From contig OZ296655.1 in NCBI GenBank assembly GCA_965655095.1, forward strand, positions 6,572,001 to 6,636,000: a stretch of 64,000 bases of DNA, in the 5' to 3' direction. Each line of letters starts with the position of its first letter. Position 1 is the first letter of the stretch. Below the pieces are notes generated by a model. It searched no databases and was not told where the DNA came from. It saw nothing but the letters and a program-made list of their open reading frames with translations. This document shows positions 1-64,000 of this stretch, in pieces. Both the position numbers and the translations under genes were made by a program. The stretch comes from Haplodiscus bocki. Its lineage: Eukaryota.

Positions 1-203
1 AAAAACAACGATAACTACTGCCTGACTCTTGTTGGCTCCTGAGATGGCGCAATAAATTGCAAGATTTCGTGAAGGAAACCTTGCAGTGACCACACTTGAA
101 AATTTTCGCAAACATTCTCTTGACAATTGTGTTTCTTTCGCTTGTGATCATTCACAGCACGTTTTGAGATCAATAATTTGTCACATTCATCACATGGAAA
201 CAT
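1..203 (-). pseudogene. pPolB N-terminal C2H2 zinc-finger region (frameshifted, partial)
   Basis: MFPCDECDKLLISKRAVNDHKRKKHN aligns with RFPCCECGRLLSSKRASSDHKRKKHN at 12744 (+). Confidence 0.8.
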
Positions 204-735
204 TTTAGGGAGGTCTCGGAGAAAGAACTTGAAAAGTCGTGGTCCCACTTGGGAAAACAATTTTGCAAAAAAAAAACGAGAAACGCACAAAAAATTTTCG
301 TAAGTTTTTCAGTTTCACTGGACCACGACCTTTTACACTGCTGGTTCACGTTTTTCCAATAACGTTGATTTTTTAACAGTACAATAACGTTAATATGCCT
401 AACAGTAGATTTCTTGAAAGTTGGCCTTTGAAACGTTTGAGAAATTAACTTTATAAAATTCTTCGTTTTCGGCGCAAAAGTTAAGAAAACGGGTTATCAG
501 AATGAAACTGTCAAAATGACAGCTAATAATCAGTTTTTGTTCAGTTCTGGTACCCTACACTGAAACCAACTTAGAAAGTTCAAATGGTAGAAGAATTTTG
601 ACAGTTGGATTGCTAACTGTCAAAATAGTCAACAAAATTCAGTTGAGGTTGGTTTTGTATTTTGAACTCTTTGACTTAAGAAAATTTTCGGCTTGGGAGT
701 CAAAAATTGCATTTAACCCCCCTTTCCTTACTACT
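1..735 (-). mobile_element. End of a Polinton/Maverick (pPolB-proximal TIR and start of pPolB); the element continues left of the window
   Basis: ~590-735 closely resembles the TIR at 26330-26495 and ends ...ccttACTACT (5'-AGTAGTAAGG on the minus strand, a typical Polinton terminus). The adjacent minus-strand frame is homologous to the pPolB N-terminus of the 12211-26495 element. Confidence 0.85.
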
Positions 736-2050
736 AGTATTGGAAAATCGCATTTTTCAAAACCGGCCTACAATTTTCCTCCGCAGTGTGAAGTGTGAGC
801 CAATCGACTTCAAGTATAATGAGCCTTACGGGCAGCGATCATTTGAGCCTTTCCCGGGTTGTTAATTCATGCTAGTGTTCGTGTGAAATTAGTAAGTTAC
901 AGAGAACGAAAAACGAACGAGTTCCGTTGAAAGTCTCGAAAAAATTGATTGCTCGAGCTAACTCTGACTTTCTCATAACTCACAAGTTTTGCACTGGCAA
1001 AAACGCAGCATTAGCTAATTCTTTGAGCCAATGTGTACAAAACCAACAACTGTAACGAAGGGGCATTTTAGTAATGATTAGAGCACAAACTACTAAAAAT
1101 TCAATGAACTTTTCTACCAATGAAATTTTTCACAAAAAAACTACACTTCTACAGTGTTTGCACAAAATATGAGCGAATATGATTTCCCGAAAATGTTACC
1201 TTTGAGAAAAAAAAATAACTAAGTGCGCGCCCAAAAAACGTCGAGAAGAGCCAATTCGGCCCAGCACGTTCAAATCAATGGTATTCGGATTTTGCAGAAG
1301 ACGTCACAGGAGCGATGGTAAAAAGAAGCAATGGTATAGTGATGTGAGAATGCAGCTTGGACTGGAGCGGTTGCAGGTTCGATCCTCTTTCAACTTACAA
1401 CCGTTGGGCCTGGAGCAATGGTCATGTAACAAAAAACCTGCGGTATCAGGAAAATGAAATGTTTGTTTACTTAAGAGGACTTCAAACTGAAAAAAATTTT
1501 TAAATTATCTTTGAAAAAAAGTCTTACAATACTTAACTAAAAAGACTGACCAAGATTTTTCGCATTCCACTCACATTTCTCAACTTGTATTTCACAATAA
1601 ACTGGCATTTTTCGTGCTAAAAAATAGCAGCTCGCAATCAGAGATAACTTCGATCATTCAGCCAAAGCGTTCCAAGTTGGTTTTTTGTAAGTTTCCCGTA
1701 TTTCAAGTCTACAATTACTTTGACCTTGGGGGAAAACTGACATAATTGTACAGAAAACACTGCATTCGTCAATAAAACGAAAAGAAGTTTTCAAAAATTA
1801 CTAAGAGCAGTGTCACAAGGAAGGTAATCACCAAAATTTAGATCAATTATCAAGACAAAATGTGAAATCAATTGTTTCAAGTATAGTAGTATACAATTTA
1901 CCAAATCAATTTATAATTAACCAAATCTTAATTACTCATGAGCAGTAAACTCGAAAAACAAAGCAGTTAAATCAGGAAGCCAATTCAGCCAAAGTAACGG
2001 TCCTTTGGGAAGACTGACAGTGATGTTCTAAACCACATCCTCACATAACT

Positions 2051-2689
2051 TCAAACCAACCCCTTTTTCTTCAAATTGCGAAATTTATCCTTCAAGTCAA
2101 CCGCGTTTCTCTTCGGATGGAACACATTTTTGCCACATTGTAAAACATACTTCCAATTTCCGCAGCCATACATCTCGATTCCACGCTTCAACTGGTCAAT
2201 TTCGGTCACGGACCAAGGTACCTTGCGTCGTCTCTCGAGTTTGAGGACTGCTGATGCTTTGGAATATTTAGGAAGTAATCTTCTGGTGTTTTCATCCCGC
2301 TCTTGGGAAGTTAGACTCGAGGTTTTGCCGCTTCGCGATGTTTGTTTAAGCTCATACGCAACAGATGCACTTTTTCTCGAACAATCATTTTTATAGCTCA
2401 CTGAGAAATTATGCTCATGCTCATCAGCTGCTGGTTCCAAACTTTCGTTTTGCGATTCGCTTTCATCCAAAATTAGACATCTACGGAGTGGAGATGTTCT
2501 GGTAGCTCGCAAAGGCGTATGACTTGGAAGCTTGTCTCGGTCGGCTGTTTTTGGGGCCCCAACTGGTTTGATCAAATGGCGTTTTCGTTTTTCACTTCCG
2601 CTATTGACCATTTCATTTTCATGCATAACTTCTTCTGGGTCTGAAGGGCACTGGGTTTCTTTTTCTGCTGCCTCTTTCAAGGGTGATGC
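2051..2689 (-). CDS. Terminal exon of a TRF/TERB-like telomere repeat-binding protein with a C-terminal telobox Myb domain
   Basis: Ends RRKVPWSVTEIDQLKRGIEMYGCGNWKYVLQ...RNAVDLKDKFRNLKK, a single telobox-type Myb after a Ser/charged linker. Splice acceptor aattttttag|GCA TCA CCC TTG at 2690/2689 (phase 0). Upstream exons not identified. Confidence 0.8.
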   Translation of the reverse strand, partial: ASPLKEAAEKETQCPSDPEEVMHENEMVNSGSEKRKRHLIKPVGAPKTADRDKLPSHTPLRATRTSPLRRCLILDESESQNESLEPAADEHEHNFSVSYKNDCSRKSASVAYELKQTSRSGKTSSLTSQERDENTRRLLPKYSKASAVLKLERRRKVPWSVTEIDQLKRGIEMYGCGNWKYVLQCGKNVFHPKRNAVDLKDKFRNLKKKGLV

Positions 2690-3122
2690 CTAAAAAATTA
2701 TTTATGCAGTTTTGGTGCAACTTTGTAATGCCTGGCTATCATGTTTGACTGTGGAGATAAACTTGTTGAATTGTTTCAGATTGATTGAGTTGGATCACTG
2801 GTCATATATTACTGTTATCAATCAAAGTTGGCTGGAACAATGAGCAAAGTTGTTCCCACGCTAACTTTGAACATGAATAACTACTTTAACTTAAACCATT
2901 TAGTGAAAGGTCACAAAAAGTTTTATATTTTATGTAGACTAAACTTTGAAAACAAGGGTGTACAATTTCACATTGCAATTAAATTGGTCAGCAAAAATGT
3001 GGGAAACTTATTATTTTTCGCAGCATATGTAATATGCAAGAAAAATTATTCACTCAGTAGGGTCGTTTTTATTTTCTTATCAGTCCAAATTGCCAACTCT
3101 TTTTATTCAAAAATAAATGACT

Positions 3123-3300
3123 GACCGCAGTGGGGTTAGGACAACAAGGTTCTGCAGCGGTACGTCCGTGTGCGAATCCCTGCCGTGTCAGATATTTTAA
3201 TGATTTCACAGACATTTGTCAGAATATTCCAATTATTCCCATGGCACAGTGGGTAGGACAACAGTGTTCAGAAGCGGTAGGCACGGGTTCGAATCCCAGC
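3123..3300 (+). repeat. Two tandem tRNA-like (Pol III A/B box) motifs, SINE-like
   Basis: TGGCACAGTGG...GGTTCGAATCCC at ~3242-3297, and a diverged copy at 3123-3183 (CGCAGTGGGGTTAGGACAACA...TGCGAATCCC). No convincing cloverleaf. Confidence 0.5.
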
Positions 3301-3339
3301 TTTTACCTACACTTTTAAAATTTATTAATAAGACGGAAA

Positions 3340-3690
3340 CTCGTGATACCCCCCTATAATGCATAATACCTCAAATTTTCTGAAACATTGAAGGGTTCCC
3401 CACGAAGTTTTTCGGCACTGTGGGACAAAAAATTTTCGACAAAACCGTGAAGCCCCCCTCCTATGCATGAAATTTTCCGATACCAGAATTTTTTGAAACA
3501 GAACGGTTCCCCTACGAATTTTACCGGCAATGTGAGACAAAAAATTTCAAAGGAAAATAGTAATATCCCCGTCTTATGCATAAAACTTTTTGATACCCGA
3601 AATTTTCTGATACACCGAAGTATTCCCCAACGAATTTTTTCGGTACTGTGAGACAAAAAAATTTGAACGAGAAGTGACACTCCCTCTTTT
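3340..3690 (+). repeat. About 3 diverged tandem copies of a ~115-bp unit
   Basis: Recurring tatgcat..aaatttt..gaaaca..ggttcccc.acgaa.tttt.cggca.tgtgagacaaaaaattt. Confidence 0.75.
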
Positions 3691-6409
3691 GCAGATAATA
3701 TAGAAATCAGTGGTGGAATTGATGTTTCTAGAAAACCTTCGAAAACTATATTTTAAACAGTAGTCTCATTTTTAACTGTTTGCAAATGTTGATCAAAATA
3801 TTTAAATTCGGGAGAAAAAAATGCAGGTGCTAGCTGGCCGTTTTGTTATTGTAATTGGATGATTCATAACACAAATTCATTTCAATATTTGACAATTGGA
3901 AGAATCAATTACACAATTTACAGATCAAGTTAACATTCCAAACTTTTTTTGGCTTCAAACGTCGACCGTCCACCAGGCGTTTGAAAACCACTAGTCGTCT
4001 GTATAAAAATCCTTAACACCTTTCAAATCAGTGCTTACAACGCTACTAGAATGGGGCAGAAATACCAGTCAGTTGTCTGGGTGTCAAGATAAATCAAAAC
4101 GTACACGTTAACAAATTACAGTTTTCTACCCTAAGGAGTATGTGTACAAAGGCACGGAGTGTCCGAGCTCAGGCAAAAACTCCCTTGTGCAGAAAACTTC
4201 CAGATTTTAACACATTTTCCTACCAATGTGACTGGAGCGTCTGTTTGAAACGTTACTTAATGGTCCACGTTGTCACTCATTCCTTCTCTAAGCACTTCTA
4301 TAAAAAATCATCCCTTCAAAACATCGTCAGTTTTCAGTGATAAGCAGTTTATAATGAAGTGTAATACGTTCCAAACCATTGTTGAATGGTGAAATTTGGA
4401 TATTTCACTTTTTTCTCGAAAAAAAAATAGATGTATTTTTTTTCAAAATGAATGGATGGCTTTCAAGTTCTCTTTTTCAATCGCCAGTAAGTGGCGGGTT
4501 TTCCCACGCAATTTTCTTCCTAAGTTTTCAGTCCGATGACGACTTTTATCATGCCATAGCGCATTGATGACTTAAAAAGTCACCGCTGGGAAAAACAATC
4601 TTTCGTTTTCGATGTCTTGGTTCATAATTTTTCATTCAACTCCGAAAAAATGGTTGTCCTTAATTAGGATGAAGCTGTCGCGATTAAGCAACATCTGTCT
4701 CTGTTTTTGGAAAACTTTTTACATGCTTCAGCTTTTTTCTCGGTCAACTCATTTCTCCTAGTAGTTTGAATTTCAGAATAGCATTCTCAAAATCAGAATA
4801 TTTCACGAAAACTCTCCCTAACATTTGCATGCTTCAAATGATAAAAACCCACTACGGTGCCAATATGCATCCGCTATATCAATGAATTGACCATATACGT
4901 TTTCCGTCCTACAAATTATGCCAACTGGCGAGGTACGCAGCTGCCATGACTAACATACTGTCGCACAATATTTTTGACGATTTTCGAATAAAAACCAATT
5001 AGAGGGACTTTTGAAATTCAGTTATTGGCATTGAGTTTCGGAACAATAATAATTGGGCACCAAGCAATAATTGAAAGGCAATAATTGATTCGAGCAAACC
5101 CTTCTGCTAGATCAACAATTTAAATTTTCATTCTGTCCGAGACATTTTAAAGTTGATTCTATCAACGGTTCCGGAGTCATTGTTATCACGCTGAATGAAT
5201 AAAGCAGGCGAGTGAATGTAGCGGACGACTTGATGCACTCACTCGCTTTCTTCATTCGACATTATCATCATGACGTCATAGCAAACACACTGTCACGGGG
5301 TTTATTCTCGGTTTTCTACAGTACAGATTTTAAATTTAGTGAACTCTCGAGCAAAAACTAAGCATTTTTGGCGGCCAATTTTTCAAAGCGTATCAATTTT
5401 ACGAAAAAACCGCAAAAGCAAAAATTTCTTGGATTTTTTGTAAAATTTTATAAGTGTTTTTGTTTCGAAATTAGACCACTCGTTAAAAAGTCATGACCCT
5501 GATTTTGGCCAAATTTGAGATTTTTTCAAAAATTCTCATCACCTACAAAAGATACCGAAAAACTTCCAGAACCAATCCTCTAGCGTTGACTCTGCTCTCA
5601 AACATTTGGTTTTCACGATTTTTTGATTACATCTCCATTATATATCAATACAATCATTTATTGTACACCCTTGTTTTTGGGAACACTAATTCCAAGTGCA
5701 TTTTTTAAATAGTTTTTTGATATTTTTGAAAGAGCTAATTTTTTTATGTTTCCACTCTGTCAGCTGATTTAAATAACAAGTTTCACTCATACTTAAGACA
5801 CTCTGTAAAAAGAAGTACCTGAGTTCAATACGAATTGCTGAGATGGGTTAATTTCTATATTAAACTATACAATGCAATTCATTGACAGAATTTAATCATT
5901 TCATTGTTGATTATTGATTCTAGTGGCAATAGAAAAATAAATGGCACTCTTTGCTTTGCAAAGATTTATATACAAACGATGATCAAATGAAAGGCAACCA
6001 TTCACTTCAAGTCTTTGACCTCAAAAGATCTGTGAGTATTTGAAAACTTTCGAAAAAAAGTTTCAGACTAAATCATGAGTTTTCCGCGAAAAATTCAATT
6101 GCAAAAATTATATGGAAAACTTTTCGTTTCGTTAAGAAATTTGGGTGAATGATAGTCCTGACAATAAATGAACTAATGTCGAAGGTCTTGGCAACTTTAG
6201 GTTGCTTAAAACTACAGAGAAAAGTTCATTTGCGATTCTGAAAATTCCTGAGCCAAAGAGCCTCTAACATTTAAAGATTAGGACATGAAATGAGATAGCG
6301 ATTCCGCCAATATATATGCGCCATTGAAGCAGCAGAAACTAAATATTCGCAATTACTTTTTTGTACAATTTTGACATTTACATTATTCTGGAAATTTCTT
6401 TGACACTGC

Positions 6410-9400
6410 TTAGATTCGATCCTGCATAAGCTCTTCTCGGCTCAACACATCAACCAACTGCGCGTAATAGTCTTCGGATGGAACTCCTCGGGTGATCATA
6501 CTTCGGAGCATGCCAGATCGTTCTTCTTCCCTACTGGTCAAGGAGATGAACTTCAAGTAACTCGGAACCGAAGATGCTGACTTCTTGGCACACTGTAGAG
6601 TGTAAAAGAACAAATCGTCTCTTCCGTGGTACAAATCGCTGATTGATTTCAAAGAAACTGAAAGATCATCCAAGTCTTGAGCAGTTCCTCCGGCGGCAGC
6701 TAAAGATGCAAAACAAAGCGCAATTCTTTGCTGGAACGTAGCTGCTGATCCCGTAATACATGGCGTGCATTTAGCGTCGCTTTGCTCCTTTGCTTCGAGA
6801 GCTACAGTCCCTCTTCCTACCAACGGAATCACTCTATACTCGTTCAGAGGACTGTTGAAGGTTATCCGACCCAGATAATTGACCCCATCTTGTTCGAAAG
6901 GTACCAAGGACACCAAAAGGTCAAGCTTTGGAGGTGGTGGGTTGGCCAATCGACATGAGTAGTACTTCTCAGTAACAGTTTCTGGTCCTAACTTGGCACG
7001 ATTTCCACTGGGTTCTGCATACGGTCGGCCGTCTTCACGGAAAACTAAATTAAATGTTTTGGATCCTTTGTCCACACTGATTCCAAGCATGGATAACCCC
7101 TGAGATTGGTGATCTCGGAATGTAGTGACGACGTCATAAATTGAAAAACTGCGACCCAAAAAATTAGTAAACAAAGTTCCTACTCTAGGCTTCACTTTAA
7201 TTGTAGTTGGGTTCAGGTGATGTGAGATTGATTGAAGCAGTTGGTTATGCTTTTCCGACAGCAAAAATTCATTGTTTTTACTATCAGTACCAGAACCATT
7301 GGTAGGTACAACACTACTAGAAGTCTTTTTAGGTGTTGTATTACTCGTAGTAACGCAGTTTGGTGCCTTTTTCCTAGGTGTTTCCTGAGACGGTGACGCT
7401 TCTTCTCGACTCGCAACCGGAGCGCATGTATCTCCACTGTTTCCCGATTGCACAGGAACGGAAATAGTTTCCCGCAAATTGCCTCTTTCAACTTTTGATT
7501 CAAGATCTACCGATATGACTTCAGTATCCACGTTGAAATGCACATGTCGACTATCGTCGTCAGTAACATGAAACGCATCATTGGCCAGGGATGTGGAATT
7601 TTGTTCACGCGGCGAAACGTCGTCGCAATCGTCATCATCGGCATGTCTATGCAATTCATGTTCATGTAAGCCAGTATCAAGAGCATCCAAATCTTCTGCA
7701 TACGGTCGGCCGTCTTCACCAGAACCATTGGTACTAGAAGTCTCTTCAGTTGTTGTATTACTCGTAGTAACGCAGTTTGGTGCCTTTTTCCAAGGTGTTT
7801 TCTGAGACGGTGACGCTTCTTCTCGACTCGCAACCGGAGCGCATGTATCTCCACTTTTTCCCGATTGCACAGGAACGGAAATAGATCCCCGCAATTTGCC
7901 TCTTTCAACTTTTGATTCAAGATCTACCGATATGACTTCAGTATCTAAGTTGAAATGCACATGTCGACTATCGTCGTCAGTATCGTGAAACGCATCATTG
8001 GTCAGGGATGTGGAATTTTGTTCACGCGGCGAAACGTCGTCGCAATCGTCATCATCGGCATGGCTATGCAATTCATGTTCATGTAAGCCAGTATCAAGAG
8101 CATCCAAATCTTCTTGCTGTTCCTCGACTGTCAGTTTAGACTTTACTTTCGCCAACGTTGCTTCGCAGATTTCTTTTTTATCTCTCAAAGAAACCATCAA
8201 ACAATTCAACTCCGACTCTTCGCTAGTCTCTAGCATGTACTTATAATAACTCTTTCGGTTCTTCTCTGACGTGGAAATACAGTACATGATGTAATCTAAG
8301 GATGACTTCCTTCCGTGATAGCAACTATTAACATAGCACAAAGTGTAATATATTTGTTTTAAAGCACCTTCTTCTAAACCAAGAGCAAAACCTGCCCCCA
8401 AAATAGCAGCAGCTCTGTTTTGGAAAGTTGCACAAGCACCTCCTGTAGCTAACCCAGCGTGCGTGTCACCAGATTCTTGGCCTTCTAGGGCGACAGTCCC
8501 TCGACCAACCAGAGGAATTACTCTTCTCTCCCCTTGCAGGTTTTCCGCTAAAAGTTTACCCAAATAATTCACTCCTCCCTCTGAAAAGTGTTCTAACAAA
8601 GCTGACAACTTTAAGGATTTTGATGACTTCACAGGTAAAGGCAATTTGATAGAAATTTGGCAAGAAACGTCTGAAAATGTTTTTGATCGATCCGCGGACT
8701 GATCAAGATAGGGATTTCCGTTTTCTGCGAAAGATAATTGAAATACTCCATCTGGTACAACTATGTCTAACAACTGCAGTTGTTGATCAAGGTTTTCTGA
8801 TGATAAACTGTGCAACGTCTCCTCTATGGAAACCTCTTTTCCGGAAGTCAATTGGAAAGAGTTCCCGAATCTTGCTGTATAAGGGAAGAATGCAATCGGA
8901 AAATCACTCTCCATTACTCCATTGGCCCCTGGAGGCTGTTTGGGATTTGCACTTCTAGTTTCATGACGTTTCAGGCATTTTGCAAGTTCCTGGGCCGTCA
9001 AGACAACTTTCAGCGTTGAAAAATAGCCCTCATGTGGATATCCTTTTTTCACAAGATGCTTCAAATTATCACTCCACATTTTCTCCTCATAGATCGTAGA
9101 GAGAAACGCAGTGAAAGAAGGCATCTTATTCTGTGGATACTTCAAACATTCGTGATAGTATAAAATAATTTCCGGTTGTTTGTACAATTTGTAGTCAATA
9201 CTACAGAATAGTTCCTTAACTTGCCCAAGTTGGTAAGGTGATGCTCCGAAACATTTACAAACAGCCAATACAATGGCGCATTTGGTGAGGAAAGACGCTA
9301 TTTTCCCAGAAATTACAGGTAACGCGTGCTCCGATGACCCCGATAGTTGATCCAGGTTGATGGTTCCTCTGCCGACTAAGGGCATGAAGAATTGGTCTTG

Positions 9401-10666
9401 AACATTAAGACCACCAAAATAGTTGACACCATCCAAAATGGACGCTTTCTCCGTATATTCTAACTTCACAGGCAACTGGAGATCATGTGAAAAATTCAAT
9501 GTAAGCGAAGCTGAGTGCATTTCATCTGATTTCCCTCTAGCATTTTCTACTAAAGAGCAACCATTCTCATGAACAGTGATTCGCAATTGGTGACCCTCGA
9601 TTTCAATTCCCAAGTCAAGAAGCAAATCTGATTGGCTAATTTCACTAACATTACACAAATTTTGAAGCACTATGCTGAGAGGCGTTCTGCGCGCTCTGGG
9701 AGAAACGAGAGCATCACCGACTTCAGGTGTCACATGAAATTTGTCAGAGGGTAACGTCCATTTATTCGGCTTCGGCAAAATAGTCATCACTCGTTTAGCG
9801 AATAACATTTTGATGCCATCTTCGGGTGAAAAAAGCCGTTCTCGTTCTCGTTGATTGACTTGAAAACATCTCTGTCGGTCTTCTTCCAATTCAGACGGTG
9901 ACAGTTTTTGCAAGACTGCGTTGTAATAACATTGCGGCAAGCAGTTTTCATCATTGATGCTTGTTAAAACAGGTGACCATCTACTTCGAGGATATAATTG
10001 TTCCAAGAAATTGGCGTAAGAAATGCGATCTCGTAAAGGTGTTTGGCTGCAAAAAATGGCATACTTCAGACAATCACTTCTTCCGTGATAACGTTCATCG
10101 ATTTTCCAGAACTCTTGACCAATCTGATGCAAGGCAGCCATACCGGCCCCAGACGCTGCAGCCACTGCTAGAATGAAACAGCAGCGGTTCTGAAAGGAAG
10201 CACAAGCTCCTCCGGTAGCAAAACCAGCATGAGCATCGTTTTTTCTCCCTTCGAGAGCCACTGTGCCTCTTCCTGTCAAGGGAAGCATTCGTTTTTCCCC
10301 ATTCGGCGTTTTAACTGTTACATTGCCGAAAAAATTCACGCAATCTTCAAAAAACGGTTCGAAATCTACAGCAACAGACAATGGATAGAGCGGTTCCAGT
10401 GCTAGAGAGAAATTCAAAGTAAAGCTCTGTGTTGACTTTTGTGATTCCAATAAGTTGCGGTCGCCAAAAGGATCCAAATATGCGAATCCAGTTTCTTTGA
10501 ACGAAATGGATAGGTTTGTATCTGTTAATCGGACACCTAAATCTCGCAGTGCCAGGTGCTGTGAACTGGGATTGTTTAGCTTATGTCCGACAGCTTTAAT
10601 TTCAGTTGTTTCCCCGAGTACAGTTTCGAACGCGTTGGGCTCTCTTGGTAAAATCTGAATCTGCAT
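6410..10666 (-). CDS. Uncharacterised 1418-aa protein with four tandem copies of a ~250-aa domain and an acidic duplicated linker
   Basis: Uninterrupted 4.26 kb ORF. Motifs [G/C]VN[YF]xG, PL[VT]GRGT[VI]xL and F[QL]x[RK] occur four times, YHGR three times. A splice acceptor (ctattctttcag) lies 7 nt upstream of the ATG. Confidence 0.9.
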   Translation of the reverse strand: MQIQILPREPNAFETVLGETTEIKAVGHKLNNPSSQHLALRDLGVRLTDTNLSISFKETGFAYLDPFGDRNLLESQKSTQSFTLNFSLALEPLYPLSVAVDFEPFFEDCVNFFGNVTVKTPNGEKRMLPLTGRGTVALEGRKNDAHAGFATGGACASFQNRCCFILAVAAASGAGMAALHQIGQEFWKIDERYHGRSDCLKYAIFCSQTPLRDRISYANFLEQLYPRSRWSPVLTSINDENCLPQCYYNAVLQKLSPSELEEDRQRCFQVNQRERERLFSPEDGIKMLFAKRVMTILPKPNKWTLPSDKFHVTPEVGDALVSPRARRTPLSIVLQNLCNVSEISQSDLLLDLGIEIEGHQLRITVHENGCSLVENARGKSDEMHSASLTLNFSHDLQLPVKLEYTEKASILDGVNYFGGLNVQDQFFMPLVGRGTINLDQLSGSSEHALPVISGKIASFLTKCAIVLAVCKCFGASPYQLGQVKELFCSIDYKLYKQPEIILYYHECLKYPQNKMPSFTAFLSTIYEEKMWSDNLKHLVKKGYPHEGYFSTLKVVLTAQELAKCLKRHETRSANPKQPPGANGVMESDFPIAFFPYTARFGNSFQLTSGKEVSIEETLHSLSSENLDQQLQLLDIVVPDGVFQLSFAENGNPYLDQSADRSKTFSDVSCQISIKLPLPVKSSKSLKLSALLEHFSEGGVNYLGKLLAENLQGERRVIPLVGRGTVALEGQESGDTHAGLATGGACATFQNRAAAILGAGFALGLEEGALKQIYYTLCYVNSCYHGRKSSLDYIMYCISTSEKNRKSYYKYMLETSEESELNCLMVSLRDKKEICEATLAKVKSKLTVEEQQEDLDALDTGLHEHELHSHADDDDCDDVSPREQNSTSLTNDAFHDTDDDSRHVHFNLDTEVISVDLESKVERGKLRGSISVPVQSGKSGDTCAPVASREEASPSQKTPWKKAPNCVTTSNTTTEETSSTNGSGEDGRPYAEDLDALDTGLHEHELHRHADDDDCDDVSPREQNSTSLANDAFHVTDDDSRHVHFNVDTEVISVDLESKVERGNLRETISVPVQSGNSGDTCAPVASREEASPSQETPRKKAPNCVTTSNTTPKKTSSSVVPTNGSGTDSKNNEFLLSEKHNQLLQSISHHLNPTTIKVKPRVGTLFTNFLGRSFSIYDVVTTFRDHQSQGLSMLGISVDKGSKTFNLVFREDGRPYAEPSGNRAKLGPETVTEKYYSCRLANPPPPKLDLLVSLVPFEQDGVNYLGRITFNSPLNEYRVIPLVGRGTVALEAKEQSDAKCTPCITGSAATFQQRIALCFASLAAAGGTAQDLDDLSVSLKSISDLYHGRDDLFFYTLQCAKKSASSVPSYLKFISLTSREEERSGMLRSMITRGVPSEDYYAQLVDVLSREELMQDRI
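7289..8115 (-). repeat. In-frame internal tandem duplication (offset 417 bp) in the linker of the 1418-aa ORF
   Basis: DLDALDTGLHEHELH...KKAPNCVTTSNTT..NGSG occurs twice; gatctaccgatatgacttcagtatc at 7504 and 7921. Confidence 0.95.
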
Positions 10667-11149
10667 GCTGGCACTGAAAGAATAGATGTTTTACAATCTA
10701 AGACTTGCGCCTTTGGTGATTGACTTAGAAATGTAAAATTAGCTTTCGTTTTATGAATTACGAGTCTTCATTCCAAGAAGACTCGACAAAAACATAAAAC
10801 GTAGGATCGAAGATGCTAAGCACAAATGGAATAGAAAAGTTGAACAGATAATATCAAAACACCAAGAAAGCCTCATTATTTAAAAGAAATGTAGCTCCAG
10901 AAACACGGAACATAAACAAAAGCACAAATTTTTAGAACAGTGCTTTTGTAATAGACTCCGCAGAAAATTGCTCAGCAAATTTCTTAATTATGTGGGAGCA
11001 GATTTTCGTCGACGCTTAAGTAGAATTAAAAAAATGGCTATAGCAGTAAAAGTTTTTTTAAGATGGAATAGCCCATTTAGTATACGTTCTTGCTAACTCT
11101 AACTTAGCTGACCTCAATTTTCCTCTCATATATTCGCCTTTCATCGCTG

Positions 11150-12210
11150 AAAAAGATTACTTCGGTTATGTCGACCAATTTCAGCTTCTATTTCCTAAGC
11201 TCATCCTTCAGTTGGTTTTTAGGTAAGTATCGTTTTCTGCAAATCTAAAAAGAAGTTAATAATGTTTTGTTTCATACATCACAGACTACTTTTTTATTCA
11301 AAAAGCACACACTAGAGGGACCCTCCAAAAGCTCAAGTTGGCTTATGGAAGCAGGACCGTCAAACAAGTCATTAGAAAGGGAGTACATTAACAGAACATT
11401 ATTTCAGCAATTAGTTGACACAAGTAATAGCTTATCAATTCTCAATTTTCGAAAAGTACAAGGAGAAATAGTAGATTTTAATATATGGTTCCGCATTGGT
11501 AATTAAAAAAATGAGTAATCGAGCACTACGTGTACTAAGAACAATTCCTCTGACACCATATTGAAATTATCCTTCTCAAATTTCTTAGATTTTTCTACTT
11601 AGATACTCATTGTAACTTGATAAGGGATTTTTCTTTATTCAGCTTTGTTATTACTTGTTGGAAACTCGCTGAAAGTATCATGTAACTCAATGCTTCTCTT
11701 CATGAGGTTAATCTATATTATATCGAAGTGAACTCTTTTTTTTTCTACAACTCCTCAAAATTGTAGATGAGTCTAAATTGATTCGATACATTTGATCAAC
11801 GATTACTCAGCATCTTTGAAAAACACTGTAAATATATTTTTGTCTAATGTCGCCTGAAGACCTGCCAAGTCTGGTTTTGGGATTTGAAGATTTAGTAGTG
11901 ACTTCCCTCCCATTCATGTTTCTACGGAAAGTAAAATCTAAATAGGTACGAGAATGAACGGTTGAAGTCAGTTTGGTTACAACACTATCACTTGAGCGAA
12001 AAAAACCGTTGTGTATCAGAGGATCAATTCTGCTGGATAGGTTTTCAGTGACTCCCGCTGGCATCAGAAAATTTTGGGAGAGACCATTTTCATTTATGGT
12101 ATTCAAATTTCTACTAAGTGTAGAACATTCTGAATGGTCAGGGTTCATGCTACCCAGAACAAAAAAACTCTCCGAAAGTATTGAAAGTCTTGCAATATTG
12201 CTTGGATATC
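11150..12210 (-). mobile_element. Decayed LINE ORF2 (3' part of AP endonuclease plus RT remnants), interrupted by the Polinton
   Basis: VLGSMN...GLSQNFLMPAGVTENLSSRID...STVHSRT matches decayed GDFN / PTR / ID / SDH motifs. FLDLQKT at ~11240 matches RT FLDLSKAF. Confidence 0.65.
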
Positions 12211-12373
12211 AGTAAAGGAAGGAGGGGGGTTTGCTGCAATTTTTGACTCCCAAACCGAAAATTTTCTAAGTCAAAAAGGTCAAAGTAAAAAACCATTTGA
12301 AACTGAATTTTGTTGACTGAGCACAGAGTAAGTAAACCCACTGTCAAAAATCTTTCACAAGGCAAATTTTCTA
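12211..12373 (+). repeat. Polinton left TIR
   Basis: agtaaaggaaggagggggg...ggcaaattttcta is an inverted match to 26330-26495 (roughly 80-85% by eye). Confidence 0.9.
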
Positions 12374-12743
12374 CGTTGTTCTCACTGTTGGCAACCGAAA
12401 CTTAACAAAGCCAACAAAGTTGATTGTCGACTGTCTTTTTTGAAAATTTCAATCTGATAATTCCTTTTCTTAACTATTGTAACGAAAGCAAGAATCAGCT
12501 TCTCAAACTATTACTAATCAGCAAAACATCTAAAAAATGTTCTGTTTCACTTTTATTTAAATTCGATTTATCGGAAAACGGGAACCAGCAGAAAAAGTCG
12601 TGGTCCATTGCAAATGGAAAATGAAAAAAAATTAAAAACAAAAATTTCGAACGTTTCCGGCGTGTTTCGTGTGAAGCTGAAAATTGAACACTTCTGGACC
12701 ACGTCCTTTGCGAGTTACACATTTGTTTATTTGAACCTGCACA

Positions 12744-15700
12744 AGGTTTCCTTGTTGTGAATGTGGTAGATTATTGAGCTCAAAACGTGCTTCAAGTGAT
12801 CACAAGCGAAAGAAGCACAATTTTGAAGCGATTGATCTGATCAAAGTTTCCAAATGTGGTCATTGTGAGGATTCTTTCACAAAATATTGCAAATTTTTGC
12901 GCCATCTAAGGAACCATTACAAATCATCGGGCAACTATCGATGTTTCTCTTGTCCAACCTACTTTGGAAGCCTCTCAAATTTGACTCAACACCAAGAACA
13001 GTATCATAGCGATGTATCTCTTGGTAGACCGAAAATCAACGTCTCCGATTTGCTCGATTTCACAACTGAAGCCGTTAATTCTAAATTCCAACTTCATCAA
13101 TTCAAGCTTGAGGACTCTGATGGTCTGGAACCGTTCAACTACAATATTTCTCAGAAATATAGAATCACTGTATTTGTGAATTCTTTATTGAGCGTGACTC
13201 CAAACGTTAAACCCGGTCTAAGCACTACAGTGAAACTGAAAAAGCCTTTGGAGAGCAAGGTAGTAGAGGCTTTTTTCAGTTCGGCCATATCTCGAGTTTC
13301 TTCTCAGCTCACCGATGTCGAGTATTTGTAGCATGTGGATGCCTTGATGACACAATTGAATATCTTCGCCACAGGTGGTTCGGGATGGATGTTTGGAACA
13401 TTGACACTGTTGGAAATCAAAACAGTCTCCTGTAGTAAAATTACTGTTGGCTCATTTATAGAAACGCCACCAATTCTCGAACTACTGAATTGCTCGATTT
13501 TGAATGTTGTGAATAAACGTTATGACTTCTGCTTCTTGTATTGCGTTGCAGCTGCTCTATTCTCTTTCATCGGAAGAGCTAAAAGTCCAAAGAACCATAA
13601 GAAAAACATCGAGCGGCTATCTTTCAACTCAAAGCTAATGCCGATGCTTCTGTCCGCGATTCCTTCTTGTGAGAAACGGAATCGTTGCTCAATCAATGTT
13701 TATCAGATGGAGATCTCCAAGTTAGTGTCCGTGTATCACGGTAGCAATCGAAGAGAAAGACACAAAATTGATCTTCTCCGCCTAATGGATAACCTAAACA
13801 GTCATTATTGCCTGATTAAAAATTTCTCGAGTCCTATTCATTTCCTAACTAGGTCCAGAATGAAGCACGACAGGGGACCAAAATCGCGCTTTTGCCGAAA
13901 CTTCTTTCAACCGATAATTAAAAAGAAAGTCAAGAAACACGTTTCGTTTTACGAAAATAACGCACCACTTGAGATTCGAATGCCTCTTGAATCACCAAGA
14001 ACTGAGTTCGTCAATTGGGACAAAACGCAAAAGTGTTCCTTTGTTGTTTATGCTGACCTTGAAGCAGTCAAGGTGGCTTCAGCACAATTTCCTCAAACTA
14101 AACGTGGGACAAAAGAAATTGAAAAGCACTATGCACCAAGCTATGGAGCAGTCCTGGTTGATTCTAGGAGTTAGTTGAACTTTGCCTATATCTCAGTGAG
14201 GTTATGGAAAAAATCTAATCTTTACCACTTTTGTTGACCTTATTCAAGTTTTAACTCGGCTGCGCTCAAAGTGATTTTCGTTTCAGCGAGTGGAATTGTT
14301 AAACAAGGTTTCTACCGGGAATTGGACTGTAATGAAAAGTTGTTGGACATGTTGCGTGATTGGTTATTTTGGTGCTACGGTGAGAAACAGATGTTCAGAC
14401 GTTTAATCGTTTCAGAGCAGCAGCGGAAGCGAATGTTGAACGTGGCAACTGTTTCATGCTGCTGATGTGGCATGGATGTGGAAAAATCAGCTCGATTGAT
14501 TCATCACTGTCATCTTTCAGGAATAATTTTTGGCGTTGCCTAATCACAATGCAATCTGAGAGCCAGAATGACGACTTTCTTACCAGTCTTTTTCCAAAAT
14601 TTACCGAGATACGATGCTCACCATATTTCGAATTGAAACACTTGAAATTAAAGGTGGGTGAAAAATTGTCTTCAATTGCCAAAACGGATGAAACATACAT
14701 TTCATTCAGCATCAATATACCTGTGGGCACTTACAAAAAGCAATCGGGGCAAACGGTTGAATTGTATCAATTTCTTCGCTTCCTCGACAGCTATCAATTT
14801 GTTTCTCAAAGTCTAGAAAGTCTTGCAAAGGAACTGAAGAAAGATGACTTGTTCTTACTCAAGCAATTCTTTCACAATGTTCGGGACCAAATTTTTTTCA
14901 AGCTCACTCAGAAAGGTTTTTTCCTTACAGTTAACTCGACTGTTTTGAAAAGTTTAAAGAGCTTTTTCCAAATTATGGTGATGCTTGGAAAAATAGTCTC
15001 TCTGGTGAAATCGGTATTACTGATTCTGACTATCAACATGCAGTCAGTGTTTACGATGATTTTGGTTGGCAAAACCCGAGCGACTATCACGCCGTGTATC
15101 TAAATACTGATCTGCTTCTTTTGGCTGATATTTTTGAAAATCTTCTAAGTGTCTGCCTAAATGCTTACAGGCTGGATTCCTCTATTTTTATTCGGCTCCT
15201 AATTTGAGCTGGGAGTCTATGCTCATTTCCACAAAAGCGAAGTTGGCACTGTTGCAAGACATTGACATGCTGTTATTTTTTGAGTGTGGCGTTCGCGGTA
15301 GAAATAATGGAGTTGGAGAACTACGTCATTTCCCAGCAAACAACGCCCATCTCGACAATTTTGATCCGAGACAAAAAACAACGTTCGGCTCTTTTTACGA
15401 TGTAACTTCACTTTACGCCGCGACAAAGCAAAAAATCATGCCTTTAGATAAATACAATTGAACACAGAAATCACAATCGAACAAATTAAGAAAACTTCTG
15501 AAAATTCAAGCGTTGGGTACTTTGTAGGAGTTTATCCGAAGTATCCCCAATATCTACATGATCTGCACAATGGACTGCCTTTAGCACCTAAAAAGTTGAT
15601 CATACGGTCCTCATGGTTTTCACCTTTTGCCATGTTTTTTGGCATTCAACCCAACAAAACGCCGAAACCGGTCGAGACGCTATTGGACAAGGAAAATAAT

Positions 15701-16622
15701 GTCTGTCATTTCGAAAATTTGAATTTTTATGTAAAACATGGTTTGGTCGCCGATGAAATACATCGCGTGTGCGAGTTTGAGCAAAGCAAGTGGTTAGGTG
15801 TGTACTTAGAAAAAAACACTGTTATGCGCAAAAAAGCTAAGAATGACTTTCATAAGAACTTCTACAAGTTGATGAGCAACGCATGTTTCGGGAAAACCAT
15901 GGAAAACTTGAGAAAGCGATCGGTTAAAGGATTTGTTTCCAATCATCAGCAAGCAGAAACCTATGCTCAGAGAGCAATTTTCAAACCCTTTCAAATTTTT
16001 AGGCGAGATTTGGTTTCTGTATCTTTCAAAAAATCGTATGTGGTATGGACAAAGCCTACTCCTGTGGGAGCTGCCATTCTACATTTGTCCAAATTGTCTT
16101 TGTACAAGCTTCATTACGAGGAAATGATCCCTCGTTATTGGCCAAGTCATTTGAAAGTAGCCTATAAAGACACCGACTCTCTGTTCTACCTGATTGAAAC
16201 CCTTGATCTCTTCAAAGATATGGGGTCTTTCAAACAATTGCTTGATCTTTCAGGTTACCCGCAAGACCACTTTTTGCACGATCCAACAAGTAAGAAATTT
16301 CCGCTAACTATGACAGATGAATTACAAGGCAAAGTTTTACGCGAAGTTGTTTGCTTACGATCCAAACTCTATAGCATCGACTACGTTGGTGGGTTGAAGC
16401 AGAGCGCCAAGGGCGTACAAGAGTCAGTTGAAAAAACTCTATATCACGATTTGTTTAGACACTACCTCTTCTCAAAAGACACAGTTGCGTTCACACGGTC
16501 ATCAAATTGTAGTCAATGAGATTGATAATGCCGCAGTCAGCTCATTTGATGACAAACGCTTCCTTCTGGATAATGTTGTTTCTTCACTTGCCTATGGACA
16601 CTACATAATTGGAAGTACTTGA
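12744..16622 (+). pseudogene. polB: Protein-primed family B DNA polymerase with 3 N-terminal C2H2 fingers, an endonuclease VII-like insertion and one predicted intron; stops and frameshifts
   Basis: Exonuclease motifs YADLE and FLDSYQF; polymerase motifs YDVTSLY, KLMSNACFGKT, YKDTDS, RSKLYS, KGV; HHCHLSG...CNL at ~14500. The start codon appears mutated ATG>AGG at 12744 relative to the copy at 203. Confidence 0.92.
14170..14286 (+). other. Predicted GT-AG spliceosomal intron (117 bp, phase 1) in pPolB
   Basis: GAT TCT AGG A|gttagt...gattttcgtttcag|CG AGT GGA. Removal joins YGAVLVDSR-T-SGIVKQGFYRELDC in frame and removes stop codons. Confidence 0.75.
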
Positions 16623-17292
16623 GTGACACTACAGACCAACAAACAGGTCGCTGTTTCAAAATGTTTCCAATTCTTTGGTTTCTCCAACCAGAGTCTTTGG
16701 GAAACTCTTCACACTTTTTTTCTTCTGTTCAGGTTACTCAAATGGTTACGACTCTTCGTCATTCTATAGTGACTCGACCTTTTTCACCAGTAGTTCCTGC
16801 TCTTCCGCTACTGATCTGGACTCTGAGTCGTCGAATTACAGCCAGACAACGCAACTTCGTGGCTCTCTGCATGATGTGCTCAAAACATTACCTTCCTCTT
16901 GTAAGTTGTGGCAAAGCAAGAATTTTCTTTGCGTAAAGTCAAACTTCTACAGCAGTAACTATTGCATTGGTCTTTAATTACGTATGGTAAAGGTTCGCGT
17001 GGTTCTTTTCATCCGTTCGTTAAAATCAACGCTTTCTTTTTTAGCATGGTACACAGATCTTGGTTTCAACCAGCCTCCTATATCGGATCGCGAACTATCC
17101 GACTTTGTTGACTGGGATCAACTATCTTCAATGGCTGACGATAACGATGTTTATTCTGGTCCAGGCCCAATATGTCCCTTCAATGACAGGGAAGCCGAAG
17201 AGGAAGACCTAGTAGATTTGCCAGCTTTCAGAAAAAGCAGGAGGCGAGCCTTCTTGAGCGAAGGCAGTGACACAGATGAAAGTGTGGCCTAA
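16619..17292 (+). CDS. Predicted 3-exon acidic Ser-rich accessory protein (exons 16619-16646, 16733-16900, 17045-17292)
   Basis: Introns gtcgct...tcttctgttcag (16647-16732) and gtaagt...tttcttttttag (16901-17044), both phase 1, join three separate ORFs into one frame. The start is TTG, overlapping the pPolB stop (probably a mutated ATG). Confidence 0.65.
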
Positions 17293-17364
17293 ACACTAGT
17301 AAACTTTCAACGTCTTCGCATCACAGTCTTGCCTTAATTTTAAATTCAATACTAATCGACATTT

Positions 17365-17951
17365 TTACGAGGTTCTATATTTAAATTGACTATATTTAAC
17401 ATGTTCATTAAAAAAGCGTACTGTATCAATTTCAGTGGTTTGCATTAAAAAGGGATTTTTTTGCAGTTTGTAAACGTTGAAGGGTTTCCTGACCAGATAG
17501 TGTACTAGATACAAGCAGTACAAACCACACATGTTAGAATGAAGTTTTTGCAAGGGTTGGTTGATCGTTTGGAATCCTCCACATTTTCTGCTGTAGAAAT
17601 TGTAGTCTGCTGAAATTGTAGTCTGCTGTAGAATTGATCAAATTAGCATAGAGGCCTGCCGAGGCAATCCCAATCAAAAATTCCAACGTGATCACCATTG
17701 TCGCTTGCACACAGTAAAATCCAATGCTGACCGCTTTTATTTGACAGCGAGCAGTTTATTTTTTGAAATTTCCTCAGTTGTGAAACTTTCAAGCTTTACT
17801 CTTTTTTCTTTTTGTCGGGCCTGCTGGTTTTTTGTTTTTCCACGCAGTCTATCTTGCATTTAGGGAAATAGTCCGACCACCAAACGCCACCAAAAACGTG
17901 CAATGTACTGGAACACTTTGTTGCAATTTTTGCAATTGTGAAGTTATCCAT
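17365..17951 (-). pseudogene. Adenain-like cysteine maturation protease
   Basis: MDNFTI...FGGVWWSDYFP, GQHWILL, DWDCLG, QKLHSNMCGLYCLY (His/Asp/Gln/Cys). Frameshifted. Confidence 0.85.
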
Positions 17952-19350
17952 CGATTATTGTCTTCTTGGAGATGTTTGAGGCAGAATCGGTGAGCACTTG
18001 ACTGAACCGCCCACCAATTAGAAATAATTCAATTGCATCTTCAAGAGCATTGGAGAAATACAATTTCAAGGTTAAACTCGATCCCGTGAGTTCGGGAAAC
18101 AAGGTAAGGCTTCTGCTAGCCTCTTCCGTTGACGTTAGATCGAAAACGAGGAAAAAATGATTGTCCTCGAAATCTTCCATTTTTATCCCGTTCCCATTTT
18201 TGTTTAACACAAGAGCCGTAAATGTATTGTAACAAAGCCTAACTTTGTTACTCGTGTCTATTGGAGTCCCAGCCAGGGGCACCCCGTTCCCGCGCTGTAT
18301 TTCTATACGCTGTAAGTTGAACTTTTGATATGAAAAAAGCAAATAGTTCAAAGCTGTACATCGAAGCAGTGAATTTTTCACCATACACAAAGTTAACCTT
18401 CTGATTGGCTCCGTTCCAAACACGTTTTCTTTCACAAAACAGTTTTGACTTTCTTGTATGATTAAACGTTTGTTCAAATTTTCAATGTAGGGGTAAATAG
18501 CTGAACTCTTTACGAGAGCCTTCTGAATCGACAATTTCACACTGTCCGTAACCACTGCTCTGCGCAGAAAAAGCGAATCTTTCTCAAAAATTGCTTGCAC
18601 TTTACAATCAAGAGCCTTAGCTTCGTCATCGGTTCCCTTCATAAAAAGCATCGTGTTTTTGGGAGAACAAAAAAATCGTAAATGAATTTGGACGCCGGGC
18701 ACCAAAAGTTTCTCGCAGTCAGAAAGGTCAATATGTAATGCTCCATAGAGATCGGTCGTGCATTGTTTTTGGCGATCAAAATCAGCGTGAAATTTATTGA
18801 ACTGTTGATTTTTCTCACTTGTTTTTGCCAAGTAACCTTACCCCTGACACTTTGTCCAAGTTTGCGATCCGTCAGTGATAGCTGTAAGTTATGTTTCGAT
18901 GAACGCAGCATAAAAATACCAGTTGTTATTGTGTGAAATCAGTTTCCCGTTCAACTAATTTTCAGCGTGAGAGAACAAAATGTGAAGCGTGTTGTTCGAA
19001 AAAACTATTGGATGCTCATTTACTTTGGCGTGGGTCTTCCCGTCCTCTGTGTTGACGCCAACTTTTACACTCAACAGAATACGATTCAAGTCAATCAATT
19101 TTTTTGCTTCAGTTGTTACAAAAAAGTCCAACTGGGGGCCTCTACATCCTACATGTGGGAAATCGTCTTGATCGTAAGAACCTTCGTAATTGATCAACAT
19201 GTTAGGCTTCTCAAAAGAATCTAGAGCGCTGTGAGTGACCGGGCTCGCAATCTCCATGGCACTACCAGAAAAAGTCGTTGTTGTTGCTGTTGTTGGTAGG
19301 GCCAGATTGCTTGCTCTCTTCCTTTGTTGTCGTTGTGGTTTCACTATCAA
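17944..19350 (-). pseudogene. Polinton major capsid protein (double jelly-roll), frameshifted
   Basis: SALDSFEKP, IDLNRILL, NNTLHILFS, GALHIDL..CEKLLVPGV, FFLVFDLT, LTLKLYFSNALE are typical Polinton MCP motifs. Confidence 0.85.
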
Positions 19351-19953
19351 GCAAACTGAATTTCAGACAGAGTATCTGACCGACTTTTTTTGGCGGGACT
19401 TGATTTGGAAATGATTTGTGTCGTTGTTGATTTGGGCAAAGATGCTACTGAAATCTTCCGTCGCTTTCGATTTGTACTGCCAGTCCGCCGTGGATCCACT
19501 CCGTCCTTCCGCTTGCACGCCATCCGGCCGCCTGGCACCCCTCCGCCTCCGGAATGCGCCGCCCGCTGCGGTGCAGCACCCGCCCCGGCCGAACGGCCTG
19601 AAAATCTCGGCGCTGAGGTCTTTACAGTTTCCTTGGTAGCAGTCTCCGCAACATGTTTTAACATTTTGCCACTGGGTCTCTCCTTGCCGGCCAAAAACTT
19701 GACCAATTTCAGGTACTGCCGCTTCCAACAAACTTCTTCCTAGTTGTTTAGCTGCCGGCAGAATGTACCTCCGCACAACTGGAATTGCCACTTTTCCCAT
19801 TCGCATGGCAAACGCGCCCAAGCCACCAGCACCCGCTCCCATTTGGCGAGCCGGGCCGCTAAACGAGGCGTTTTGATGAGTTGCATGATGATGATTGTGG
19901 TCACCTCGTATTTGAGAATCATAATGAGCATCCACTTTTTTGTGTGTGATCAC
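19347..19953 (-). pseudogene. Putative virion core / membrane-active protein (one frameshift)
   Basis: RQMGAGAGGLGAF followed by an amphipathic stretch (AIPVVRRYILPAAKQLGRSLLEAA), then an Arg/Lys-rich C-terminus. Lies between MCP and minor capsid genes. Confidence 0.6.
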
Positions 19954-20111
19954 CTAATTTAACATACATACACACGATTCATTTATGATAATGATGATTA
20001 ACGGTTGGTACATTTGTTTGGTTCCGTGACTAATTGTCAAATGGCGTGGACAAGAGACAAGAAGAATATTCAACCTTCTTCGCTTGGTTATTTCTCGGTC
20101 AATTGTTCTTG

Positions 20112-21155
20112 TCAACATGTTTTGGTCCTAAGTGCTAAAGTAATGATTGTGCGGCCGCAGCTCAAAAAGGGCATGCTTTGACCCATTTCATTGGCCAGAG
20201 TCAGAGTGAGTGATTGAAATTCTGATTCGTAAATTCGCTTCCACAGCAAGTTTGAAAAACTCCTGTGGTCCACTTCTTTCCTTTCTCGATTGTCCGTGCA
20301 TGAAAACCCTTCAAGAGGAATGGAACGCAACAACGCAGTTTGTGTGTCACCCAGGATCTCAGTTTGAACCAAGTCGCAAAACAAAAACATTGTGTGACTT
20401 CCGGCTTTCAAATCAACCGGCCAATGACCTGAGTTCTATACAACTGTGATATCTCTTTGATTGTGCTGATCGTCTTGGCAGTTGCCATCAAAGTTATTTT
20501 TTGACTCCTGTCTCTGCTCGCCGTGTTGGCAGTCTCTGATTGTGGTCAAGCCCAGTATGTTTTTCAAATCTTGTGATTTTGCTCGGATAACCAAACCGTT
20601 TTGCGCCACATTCCCCCAAAACCTAACGTGAAGTTCTTGCGTCTCCCTATCAGCCATCCAGGAAAATTTTGTTGATCGCGATGTTGTATCTGTAGGTTGC
20701 TGAGTTGTTAGTGGGAGAAGTTTTCATTGTCGTTTCTTGTAGCACTTTTGACTATGGCATCCATGATATCATCAATGGATGAATAGCAACCTGGCTTTAT
20801 GTAGCGTACTTCTGGAGCAGTGAACGTCAACGCTGGTTTCACTGCTCTAAACTATCGGGCCACTCTCATTGACACAACCCCTGGTCGTCTGCTTGGAATG
20901 TTTTTGCTCCGTATTTGATGTGGCGGCGGTGACTTTGTGCGCGGCACATCTTTTGAAACGGTGATTTGGCCCTCAGTTAGATTGCGAACCATTGCCGGCC
21001 AAGAAATCTCCAGCAAAGCCACCTACCAATCCCCGGAGAGAGTCACATGTGTGGGTAGAGTGTAGTGAAACTCGACACTTGTTTCCTGGAATTTTTTCCA
21101 TGGACGCATTGGAAATTAAGTTTAGCGTGAATTCAGCACTGCCAGAAGCAGTCAT
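20112..21155 (-). pseudogene. Polinton minor capsid protein (penton), frameshifted
   Basis: N-terminal FTLNLISNASME..PGN; C-terminal MFLFCDLVQTEILGDTQTALLRSIP...GRTIITLALR. Confidence 0.85.
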
Positions 21156-21249
21156 GTCTTGAGGAGATGGAAGCCTCTCAATTTGACAGGTTGTTGATAT
21201 TACGCCGTTTGGTATTTTCAGGAACGTGCGCTCGTATTTTCTTGTCCAA

Positions 21250-22410
21250 TTTGTTTTGACTAATTTCACAAGTTCATGTTCATAAAAGTTACCTTGTATG
21301 ATTTCGTCGTTTACGTCCTTCACAACGTACGTTGGCGGATTTTTTGTAGGTTTGTGTGAAGTTGTAAAAAGCTCTTCAGTGAACTGTATCCTGTAACCAC
21401 GATGAATTGTTTCAATTTGCTTTCAAATGCGAACTCGGTCGCCGACTTTGAACTTTGGCCGTTGTGGTGGCACAGTATTGCAAAAAGAGATTAAGTAGGG
21501 AACATCTTTTTGAGACACTTAGCTTGGAGATTGGAGCCAACTTAGTCATACGACTGACTCTTTTGTTAATGATTGAGACAAACTTTTCAAGTTGGTCAAT
21601 GTATCGATTTGTGTCACGCTCATGTAAGTCTTTGAAAATGATAGTTTTCAAGGTTCTTATGTATCTGTCAGCCACAACAGATTTTGTCTACCTTCTTGTA
21701 GAGTATATTTCTTTAAGTTTTTCTTTGCAAAACTTTGCAAATTCACCAGCAAACTCTTTGCCGTGAGCAGCCCATATCTGTTCGGGAAAGTTTTTGGTTG
21801 CACAAACTTTTGGAGCATTTCTTTGCCTATTAGTTGAAATAATTTTTTTCACTGCTCGTGAACATGCTTTAGATGTCTTAGACTTCACGCCCACGACCCA
21901 TAGAAAGCAACTCAAAGTGTCGACCGCCACAAACAGATACCTAACTCCCAAATTTTCTCTGGAAAGTTGCTGCTTATCGGCCAAGTCAATAGACCAAACC
22001 TCTTTCAGTAAATAACTGATAACTTTGAGTCTCGGAAACGATTTTCGGGCAAGTTTAAATTTCTTGCAAGTTCCACTCGAGTTCAAGTAGCGATTAACAT
22101 GTTTGAGCGAGCAGTTCAATGCCCTGGCTAAAATTTTTGGACTACCAAACGACGTTGCTTTTTCTGGGTTTGTATAGGCATCGTGAATCTTGGTATATTC
22201 AACTGCGAACGGATCATCATCTTCAATCATAACTCGACTTCTTGAACATTTTGAACATGGAAAGTTGTCAATATGTTCAGTTTTGTTTTCCAACACAGAA
22301 CAAGTGAAGTGAACTAAACTACACACATGGCACCACACCGTAGGGTTTTGTTCTAATCCTTTACCCAACCACTTTTGGCAGCACCCGCAGAACCACTTCT
22401 TTGGCGCCAT
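21250..22410 (-). pseudogene. Retroviral-like (rve) integrase with N-terminal PHD finger
   Basis: WSIDLAD, YLFVAVDTLS, GKEFAGEF, VADRYIRTLK, HRGYRIQFTEELF, IQGNFYEHEL. The N-terminus has a C4-H-C3 pattern. Confidence 0.9.
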
Positions 22411-22434
22411 TTGTCGAACAGTAGATTCAGAGAG

Positions 22435-23090
22435 TCAGACAACTGCTGGGGGCTTCAGTGTCGAGTTTGAGCGTGTGCTTGGGGATTCTCCGTTTGCTTT
22501 CCGGTTTTGGATTCTAGAACTCGTCTGTCTAGCGTAAGTGTTTGCCAGCAGAATTTGCGGCAAAGCAAGTATCTGAACCGAATTGAGAAATTGTTTAGGC
22601 AGCTGTTTAGTATTCACTTGGAGAGCAGTTAGGAAGTCAGTTACACCTACTGATGTATCTTATTCATCCATGAAAATGTTTTGATTTATCTCGTCAACAG
22701 TGACGCGGTTATTTTTTTGGATGGCCTTCAAGTTTTGCTTTGACCGTTCAATTTTTCCTCTAGCTCTTCCCGATTGCAGTAGGCCAGCCAAAACTTTGTC
22801 TGGTGTATTGTTTTGTTGGTAGTCAACGTTTACTTGTGACGTCGATGATTCTTTACTTGCCTTCTTGTGATCCTGAAACTTTGAGTTCAAATTGATTTGA
22901 GCAATCAACGCTTGTTCCTTGTCGATATGCGGATTCGTCGTCCCTTCACTTTTGCTGTTTAAAGAGGTTGATGCTGGCACCTGAGCGAGGAATTGCTGCT
23001 TCTGTTTTTCAGAAAAATCCAGACGTTTGCTTTCGTGTTGTGGTTGATTTTTCAGAAAGCAGTACTCGCGTTAGTTATTAGGACTTTTAA
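22435..23090 (-). pseudogene. Polinton hypothetical protein (fragmented)
   Basis: Consecutive same-strand ORF fragments between the integrase and the next conserved gene; no motif recognised. Confidence 0.45.
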
Positions 23091-23103
23091 AGCTCCTTTA
23101 AAG

Positions 23104-23400
23104 CTACCGTTTGATGTCATGGTAAGACTTTAAATGACTTAGCACCAACAGAAGAATGAATTTCAAAAAACGTAAACCTCTAGGAGAAGCCAGCAGCTGT
23201 TGCTTACGTTTGAGTGAATTGTCTTTCTTTGAACAGAGAGTCGCTATAGTGCTCTTTTCTCGTGAAAGTTTTGATATTTTCGCTTGAATACTTTTCGCTA
23301 GTTTGACATTTCCTTTTATCACGTTAAAGACGCAGTCGCAGAAGAGTTTAATTACTTCTTCAGAACAGTTCAAATTGAAACATCTTTTCAGTTTGAGAGA
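23104..23400 (-). CDS. Conserved small basic Polinton protein
   Basis: LFCDCVFNVIKGNVKL...KRKQQLL resembles the ECxxNxLxGNVxL pattern of the small gene usually next to the Maverick ATPase. Confidence 0.6.
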   Translation of the reverse strand, partial: SLKLKRCFNLNCSEEVIKLFCDCVFNVIKGNVKLAKSIQAKISKLSREKSTIATLCSKKDNSLKRKQQLLASPRGLRFLKFILLLVLSHLKSYHDIKR

Positions 23401-23417
23401 AAAATTTAATGTACAAG

Positions 23418-24119
23418 TTATTTGTAAAAAAATTTCGTAAACTCTTTTATTAAGTTCACGTATAGTTGATCTTTTGGACAGTAGAACAACGCAGGCTCGT
23501 CACCAGAACACTTGGAGGAATAGCTCAGTGTTTTACTACTTCTGACGTCTAAATCAATCATCAAATTAGCAAAGGGTTTGCGAGTAGCTCTTTTATATCC
23601 TTCCATTGTGAGGTGTCGCTCAGCTGATTGACGTCCGAAAAAACCAAACTGTTCTGAATCTCTTGGGTTAATGAAGAGAATATTCTGCGTGACATTCAAG
23701 TCGATTGTTTTCGAACTTTTTGTCTGTTGAAATAGATTGTTGCTTAAAACAACCAAATGGATGTTGGGATGTCGATCGGCAATAAATAGTGCAGGAAATT
23801 CTTTGCTTTTCACCGCTTCTTCGAATACATCATCCAGAACTAACAAGATCCGTTTTTTCTGCGCTTCAGCTTTTTCCAAGGACTTCTATTCTAATCCTTG
23901 AATAAATTCAATATCAACATGTGTGGAATCGCAGTTCATTAAAATAGTTCCATAATGTTCTCAATAATGATTAAAAAAGTAAATAAATTTGTCAAAGCTA
24001 GGTGAAAATAATGTTGCCTGATTGACAATCTTACGCCCAATCAGTCTGGTTTTCCCGGATCCTGCAGGACCCACAACAGAAACAAACCAATGAGGTTGAA
24101 TACTTATTCGCTTATTCAT
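23418..24119 (-). pseudogene. A32/FtsK-like packaging ATPase
   Basis: MNKRI...VVGPAGSGKT (Walker A, ~24049-24072), LLVLDD (Walker B), RH.NI...NLF. Internal stops. Confidence 0.9.
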
Positions 24120-24409
24120 CACTTTGGAGTGGGTAAATTATAACCTAAGCAAGCTGACAAGAGAGAAAGTATCCCTGATGCGAATCTATTGTCCGCCTCG
24201 CAAAATGTGAGGAAAGTTATACAAAAAATGACAAGAATCAAAATAACTAAGTAATGAATTAGTATTACGAGTAAAAAGCGATCGAGCTTGAAATCGCCAC
24301 CGCCGCAAAGGTTTACACAAAATGGTGGTCGCTCTTGATTATTTTCATCAAAAACAAGGCGATCGAGGTTACATTGAGAATTGTTCGCGAAATCAGGTTC
24401 ATCCACCAC
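24119..24409 (-). CDS. Small two-TM membrane protein
   Basis: Hydrophobic FLLVILIHYLVILILVIFCITFLTFC and GILSLLSACLGYNLPTPK. Its TGA overlaps the ATPase ATG. Confidence 0.65.
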   Translation of the reverse strand: MVDEPDFANNSQCNLDRLVFDENNQERPPFCVNLCGGGDFKLDRFLLVILIHYLVILILVIFCITFLTFCEADNRFASGILSLLSACLGYNLPTPK

Positions 24410-24557
24410 CTGTCATTCTTGATCTACACAAAATGCACTGTAATAACCACTAGAACGTGTCGATGTAACGTCTTGCATGGCAAACAAATTGTTCGCTGGA
24501 AGCCTTGCCTGTTCTGGAGAAACCCAAGCGTTTTCCACTTCGAATAAATTGAAATCG

Positions 24558-24960
24558 TTAGAACGGAAAGTTATCGAAGGAATCAGGCTTCAAAAATTTC
24601 ATTAACGTCCAAAAGAAAAATTCCGAAAAATGGCCCAATAGCATGCTGTTTTTGAAATATTTTTCACTAGTTAAGGGATAAACATAACCAGGTCCCACGT
24701 TGTTGACACTTCTCATATAGGCATCATGGAAGATGGCATGCATTCCTAAAACTTTTGAAAACTTCGACTAGTTATGTAGAAGGCTGTCGCTTGCTCCAGT
24801 TTGGCCATCAAAAGATGCCCTTGAGTTGACTTCATTCAAATCTATTGTGATGTCTACATAGAGACAAACAGCAAAAAGAGCGTTTTCAGATGTTGTGTTT
24901 TTTGGGAACCAGTATGTTACTCTCACAAAGTTTTTGCAAATGTCCTTCGAAGAAAACACT
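24558..24960 (-). pseudogene. Hypothetical Polinton protein with an HxxxHDAY motif (possible phospholipase A2-like)
   Basis: LGMHAIFHDAY...GPGYVY...LGH; fragmented. Confidence 0.4.
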
Positions 24961-25010
24961 TAAGTCAGCAATTTTGAATTTGGAGAAGCTTCTGTCTCAG
25001 AACAAAATTT

Positions 25011-26250
25011 TTACGGAAATGATGTATCAAGAATTGTGTTCTCATCATAAACAGAAAAAAGCTGCGAAGGGTAGTTGTTGCCTTCTTGAGCCGTCGAACC
25101 GATGATTTGAAGTGGCTGAGTCATACATTCGAAGTACGTGCATTGAGCATTTGTGACCCCCAAATCAATATCTAATGTCCGGCTGTGCTCAGTCACGAAA
25201 AATTGCCTAAATCCTTTTTGAAGAAGATCAATGTATGACAATATGCAGTCTTTGAAAGGTGCATCTGAACTTTCAAGCTCGAGCAGTCGTTGAAAAAGAA
25301 ACAATGCTTTCTTTGACCCAACGGATGCTCCCAGTGAATTGTGTTTTTCGTACTCCCAATCACTTTTGAATTTGCAACCAAGTGCTTCTGTGGTTTTCTG
25401 ATTCATGAGGGATTTCATCTTTTCGCCTCTTACCGAAATGGAATCGGCAGCTGATTTGTTGTTTGTTTCTGCTCTGAGAAAGTTTTCCGGATATGAGACT
25501 GTCATCAATTTCACATGCGCATTGTTTGCAGTCGATAGAACTTGAAGAATAGTCTGCTTCAGAAAAGTTTCGGCTTCAGCACAATCAGGAAGATAAAGCA
25601 GAGTATGGCGATGATTCGAGGGCACCGTTTGGCAAATTTCCTCCAATTGCCCACAGCTGAATTCATTCTGAAGGTGTTCTCGGCTTAAATTTTTAGCGTT
25701 GTGCGAGCACATGAGATTTTTTAGAGCATTGCACAGACTGGGAGGCATCGAATCAGGAAACATTTTTCGTGTGGTTTCAGAAAGCTTCTCAATAGTGGTA
25801 GTTTCGTCCGTATGAAATAGGAGCAACCAAAAGTTCGACGGAATTTCTCTGAAAAAAGTTGTCATTTGTTTCAACTAGCGAATATTTTCAGCCACTGATT
25901 GTGGTTTTAAATCTTTTAAAAATGAAGCGTCTCACAGTTGTTATCTCACCCACCTCCTAATAGGGAACTTCCCGTTCGATGTCTAGGAGATTTCCATCAA
26001 AATGGAAGAAAAGCATACTTGGCACAGTTACGATCTTTGATAAGTCCCTGTTTGCAACTGGGCCACGTGAATGTGCCACAGAACGCGATACTGCTGTTAC
26101 TGTTTTCCTAGGTTTTCGTTTTGGATTGACTTCAACACTTATCGAATGCTCGAGAAAAAAAATATTTTTACGACGTTGGTGCTGCATGCTTTGGAAGGTT
26201 AGTTTAGCATCATTTAATCTTTTCTCAGGGGGTCCAATGCTTTTTTCCAC
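25011..26250 (-). pseudogene. Polinton hypothetical protein(s)
   Basis: 287-aa ORF plus an upstream 97-aa ORF on the same strand, directly inside the right TIR; no recognised motif. Confidence 0.5.
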
Positions 26251-26329
26251 TCTCTGAATCGACGAAGTCTCGAAAATGAATTATTTCACTCTTTGTAGAA
26301 CCAGTTGTTACATTTTGACTGATGAACAA

Positions 26330-26495
26330 TAGAAAATTTGCTTTGTCAACGAATTGTGACGGTTGGTTTACTTACTGTTTACTTAGTTAACAAAATTCAA
26401 TTTCGGTTGAATTTGTACTTTGACCTTTTTGACTTAAAAAATTTTCGGTTTGCGAGTCAAAATTGCAGCAACCCCCCCCCCCTTCCTTCACTGCT
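26330..26495 (-). repeat. Polinton right TIR
   Basis: tagaaaatttgc...ccccttccttcactgct is inverted relative to 12211-12373. Confidence 0.9.
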
Positions 26496-26830
26496 AATAT
26501 CCTTCAGGAAATTAGTTTTACTATTAGAAAGTGGGTTGTAGAGACAGCTGATTTTCATTGTTTTTGGTGTTTCGCATTTGAAAAGCGCCACTGTCAAAGG
26601 ACATGGACTCTTGTATTCATTGAGACACCAAGGACGGTTTCTATATTATGTTAAATAGATTAATTATGTTAAAACGGAACCTTTCGGTTGAAGTATCTTC
26701 ATACATCTTTCGGTGAGACATATAATAAACAGCTCGCTACCACATGTAACGAGCAAATTTAGTTCGCCGAAAAGGTGTTTTCAACGACTGAATAATCAAA
26801 TGTGAAATCCTTTTATTATTTTCATCACGT
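26496..26830 (-). mobile_element. 5' part of the interrupted LINE endonuclease
   Basis: ISHLIIQSLK...CLTER (cf. HLNIxSL...CLTETW) and YNPLSNSKTNFLKD, which continues across the TSD into the left flank. Confidence 0.65.
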
Positions 26831-27449
26831 AATTCCTTAGTGCTGGCACCCTTCTCATTAGGTAAATGATTTTTGTGAATTTTAAATTATCCGAATCAAA
26901 GTATCACAAACTGTAGAGGACAGCCAGGAATATTACTCTGCGCACATATTTCTAATACGGAAGTATAACCATCCACTCAGATATGTGCTTTTTTTCCAAG
27001 TTTGTTTGCGCATTGTCCGAACAGAATGACTAAATTTTGATTTTGAAATTTTTCAATCCACAAATTGTAGCAAACTTGCCACAGAATGGGACTGAAACGG
27101 TAAAAATTCTCAAATACGTATGAAACTTCTTTTTTTTCGAGAAAAGTTGAGGTTTTCTCTTAGAATTTATCATTATCAAAATTAGTAAAGCAGGCAACAT
27201 TGCCGTAGTATGCGTATCAAAAGTTTTTTTCTTCAAAAAAATCGTTTCAAACTTAGTTTTGAGTTTGTTTTACGAAAATTTTTTTTAATTTGGAAAGATT
27301 AGAATGTTTGATGAAGAAAGAGTATTGTTTAAAAAAAAGCTTTCACCATTTTAAAACCTATTTTTAACAAATTTGGAGGGCGGTAAAAACCAGTGATGGC
27401 CGGCCGTCTCATCACAACAGTTTTGGGACTTGAGAGCCATCAGATTGGA

Positions 27450-29560
27450 TGGATATATGTGCTTTTTTAAAATGCTTCAGTGTAAAATTTGTACAAGGCA
27501 GAAAGGAAATCTATTGCAAGCAGTTAAACTCTCATACTCATTTTTGGCAGAGGCCCTGAAAAGATGACGTGGCTGTGGTTTTACAAAAGAAATATGATTT
27601 GTCAGCGGACTCGACGTCTTGTGGATACATGTACCATCATACATTACCCGGTGATGTGGTCGATTCGTTTTTACCATTTTTTTCATGGAACGGATCAAAA
27701 GAAAATCTCACACTGTCGTGCCAATATCAGAGGCTTCCGCTGAAGGCAATTAAACTTATCGAGATCAACATCAAAAAGATTGTTAAACATACTAATCAGT
27801 AAAAGCACGTCATTAAATTGTGGTTTTAGTGATGTTGGGTAGTAGTTCCACATGGTACAGACGTTCACGCCTACTATGCGACTTGCCATGATTCATAATT
27901 GAGGTTGCGTGAGATTTGATTTTTTCTCGAAGTGCTCCAATAGCCTTATTTTAACATGCTATATTGGAAATCCACCAAAAAGTGCGGGTAGGATTTAAAA
28001 AATTGCAGTGGCTGCAATCTTTTTTCACATGATGAGATGCGAGGCAACTTTTTTTTCATCAACAGAAAGTATTTTGTTGACTTTGCTATGCGTTCGCTTA
28101 TGTATTGTTTTCATGCTAGGGGATAGAATAACACTCTCAAAATTTTTACACTATCAATACTAATACTCACAGTTTGACAAGAACCGAAGGGCACATCGAT
28201 TGGATAGTCTGCATCGACCACTTTGGTGATTCGATTTTCCATTTTTTTTAGAAGGAGTCTAACCTGGCAATATGTAGATTTGGCCTCGCAGTCCTTCCAC
28301 TGGGCTCTCGAAGACTTTGAGTGAACCTCATAACACTTCCAAGTATCATTCCAAACACATATTTCATCTTTAGGGACTCTAAACATACCGACCCCGGTAG
28401 AGTGACTTGTGAAACTCCTGTCTTTCTGGTACACACTCTGAATTTTTAGCCCTGGCAGACAGTTTGTAAGCTGTGAGGTGATGAACTTGAGCAGTTTACC
28501 ATTTATTCCAAAGTGCTTTTCTCTTCATGAGTAGCTAATGGTGGGAATGTTTTCGACAGTCCAGAATGATCAAGATACAAGAAGAATCTTGGATCATAGT
28601 TATCCGACAGGACATTCGCATATTCCAAGAGGCAACACAGCGTTGATTGCCGTGTCAGAAACTCATATGGAGATTATGTGATTTCGCAAAGCACAAGGGA
28701 ACTCAATCAAAATGAGTCTGTAAGACACATGAAGATTTGGAAAGAATACTTTAAGGTGTTTAAAAAGTCTTTGTTGTCTCCTTCCACTTTTTTATACAGG
28801 AAACACAATTGCAAACTTCTATGAAAAACAAAGCCTAGTATCTAGTGTGCTGTAAAAGAGCTGTTTGGTACGAGGTGTTAACTCTGTTGCAAGTTGAAGC
28901 AGAATAATTCCTGGAAGACAGTCGTGACCAATGCCAAATGAAGCATTGGAAAGCACTACTTACACGGTGTTTGCGCAATTGCAACTATAGTTCAACTCAA
29001 AATTTTCTTGGCCGAGTTCATTGGTATGTAAACGTTTGGCAAAGATGCAACGAAGAGTCATTCAGAGTAAAGTAGTGCTTTGTATCAAGAATATTTTTTC
29101 GTTTCATAAGTCACACAGGAGAGCACAAGCTTCTTATTGATTAGTGCGTTGAATGGTCTGCAGCATCGTTTTAGGGTTAGCAATTCTGAATAGAAACTTT
29201 CGAGGTAAAGGGTTTGTCAATTTCAATGGAATCTTCAAGGTCTTTGAGTGAATGCATGTCTTTTTATCCGTTTTAGTAAGAGTTGTGCATGTGGTATTTA
29301 AGATAGGAGGAAGTATTAAAGTTGTATCTGTGAATCGTTTGAGATCAGCAAAAACAAGGGAGTATCTGTCGTAGCTTCCGTTTTCGGGGAGTTCAGACAG
29401 AAAACATTCCATCAAATTGCTGTACGAAGTAGGAAAATTACTTATCTGTGAAGTGAATGAATCAAAGTGTAGTGGTTGCTAGTTCATAGCATGTACAGTT
29501 CACTCAACTTGACTATGAGCGGTACTGAAAAGTGCGTTTGGTAAAGCAGCACAGCTGAAG
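27450..29560 (-). mobile_element. Decayed LINE (RT region)
   Basis: Remnants PGIILLQLATEL, AIVFPV*KSG, LDHSGLSKTF and DVPFGS (cf. GVPQGS) in RT order; many stops. Confidence 0.6.
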
Positions 29561-30099
29561 TCTACACTCCCAATATCCACTAAGTTAGAAAGATGGAACT
29601 ATCAGAGTAGCTATCAGAGTAGCTTATTCTAATATCCAGGCATATTCTAAATTCCACAAACGAAACAAAAATTTCATGTTGATGGTAGATTTCCCCGTGA
29701 GCAAAGAAAATCTACATTACTGATTCGATAAAGATTTGTAAAGGGGCGTTGCAAAATACAGTAAGTCCTAAACAATTCTTGATAAAAGTAACTTCTGTAG
29801 TGTAGCAAACTTGTATATTGATTTAAGGGCTGGAGTTTTTTTAGTTGACTTCGCCCAAAATCGAAACTTCACCATGGGACGATGAGCAAATTTGACGATT
29901 AGGAACTGTGTAATGAACTGGATGAATGAATGTTTTCGTTAAAACTTGGGTGATTCCAAATCTAAGAACAAGAATTAATTTTGTGACTTTTTGTCAGACT
30001 TTTATTACCAACCCGAAACGTGGGACATTGAGCCTAAATGCTGTGACAAATTTATTTGATAGCCTCGGCTGTGTAAGTTTTTTCAGATATACTGTAAAA

Positions 30100-33000
30100 T
30101 AACCGATGGCGCCAACGCGCAACAACTCAGCATCTGCGCCAAACACAGCAAAGAAGGACGACGGCAGCAATCACCTCATGGAGTGCACTGGACCTGGAAT
30201 GGACGGGAATCTGGACAAACGTTTGGGTGTCTACGCCCATTCCCCAAAAACATCCTCGCAAGACCCTTTCTTTGCGGCTTCTGCGCTGTTGAGGAGCTGC
30301 AGGAGATGAAAACTTCTACTGTGGATGACCGGTTGCCAATCATAGAGGCTGCAGCATTGAACAGTGCGGGAGAACGCGCGCATAAACGGTGTAGAGGAGG
30401 AGCCGGATGAACCATCGCCAGGGTGGTTAGTGTGGCTGAAAAAAACCGGAATCACAATCACAGCTAAAGATGCTAGTACCTGTCACCGTTTAACGGGCGG
30501 AAGTAAGGGCCCAAAACCTTTAAAGGATAAACTTGTCCGGCAAGATACTGAGCACCAATTGACGAAGCACAAAAGGAATCTGAAGGAAACCAGTACCTTT
30601 GTAAATGATGACTTGAGCCTTTACGTGCAAAAAGAACCCGTGATTTTTGAGGAGAGAAGATCATGTTCGTGGTGGTGAAACTGCAAACGAGAAAACTATT
30701 GTATTTATCTACGAAATTCGAAAGCTGGTATTTGGTATTCTTTACCAGCTACAAAAGTGGGATAATGAGCTACTCTCTAATGCCTCCAATAGTTCGAAAA
30801 AAATTTCGTTGTCAAACCTTGGGATGTGTGACAAAATTTGTAACACTTTAGGTTTTTTCCTGTAGGCATCTTTACTCATGGGAAAGTTCCGTGACAAGGA
30901 AGAAAATCGTAGTCTTTAAACGAGCTATGAAATGTTTTCTCAGTTAACTGTGAAATTTAAAAAACCAATGTCCTTCATTCACATTAACGTCCAAAGTGTA
31001 ACAAAAAAACGGATGCAATTGAATTCTATTGTTAGTGAAATGGGCGAAAATGCTATATTTGGTATCTATGAAACGGGGCTCACGCTTGATGATGACTTAT
31101 GTTTAAGGAACATCGCTTCTTCAACCCATGAACTGTATAGATGTGATAGAAGACGAAACAAGGAATAAAAGAAGGGTGGCAGTGTAATCTTTTTTGTACC
31201 TTTAAGACCAGCACCGCAAGAACGTGAAGGTTTGAAAACTTTTGATGAATCCGAATTTGAATCTTTATGGTTTGAATGCTGCTGTAATTTTTCTGAAAAA
31301 TTTAGGTCAAGAAGTCTTCTGAACGTAAGCTATAATCCTATGAAATCGAAACGAATTGACTTTCCCTACTACTTGTTGAGTAATATTGATAACGATATTT
31401 GCGAATCGCTTCTGATCACCGTGATGGGTAACTACAATTTTGTGTTTTTTACAACGTTTGAACGGGAAACACTGGCAACAGTGAATTTGTTCGTTTTTCA
31501 GTTGCTGGTTCAAGTTTGCCAACAAATATATGTGAAACTACGAAATGGCACCTTGATAAAAATCTAAGGGAAAGTATACCAAAGCTTTGTTTTAGTAGTT
31601 CATTCGAAAACGATCACTTCGGTTGCGATCTATTTATAGACATTGCTGTTGAAAATCTCACTCGCATCATACTTCATAGATTTGACAAGAGAAAGTATCA
31701 CAATCGCTTTTTGCAAAGCATGGTCAGGACTCTCATGGTTTAAAGTATATCGGTTTTCAACTCTTAGTGATTTGTTTGATATGTTTGTCTATTTGTTGTT
31801 TACAGCTGTGGAAAAACATGCTCAACTCAAAAAAGTTTTCCTAACGAAGAAAATTCCGAAAGTTTTGAAAGAAACCTGGTTTGATCAAGACTGCAAAAGT
31901 TTGCTTGCTAAACGCCAACTCGCCTGTGCAAGTTACAGTCAAAATGCATCTGCTGATAATTGGTCTGCTTTTAGCAGAAGCCGATTGAAACTCACAAATG
32001 TTACAAAAGATAAACAGAAGTCATCCTCCCGAAAGTATTTTTCCTCCCATGGCTCTGCGAAAGACCGTTGGATTTTTTTAAATGCGTCAGAGGGAGAAAT
32101 CTCCATTCAGTTAATCTCACAGCAGTACAAAACTCGTTTGGGCAGTTGATAGTCAATAACAATAAAACTGCCAATTACAGTTTTTTACAATTAAAATACT
32201 TCAATTTCGTTTTTTCAAATCTAGGATAATACTTTCGCAAATTAATAGAAGAAGCCCCAATTTTACAGCTGCTAAAGGTTGTTTCTGTTTCTGGGCCGTA
32301 TCAGAGAAAGACTATTTCGATATATTTAAAGACCTACACCCCAATAGGCCTACGGGTCCTTAAAAAATTCCCGCTTAGGCAATTTTTGACAGTAAACAAA
32401 TTCCTGTTCCACATTTAACATTCAATTTAAATGAATGCATCAAAAACTGCAGCTTCACGGCGAAGCCAAAAAAAAGCTACCATAACCCCGATCTACAAAA
32501 AAAGTGATGTTCTGCATGCAGCAAATTATCGTGCCATCTCAGTTACTACATCGTTCTCGAAAATCGTCGAGCGTACATTACATAAGGAAATAACAAGGTA
32601 TGTTGAAAATAAAGGATTACTTACACCGTTTCGATTTCGATTTAGAAGTGGGGTCTCATCACAAGATGCCATTGTTTGTTGTGTTGAAACACTTTGTCAT
32701 GAAATAGAAAATGACGATTTGGTTCATGCAGTTTTTTTGGATTTACCTAAAGCTTTTGACTCAGTATCACATGAAAATCTCTGAAAAAACTGAAATCACT
32801 GAATATCTTTCATTCGCTTATTGAATGCATTGAGAGTTTCTGGACGAAAAGATTACCGCAAGTTACAGTAAAGAGAATATTCTGCGACTGCATTGAACTG
32901 AAACAAGGTGTTCCTCAAAGAAGTGTGCTGGCACCCTTGCTGTTCAACTTTTATCTAAAAGAATTAAGATCTCGAATCAAATTCTTGCAAATGCTCATAA

Positions 33001-33900
33001 AGTTCAATATGCTGATGATTGCTTGCTCTATTACAGCTGTAGTGACTCGGAGATTGCACTCAACCGCTCACAAAAAATATAGTAAACCTGGAAAATACTT
33101 CTTTTAACCGGTTGAACCTGAACGACAGTACAACAGAAATAACCACTTTTTCTCGCAAAAATGATAAACGTCTGCAGAACTCAGAAACAGTTGTAGTAGG
33201 CTCATCCAGAACTGAAAAGTTGAATCAGTGTAAGTATCTAGGTGTAGCAGTTGTTAAGCGCATAGATTTTCCAACTGAAACCAAAAATATGTCGGAAAAA
33301 GGCCCTGGGTAACAAAAACCATCATTTTTATACAACGTAAATTTCCAACAACAGTTCTTCTCATGCTTTTCCAAGCTCTTGTTTTGTGTCATTTCGAACA
33401 TTCTGCTTTATTTCTGATGCAAACTACCTCAACGCGTTTACTAGCGTTAGAGAAAAAGATGAATTGGTCTTCAAAGTCTGTTCATTTTCGTTCCAGTATC
33501 CAACTTTCTTGTGGTTTGAGAATATACAAAAGTACACTCAGCGTTCGGCAACTTACAGAACTGAAGTCATTGACCTTTTTCCTCCAGTTAACCAACAAAG
33601 AAAACCTTCATAGGCAGAATAAAGTTACCCACCGCATGTTTTCGATTGAACAACCGTTCAAATCAAATATTTCGTTTGGGGAAGGTACCATCGGTTTTAT
33701 CTTCCTCGAAGTTTTCTTTCACCACATTTCTTTGAAGTGGAACTCACTGCCCCTAAGTATGTGTGATACAAGTGGAGGTCTTCAGATAATCAAAAGTAGA
33801 CTAAAAAGTTTCTTTTTAAGTGAGACTAATGCAGTCTCTTGATTTCCGTTTCACAAAACCCGATGCCTTAGTAATACAACGATAAAATCATTTATGTTCG
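30100..33900 (+). mobile_element. Decayed CR1/L2-like LINE (ORF1 plus EN-RT ORF2), copy 1
   Basis: ORF1: RINGVEE..STCHRL..PKPL..FVNDDLS. ORF2: HINVQSV, IYET, SYNP, MGNYN, ANYRAIS, FLDLPKAFDSVSH, GVPQRSVLAPLLF, QYADD, KYLGV. Confidence 0.9.
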
Positions 33901-33989
33901 ATGCATAAATCGTTCACACTTTATTGTATACCTATAGTCAGCTATCTCTATACAAAAACCATTGTTATAAATCACTCTTTCTTTCTTTC

Positions 33990-34720
33990 TCACGTTTCAC
34001 TGAACCAAGTAGTGTTTTGTTTCAGAAGCAACAATTCTGTAGTTGTTTTGGAATGTGACAATCAGGGTAATAACAGAATTCATTCCTCTTGAACAGGTAT
34101 GCTTCATTAAGTTTGACGCTAAAGTTCGAGAATCCAATAAACATGAGAACTGCTTCGTTATTGAGCCCGTAAGTCTAAGGATACTTTTATCCCATCGATT
34201 GCAGTGGACAACTTTGCCACGTATTAGAGAGTTAGAGAGGTCCTGCCCTATTTTTTGGACAGAAACCGTGAAATCGAAGTTCTTTGTCATCGGGCGAAAA
34301 AATTTTCGCAGAATGTTGGGTAGTGGATACTTGTGTAGAGAAGACTGACTTTTGGATCAACATCGCTTGCGTCCGACACATCTTCATATCTGATCACGCC
34401 TATGGTAAAAACAGAATGCTGAATTGCTTGATATTATAATTTAAAAATTTGAAGTGTCTTTCCTGTCGGTATTTGACAAAGTGTTTTGTGTCCCAGCATT
34501 TCTTCAATGCATGCGGTCAAGCCCTGTCGAAAAAAAGACTACCCAGTACTCGCAATGGAACTAAAACTTCCAAAACTTTCCTACACTGGTACAACTTTTG
34601 TTTATGTAAACTGATGCGTTTTTTATACGGATCACTTTACCAGACTCATTCAGAGTATTTTAACTTGGAAAATACTGTTTTTACATCAAGTTACTTAGTG
34701 AATATTGAAAATGAATCCAC
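33990..34720 (-). mobile_element. Decayed LINE RT fragment (repeated at +8524)
   Basis: KNFDFTVS...IRGKVVHCNRWDKSILR resembles KAFDTV / GIxGKxxxWxxSYL. Confidence 0.4.
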
Positions 34721-35649
34721 CTTTTGAATGTAAGTAATTTGATTGATTGCAGTAAGTGCAGTTCAAAACAGTGGCTAAAATCAAAATTGTGCTGAAAGTA
34801 GGTTGACCAAGTTACAGTGCATTTGACTCTAGGAGTGATGATTTGCTCCGTAGGTCTTCCGTCGCTGCTAGTCTGGTGACGTCATTTCTGCTCCAATACC
34901 TATGCCGTGCTGCACTACTGTGGTGAATACGGCGTGACTCCGTGTTCGTTTCTCATTTGATTACAGTCTGTCTCATTCAACTACTACTAATGGTGCCTAC
35001 GGATTTATCCGAAAACTACTCATTGATACTCGTCTGAATGAGGCCTACATTAGAAGTGCTACTAGTTTCTGATCATTTCCTAAAGAGTAAAGACTAATGA
35101 AATAAATTGTGATGAAGCATACATTAATGTGTTGATGAATATTAATTTTTGTTTTCTTCCCATTTTCCCATTAAAGTTGCTAATACTCCACGAATTTCTT
35201 TAGTAATTCATCTGTTATTTTTCCATTTTGCAATTCAAAAAATGAGCTGTATTTGTAAAATGAAATGCGGGCTCGTGAATAAGCAGTTTCTCATCCATTT
35301 TTGACAGATTAGGTTTATCCATTTTCCTTCGAAGGACGAAAACGAGGCGTCCTAGCAGGAAGAAATGGATGTAAAGGTTCTTCATTGCCACCAGCATCGG
35401 CATTTTACTCTTTTATTTTGGATTTTGTCAGTGTATTTTTCCCCATTTGTACCTTCACGTGGCGTTTAAACAAATGTGTCTCCCGCCAAGAAGACGGTAT
35501 AAACAGCCGAAAAAGAATTTTTTTCTTGTACTGATGAAAGTAACCAGTTAATTTTGTTTTCCTACGATAAACACTTTTTACTATTGCCCAGTTGATTTCC
35601 GTAGAAAATTAATTCGAACTTCACCGCTATACTTTGTTTTCCCATACAG

Positions 35650-38198
35650 AAAGACAACTCTGGGGAATAAGCGAAAGTTAGCAGCCCTCAACAAGATAAA
35701 TCATGAGGAACATCTCAAAAACAACCAAGCAAGGGACATATATCCTCAAAAAGCATAAGAGAATTATATCACACAGGTCTCTGAGGAAATCGAAGGAAGA
35801 ATAACAAAGAAGCTTTCACAGGAGTTCAGTAGGACGGAGACTCGTATTTTGAGTATTTTGAGCGCTATCTCTCTCTCTCTCTCGGCTTGACGAGTTTCAT
35901 CTCAACCCAATAATTCAGTGCCAAGGCGGATCCCCTCTGAAGACATCCCGGAATGGATATGGCATAAATCAGGGAACAATCGAGGAAGAGTCCCAGAGTG
36001 ATCTTCATCCTGAACCAAGGGTCTCTCAGATCCAGAATGCGCAAGATTTTGCCCCATATGACGACTACGACATGGTGACAGAAGTTAAAGAAGAAGTCAC
36101 TTACTGTTTCCGTTGAAAATCTTCAGGCCACCAGAAAAAACTCTTTTTGCAAGTCAACCGTATTTGCACAGTCAAAACACACCTGCGACAATCGAAGCAG
36201 ATCAAACTTTGTTCACCATCCAGCAGTTGGCAAACAACACCGATTCTGCAATAATTAAAGCAACCTTCACCGAAACTCCAGGTTGCCATTGTCACTAACC
36301 ACAAAAAAGCCCCTGTTCGACGGGATAAACGAAACGTTTGAGTAATTTGAAGACCTTTTCCTAACAAACCTCCAAATTCACAACCAGCTGACTGAAGACG
36401 ACAGAATCAACTGCCTCCACTCCCTCATGAAGTGAGACGCCTTGCAGACTTTCGAAAACAATAACAAACACACCGAGAGAGTCTGGGAAACTTTTCCGTA
36501 GGAAGCAAGTAAAACCTCAGTCGTTGGGAACAACAAAACACAAGTTCCGAAAAGTTTTTTTCAATCCCGTAAATCAAAAAATAGTTGACCTCCTTGATAT
36601 TTTTAGAAATTGGCCAAAGACACAATCGGGATAGTTGCTCATGCCATCACCCGTGTATGGCGAAATGCCATCACACCTGAAGACTTGCACAAGTTGTCAC
36701 ACACCTTCAATGGGAATTAGAGCTGAACTATTTGGAAACTCCTGTTCATCTATAAGTGAACGCCAACATGCCACCAACACAAATACCGACAGACACAAAC
36801 TGACGTGCCACCACTGCAAAAAACCTGGATATTACAAAAATCAATGTCCACTCAAAAGACGAGGAAACCAATTTCCAGGCACTCGAAATAGTTCAGGAAA
36901 CAAAAGCAGTGGGGCCAATAATTCCATTCTTTTCATTAACAAAAACAGCATTAGCAAAAAGAATAATAGACCTCAACCAAGGCCAAAAACCCTTTACTCA
37001 CTCTGTCAGACATGTGAAAAAACAAACCACACCACAGAGAAGTGCTGCTTTGGAAGAAATGCAGCCACTTGACCGACTCCACGGAACAGATGACCAGAAG
37101 GACTGAATCTGGTCCAGCAAACAGACAATCAAAACAATTCAAATGAGAATTTTCACAAGGCAGCCCAAAATTTAAACTAGAAGCGCAACGTCTTCACTCC
37201 GGAACTGCAACTGACAGACCAGATGGTACTGACGCAGAAACTACTCGAACATTAGAGGTTTTTGTGCAGCAACATCCGGATATAACCGTGGAACCAACCA
37301 ACTCTATTAATATTCCTAATGATTCAATTTCTCAAATTCATCAAAAGATACATACGCCCCACGTAATACAAGGAAATGATGTAGAATCACGAATGTCCTC
37401 ACCAAAGGAAACCTCGGGTCGAAGTTTCGAAGCCGATATGGAACCGCCCTGGAAAACCAAATGAGGAACACAACAATACAGTGCCTCAACGAATCCCAGA
37501 AAAACCAACCAGAAATCCAAGAAACCCAAATTCATGCCACAAATTATTGCAGTGGAGGTTTTAGCATTCCCCTCTACCAGAATGACAACTTCACAGGTTG
37601 AAGAGAAACTCGTGATGGATGGAACGGCAAATGAACTTCACATGCCACTCTCCTCCACAACAATACTGAAACTAAAACGAAAGCTGTCAAAACCTCTGGA
37701 TTTCGAGAGCAACTCAACAATCGATGCCCTATTTGATTCAAGGCCGGAATTTGTTGCAACCACCCAGAATGAATTTGACAGAAACCAGCAACAACCCTCC
37801 GCCAATATCGTCAAAATTGACGATCCTCACAGTTTTCAAATTCAAGTGACAAATGGCAAAATAGAAAAACCGTTAGCAGCAGCCAGACTCAAGTTCGATG
37901 TTAGAAACCATAATTTTGCAGGAGGCTTTGTTGTAATGAAGAAATTGACAGGGCCAATTATTAGTTTGCACTTCATGAGACACAACAGAGTTGTCATTGA
38001 CACTACACATGGCCTCAATATTTTTCCTCACTTACTGATGCAAGTCAAAAGTTCCGCAAGTAAAATAGGCGCCAAACTTCAAACTGTTCTTCTTGACGAC
38101 GCCAAAACAAAACCACTATTGACAACGAAAACAATCGCAGCCTCTGTTGATCAGCCTCCGGAAAGGAACAGAACCGCTGCTGTGACGTTGCTGGAGAA
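35650..38198 (+). mobile_element. Ty3/Gypsy gag and protease region, truncated by the duplication junction (copy 1)
   Basis: Zinc knuckles CHHCKKPGYYKNQC and CQTCEKTNHTTEKC; protease IDALFDSR...IISLHFMR. Confidence 0.85.
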
Positions 38199-38623
38199 CA
38201 TGTTGATGGTAGATTTCCCCGTGAGCAAAGAAAATCTACATTACTGATTCGATAAAGATTTGTAAAGGGGCGTTGCAAAATACAGTAAGTCCTAAACAAT
38301 TCTTGATAAAAGTAACTTCTGTAGTGTAGCAAACTTGTATATTGATTTAAGGGCTGGAGTTTTTTTAGTTGACTTCGCCCAAAATCGAAACTTCACCATG
38401 GGACGATGAGCAAATTTGACGATTAGGAACTGTGTAATGAACTGGATGAATGAATGTTTTCGTTAAAACTTGGGTGATTCCAAATCTAAGAACAAGAATT
38501 AATTTTGTGACTTTTTGTCAGACTTTTATTACCAACCCGAAACGTGGGACATTGAGCCTAAATGCTGTGACAAATTTATTTGATAGCCTCGGCTGTGTAA
38601 GTTTTTTCAGATATACTGTAAAA

Positions 38624-41600
38624 TAACCGATGGCGCCAACGCGCAACAACTCAGCATCTGCGCCAAACACAGCAAAGAAGGACGACGGCAGCAATCACCT
38701 CATGGAGTGCACTGGACCTGGAATGGACGGGAATCTGGACAAACGTTTGGGTGTCTACGCCCATTCCCCAAAAACATCCTCGCAAGACCCTTTCTTTGCG
38801 GCTTCTGCGCTGTTGAGGAGCTGCAGGAGATGAAAACTTCTACTGTGGATGACCGGTTGCCAATCATAGAGGCTGCAGCATTGAACAGTGCGGGAGAACG
38901 CGCGCATAAACGGTGTAGAGGAGGAGCCGGATGAACCATCGCCAGGGTGGTTAGTGTGGCTGAAAAAAACCGGAATCACAATCACAGCTAAAGATGCTAG
39001 TACCTGTCACCGTTTAACGGGCGGAAGTAAGGGCCCAAAACCTTTAAAGGATAAACTTGTCCGGCAAGATACTGAGCACCAATTGACGAAGCACAAAAGG
39101 AATCTGAAGGAAACCAGTACCTTTGTAAATGATGACTTGAGCCTTTACGTGCAAAAAGAACCCGTGATTTTTGAGGAGAGAAGATCATGTTCGTGGTGGT
39201 GAAACTGCAAACGAGAAAACTATTGTATTTATCTACGAAATTCGAAAGCTGGTATTTGGTATTCTTTACCAGCTACAAAAGTGGGATAATGAGCTACTCT
39301 CTAATGCCTCCAATAGTTCGAAAAAAATTTCGTTGTCAAACCTTGGGATGTGTGACAAAATTTGTAACACTTTAGGTTTTTTCCTGTAGGCATCTTTACT
39401 CATGGGAAAGTTCCGTGACAAGGAAGAAAATCGTAGTCTTTAAACGAGCTATGAAATGTTTTCTCAGTTAACTGTGAAATTTAAAAAACCAATGTCCTTC
39501 ATTCACATTAACGTCCAAAGTGTAACAAAAAAACGGATGCAATTGAATTCTATTGTTAGTGAAATGGGCGAAAATGCTATATTTGGTATCTATGAAACGG
39601 GGCTCACGCTTGATGATGACTTATGTTTAAGGAACATCGCTTCTTCAACCCATGAACTGTATAGATGTGATAGAAGACGAAACAAGGAATAAAAGAAGGG
39701 TGGCAGTGTAATCTTTTTTGTACCTTTAAGACCAGCACCGCAAGAACGTGAAGGTTTGAAAACTTTTGATGAATCCGAATTTGAATCTTTATGGTTTGAA
39801 TGCTGCTGTAATTTTTCTGAAAAATTTAGGTCAAGAAGTCTTCTGAACGTAAGCTATAATCCTATGAAATCGAAACGAATTGACTTTCCCTACTACTTGT
39901 TGAGTAATATTGATAACGATATTTGCGAATCGCTTCTGATCACCGTGATGGGTAACTACAATTTTGTGTTTTTTACAACGTTTGAACGGGAAACACTGGC
40001 AACAGTGAATTTGTTCGTTTTTCAGTTGCTGGTTCAAGTTTGCCAACAAATATATGTGAAACTACGAAATGGCACCTTGATAAAAATCTAAGGGAAAGTA
40101 TACCAAAGCTTTGTTTTAGTAGTTCATTCGAAAACGATCACTTCGGTTGCGATCTATTTATAGACATTGCTGTTGAAAATCTCACTCGCATCATACTTCA
40201 TAGATTTGACAAGAGAAAGTATCACAATCGCTTTTTGCAAAGCATGGTCAGGACTCTCATGGTTTAAAGTATATCGGTTTTCAACTCTTAGTGATTTGTT
40301 TGATATGTTTGTCTATTTGTTGTTTACAGCTGTGGAAAAACATGCTCAACTCAAAAAAGTTTTCCTAACGAAGAAAATTCCGAAAGTTTTGAAAGAAACC
40401 TGGTTTGATCAAGACTGCAAAAGTTTGCTTGCTAAACGCCAACTCGCCTGTGCAAGTTACAGTCAAAATGCATCTGCTGATAATTGGTCTGCTTTTAGCA
40501 GAAGCCGATTGAAACTCACAAATGTTACAAAAGATAAACAGAAGTCATCCTCCCGAAAGTATTTTTCCTCCCATGGCTCTGCGAAAGACCGTTGGATTTT
40601 TTTAAATGCGTCAGAGGGAGAAATCTCCATTCAGTTAATCTCACAGCAGTACAAAACTCGTTTGGGCAGTTGATAGTCAATAACAATAAAACTGCCAATT
40701 ACAGTTTTTTACAATTAAAATACTTCAATTTCGTTTTTTCAAATCTAGGATAATACTTTCGCAAATTAATAGAAGAAGCCCCAATTTTACAGCTGCTAAA
40801 GGTTGTTTCTGTTTCTGGGCCGTATCAGAGAAAGATTATTTCGATATATTTAAAGACCTACACCCCAATAGGCCTACGGGTCCTTAAAAAATTCCCGCTT
40901 AGGCAATTTTTGACAGTAAACAAATTCCTGTTCCACATTTAACATTCAATTTAAATGAATGCATCAAAAACTGCAGCTTCACGGCGAAGCCAAAAAAAAG
41001 CTACCATAACCCCGATCTACAAAAAAAGTGATGTTCTGCATGCAGCAAATTATCGTGCCATCTCAGTTACTACATCGTTCTCGAAAATCGTCGAGCGTAC
41101 ATTACATAAGGAAATAACAAGGTATGTTGAAAATAAAGGATTACTTACACCGTTTCGATTTCGATTTAGAAGTGGGGTCTCATCACAAGATGCCATTGTT
41201 TGTTGTGTTGAAACACTTTGTCATGAAATAGAAAATGACGATTTGGTTCATGCAGTTTTTTTGGATTTACCTAAAGCTTTTGACTCAGTATCACATGAAA
41301 ATCTCTGAAAAAACTGAAATCACTGAATATCTTTCATTCGCTTATTGAATGCATTGAGAGTTTCTGGACGAAAAGATTACCGCAAGTTACAGTAAAGAGA
41401 ATATTCTGCGACTGCATTGAACTGAAACAAGGTGTTCCTCAAAGAAGTGTGCTGGCACCCTTGCTGTTCAACTTTTATCTAAAAGAATTAAGATCTCGAA
41501 TCAAATTCTTGCAAATGCTCATAAAGTTCAATATGCTGATGATTGCTTGCTCTATTACAGCTGTAGTGACTCGGAGATTGCACTCAACCGCTCACAAAAA

Positions 41601-42424
41601 ATATAGTAAACCTGGAAAATACTTCTTTTAACCGGTTGAACCTGAACGACAGTACAACAGAAATAACCACTTTTTCTCGCAAAAATGATAAACGTCTGCA
41701 GAACTCAGAAACAGTTGTAGTAGGCTCATCCAGAACTGAAAAGTTGAATCAGTGTAAGTATCTAGGTGTAGCAGTTGTTAAGCGCATAGATTTTCCAACT
41801 GAAACCAAAAATATGTCGGAAAAAGGCCCTGGGTAATAAAAACCATCATTTTTATACAACGTAAATTTCCAACAACAGTTCTTCTCATGCTTTTCCAAGC
41901 TCTTGTTTTGTGTCATTTCGAACATTCTGCTTTATTTCTGATGCAAACTACCTCAACGCGTTTACTAGCGTTAGAGAAAAAGATGAATTGGTCTTCAAAG
42001 TCTGTTCATTTTCGTTCCAGTATCCAACTTTCTTGTGGTTTGAGAATATACAAAAGTACACTCAGCGTTCGGCAACTTACAGAACTGAAGTCATTGACCT
42101 TTTTCCTCCAGTTAACCAACAAAGAAAACCTTCATAGGCAGAATAAAGTTACCCACCGCATGTTTTCGATTGAACAACCGTTCAAATCAAATATTTCGTT
42201 TGGGGAAGGTACCATCGGTTTTATCTTCCTCGAAGTTTTCTTTCACCACATTTCTTTGAAGTGGAACTCACTGCCCCTAAGTATGTGTGATACAAGTGGA
42301 GGTCTTCAGATAATCAAAAGTAGACTAAAAAGTTTCTTTTTAAGTGAGACTAATGCAGTCTCTTGATTTCCGTTTCACAAAACCCGATGCCTTAGTAATA
42401 CAACGATAAAATCATTTATGTTCG
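38624..42424 (+). mobile_element. Decayed CR1/L2-like LINE, copy 2
   Basis: Duplicate of 30100-33900. Confidence 0.9.
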
Positions 42425-44174
42425 ATGCATAAATCGTTCACACTTTATTGTATACCTATAGTCAGCTATCTCTATACAAAAACCATTGTTATAAATCACT
42501 CTTTCTTTCTTTCTCACGTTTCACTGAACCAAGTAGTGTTTTGTTTCAGAAGCAACAATTCTGTAGTTGTTTTGGAATGTGACAATCAGGGTAATAACAG
42601 AATTCATTCCTCTTGAACAGGTATGCTTCATTAAGTTTGACGCTAAAGTTCGAGAATCCAATAAACATGAGAACTGCTTCGTTATTGAGCCCGTAAGTCT
42701 AAGGATACTTTTATCCCATCGATTGCAGTGGACAACTTTGCCACGTATTAGAGAGTTAGAGAGGTCCTGCCCTATTTTTTGGACAGAAACCGTGAAATCG
42801 AAGTTCTTTGTCATCGGGCGAAAAAATTTTCGCAGAATGTTGGGTAGTGGATACTTGTGTAGAGAAGACTGACTTTTGGATCAACATCGCTTGCGTCCGA
42901 CACATCTTCATATCTGATCACGCCTATGGTAAAAACAGAATGCTGAATTGCTTGATATTATAATTTAAAAATTTGAAGTGTCTTTCCTGTCGGTATTTGA
43001 CAAAGTGTTTTGTGTCCCAGCATTTCTTCAATGCATGCGGTCAAGCCCTGTCGAAAAAAAGACTACCCAGTACTCGCAATGGAACTAAAACTTCCAAAAC
43101 TTTCCTACACTGGTACAACTTTTGTTTATGTAAACTGATGCGTTTTTTATACGGATCACTTTACCAGACTCATTCAGAGTATTTTAACTTGGAAAATACT
43201 GTTTTTACATCAAGTTACTTAGTGAATATTGAAAATGAATCCACCTTTTGAATGTAAGTAATTTGATTGATTGCAGTAAGTGCAGTTCAAAACAGTGGCT
43301 AAAATCAAAATTGTGCTGAAAGTAGGTTGACCAAGTTACAGTGCATTTGACTCTAGGAGTGATGATTTGCTCCGTAGGTCTTCCGTCGCTGCTAGTCTGG
43401 TGACGTCATTTCTGCTCCAATACCTATGCCGTGCTGCACTACTGTGGTGAATACGGCGTGACTCCGTGTTCGTTTCTCATTTGATTACAGTCTGTCTCAT
43501 TCAACTACTACTAATGGTGCCTACGGATTTATCCGAAAACTACTCATTGATACTCGTCTGAATGAGGCCTACATTAGAAGTGCTACTAGTTTCTGATCAT
43601 TTCCTAAAGAGTAAAGACTAATGAAATAAATTGTGATGAAGCATACATTAATGTGTTGATGAATATTAATTTTTGTTTTCTTCCCATTTTCCCATTAAAG
43701 TTGCTAATACTCCACGAATTTCTTTAGTAATTCATCTGTTATTTTTCCATTTTGCAATTCAAAAAATGAGCTGTATTTGTAAAATGAAATGCGGGCTCGT
43801 GAATAAGCAGTTTCTCATCCATTTTTGACAGATTAGGTTTATCCATTTTCCTTCGAAGGACGAAAACGAGGCGTCCTAGCAGGAAGAAATGGATGTAAAG
43901 GTTCTTCATTGCCACCAGCATCGGCATTTTACTCTTTTATTTTGGATTTTGTCAGTGTATTTTTCCCCATTTGTACCTTCACGTGGCGTTTAAACAAATG
44001 TGTCTCCCGCCAAGAAGACGGTATAAACAGCCGAAAAAGAATTTTTTTCTTGTACTGATGAAAGTAACCAGTTAATTTTGTTTTCCTACGATAAACACTT
44101 TTTACTATTGCCCAGTTGATTTCCGTAGAAAATTAATTCGAACTTCACCGCTATACTTTGTTTTCCCATACAGA

Positions 44175-47100
44175 AAGACAACTCTGGGGAATAAGCGAAA
44201 GTTAGCAGCCCTCAACAAGATAAATCATGAGGAACATCTCAAAAACAACCAAGCAAGGGACATATATCCTCAAAAAGCATAAGAGAATTATATCACACAG
44301 GTCTCTGAGGAAATCGAAGGAAGAATAACAAAGAAGCTTTCACAGGAGTTCAGTAGGACGGAGACTCGTATTTTGAGTATTTTGAGCGCTATCTCTCTCT
44401 CTCTCTCTCGGCTTGACGAGTTTCATCTCAACCCAATAATTCAGTGCCAAGGCGGATCCCCTCTGAAGACATCCCGGAATGGATATGGCATAAATCAGGG
44501 AACAATCGAGGAAGAGTCCCAGAGTGATCTTCATCCTGAACCAAGGGTCTCTCAGATCCAGAATGCGCAAGATTTTGCCCCATATGACGACTACGACATG
44601 GTGACAGAAGTTAAAGAAGAAGTCACTTACTGTTTCCGTTGAAAATCTTCAGGCCACCAGAAAAAACTCTTTTTGCAAGTCAACCGTATTTGCACAGTCA
44701 AAACACACCTGCGACAATCGAAGCAGATCAAACTTTGTTCACCATCCAGCAGTTGGCAAACAACACCGATTCTGCAATAATTAAAGCAACCTTCACCGAA
44801 ACTCCAGGTTGCCATTGTCACTAACCACAAAAAAGCCCCTGTTCGACGGGATAAACGAAACGTTTGAGTAATTTGAAGACCTTTTCCTAACAAACCTCCA
44901 AATTCACAACCAGCTGACTGAAGACGACAGAATCAACTGCCTCCACTCCCTCATGAAGTGAGACGCCTTGCAGACTTTCGAAAACAATAACAAACACACC
45001 GAGAGAGTCTGGGAAACTTTTCCGTAGGAAGCAAGTAAAACCTCAGTCGTTGGGAACAACAAAACACAAGTTCCGAAAAGTTTTTTTCAATCCCGTAAAT
45101 CAAAAAATAGTTGACCTCCTTGATATTTTTAGAAATTGGCCAAAGACACAATCGGGATAGTTGCTCATGCCATCACCCGTGTATGGCGAAATGCCATCAC
45201 ACCTGAAGACTTGCACAAGTTGTCACACACCTTCAATGGGAATTAGAGCTGAACTATTTGGAAACTCCTGTTCATCTATAAGTGAACGCCAACATGCCAC
45301 CAACACAAATACCGACAGACACAAACTGACGTGCCACCACTGCAAAAAACCTGGATATTACAAAAATCAATGTCCACTCAAAAGACGAGGAAACCAATTT
45401 CCAGGCACTCGAAATAGTTCAGGAAACAAAAGCAGTGGGGCCAATAATTCCATTCTTTTCATTAACAAAAACAGCATTAGCAAAAAGAATAATAGACCTC
45501 AACCAAGGCCAAAAACCCTTTACTCACTCTGTCAGACATGTGAAAAAACAAACCACACCACAGAGAAGTGCTGCTTTGGAAGAAATGCAGCCACTTGACC
45601 GACTCCACGGAACAGATGACCAGAAGGACTGAATCTGGTCCAGCAAACAGACAATCAAAACAATTCAAATGAGAATTTTCACAAGGCAGCCCAAAATTTA
45701 AACTAGAAGCGCAACGTCTTCACTCCGGAACTGCAACTGACAGACCAGATGGTACTGACGCAGAAACTACTCGAACATTAGAGGTTTTTGTGCAGCAACA
45801 TCCGGATATAACCGTGGAACCAACCAACTCTATTAATATTCCTAATGATTCAATTTCTCAAATTCATCAAAAGATACATACGCCCCACGTAATACAAGGA
45901 AATGATGTAGAATCACGAATGTCCTCACCAAAGGAAACCTCGGGTCGAAGTTTCGAAGCCGATATGGAACCGCCCTGGAAAACCAAATGAGGAACACAAC
46001 AATACAGTGCCTCAACGAATCCCAGAAAAACCAACCAGAAATCCAAGAAACCCAAATTCATGCCACAAATTATTGCAGTGGAGGTTTTAGCATTCCCCTC
46101 TACCAGAATGACAACTTCACAGGTTGAAGAGAAACTCGTGATGGATGGAACGGCAAATGAACTTCACATGCCACTCTCCTCCACAACAATACTGAAACTA
46201 AAACGAAAGCTGTCAAAACCTCTGGATTTCGAGAGCAACTCAACAATCGATGCCCTATTTGATTCAAGGCCGGAATTTGTTGCAACCACCCAGAATGAAT
46301 TTGACAGAAACCAGCAACAACCCTCCGCCAATATCGTCAAAATTGACGATCCTCACAGTTTTCAAATTCAAGTGACAAATGGCAAAATAGAAAAACCGTT
46401 AGCAGCAGCCAGACTCAAGTTCGATGTTAGAAACCATAATTTTGCAGGAGGCTTTGTTGTAATGAAGAAATTGACAGGGCCAATTATTAGTTTGCACTTC
46501 ATGAGACACAACAGAGTTGTCATTGACACTACACATGGCCTCAATATTTTTCCTCACTTACTGATGCAAGTCAAAAGTTCCGCAAGTAAAATAGGCGCCA
46601 AACTTCAAACTGTTCTTCTTGACGACGCCAAAACAAAACCACTATTGACAACGAAAACAATCGCAGCCTCTGTTGATCAGCCTCCGGAAAGGAACAGAAC
46701 CGCTGCTGTGACGTTGCTGGAGAAATTGACAGAAACAGCAACTCTGCCGTTCTCCCAATCAACTTCAACATAACTGAATAGCATTTACATCAACTTACAC
46801 AATGGAACCATTTTACAGTATCAGAAAGAATACACATTGCCCGTTTCTCCGTAGTAACTACGGAGCAACCGAAGCTCGTCAAACCAGTGGACACGGCGAT
46901 CCTCAGTATGATTCGGCAAGAGAAGCAGGACCTGACCAGTTACCTGATTGAGTTCCTCGGGACAAACAAATCGGAACAACAAAACAACACAATTTGATTT
47001 CCGACACCTGAAAATCCAGGTAAAAAAGGATCTTACAGCAATACAGACAGGAATTCTCAAACAAATGAAGGAACTGATGGAGAAAGGAGAACTGAACACC

Positions 47101-50100
47101 ACAGACAACCTTGAATAAAAAAACTTTCATGCACGAAATGATGGGACTGATATCCTGCTGGCGCAAGCTGAGAAACAAGCAGTAGAGGATATTCTGGTTG
47201 AACACCTTGACAATTTTGCCAGACATCCAAAGGCTATTGGGGTGAACACATAGTTCAAGGTGATACTAAGACCAAAAGATGACGAAGCTGTCTGCAGCCA
47301 AAACCTACCAATGCCAATTCACCTAGAGGAAGATTTATTCGTAGAGTTGATTCTGATGCACAAATGTGGGATGATCACAGTACTGCCTTTCTCCGAATCC
47401 GCAAGTCCCATTCTTGCACAAAAAAACCTAACGGAAAACGTTTCCTTGTGAATCTCAAAAAATTCAACATTTTATTTGCAGATGATTACACTAATACTTA
47501 TCATCCCGTCAGCGCTTTGTCAGATGCAACACAGCATTTGGCAGGAATATCGCTTTTCTGCAAGCTGGATGGCTACCGAACGCAACACTCTTTGCACTTG
47601 GCGGACCAACGGTCAGTGTAAATGCTTGCATTCAATTTTGCTGGCAGACCATTTGCCTGTAAAACAGTTGCACAGTTTCTCAGCAGATCTATTTATTGTT
47701 TTTTAAGCTTCATGCGTGACTCTTTGGAGCCTGTTGGCAAAACTGACCAATGTGCTCAATAGGAGGGCGATTTTGGGGTGGCAGCCAACAATATTGCTAC
47801 GGATCCTATTGGGAAGAATCGGGCTTTCTTCAAGTGCAATCGCCACGCAAAAAAGAAACTAAGAATAAAAAAGTGCCATTATGGAATCAGAAAAGTTGAA
47901 TTCTAAAGCACAACCATTTCACAAAAAGTAATTCCACCACAAGCTGGGAAAATTCAAAATTTCTTAGCAAACTTAGATTTCACAAATCAAAAAACGAAAT
48001 ACAGCGTTTTCTTGAAGTTATGAAGTATTACGAGAACTATATTCTCAAAATGCTTGGAAAACTCAACCCATTCTACTAGCTCCTTTAAGCAGAAACGCCT
48101 TGCATTATAATGTCAAACATCAGGGAAACCTTTTGATTCGGTGAATGAAAGCCCCAGCGAAGCTCGTGAATTAGCAGTAAAACAGCTTCTTCTGGCAACA
48201 CATCTCGTCTTGATGAAAAACGCAAGATTCAGAAGCGCTGGGTACGCCCTAAAAATGAGGATGATCTGCATTAGAAAATCCAATCAAAGAGCAAAACCTA
48301 TGCACTTGTGACGTTCGGATCAAAAAACCCTTGCGCAACTCAGAATGTCCATTTACTCGGAAGAACTTTTAGCAACCTACATGGCATTTTCGAAATTTCA
48401 CCGTCTATGGAGCCAATCTTTGTTCTGACTGATGAAAAATCAGTCACGCTCTTCCAAACGAAAACAATTCCACCGTCAATCTTGAAGCCTTGTGATTATG
48501 TATTGCAATTCAGTTTCAAAATAGCGCACATTGTCGGATCAGTCAGAACAGCAGCTGACGTTCACTGTAGACTAGTATTAAAGTCACGGAGCAAATACGT
48601 CTCAAAATCCGGGAAGACATACAAACAACGCCCCTTGATTTGACAACATATTACATGGACGTCGTTCATGCGGAACAGTTTTTTTAACCCAAGCAGACAA
48701 GGAGAATCAGTCCGAAGAACAGACCCTTGAAAATAAAAAACAAATCCGGCAAGCCGCAAAAGAATGTCTAGCAAATGACGAACCATCTTTTTTGGGAGCT
48801 AGTGTCAAAGAAAGACGCCACGTTGTATTCCATGAATGGAATCAAAGCAGATGCACAAAAACGTGTGGAACAGGACGCCAATCTAGTGTCGAGGAAGATA
48901 AAATTGAAACGTCTAACACGTACATATGATGAATCACTCCTGACGACAGACAAACGATACAAGCATTACAAAGCAAATGAGGATGGATTATTCGTCAGAG
49001 ATGGCCTACAACTCCTGAAACAGTACAGAGAAAATGGTAGCGTCAAAAACTTCGAAATTTTCAAACCGAAGTAACTGGTTAAAGAAGAACCTACACGGGG
49101 AATTTGTAGACATTTCGGAACCGGCAAGACACAAACTCCGTACAGAGAGAAGTGTTACTACAAAAAGATGGCGCACTTAGTCAGGAAGCGCGTCATGTCT
49201 TGTGAGCAATCCACCAAAAAATCACTCACCCGCCCAACCCAGCAAATCCTAGTGAATACAACACAAGACCCGAAGAGGACTTGCAGTTTGACGTATTACC
49301 GGAACTACCTCCGTGCAGTGGCGTGGCTACCAAAACATAGATACGGCAATGGATATGCACTCCAGTTGTTTTTAGGCCTACCCCACAACAAATTAAGATT
49401 GTAAAACGGTTTCCGAAGTCATAATCGACATCCTTACGAAGCATGCATATCTGCCGACAAGGATCATTTGTGACAAGGGATCAGCATTCTTATCCCAAAT
49501 TATCAAAGAAGTAGCAGATTTTCTAGGAATCACCCTAGAAAATGCCACAACAAAGCATGCACAGATAATTGACATGCTCACGACAACACATGCTTCATTG
49601 AACAAAGGAAACAAATTAAAGACACGTGAACAAAGATGAATGTGGAGCAAGTATGTCAACTTTGCTGTCAAAAACTACAACACGTCCTTCCACACAAGCA
49701 ATGGGTGTGAACATACTCGAGTGTTCCTGAGACATGTTCCGTGCAATGTCTTTGATTGGGAAAGGAGCATTGGTCCATAGAAGCTATTCACTATCTACAC
49801 CTAATTCTCAAAATCGACAAGACGTTCCTGAGCAAACCGAAATGATTCTACAAGGTGTAGGTAAAAATGCAACGCAGGCCTAAATCAAGTGCGAAGCCTA
49901 CTACCACAAAACAGCAAACGCTTTTAAACTCCAAGAACGCGTTTACCTCTCTGTGCTACAACCGAAAGCAGACCATCATGGCAGTAAACTTCTTTTCACA
50001 GACCTCCACTGGATTGGGCATTATTTTGTCGCACACTCTTTACCAAATAACAACTACTTGGTACGCATCATCTGAACAAATAATACGCAGGTCCTTCTTC

Positions 50101-50540
50101 GTATCGACTTTGACCGTTCACGCCTGAAGAACTCGTACCTGACGTAGTAACCACGTCACAAGAATAAAAAATTAACCCTGAAGCTGTCTTTAAACATGAT
50201 GATCTGACCGCCAGAGCATGGGAATCTGATTTTGGAAAGCTTATTTTTACAATGGTCAAAATGAATTAAACCCACCTAGCCCACGTAGAGTAAGAGTAGA
50301 ATCTCACCACAGGAATGCTGAAACGGGTAGCACACCAGGAACCACCCGAGTTAGTTGCCCTAAAATTGTCCCCCAAATAGACGGATTATGTGACAAAACG
50401 AATACGGATCACTACATGCAACCTGATGCGGATATAGATGAGTATCAACCTAACTCCAATCCTACCATCCCCCGCAGTGCAAAATATGATCTATGTCATG
50501 TTCTGAAACCTAAATGTAACGACAACTACAGATAATAATT
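44175..50540 (+). mobile_element. Decayed Ty3/Gypsy LTR retrotransposon, gag-pol (PR-RT-RH-INT)
   Basis: Gag knuckles; protease; RT ITVLPFSESASPILAQK, FCKLD and Q*EGD (from YVDD); RNase H VLTDEKSVT; integrase PTRIICDKGSAF...LENATTKHAQ. Domain order is Gypsy-type. Confidence 0.9.
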
Positions 50541-50999
50541 TCTCCATCTACCTTAGTTTTTGCCATCAAACGCATGAGTACATGTTCCAAAAATCCAAGG
50601 AACGTGTTACAAGCCGATAACTTTTAGTTACAAAGTCTTTTCCTACTCTTCATTGGTCACTCCTTAGCGACTAACCTACCTATTTCTCAGTCTTGCTTGC
50701 TTTAAAATCACGAACAATATTGCTGATTTTAGATTATACACACGAGACTGATCCCAGACTATTCTACAAAGTCATTTTCGGCCAACAAAACTAAAATAAT
50801 TACAAAAAATACATCAGTGTAATATTTCCAGGGAGGAAAGAAGCTTTAGCAACCCGGTAACAGCACTTTAAACGCAATTGCAGGGGAAAAACTAGTTGGA
50901 AAACCCCGTATGAAAAACGGGTGCGGCCTTTCGATCCCGACCGCTCCGTGGCGGTGTACCACTGGAAGGCTGAGGTGTCATAGCAAGAGCAAATTTCAG

Positions 51000-53900
51000 A
51001 TCCTCGACTAAGGATCGCATCTGGGCAATAACTGGGGCACTAACAACTGTAAATTGTCGCTGCGCTTTTACAGGGCTCCGTGACTCCTTTATTTTCCTTT
51101 CTCTGAAGACAGACGACTTCTGCTTGGTCCAGGAAGATTGCGAGTCGGAGCACTAACGGCCACATCTTTGATCTGCCCTTCTTCGACAACTGTGGAGATG
51201 CAAACACCGTATTGTCATGTATACTCATTGGATGATGGTCCCACAGCACCCAAAGCATATCAATGCTCACTCGTAACCTTCACAACACGACGACGGCCCA
51301 GGGTTTTTTTCAAAACACTTACACGAATCAGCCGCAATTTGCGCTGAGGACTCCGTCTCCATTTGACTCCACGGAGCGTATACGGAACTGATCGCAATGC
51401 TGTCGGAGTTGGCTGCAAGTACTTCGGACAGCATAGCAACCCCCGAGTCCGAGAGGAAGTTGCGTTGCGTGAAGTGCGGACTCCTAACAAAATCCTCTAC
51501 ACAAAGCAGGACACAACGCACTTCCTCCTCGTCAAGGGCCACCCAATCCAAAGAATTTCCGAACTTCTCCCCAGATATCATCGGCCAATGAATCACGGGT
51601 TCTATCAATTGGAAGACCAGGAACAAGGGACCAATGAGTTAACCGTAACAATTACTCCATACCCTACATGGTTGCAGACAATACATATTTTATAAACTTG
51701 GCACCGATAGCGGAAACCAGCCACTGAAGAGCTGAAAGACAGGACGGTCTCTACCACAGGGTCGCCCCTTGTTGAAAACCGTTCCCGCAGCCTCTGCGTT
51801 TGCACAAACGCCCGGTTTGCGGCTATGCAGTCTTCCATCTCGGAAAATTTCACCCAGCTTTTCTCAAAGAGTCCATATAGTAACATGCCAAATAACCGCC
51901 GAGGGGCATGCTGATCACCGCGAATCAAAATCGGAGGAAGACAGCAGCTCAACCCTTGGCCTATTGCCGACCTGGTGGCAACATTGGACGAAGCACAGTT
52001 AACAAAATCTTCCAGGTGGTTCCTGGAATATCGCCAAAACCCGCTATTCAAAAAGTAGCTCCCGATTTCCTCAAAATCTACTAACTCTCGTGTCCCAAAC
52101 AGAAATCGTTGACTCTCGATTGCAACCAATTTCCAACGATTGGGAATCTTATATTTCTGCCACTGCTCTAAAAAGTGTAGAGTGCTACCCTTCTTCATCT
52201 TCTGCAGAAGACAGTACACAAAATGGGCAACCCCACTAAAGGTATAATACTCAAAATCGGCGGCACACTGAGGATGAACAAAATTGTTGGTGACTGCAAC
52301 AGAAGGATGTGTCACAGAAATTGAACGAACGAGGTTATCACATACAAAAAGATAAGGATTCCTATGACACTTCTAACGATAACGTAAAACAATTGAGGAA
52401 CGGTACTAGTTTGTTCTTAGAGGTTTTCATAGAACTGATCCGGAACAAGTTCGTAACAGGAAAATTTTTAAAACCAAGATACACAAGCGGATACTTACAG
52501 ATCTCTAGCAGCATGTGAAATCAAGGGAACTTCACGGGGGCGAGTTGATTCAAGTAAAAAAACCTTTCATGCTCATTTTCTCAACATTAAAATTGCAATA
52601 TATGCGAGTCCAAAAAATCAATCAATAAAATACAGAGGAAGACCGTACCACGAAACTGTGGCCATCATTGCGTCTCCCCGTCTCTTTGACACAGTATATT
52701 ATCAAGGGCCACACGCTGACAATATTGGCCTCTACTTCTACAAGCTGGGGAATGGCGAAGTTACTAATAACGAAGGCCTTCTTCAATGCAGGACGGAAAA
52801 CCATCCAATCGTAACTTTCTGCCCTTTGAGTCTTTTCACAATGGAATCTGTCACGGAGTATGGTTCCCTATTTCCAAAGATGCTAGCCGCGGTTCGTTGC
52901 AAATAGCGCTTGAGCAGCGGCAAAACAAAGAAAGTGTGTTCCACGAATTTGTGCTGATACTGAGTGTCCAGATAGGAAATATACGCGCCGATGAGCGCTT
53001 GTGAACCACCATGCAACAACAAAACATGAACATCAAGTCCAATAACATCTACTCCTTCGATCAAGAATCTGATTTCTTGACTGGCATTGCTGCAATATTG
53101 ACTCAGACGCCGACACAGACCCGATGAAATGAGTTCCTCCCCGAGGTTCGAAAAAAACCCACACTTGCTTTCCACGCTCCCCAAAATTGATTCTGCAGAG
53201 TTTCTGAGCTCCCATCCACCAACAAACGCGCGAGAGGATGGGGTGTTCATCCGGCTCAAAATGGTTGAATGAAACATAACTCCAACAAGTCTACGATCAA
53301 CGACACGAAAAAAAAATGCGGAACAAGCAAGACAAGGACACCAACCCCATCACGTGATGACGTCATGTCTACGTTCGTTTGCACGGAGATGCGAGTTAAC
53401 TGCGATCACAGCTGGGGCACGAATTCTAAATTGCCGCTCGATCTCAAATTTTCGATCAAGGAGGACACCTCCACTAACACTGGCAGCATTGCGTTTCGGG
53501 TTACGGATTTATTTGCCAGATTTTCAACACCAAACGAGAACTCCTTGTCCTTGGTCATCAATGCAGCTCCCACACTACGCTCCCGCTGTCGTGCCACTCC
53601 GTCTGCAGCCATCACGTTGTCCTCAGAGTCGAGAACGCTCAAGCCTGGTGTCTCTGGACGGAAACATTGTTCGCATGGGAAATGCTTTGATCTTGGGACA
53701 GGGCGACGAATCTGGCGATGGGCCGCTGTCAAAACGGACAAATCTTCTCTGAAAATTCGGCAAAAAAATGGCTTGGTTTTCTCGCTGCCTCTATTGCTAC
53801 AGGGAAGCAACCCAATTCCTCCGCCCCATTCTTTTATCATTTCGTTTGTCCACTTAAAACGCACTCTTCCGTGCGGCTCGCTGTTTTCAGTTTCGTCACC

Positions 53901-55150
53901 GCTTGTGACAGTGGTTCAGGTAGCCGAGACAGAGCACTCAATGAACTTTTTTTCATGCGCTGTACACGCCCCAGCACGTCGTCTAACTCTGTACAAGTAA
54001 AAATAGGATGAAGACAAGAAGGAGGGTATACGCGGACGGTACAGAACCATTATTTGCTACCCCTTAGGAATTCCAGGATTTTGAAACCTTTCCTCAGCAC
54101 AACTGGACTGATATAGAGTGACAAGATGATGACCCGTCGCCTTAATCGGGGTTGCAGCAGGATCGGCACTGTAATGGTCAGAAGCAAAAATCACAGAAAT
54201 GTTGATCCACCATGGAACTTCACAACATTTCTCTTCATTTGAAACAGTTCATACCATTCAGAAAACTGCTCCAACCTGCACCGACCATGCTCGTGGCTGC
54301 AGTTTGCCAGGGGGACTGGCGCACAACCGCCGAAGGGCACTAGGCGTTAAGTAAATACCGCATGTGTGCGTCTGGTCTGGCTCCTGATTTCCGCAGCAGT
54401 GCAAATGTCACCAGCTCCACAGCAAAATTTGACGGCCTCGGCGATATCGCTTAAAAAACCACAAGAATTCCATCGTTCCGACTTCTGCCAAACGCAATTC
54501 ATAAAACGATAAACTTGATGCGAATTCAATGGGAGGACTTTGTGCAGCACTTCGCACCTCATTGGAGGAGGTCACGTGCAACTCCAAACTCAGTCGCAAA
54601 GCCATCTGCAGGAGAAGCGGCAGGCTCTGCCAAAGAATCGAACATTAAAAGAAAAAACAAACAAAAAACACTGGCCCCATGATGCCATCTTCATGTAGAA
54701 GCGCGCTCTGCAAACTAGCATAAAGCAAAAACATGGATGTCCCGTATAATCTTCCTACAAACAAAAGCTAACGAGAAAGAATACTGAAGACTAACATATT
54801 GGCAGTCCGGATGTTTTGAGGACAGCCTCCAGGACAACTTCTGACTACAAATATGCCCTTACCAAGACGTCTAATTACGGGAAAGACTAATCCCTCTCCA
54901 TGTGCACCGCCCACAATCTCCACGTACAACTCCTCACTCTCTCATCGTCCGCATCGCTTGCACATGCTATCTCAGTCTGAACTTCAATCTTGCCGCTCAT
55001 CCACTCAGAGGCTCTCCTGACACACTCCTCTTCTTCTTCTCTCTCCGCAACATCGAAATTGAGTTGACAAGTGGAATCAAGAGAAAAACTTCTCACTACA
55101 ACTTCGCCAACAACAAGGAACTCCGATATTCAGTACAGTTTCTGCGAAGG
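51000..55150 (-). pseudogene. Decayed antisense coding region with a BED-type zinc-finger remnant
   Basis: Series of minus-strand ORF fragments. MRFKWT...FFCRIFREDLSV.....QIRR...SKH resembles the W...CxxC...H...H BED finger. Confidence 0.45.
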
Positions 55151-56108
55151 GGAAAATGACCCTTGCTTTATCTCATGGTTTGTCTATTGATCGTTAATCG
55201 ATGCAGAACAGGGCAATTACATCGTGGATTTTTGTTTTCATTCACTAAAATTTGATAACTATTTAATTCAAATTTGAATAATTGGTCTACCAACGAGGAC
55301 ATCAGCATTGATATCTAAGTGTTCCTCCTGTTTAGGTCCTCCATTGCTCAATTTGCTTACAAATTATCAATTTTACTTCATTCCGTTAATTATTTGACTT
55401 CATCAATCCTATCCTTTACCCCTGGAACATCAAAAGTTGTCCCATCTGATGGATGTATTCTGAAAATACCCGTATTTGTTCCGTCACTTGCTTAAGTCAC
55501 TGTGTCAAAATCAATTTTTTTCTACAATTTCCATTTTCCTAAAAAATGATAAAACTTAGTTTATCGATTCTACATATTCAGACGTGTTTTGTTTGGAACA
55601 ATCTTTGGGTGAGCAGCGGCGAAGAAAAACACCCGTGAGATTCTAAAATCCAGGAAATTGTCTGGAGCACCCACGAGAGAAATCAACACAATCTCTTCCG
55701 GGGCTACCAATAGTAAAGAGTTAGTAACGATCAACTCCGACTCAAAAAACCCGACAAACCTCTATGCCTATGGGAGACAAGGTCCGATAGTGTCCGTAGC
55801 TTAAATGATCTTATTCTGCCGCCAGATCTCTTTATTATTCTGGCAACAATGACCGTGGTACCATCAAAAGCGGAGAAACACAATGAGAAGGAAAACCAAC
55901 AGTCGCCGGTGTCGTCAAAGAGTAATCAATTTGAACACCATCGTTGGCAATCAGTAGTGTCGACATTTGGGACATATCTTCCGACTTGATCACTTTCTTT
56001 TCAATTGAGCGCCGAAGAACCTCGCCAATATCACGTCCCCACCACTACCACCCAGAAAAAAGAAACGAAAGGTGAATCTAGGGATGTCTTTCCCAAAAAA
56101 AGTGGGAG

Positions 56109-56312
56109 CGTCGCAGCATATCAGTGCAGCCTGCGGCCAATGTTACCAGAACGAAACAACGACCCCGGAACAACGAGGGACTAACTGAAAACAAAAAACA
56201 CTGAGTTTTTAGTTTATGCTATATATTAAATGCAATTCATGTAACTCTTATCTTACTTATTGCATAAGTATCACTCCTGGGTGATGATCCGGATTGCGAC
56301 GGAGTCGTTACA
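56109..56312 (+). repeat. Candidate 3' LTR preceded by a polypurine tract
   Basis: aaaaaaagtgggag (56095-56108) then (c/t)GTCGCAGC...GGAGTCGTTACA. No matching 5' LTR found in the window. Confidence 0.4.
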
Positions 56313-57570
56313 GAACAAACGGAGATTCGCGTTTTTTATTTAGTTCATTTATATCCTTAAAAGTGTCATATTTCTATTCACTTATGTTTTCCGCAAATTA
56401 AATCAACATTTTCAAGAACCAAACGCACTACTTAGATTGAAATTTACGCTGTCATTTAATTTACTCGGAATGCAACTGCAGTTCTAAGCAAAGTGAAAAC
56501 AAAAATCAATATTTCTTCCGTACATGTTCCGTCGCTGCCAACCTGGTGATGTCACGTAAAAATCCCTTCCAAGTTGCTGTGCTACTATGCTATGAAAACT
56601 TGGCCACGTACGGATATAATCCTTAACCACTGACTTCATTCTTTTCAGCAGCTCTGCTGCAAGCAGTGCCACAAGCGAATACGAAATTTTTCCGGATCGC
56701 TTTTGTTGAAACGAGGAACAAAATATTAGAAACGAGTAACCGACCAAGAACAAAACTAGATCCGATCCAAAATGTATCGAAGGGAAGCGCAGTAAGATCA
56801 TATGACCCTCTCAGCTAGAAATCATGATATTTGCTATATTTATCTTATATATTCTGATCACTTTTTAAAAAAAAACTCAAAGTATGGAAAATCTATTGAT
56901 TTTTTAGTAATACCAATATTTACTGTATCTCCGCTGGATTAAGCACTGACAAAATAGGCCCGTCAATTTCCCACCGAAAGATGGAATACGTGTAGCCTAT
57001 CGGGGAAGAAACTGATGGAAAGGTGTTTAAATCCCACCAGAGTCGGCATTTTATCATTGCAGATAATGAGATTCAAGTGTTTATTATTGTTGGTATCTTG
57101 ACTTGGCGTGTAAACAAACATGTTCCTCGTCAAGAAAAGGTTGTAAATAGGAGAAACGAAAGTCTGTTTTTATAAAAAAGGATTTAAGAATAAATTTCCA
57201 CCTTGACTATCAGTTGACTGAACAGTATACAACTACCTAAAAATATAAATTACCCTTTCTATTTTTCCCCAGTTGATACGAAAATACAATTATTTCATTC
57301 TTCACTACGGTTGAGCACTTTTCCGTCAAAAGATGGCAACGTTGGGAAACAAGCAAAAGTTGGCAGCCGTTTCAAGGGAAACCCAAAAGAAACATTCTTA
57401 AAAATACTCTGTGAATACTGGTTTGTTCCGTAACGGTTCCGTCTTAGTCTGAATCACTTTAGTAAAGTGTTCCGTATAAAAAACGTACCACTATACAGAT
57501 GTACGTTTGTTATGGAGACGTATTAGGTACGTATCCGTAATTTTGTACAGTAATTATAAAAACACATGAT

Positions 57571-60500
57571 AGTAGCAGTAGTTTAGAGTTTGACCAAAAG
57601 TACTTTTATTTGAGTTCATTCCGAGCATTAGGGTGTCTTTCAAAAGGTAGGGCTGGCCGCAGGCTTCGCAGGTTTGCTGCGACAGAATAATCCCCAGTTG
57701 ATTCCTCGATTTCAACGTCTGTGTCCCAGGATGTTCTCGGAGCTATTCGACAACCTTTCCAGTAGTAATAGAGTGTCCGGATTCATGAAATCTTGAAAAA
57801 ATTTCTTGAAAAGACCCTCACTCAACAACATCATTCTCAAAGTTTCCCCACTCGAACGATGTTGTTGAGTATTTTCTCGACCAAGTTTTTCAATGTAATT
57901 TTTCAGGAGCTTGTATACCCGGAAAGTCCTGTTTTAGTTTATAGGGTAACGCCCGAGTCAACCGACGTCAATGTCGATATGGGTAAAAGAACAGATGAAC
58001 ATATTTATAGAGGTAAATCTTTGCTTTTACCACATTCCTATTTTGAACAGAAAAAAAATGAAATATTCTTTTTTATACGTTTCAAATTTTCAACTACTTT
58101 TCTTCGACGTTCTTTTAAAAAGAATGAACTTTAAACTTTCATAAATTTTGCAAAATTGATTAGGTTGGTTAATGATTCTCTAAGGTTATGGATTTGTTAC
58201 AAAAACACTCGTTGTAGTATGACGCAAATGTCCTTGTGAGTTTTTTCTATTTCGTTTTTATTCGATTCAAATTATTCTTTGAAATTTTCTTTGGATGGAA
58301 TGTGGACGCCACATTCAACGGTTTTTCTCCAACTAGCTTCAAAAGTTCCCGTCATTGGTTTTCCATCATTGATATCAACAGATATTCCTGTTCCCATCGT
58401 TTTATAAACGTCATGTTTGAATGTTTTTTTTCTTCTAAAACTCCGCGTTGAACAATAATGTACTTCAAGTGCTAGCACTAGCCCAAAAACCTTTGCGTCA
58501 TCGCCATCATACTTTTTACCTTGTCCAAACACTCCTCCAGCCTTTCTTTTTTGATCTAGCATTACCCAATGAATTTCATGTATATATGACGGATGATTGT
58601 CTTGTTGATAAACAAAATTACTAAAAATTCTTTATTTTCCATCATAAAAGTCCCTCATTATTCTTTTATTAATGCTTAGTACAAATGCCCTTAGTTGTGA
58701 TGGCATGTTACTACGTTTATCATGTTTATTGGAATCAATACTCTCATCTGGTTTTTTTACTGCAAAAAATCCTTTCGGTGAGTCCCAAAATTCATTCACT
58801 TTTTCATCAAATTCATCTAACATGCGTTCATATAAAATAAAAATTTCTAGAAGTTTCATATGTTTTCTCAAACATTGTGCGTATATACTATTCAAAAAAT
58901 CTTTATCTAAAAAGTCCATAGCACTCTTCTTTTTTTGAATTTATCCGTACTTTAAACAATTCCAAAAAAAATCTACAAAAAGAACTTTTCAACAGCTATC
59001 ACATTGAAAACCTTCTCGAATTTCAATAAGTATTCCACCAATCCTAACGACTTTTTGTAAATTAACGGTTGTTTTATCACCCGTTACATATCCATTTCTT
59101 ACTTTTCACTTTTTTCATTTTTTACTTTTTACTTTTTACTTTTTTTTACTTCAACTGTTTTTTCTGTGGATAAAATTGTAACGATTTCTTCTGTTGGTTT
59201 ATATAGTTCTTCGGGATTGTAATAATTAAATCGGGAATAACGAAATTTTTTCAAGTTTCCAAATGATTGATCATTTAGTTTTTTTAATAATTCATCTTTA
59301 ATTCCTTCTGTGTATTATTTCGCTGTTTCTATCTTCGACCAAAATTGATTTGTGGTCGCACATTGCTGCTGGATTTAAAATTGTTGCATCAAAAACAGTC
59401 AGTAAATCGTCCAAAGGGACTTTTTTTCTAATTTTTGACTTAGTTCTAATTTACCTAATTTTTCATTAATGTATTCCTCTAAATTTTTTTTCATATTCCG
59501 CACCACATGATCTTTTTTATTCGTTTTTCCTTTCTAGACTCCTGAGTATAGTTCTGTAGATTTTTGTCGTTTCATACACACTGGCGTTCTTTTTTATTCC
59601 TAACTGAACTTTCAAACTTTCAATTTTAGCGTTTGTTGTTTTTGAATGAAATTTTTGATTATATGCTCCGATTGTTTCTCCTATTTCACTTTATCTAATA
59701 AATTCTCGCATTTACTTATCTTTAAAAAATTTTATGGTTCTCATTCTGGTTTAAGTTCAATGTAGTTTTCAGCATTGAATTTACTATGATCGACTTCTTT
59801 TTTTTAACAAGGCAGGGTGAAATTTAAAAGCTGTTCATCATTTTTAAAGACTGTCTTTTAGATGATTCATCGTACAAACAATGTTTATGTGTTGGAGACC
59901 ACCTTTAACAGTTCCAATTTCAAGTATGAGATTTACGTTTCCTCTACCTATTTTTATCAAGCTAATTCTTTTGATATATTTGGGATCAAAGTTAACGATA
60001 GTCCAAGTGTCGAATCGAGATGCAATTTGAGCAATCATTTTCAAACAAAAAGAGGTTTAAATCGTTTTCCGTTTTTCCTGTAAGGTTGTACCTTACATCT
60101 CAAACTTTCTTCATTATAATCAAACATCTGTTCAACACAATAGCTGGCTTCATTAGGTGTAGAAGCTTGAATTCCATTTTCCAGTTTAATGTTTTTTTGC
60201 GATCTTTCTTTACCCCATGTTGTGCTTCTTTGATTAACATAGAAAAAGATTCCTGTATTGTTTGTTCCTAAATCATAAACAAAATTTTTGTCTAACTGAC
60301 CATTTATTTTTGTTAGGTCTTGTTCGTATAATTAAACTTTTTCTCTGTTTTCAGAATTAACAGTATCAACATCAAGTACATAAAATTTTTCTATTTCTTT
60401 AACTTTTTTTCATAAGCCTCCTCCATGATTGCACCATATAACACAGAAATGTCAAATGTAGTTCTGAATAGCTTTATTATTATTTTTCTGAGTTTTTCCG

Positions 60501-63500
60501 GGGAGTAAATTTTTTCCTTCAAAACGTCCGCATTTCTTCGGAAGTTTCATATATTTAGGAAAAGATTGAATTTTAGCATTTGTCATAATAACCGGTCGTC
60601 TTTCATCACCCCAAATAAGATGTTAAAACTCTTTCCCAAGTTTATTAGGTATTTCAACACACATAACGTTTTTAGGTGTTTTTGATGCTAGGAAAAACAT
60701 GGATTTATTAAAACTATTTCCTTCTGTTTGTTTTGGATTTACAATCACTTCTCTTTCCATTTTCGTCTCTGTTCGCTGATTCAAAAATTCTTACAACCTG
60801 TTCATCAAAATCTCCCTTCAATTCAACTCCTTCCGCAACAAAATTCAGTTCCGTTTTCTCGATAGGGTTTCCATAAAGTTCTCGATTAGCAAAATATTAC
60901 CTTAGGTTGAATTTTTCTCCGTTCTCTCCAGTTTTTTTATATTCAGATATTGTAAACCATTTTTTATATTCTCCAAATTTTTCCTGAATTACAAAAAAAC
61001 ATTTAATTTCTTGTTTGATGGTTTTTTTGCTGTTAAAAGGTTTCTTATTTTTTTGATTTTATGTTCCTTCGATTTTTTCACTTCCTCTCTTTGAATATTC
61101 ATAGTTTTTTCCTTAGTATCGGTTTTATGCTTTTTTATAGGTGTTTTCTGGGTGGAATTGATGATTTTGCGATTTTGTTTGAGTTTTGTTCCTCTCCTCG
61201 CTTCCAATATTAGGGAGAAAAAATTATTGAACTAAAAAAAAATTGAAATCTCAATTTTTTTCAAACTTTGAATATTGTTTGTCCTACCGTAAAAAATAGA
61301 TTATAATAGGCAAAAGATTTGTGTCTCAATTCGGACTTTGCTATGGTTCCCATTTCTTGTACTAATCTTATTGATTCAAACAATATCATTGTTTCAAAAC
61401 TTTGATCTGTAAATCCTCTTTTACTTTCTTGCCTGCCCCAATTGATAGATTCCCATCATCTCTCAATACCAAATTTTCTCTATTGATCTTTTTTCTTTTC
61501 CCGTTTGACATTCTAATTTCTCCAATTTCGGCACCAACTACTTTTGCACAGTATGCGACAAATAGATCTCTTTCATTTTTTAATTCGTAAAGTTCAACCT
61601 ATCACTTAGATTTTTTTAAGTTTCGTTTCTTTGTCTAAAAAGTTCGTTTTTTTGTTTACCTACACGATAGTAACTTTCGGGATAAATAGAACCCGAATTG
61701 AACTTGTGTGAATCAGACTGTTTATACGACGGATATCTCTTCATATTATTCTCACTTTTCCCCATTTTCAGTTTCCAAAACCACATTCCGGACCTTGTAA
61801 AACTCTTGCATTTCCTTTAAACTCTGTTTTTCTGTCTCGTTCGAACTATTACGACTGGAAATCATTTCTTCGTTTTCTTCAAATTCCCATGTTTTTTTCC
61901 TTTTAATTGAGTTTTTGACTTGGATGTTTTGGGTGATTTAGTTAGATTTATTTTTAGTTTGAAACCATATTCTTCAATTTCATCTTTAATAAATATTTGA
62001 TTTCTAGTGAGGGTTCTCCACAATATCGTGTTCCGAACCTTCTTGGTTTTTTATGAGCTTTTAACATTTTATCATCATGGATTCGATCTCGTTCATCTAT
62101 TCCTTCAACATACAACTTACCTTGTGAGAAGATCGTTTTTTTATCTGGAATTCCTATAAACCTTTGGTTTCGGTTTTTTTTGCCAGGAAATAAATTGCCA
62201 GTTTGTAAGCTTGTACAATCATTTTATTCGTTTGTAGTTTTTGATCAAGGTTCATAACTTCCGACCTGGCTTTAAGATTCTTTGGTCCTCCATCACTCAA
62301 TCGTAAATTTTTGTTTAGTTTTTCACCCTTTTCGTTGATAAATTCCTGAATTTTGAATGGTTTATCATCAGCTTCTGTGGAGAAGTTACTTTTTCCGTTT
62401 TCATCCACTTTTTATTTCATTTTACTCGCCATATTTGCTTCTCTACATTTATATATCAGAAAAACATAATCGTAATGAAGTTTTGAAATTTTTTTTTTCA
62501 AAAACTGTCACAGCTGATTTTTGTTATTAAATGTTAATCATACCCCCCTCTATTTCCATCCAATTGTATATAACTTTAAGACTAGTTTGTTGTATCACTT
62601 TTACTAAATTCACTTCCTAAAACGGATGTTCTGACGAAATCAATTACTTTATTTTTTGGTTTCACTTTAGCACTAGTGTCTTTTGAATTCTCAAGAATTC
62701 CGTTCTCACTCTTTTTCAGAGATCCCCCATTTAGCGTCATTCTAATAGAAGGATGTTTTCTTTGGTTAAAGTCTTTTTGAAAAATTCCGATAAAAAGTCA
62801 TTTCGATTAGCATTGCTTTTCTCAAACACGACTTTATCATCTTTTATAGCTCTTTTAAGTCTTCTTGCATGAACAGATTCTATTGATGTAAACCTCGAAT
62901 ATCTTTTAATATCCTGTTGTTTTGAAAACTCCACAAAAAATTGATTGGCAGTTTCTATTCCATCATCTGTTTCCATCAGTTTGGGGAGTCTACGACTCTC
63001 ACTCAAAAATTTACCGGAAGAGTTTTTTTTACTTCGATTGCGTTTTTTGTTTTAGGAAGTTTTACCCATCCATCTTTTGGAAAGTTATCAGAAACTACAA
63101 AAAGTAACGAAATTTTTTATTCTTTTCCGGACCATATTCAACGAAATCCAATAAATCCAGACTCCAAGTGTCATCAAAAGTTTTCACGATAGTTCTATCT
63201 GTTGGAAAATACTTTTTAGAGTTTTTTATTATAAAATTCTTCTATAGAGGTTCTGACTACTTTTTTGTCTGACATTTGGTGAGAGTAAAAAAAGTTCCAG
63301 AGGAACTTCCCGAGCTTTTTGAAACTCTGAGGTTCCGACCTCGAAACGTAAGAAATATTGAGCTTTAAATTCGAGAGAAAAATATAGTTTCATATCAACA
63401 CTCTCCTTCTTTACACATTGGTTTCCAAAACTCAACAAAAGTCTGAAGTTTTTGCAATCCAAGCACCTATAATAATTGTCTTTATTAAAGTTATTGAAAA

Positions 63501-64000
63501 AACAAATTAGAGTATGGTAAATTCTCCAAGACTTACCACACTTTTCCATAGTCAACCCTTTAGATTCCTCTAGAGAGAGTTACTATTTTATCCATTTGAT
63601 ATAAAAATCATAACTACAAACAAGGAAAAATTTTGTTGTTGTATTTTTTAAAGGGTGGTGTCGTTATACTACTCGTCTAATTCCAGTAGAGATATAAAAC
63701 AAAACTTAAAATTAGGATCACTAACACGACTAATTTGTATATGTTTTCTTCGATAAGTTTTTCCCTTTTCAGAAATTTTTATACAAGAATCAACCTGATA
63801 CTCTTTTTGGCATTCAAAACAGCCTTTTGAGTGTTTACAAAAATTTTCTTTGAAATAAAATGTATCGAAAGTTTTCATATTATTGCTCTCAGTACATTTT
63901 GTTATAGCGCTATCCATTTGTATTTTGGAAAAGATACTGAAAGAAATATAAATAAGTTCCTATCGGACGCCTTTTTCAGTATGAATATCTGTGAGACTAC
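57571..64000 (-). mobile_element. Heavily decayed Polinton of a different family (pPolB and integrase remnants)
   Basis: pPolB-like LRAFVLSINKRIM, GQGK, FGLVLALEVHYC, KKTFK (58270-58920). Integrase-like PKLMETDDG...IKRYSRFTS...RRLKRAIKD (62737-63006). AGTAGCAGTAGT at 57571 is a plausible terminus. Confidence 0.7.

What the first reader, a model, noticed from the sequence alone, without database searches (positions are those of the whole stretch)
6410..10666. Intact 1418-aa protein made of four tandem copies of an unrecognised ~250-aa domain with enzyme-like motifs
Seen: the only long uninterrupted ORF in a window where every mobile element is broken. Four diverged repeats: D1 ~10640-9870, D2 ~9700-8975, D3 ~8860-8105, D4 ~7190-6413. 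Each has a beta-like half (LG[IV]..[LF]x[IL]xFxExGx[PA]Y..SGxR; GVN[YF]xG; R[VM][IL]PL[VT]GRGTVALE) and a helix-like half (A[ST]FQxR; YHGR; L[ST]x[ES]E). D1 and D3 share D[AT]HAG[FL]ATGGACA[ST]FQNR. Inference: conserved Gly/Arg/His/Thr residues across deeply diverged repeats suggest an active site or ligand-binding loop. Four domains in one intronless exon would fit a horizontally acquired or retroposed effector/defence-type domain amplified in tandem. I cannot match it to a known family from memory.
Basis: partly seen in the sequence, partly recalled or inferred. Interest (0 to 1): 0.8.

Follow-up and report, generated by a model that had tools for sequence, protein, structure and literature searches.

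The report
Four-copy unknown domain, NACHT-linked in cyanobacteria
An acoel worm expresses a conserved 1418-residue protein made of four copies of an undescribed domain with no detectable known fold, whose closest relatives are small proteins encoded beside, and once fused to, NACHT immune-type ATPases in filamentous marine cyanobacteria.

Summary
Window 6410-10666 (-) is an intact 1418-aa ORF with four diverged ~265-aa repeats (25-38% identity) and a recent 417-nt tandem duplication in the D3-D4 linker.

The gene is real. A transcript contig carries the published Symsagittifera roscoffensis spliced leader, joined 7 nt before the ATG. Four-domain orthologues exist in other acoels. Domain dN/dS is 0.14-0.22, against 1.3 for the linker.

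A whole-library HMM search finds a rare family in three clades:
- acoels, Macrostomum and filamentous cyanobacteria;
- sponge, choanoflagellates, an amoebozoan and other protists;
- 750-aa proteins in bacterial MAGs.

In cyanobacteria the domain lies in a conserved cluster (kinase-AAA_35, AAA_35-HEAT, X, NACHT-repeat) and is once fused to NACHT.

Conserved Asp/His, Cys at a helix start, and His-Gly-Arg survive in D1 and D3 but not in D2 and D4. The only invariant linker residues form an RVxF-type PP1-docking motif.

Best reading: a new effector-type, probably enzymatic, domain, possibly acquired from cyanobacteria. The biochemistry is untested.

The parts
6410..10666 (-). Complete coding sequence, 1418 aa, single coding exon
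   Evidence: Orthologues at 97, 71, 68 and 47% identity.
9863..10666 (-). Domain D1 (aa 1-268). Keeps all family-wide residues: E58, N111, G132, T135, D144, H146, C155, H194, R196.
   Evidence: AF2 model pLDDT 97.2, pTM 0.94.
8963..9754 (-). Domain D2 (aa 305-568). The most diverged copy; lacks the Cys and the HGR motif.
8093..8893 (-). Domain D3 (aa 592-858). Keeps all family-wide residues in every orthologue.
6413..7210 (-). Domain D4 (aa 1153-1418). Lacks the first His and the Cys, yet is the most conserved domain between species (pN 0.08 against the 71% orthologue).
   Evidence: AF2 model pLDDT 88, pTM 0.89.
7211..8092 (-). Acidic, Ser/Thr-rich D3-D4 linker (aa 859-1152). Poorly conserved; dN/dS about 1.3 against the 97% copy.
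7280..8113 (-). Two tandem 417-nt units (8113-7697 and 7696-7280), 90% identical. Present only in this species; the chromosome-11 pseudogene has one unit.
7952..7966 (-). First copy of the linker motif R-H-V-H-F (aa 901-905), followed after 5 residues by a hydrophobic pair. RVxF/PhiPhi-like.
7535..7549 (-). Second copy of the R-H-V-H-F motif (aa 1040-1044), in the duplicated unit
10190..10282 (-). D1 core motif: PLTGRGT...ND-AHAG...GGAC-ASFQ (aa 129-159). The Cys lies in the first turn of helix 153-171.
8420..8515 (-). D3 core motif, equivalent to the D1 motif (about aa 718-749)
10674..10686 (-). Polypyrimidine tract plus AG splice acceptor. The transcript contig joins the spliced leader here; the 5'UTR after the leader is 7 nt.
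6128..6409 (-). 3' untranslated region covered by the transcript-like contigs of run X1

Best explanation
SHOWN. This is a real, single-copy, expressed host gene of an acoel worm. The spliced leader identifies the worm as Symsagittifera roscoffensis or a very close relative. The gene encodes four tandem copies of a ~265-aa domain, called X here. X belongs to a rare, undescribed family with a confidently predicted two-lobed fold: an N-terminal beta half and a C-terminal seven-helix bundle. No relative of this fold was detected among solved or predicted structures. All four copies are under purifying selection.

INFERRED, function. X is an effector-type module of STAND/NACHT conflict systems. 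In filamentous marine cyanobacteria a stand-alone X gene sits in a conserved same-strand cluster: FHA regulator, Ser/Thr kinase-AAA_35, AAA_35-HEAT, X, NACHT-WD40 or NACHT-HEAT. In one contig X is fused to the N-terminus of the NACHT protein, which is the classical effector position.

The family-wide residues are a Glu and an Asn in the beta half, a G-x-x-T loop, D-x-H-A, a Cys in the first turn of the long buried helix, and H-G-R. I read these as a catalytic centre, most likely a thiol-dependent hydrolase or transferase (about 0.35-0.4). On this reading D1 and D3 are competent. D2 and D4 lost the His and/or the Cys but remain conserved, so they would act as non-catalytic binding or regulatory partners.

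The disordered D3-D4 linker keeps only one short motif across all acoel orthologues: [RK][RH]V[HR]F, then 5-6 residues, then a hydrophobic pair. This fits the RVxF-PhiPhi docking motif of protein phosphatase 1. I therefore propose that the protein recruits PP1 (about 0.4). That echoes the kinase link seen in the cyanobacterial operon and in a protist X-kinase fusion.

INFERRED, origin. The acoel-type domains group with the cyanobacterial proteins and not with the sponge and choanoflagellate members. Transfer between marine filamentous cyanobacteria and interstitial worms is therefore likely (about 0.5 for cyanobacterium to animal). Fourfold tandem amplification would have followed, before the sampled acoels diverged.
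For: Gene reality
- The ORF is intact.
- Run X1 totals only 82 Mb of contigs. It covers 6128-10675 at depth 84-275 and about 0 in the flanks. One contig carries 24 nt that are absent from the window, joined at a pyrimidine-tract/AG acceptor.
- Those 24 nt equal the published S. roscoffensis spliced leader (PMC9911081). They occur about 1590 times in the genome.
- Four-domain orthologues include Convolutriloba macropyga XP_075252651.1.
- dN/dS is 0.14-0.22 in the domains and 1.28 in the linker against the 97% copy. Against the 71% orthologue, pN is 0.08-0.18 with synonymous sites saturated.
- The only other copy in the genome is a broken pseudogene, 93-94% identical.

New family and fold
- No Pfam, NCBIfam, PADLOC or PDB sequence hit for acoel, cyanobacterial, protist or MAG members.
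- Models have pLDDT 88 and 97.2.

Family and context
- 41 clusters among 1.84 billion representatives.
- Trees are; the acoel + cyanobacteria clade has 99/98 support.
- About 30 cyanobacterial clusters (Mastigocoleus, Moorena, Okeania, Rivularia, Nostocaceae) are all named 'hypothetical protein'.
- The neighbourhood is conserved in about 10 loci, including an isolate genome.
- EAD1-TRADD-N-GUN4 and CHAT genes lie nearby. These are hallmarks of the systems described in PMC7159879 and PMC8195603.
- One contig carries an X-NACHT fusion with the Walker A motif 75 residues after X.
- One protist protein fuses X to a protein kinase.

Residue pattern. Linker motif.
Against: - No biochemical activity, metal content or binding partner has been measured.
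- The Cys is replaced by Gly in D1 of one orthologue.
- D4, which lacks the His and the Cys, is the most conserved domain. The conserved role may therefore not be catalysis.
- RVxF-like strings are common by chance. PP1 binding was not tested, and I could not obtain a PP1 catalytic subunit from the genome.
- The tree is a polytomy inside the acoel + cyanobacteria clade, so neither the direction of transfer nor the monophyly of the four acoel domains is resolved.
- The acoel gene has no NTPase partner, so the bacterial context may not carry over.
- Run X1 is not on record as RNA. Its RNA origin is inferred from the spliced leader and the coverage profile.
Confidence: 0.5

Rival explanations
1. 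X is not an enzyme. The conserved Asp/His, Cys and His residues hold a structural metal such as zinc. The domain is a binding or scaffolding module, and the four-copy acoel protein is a PP1-targeting scaffold. In cyanobacteria X would be the sensed or guarded partner of the HEAT-repeat NTPases rather than the effector.
For: - The conserved set of His, Cys, His and Asp/Glu is a typical metal-ligand set.
- D4 lacks two of these residues yet is the most conserved copy.
- Both cyanobacterial neighbours carry HEAT repeats, which are protein-binding modules.
- X carries no adaptor domain such as an EAD.
Against: - A Cys in the first turn of a helix, together with an invariant Arg and a Gly-rich loop, is more typical of a catalytic site.
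- The residues are lost together in some copies while the fold is retained. A purely structural metal site would be expected to be needed for folding.
- The fusion at the N-terminus of NACHT is the effector position.
Confidence: 0.25
2. X is a membrane-attacking effector. The long Ala/Gly-rich hydrophobic helix at the centre of the helical bundle is shielded in the soluble state and inserts into membranes on activation, as in colicin or Bcl-2-like bundles.
For: - The central helix of each domain is the most hydrophobic 19-residue stretch of the protein (Kyte-Doolittle about 1.7-1.8).
- Some relatives carry C-terminal membrane anchors (P0011, P0032).
- Membrane-disrupting effectors are common partners of STAND NTPases (established knowledge; PMC7159879).
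Against: - Pore formers rarely keep invariant His, Cys and Arg residues across kingdoms.
- There is no structural match to colicin, Bcl-2, gasdermin or HeLo-type folds.
- The helix is modelled as buried at pLDDT above 95.
Confidence: 0.1
3. Origin rival. The gene is an old eukaryotic gene inherited vertically and lost in most animals, and cyanobacteria acquired X from eukaryotes. No bacterial-to-animal transfer occurred.
For: - The wider family is present in a sponge, choanoflagellates and an amoebozoan.
- The cyanobacterial sequences form one shallow clade with short branches.
- The acoel gene has host-like GC and is SL trans-spliced.
Against: - Acoel and Macrostomum domains group with cyanobacteria (99/98) and apart from the sponge/choanoflagellate clade.
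- The cyanobacterial gene is embedded in a conserved multi-gene cluster across several genera, with native codon usage and a Shine-Dalgarno-like site.
Confidence: 0.3
4. The ORF is cargo or a relic of the flanking Polinton/Maverick elements, or of another mobile element or virus.
For: Polinton terminal repeats lie at 113-723 and 12223-12834 on either side of the gene. Weak pPolB and integrase hits occur at 15458-16519 and 21688-22410.
Against: - The orientation of the repeat arms puts the gene outside both elements.
- The orthologous loci in other acoels show no Polinton genes beside it.
- There is no viral fold or PADLOC match.
- Selection is purifying and the locus is single-copy.
Confidence: 0.02

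Closest known systems
N-terminal effector domains of bacterial NLR-like (NACHT/STAND) conflict systems (Kaur, Burroughs, Iyer and Aravind; PMC7159879, PMC8195603)
   Same: - The cyanobacterial members of the family lie in conserved clusters with NACHT-WD40/HEAT and AAA_35-HEAT NTPases and a Ser/Thr kinase.
- The clusters lie near EAD1-TRADD-N-GUN4 and CHAT genes.
- One member is fused N-terminally to NACHT.
- Like TIR, Death-like and TRADD-N domains, the family is shared with animals.
   Different: - The domain matches none of the effector or adaptor families present in Pfam or PADLOC.
- The acoel protein has no NTPase, no EAD and no Death-like adaptor.
- It is a fourfold tandem array.
Thiol enzymes with a nucleophilic Cys at a helix N-terminus (papain-like peptidases, transglutaminases, NlpC/P60)
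   Same: X has a conserved Cys in the first turn of a long helix, with conserved His and Asp/Asn/Glu residues elsewhere. The His and Cys are lost together in copies that look inactive.
   Different: - The order of elements differs, with the beta half before the helix.
- The first His lies only 9 residues before the Cys.
- No activity is known.
PP1-interacting proteins with the RVxF-PhiPhi docking string (e.g. spinophilin, PNUTS)
   Same: X proteins carry a basic-basic-V-x-F motif in a disordered acidic linker, followed after 5-6 residues by two hydrophobic residues. These are the only invariant linker positions across acoel orthologues.
   Different: Only the sequence pattern was tested. There is no further similarity to any known PP1 regulator.
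Enzyme/pseudoenzyme tandem arrays (e.g. kinase-pseudokinase pairs)
   Same: Copies that keep the conserved residues (D1, D3) alternate with copies that have lost them (D2, D4), and all are under purifying selection.
   Different: It is not known that any copy is an enzyme. Interaction between D1 and D2 gave no verdict.

Membership tests
Any Pfam-A, NCBIfam or PADLOC family | Profile HMM match above the curated threshold | tested here: not met
   There were no hits for the whole protein, for each of 15 domains, or for the cyanobacterial, protist and MAG relatives. The best chance-level hit was Tub, E 0.28.
Any solved fold (PDB) | Significant sequence or structure similarity to a solved chain | tested here: not met
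   - phmmer/hmmsearch against PDB: E >= 0.02, short stretches only.
- Foldseek: E >= 0.06.
AFDB and HHpred were not available.
STAND/NACHT-associated effector domains of prokaryotic conflict systems | Conserved gene neighbourhood or fusion with a STAND NTPase in prokaryotes | tested here: met
   This applies to the cyanobacterial homologues, which are 41-42% identical to D1. The order [AAA_35/KAP-HEAT]-X-[NACHT-HEAT/WD40] is conserved in L022, L043-L053. L048 carries an X-NACHT fusion.
STAND/NACHT-associated effector domains of prokaryotic conflict systems | The window gene itself is linked to an NTPase or adaptor (EAD, Death-like, TRADD-N) | tested here: not met
   No such domain occurs in the 1418-aa protein or in the flanks of the orthologous loci.
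STAND/NACHT-associated effector domains of prokaryotic conflict systems | Effector activity (toxicity, or defence on activation) | not testable with these tools
   This needs expression and infection assays.
Papain-like / transglutaminase-like thiol enzymes | Shared fold with a catalytic Cys at a helix N-terminus and a His on a following beta strand | tested here: not met
   The Cys lies at the helix start, but there is no fold match and the His positions differ.
PP1-interacting proteins (RVxF class) | [RK]-x(0,1)-[VI]-x-[FW] motif in a disordered region, conserved in orthologues | tested here: met
   There is one motif per linker unit in all eight orthologous sequences examined, and these are the only invariant linker residues.
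PP1-interacting proteins (RVxF class) | Physical binding to the PP1 catalytic subunit | not tested
   No PP1c sequence was recovered from the genome searches; only PP2A, PP4, PP2B, PP5 and a divergent PP1-like exon were found.
Polinton/Maverick cargo gene | Location between the element's terminal inverted repeats | tested here: not met
   The arm at 113-723 points leftwards and the arm at 12223-12834 points rightwards, so 724-12222 lies outside both elements.

The most novel reading that the evidence does not exclude
X is a previously unrecognised class of immune or cell-death effector enzyme with a new fold. It is deployed by NLR-like NACHT systems in multicellular cyanobacteria. Animals and protists acquired it independently, and acoels domesticated it as a fourfold active/inactive array under PP1 control. 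This would add a new entry to the short list of immune modules shared by bacteria and animals (TIR, gasdermin, cGAS-STING, NACHT, Death-like, TRADD-N).
Probability: 0.2. Interest if true: 0.85.

Novelty: categorically new. Interest (0 to 1): 0.62.

Why it matters
If X is an effector of NACHT systems, it is a new biochemical output of bacterial NLR-like immunity. It would also be a new case of an immune-type module shared between bacteria and animals, found in a lineage (acoels) that is important for early bilaterian evolution and for photosymbiosis.

The family is small and sharply defined. It has a very confident predicted structure and a handful of invariant residues, so direct experiments are straightforward: mutagenesis, toxicity and defence assays, metal analysis and PP1 pull-down.

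Even if the function turns out to be mundane, the work defines a new domain family with a fold that current libraries do not contain.

Tried and rejected
- ESM Atlas feature search with D4 and with a choanoflagellate member gave no usable hit.
- Atlas and BFVD structure searches gave only TM <= 0.31 and E >= 0.15.
With the narrower alignment it found nothing in GTDB genomes.
- Complex prediction of D1 with D2 gave no verdict (score 0.00). It is neither evidence for nor against binding.
- The attempt to get a PP1 catalytic subunit from the genome for a docking test yielded only PP4, PP2A, calcineurin, PP5 and one divergent PP1-like exon. I abandoned it.
- The 750-aa MAG proteins have no conserved neighbours beyond close relatives.
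- The AU test of acoel-domain monophyly did not finish in time.
- The Polinton-cargo reading was rejected on repeat orientation.
- Pseudogene or chance ORF was rejected on expression, orthologues and dN/dS.


Full report
**1. The observation**

The window holds one long ORF on the minus strand, 6410-10666, running from ATG to stop and encoding 1418 aa. The next longest ORF in the 64 kb is 353 aa.

I cut the protein into overlapping pieces and compared each piece with the rest. This gives four repeats: D1 aa 1-268, D2 305-568, D3 592-858 and D4 1153-1418. Pairwise identity is 25-38% and E-values range from 1e-11 to 1e-34.

A separate feature lies in the D3-D4 linker: a recent head-to-tail duplication of 139 aa. 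At the DNA level it is two units of 417 nt, 90% identical, at window 8113-7697 and 7696-7280.

**2. It is a real, expressed, constrained gene of an acoel worm**

The word-based protein search found only four proteins of similar length, at 97, 71, 68 and 47% identity. All have the same four domains and a variable linker. A member of a further cluster is RefSeq XP_075252651.1, 'uncharacterized protein' of the acoel Convolutriloba macropyga.

*Transcript evidence.* Four public runs hold the stretch.
- Three of them have 1.5-1.8 Gb of contigs and cover gene and flanks alike.
- The fourth, X1, has only 82 Mb of contigs. It covers 6128-10675 at depth 84-275 and essentially nothing outside that range.
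- Its 5'-most contig continues beyond 10675 with 24 nt that are absent from the window. They are joined at a pyrimidine tract plus AG, 7 nt before the ATG.
- Those 24 nt occur about 1590 times in the genome.
- They are identical to the core of the spliced leader published for Symsagittifera roscoffensis, where 30% of genes are trans-spliced (PMC9911081).

So the mRNA is SL trans-spliced, and the organism is S. roscoffensis or a very close relative. The 'intronless' coding exon is preceded by a trans-splice site. The expressed allele differs at 32 positions (17 synonymous) and keeps the frame.

*Selection*.
- Against the 97% copy, dN/dS is 0.14-0.22 in D2-D4 and 1.28 in the linker. D1 is identical between the two copies.
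- Against the 71% orthologue, synonymous sites are saturated (pS 0.65-0.80). Non-synonymous divergence is only 0.08-0.18 in the domains, and lowest in D4.

*Copy number.* The genome holds one other copy, on contig 11. It is 93-94% identical, split into three pieces tens of kilobases apart, carries stop codons and has a single linker unit. It is a pseudogene.

*Mobile elements.* The gene is flanked by Polinton terminal repeats. The orientation of the arms places the gene outside both elements. Weak pPolB and integrase hits confirm the element at 12.2-26.5 kb.

**3. No known family, no known fold**

Pfam, NCBIfam, PADLOC and PDB sequence searches were run with the whole protein, with each domain, with a domain profile and with distant relatives. 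None gave anything above chance.

AlphaFold2 models were built for two domains.

| Domain | Alignment | pLDDT | pTM |
|---|---|---|---|
| D4 | 15 rows | 88 | 0.89 |
| D1 | 38 rows | 97.2 | 0.94 |

Both models agree on the architecture. Two short helices and an eight-strand beta half occupy residues about 8-130. A Gly-rich loop follows, and then a bundle of seven helices whose first helix (153-171) is long and hydrophobic.

Structure searches found no relative.
- Foldseek against PDB gave no match better than E 0.06.
- The ESM Atlas gave TM <= 0.31.
- BFVD gave E >= 0.15.

AFDB and HHpred were not available. The claim is therefore 'no detectable relative with these tools', not proof of a new fold.

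**4. The wider family**

An HMM of the 15 domains was searched against 1.84 billion cluster representatives. It found 41 proteins at E <= 0.001. Trees give three groups.

*Group A (support 99/98)*
- the acoel domains, with each of D1-D4 forming its own orthologous trio;
- Macrostomum lignano;
- a few unassigned contigs;
- a set of 267-288-aa proteins from filamentous marine cyanobacteria: Mastigocoleus testarum, Moorena, Okeania, Rivularia and Nostocaceae. There are about 30 clusters, all annotated 'hypothetical protein'. They are 41-42% identical to D1.

*Group C*
- the sponge Sycon ciliatum;
- the choanoflagellates Salpingoeca urceolata and Microstomoeca roanoka;
- the amoebozoan Pellita;
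- further marine protist transcripts.

Some Group C members are fused to PH, ankyrin or protein-kinase domains, and some carry a C-terminal membrane anchor.

*Group B*
- 740-790-aa proteins with X at the C-terminus, from bacterial MAGs of uncertain placement. They have no conserved neighbours.

**5. Context in cyanobacteria**

The order of genes on one strand is conserved in about ten loci, including two assemblies of the isolate Mastigocoleus testarum and a 3.99-Mb chromosome:

[FHA-response regulator] - [Ser/Thr kinase-AAA_35] - [AAA_35 or KAP NTPase-HEAT] - X - [NACHT-WD40 or NACHT-HEAT]

Other points from these loci:
- Nearby genes include an EAD1-TRADD-N-GUN4 protein and a CHAT protease. 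These are signature components of the NTP-dependent conflict systems of multicellular prokaryotes (PMC7159879, PMC8195603).
- In contig L048 the X reading frame runs straight into the NACHT protein, with the Walker A motif 75 residues after X. This places X in the N-terminal effector position of an NLR-like protein.
- The cyanobacterial gene has the GC3 of its neighbours and a Shine-Dalgarno-like site, so it is native.

**6. Residues**

The following positions (D1 numbering) are kept across all three groups.

| Position | Conservation |
|---|---|
| E58 | 28 of 33 |
| N111 | 31 of 38 |
| G132 | 38 of 38 |
| T135 | conserved (T in 30, S in 5 of 38) |
| D144 | 31 of 38 |
| H146 | 31 of 38 |
| C155 | 28 of 38; lies in the first turn of the long helix |
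| H194 | 32 of 38 |
| R196 | 32 of 38 |

All cyanobacterial members keep the full set.

In the acoel protein the pattern differs between copies.
- D1 and D3 keep everything. One orthologue has Gly for the Cys in D1.
- D4 has lost H146 and C155.
- D2 has lost C155 and the HGR motif.

Loss of the His and loss of the Cys tend to go together, also in protist two-domain proteins. This is the pattern of a catalytic or metal site that is dispensable in some copies.

I could not measure distances between these residues because model coordinates are not exposed.

**7. The linker**

The D3-D4 linker is acidic, rich in Ser/Thr/Pro and poor in hydrophobic residues. It cannot be aligned between species except for one block.

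The only invariant linker residues are the V and F of [RK][RH]V[HR]F, a V five to six residues later, and an Asp. The motif occurs once per orthologue. It occurs twice here because of the duplication.

From established knowledge of PP1 regulators, this fits the RVxF-PhiPhi docking string. Binding is untested.

The link to phospho-signalling recurs elsewhere: a kinase and an FHA protein in the cyanobacterial cluster, and an X-kinase fusion in a protist.

**8. Reading**

*Shown.* This is a real, expressed, constrained, single-copy acoel gene built from four copies of an undescribed domain, and the cyanobacterial relatives of that domain are tied to NACHT/STAND systems.

*Inferred, with rough probabilities.*
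- X is an effector-type module: about 0.5.
- X is probably enzymatic with a Cys/His centre: about 0.35-0.4.
- D1 and D3 are competent, and D2 and D4 are non-catalytic partners.
- The linker docks PP1: about 0.4.
- The acoel-type gene came from cyanobacteria: about 0.5.

*Rivals.*
- a non-catalytic metal-binding scaffold (0.25);
- a membrane-inserting effector (0.1);
- vertical inheritance with transfer into cyanobacteria (0.3, on origin only);
- mobile-element cargo (0.02).

**9. Verdict**

The domain belongs to no described family, so I rate it categorically new at the level of the protein family. Its bacterial setting is a known kind of system.

Interest is moderate to high. The link between an animal gene and bacterial NLR-type systems is topical and directly testable, but the biochemistry is entirely unproven.

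Noticed in passing
G000 genome-wide; examples L014-L019: The 24-nt spliced-leader core occurs about 1590 times in the genome. In most sampled copies it is followed by AG and then unrelated sequence, which looks like retroposed copies of trans-spliced mRNAs. Only some copies (for example L016) continue with a stem complementary to the leader, as expected of a true SL RNA gene.
   Followed up: partly
window 12223-26462 and 113-723: A Polinton/Maverick lies at 12.2-26.5 kb. It has terminal inverted repeats (12241-12373 / 26330-26462, 84% complementary), a weak pPolB hit at 15458-16519 and a weak integrase hit at 21688-22410. The right end of a second copy lies at 113-723 and points out of the window.
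   Followed up: partly
window about 31600-48000: There is a tandem duplication of about 8.5 kb. ORFs at 31643, 33363 and 37534 recur at 40167, 41887 and 46060, each offset by 8524-8526 nt.
   Followed up: no
G000 C11:44850581-44925563 (L007-L012): A pseudogene copy of the four-domain gene, 93-94% identical. It is split into three pieces by insertions of about 4 kb and about 67 kb, carries stop codons, and has only one linker unit.
   Followed up: yes
L050 (Mastigocoleus testarum), L052, L045: A conserved cyanobacterial five-gene cluster: FHA-response regulator, Ser/Thr kinase-AAA_35, AAA_35-HEAT, X, NACHT-WD40. It looks like an undescribed NLR-like conflict system with two STAND-type NTPases.
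   Followed up: partly
L048:2847-3955: A natural fusion of domain X to the N-terminus of the NACHT NTPase. The contig ends inside the gene.
   Followed up: partly
L020, L023-L027: 740-790-aa bacterial proteins with a large unannotated N-terminal region and domain X at the C-terminus. They come from MAGs labelled Saccharibacteria, Rickettsiales, Planctomycetota or 'uncultured'. They have housekeeping neighbours and no operon partner.
   Followed up: partly
window 2051-2680 (-): An ORF of 209 aa with a Myb-like DNA-binding domain (E 2.8e-6). A Myb-like gene is also called downstream of the gene in the 97% copy (L013).
   Followed up: no
G000 C3:32440671-32441252 (L028): An apparently intronless PP2A/PP4-type phosphatase gene. 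The ORF is 341 aa and ends in DYFL.
   Followed up: no

Follow-up and report, generated by a model that had tools for sequence, protein, structure and literature searches.

In the genome of Haplodiscus bocki, a finger fused to the N-terminus of the integrase is a trait of a whole branch of Polinton/Maverick elements, and this finger is under purifying selection, as is the catalytic core. The explanation that we propose, to which we give about even chances of being right as a whole, combines a selected finger derived from a LINE, an earlier loss of the chromodomain and a basic tether to DNA or nucleosomes. According to this explanation, the finger, conserved and selected at the integrase N-terminus, would have a PHD-type fold, weakly scored as it is; a Polinton lineage whose chromodomain was already gone would have taken it, and a StopGo/2A-like peptide with it, from a non-LTR retrotransposon; the peptide would later have been lost in the sub-lineage of the copy studied here; and the basic finger would tether the integrase to DNA or nucleosomes during integration, without preference for a mark.

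PHDs on other mobile enzymes are known, and an N-terminal PHD-type finger on a Polinton integrase is likely a new, undescribed fusion; we found no description of one in the full-text literature (Repbase and subscription journals lay outside the search). In the main text, PMC8502044, PMC6839031, PMC10748475, PMC8097293 and PMC12338488 do not mention PHD, and PMC12338488 and PMC13405545 do not mention polintons.

The element in the window and its branch

The stretch of contig OZ296655.1 that we analysed (64,000 nucleotides, referred to as the window) contains a decayed full-length Polinton/Maverick element (Table 1). Its TIR arms (12241-12373 and 26330-26462) are 84% complementary, its ends are of the AGT type, with AGTAGT termini also present in other copies, and a 6-bp flank pair (12205-12210 and 26496-26501) matches at 5/6 positions, so that the TIR, the AGT-type terminus and the 6-bp target duplication by which Polinton/Maverick elements are recognized are all present. 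The polymerase fragment matched DNA_pol_B_2 at E 2.7e-5, below the cut-off, and zf-C2H2_4 at E 1.9e-5, and the ATPase matched Pox_A32 at E 8.5e-4 (9.4e-6 in copy L010). Pfam gave no match for the presumed minor capsid and protease, and none for the major capsid of the window; a major-capsid-like stretch of another copy matched Capsid_N at E 0.016.

Table 1. Features of the Polinton element, numbered from the first nucleotide of the window.
Feature	Position	Strand	Basis or state
Polinton/Maverick, decayed, full-length, 14.3 kb	12211..26495		TIRs, AGT-type ends, flank pair
Protein-primed DNA polymerase B gene, fragmented, N-terminal C2H2 fingers	12735..16516	+	Pfam matches
Presumed adenain-like protease remnant	17368..17637	-	Cys motif by eye; inferred
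Presumed major capsid gene, fragmented	17947..19362	-	Homology to another copy; inferred
Presumed minor capsid (penton) gene, fragmented	20115..21155	-	Position, likeness to other copies; inferred
Integrase gene: finger, helical N-domain, rve core, C-terminal beta domain	21249..22410	-	Broken
PHD-type Cys4-His-Cys3 finger, C4-x3-H variant, basic	22246..22389	-	Sequence, family alignment, Pfam, fold, Atlas
Polinton ORF of unknown kind, conserved, directly upstream of integrase	22435..23070	-	Sequence
A32-like packaging ATPase, fragmented	23421..24137	-	Pox_A32 match, Walker A motif

The integrase ORF (22410..21688, minus strand) begins MAPKKWFCGCCQK, with the finger ligands C8, C11, C27, C30, H34, C37, C52 and C55 at 22389-22246, and matches rve at residues 137-230 in the same frame as the finger. 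The rve match is weak in this copy (E 1.3e-4) and above the cut-off in most homologs. Decay is evident from stops at 21688-21690 and 21423-21425, a frame break near 21520-21530, and the absence of two of the three catalytic acidic residues and of the finger Trp described below; the window's own finger had no Pfam match at E<=10. The integrase terminus (QGNFYEHELVK...TN, near 21249) lies 31 codons ahead of the presumed minor-capsid Met (21155), which leaves no room for a chromodomain. A profile of the Polinton-type chromodomain gave no match in the six frames of the window or in any integrase locus, and the same search matched 9 host chromodomain loci.

The fusion is found throughout the branch. 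A search of the genome itself gave at least 151 matches (150 scored candidates of 15,797), and at the 60 loci examined, 55 of the 59 finger matches continue in frame into integrase motifs, 53 of them stop-free. In several families the frame is open over about 390-410 residues from the Met, encoding the finger and the core and ending with the C-terminal domain. Because it recurs from family to family (42-82% identity), the finger is not a chance feature, and the integrases that bear it form one clade in the maximum-likelihood (ML) tree (98/85). Over 17 between-family pairs, many of them saturated and not independent, dN/dS was 0.09-0.38 for the finger, several of these values being upper bounds only, and 0.08-0.23 for the core; 12/67 finger columns are invariant across families that are about 45% identical. 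The window copy gave 0.46-0.70 against its own family, as expected for decay. These results confirm two claims of an earlier note on this DNA, namely that the Polinton integrase carries an N-terminal PHD-type finger and that it lacks a C-terminal chromodomain, and in the younger copies, too, the finger lies in the same ORF and the chromodomain is absent.

The Polinton/Maverick (adintovirus) elements of PMC8502044 have the same pPolB, ATPase, TIRs and 6-bp flank duplication, and their chromodomain integrases have the same rve core and a C-terminal beta domain ending GxFYExEL. In contrast to those integrases, to which they are 31-39% identical, the ones described here have an N-terminal PHD-type finger and, like the whole near clade, no chromodomain, and early branches of the finger clade carry a StopGo-like peptide.

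Several other features were seen in the window. An inverted copy of the Polinton left end (33-729, 69% identity) marks another, older element, whose end lies near 716. An 8,526-bp tandem duplication at 29675-46724 (99.95% identity), containing LINE and Gypsy-like remnants, is either a very recent duplication or an assembly artefact, and a decayed Gypsy-like retroelement lies at 45161-50532 on the plus strand (zinc knuckle by eye, Integrase_H2C2 at E 0.003). On the minus strand, an intact 1,418-codon ORF at 6410-10666, which Pfam did not match at E<=0.01 and which contains a 383-nt repeat spaced at 417 nt, is probably a host exon, and an ORF at 2051-2626 encodes a Myb-like DNA-binding domain (E 2.4e-6).

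Type and predicted role of the finger

The finger has the Cys4-His-Cys3 ligand order of PHD fingers, as the earlier note had read it; its spacing, however, is C4-x3-H in 43/43 parsed Polinton copies and not the usual C4-x4-H, which was found in 25/25 parsed Pfam-PHD matches of the genome (25 of 30 loci parsed). PHD was the family matched by most copies (9/18 at E<=10, best 7e-4), although the PF00628 gathering score was not reached (18.7 bits for the first copy, against a cut-off of 24). Sequence matches in the PDB were led by the PHDs of KDM7A and PHF23. For the cross-brace two-zinc fold of PHD fingers, a finger model of pLDDT 69 was compared; the top four VIA rows were PHD (Z 3.0-3.3, rmsd 2.3-5.2, 48-65 aligned), with RING close at 2.9; Foldseek returned nothing at E<=0.001 and listed RING first. 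The ten best Atlas family matches were all of the PHD clan, the first being PHD/Pygo with a score of 0.89, which we treat as a lead only. As to whether the motif would score as another zinc-binding fold, PHD stands at the top in both Pfam and VIA, but all of these scores are weak and RING is nearly tied. We therefore regard the finger as a divergent PHD-type variant and not a canonical member, an assignment supported by sequence and model comparisons, though weakly scored. The full-length integrase model (pLDDT 48) was too poor for contacts.

The eight ligands and a Trp two residues before the His are shared with the PHDs of Pygo, PHF23, TAF3 and KDM7A. This Trp is present in 38/43 parsed copies, the window copy not among them, and in 22/22 rows of the family alignment; it is regarded as diagnostic of methyl-K4 readers (PMC5415848). 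The six parsed host-type fingers of the genome that have the Trp all carry a Met/Tyr three residues before and an Asp one residue after the third Cys; in the Polinton fingers the first of these sites is Ser/Thr/Pro (41/43) and the second His/Asn (40/43). The positions flanking the third Cys are those that we take to be the aromatic cage wall and the Arg2 pocket. Just before the third Cys, 39/43 Polinton fingers have a Trp, and among the 25 parsed genome PHDs an extra Trp/Tyr before this Cys is never combined with the cage Trp. An aromatic residue stands two residues before the first Cys in 35/43 copies, as in readers of the Pygo/TAF3 type. The mean net charge is +6.4 for the Polinton fingers (n=20) and -1.4 for the Pfam-PHD matches of the genome (n=25; p=8e-8). 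Compared with H3K4me readers, then, the Polinton finger has the Trp but is one residue shorter, lacks the Met/Tyr wall and the Asp (the Asp being absent from PHF23, a top match, as well), and is basic instead of acidic.

The strong basic charge, taken with the missing reader residues, makes tethering to DNA or nucleosomes likelier than the reading of a mark, and from sequence and analogy we lean slightly towards the finger being a mark-independent tether, whether to target DNA, to nucleosomes or to the element ends, and not an H3K4-mark reader. DNA binding has been described for basic fingers of the PHD fold (PMC5636791, PMC5861402, PMC6222470): the basic PHD of BAZ1A binds DNA (PMC5636791), and a C-terminal cross-brace finger of piggyBac, located on the transposase, binds the transposon ends (PMC5861402). 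The piggyBac finger differs from that of Polintons in its C5HC2 ligand order, position and lineage, DNA binding by the latter is a prediction, and basic residues are not enough by themselves for DNA binding (PMC5636791).

Alternatively, and closer to the chromatin reader of the earlier note though without a literal swap, the finger might read H3K4me2/3 in the manner of Pygo, through a semi-aromatic pocket, and so direct integration towards active chromatin. Such a function would fit the Trp at the methyl-K4 position (PMC5415848), invariant in the family alignment, and the second aromatic residue ahead of the first Cys, as well as the purifying selection, the first Atlas match and the fact that the best fold and sequence matches (Pygo, PHF23, TAF3 and KDM7A) are K4me readers. 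We consider it possible but doubtful, given the basic charge, the missing wall and Asp, the extra Trp/Tyr that the genome PHDs never combine with the cage Trp, and insertion flanks of 36-40 finger-bearing copies that did not differ from those of finger-less ones (see below). A bolder version, which we think unlikely, is that a working StopGo + PHD cassette was captured from LINEs, perhaps twice, and that the finger is a non-canonical methyl-H3K4 reader targeting active chromatin; if true, the cassette would give Polintons a route to active chromatin opposite to that of the chromodomain, with the finger-less families as a built-in control.

The flank comparison made use of a young Polinton family in the genome that has neither finger nor chromodomain (L203-L242 and L283-L302; 316/348-codon frames, about 90 copies among the matches listed, and a different gene order). 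The presence of near-intact finger-bearing and finger-less families in one genome makes the role of the accessory domain directly comparable. In a first set (8 measures, 20 finger-bearing and 18 finger-less copies), GC in 500 bp differed (p=0.011), and tandem-repeat flanks were found in 0/20 finger-bearing and 6/19 finger-less copies by a later terminus call (p=0.008). In a replicate of 20+20 new copies, set in advance, the tandem-repeat difference was gone (1/16 and 1/20; 3/20 and 1/20 with a fixed flank length; 3/40 at random), and GC did not differ (p=0.49); nor did the chromosome position of 40 and 40 copies (p=0.27). In the finger-less family, 7/39 flanks lie in tandem-repeat arrays, which was not replicated. 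The different integration targeting that the earlier note had suggested was thus not seen, and because the measures are crude and blind to histone marks, it is only a gross difference that is absent. That the chromodomain itself plays a role in Polinton site choice is put forward as no more than a suggestion (PMC8502044).

A structural or protein-interaction module, acting in multimerisation or capsid packaging in place of an HHCC zinc domain, is a less probable alternative again. The finger sits N-terminally in integrases that lack the N-terminal zinc finger of Gypsy and Ginger enzymes (PMC2836005), and its surface hydrophobic residues are conserved, but the basic loop is invariant, and the abundance of near-intact finger-less relatives in the same genome indicates that there is no such need. 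PHDs do occur on other rve-type enzymes, namely the Ginger1-9_HM transposase (PMC2836005) and an Atlas cluster of H2C2+rve+PHD; in Ginger, however, the PHD is C-terminal, after Ulp1, and the Ginger and Atlas enzymes have H2C2 and are not Polintons.

Origin of the finger and probable loss of the chromodomain

A profile of 22 natural fingers was run against 1.84 billion (1.84e9) protein representatives and gave 78 matches, with pieces of integrases at ranks 1-37. The best-ranked of the others, P0156 (E 7.7e-10; hhalign 99%, 47% identity over 53 columns), carries, like its relatives, a Leu-rich GIETNPGP peptide immediately ahead of the finger. In P0159, a relative of P0156, the finger is followed by an APE endonuclease; P0168 has the same APE layout with x3 spacing, and in P0185 a finger of x3 spacing precedes a reverse transcriptase (RT). 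Only these three non-integrase matches carry a retrotransposon Pfam domain, the others being assigned by eye, and no host chromatin-protein domain besides PHD was found on the 38 lower-ranked matches scanned. Judged by sequence, the nearest non-Polinton relatives of the finger among the 1.84 billion proteins are fingers of non-LTR retrotransposons.

A StopGo core, (D/G/C/N)(V/I)ExNPGP with a Leu-rich upstream, lies 2-8 residues ahead of the first Cys in 10/13 database and 4/4 own-genome early-branch integrases and in 5/10 LINE proteins, and all 30 of the 403 fetched proteins that have the core either bear the finger or belong to the cluster of a protein that does. The core is absent from the window's family, in which no StopGo-like motif was found between the ORF directly upstream of the integrase and the finger. 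Both an early-branch Polinton family with the peptide (L052, L072, L099-L107) and LINEs with the peptide-plus-finger layout are present in the same genome; in the early-branching Polinton integrases, this family included, the peptide stands 2-7 residues ahead of the first Cys. The core motif has been widened to Gly/Asn at its first position, and Leu-rich upstream motifs go with Asp, not Gly, at that position (PMC12846837). The combination of a Leu-rich upstream with Gly makes skipping activity uncertain here, and the peptide may be weak or inactive.

A 2A-like peptide, a PHD and an APE are combined in ORF2 of known LINEs (PMC3708506), the Leu-rich StopGo-like peptide standing directly before the finger as it does in the early-branching Polintons. 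LINE ORF2 fingers, including those of CR1/L2 (PMC4120745), resemble the Polinton finger in their x3 spacing (several of them) and basic charge, and the structure matches are also parallel, Pygo and PHF8 coming out on top for the Polinton finger here as for the LINE PHDs (PMC4120745). What follows the finger is different: an APE endonuclease and RT in LINEs, the DDE integrase of a DNA virus-like element in Polintons. In a finger tree of 49 columns, mobile-element fingers separate from host PHDs (94/100), and the StopGo-bearing Polinton fingers group with four APE-LINE fingers (89/91, unstarred and rough), a result biased by the use of the Polinton profile to find most of the LINE rows. Because the nearest relatives are LINE fingers and the early-branching Polintons share the StopGo-like peptide ahead of the finger, capture from a LINE is highly probable, its direction resting on parsimony, and later loss of the peptide in the window's sub-lineage is rather likely. 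This would amount to domain traffic from an RNA-based LINE to a DNA virus-like element, StopGo-like peptide included, and the Polinton finger would then offer an accessible case of the LINE-type PHD, a domain on which no functional study was known as of 2014 (PMC4120745).

Three Polinton integrases (P0092, P0093 and P0231) carry a second PHD type, of the usual spacing and annotated PHD_Pygo in two of them, which groups with the finger of an own-genome RT element, L151 (92/93). An independent second capture is possible; a single clade of both Polinton finger types was not rejected in the AU test (p=0.19).

The earlier note had seen in this family a swap of one chromatin reader for another, and missed the likely LINE source and the peptide. 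Among 299 candidate integrases, 231 span the core and the C-terminal domain. A chromodomain is present in 116/231, every one in a far group beyond a 100/100 branch, and in 0/115 of the near clade, of which 66 are labelled finger-less. The far group was drawn from the neighbours of one protein, so that closer chromodomain-bearing relatives may have been missed. The genome itself gave at least 18 Chromo matches, and no integrase lies within 1.5 kb of these; with a chromodomain-bearing integrase as query the best match listed (34%) stops ahead of the chromodomain. The ML tree used 65 of 118 rows (dropped were 11 truncated database calls near-identical to finger-bearing rows, 13 redundant rows and 29 of the outgroup). 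In it the finger clade is nested inside finger-less rows (95/97), the StopGo-bearing lineages are the first to branch off, and a derived position (100/96) is taken by the StopGo-less group that includes the window's family, although a single clade of StopGo-bearing rows was not rejected (AU test, p=0.29). An IMG/VR scan found no relative, and a metagenome scan gave 6 loci, two with a chromodomain-like tail; the five that were translated have no finger. Since near relatives lack the chromodomain with or without a finger, and chromodomain-bearing rows lie beyond the 100/100 branch, it is probable that the chromodomain was lost before the finger was gained. The simplest order is chromodomain loss, capture and then peptide loss.

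That the PHD directly replaced the chromodomain at the root of the near clade, with the finger then lost in the finger-less families, is very unlikely. The outgroup sits on a long branch, and a sister relation of the finger clade to the chromodomain group was not rejected (AU test, p=0.13); an exchange, however, requires several losses, runs against the nesting of the finger clade in finger-less rows (95/97, 98/85), and does not sit well with a LINE-like junction peptide that is still present. That the finger is a neutral passenger carried in by a LINE insertion is scarcely credible, in spite of the LINE-like junction, given that dN/dS is far below 1 and that invariant columns persist across such divergent families.

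Two further observations concern StopGo-like peptides in this genome. L104 and G000:C6:2108120-2130939 are tandem arrays of Polinton fragments, with three 3.37-kb units of StopGo-like peptide plus finger and six integrase fragments. A near-intact LINE family (L121:362-5066 and L122:232-4926) encodes, within a single frame of 1,565 codons, the canonical GDIEENPGP motif together with several PHD-like fingers, an APE, an RT and an RNase H.
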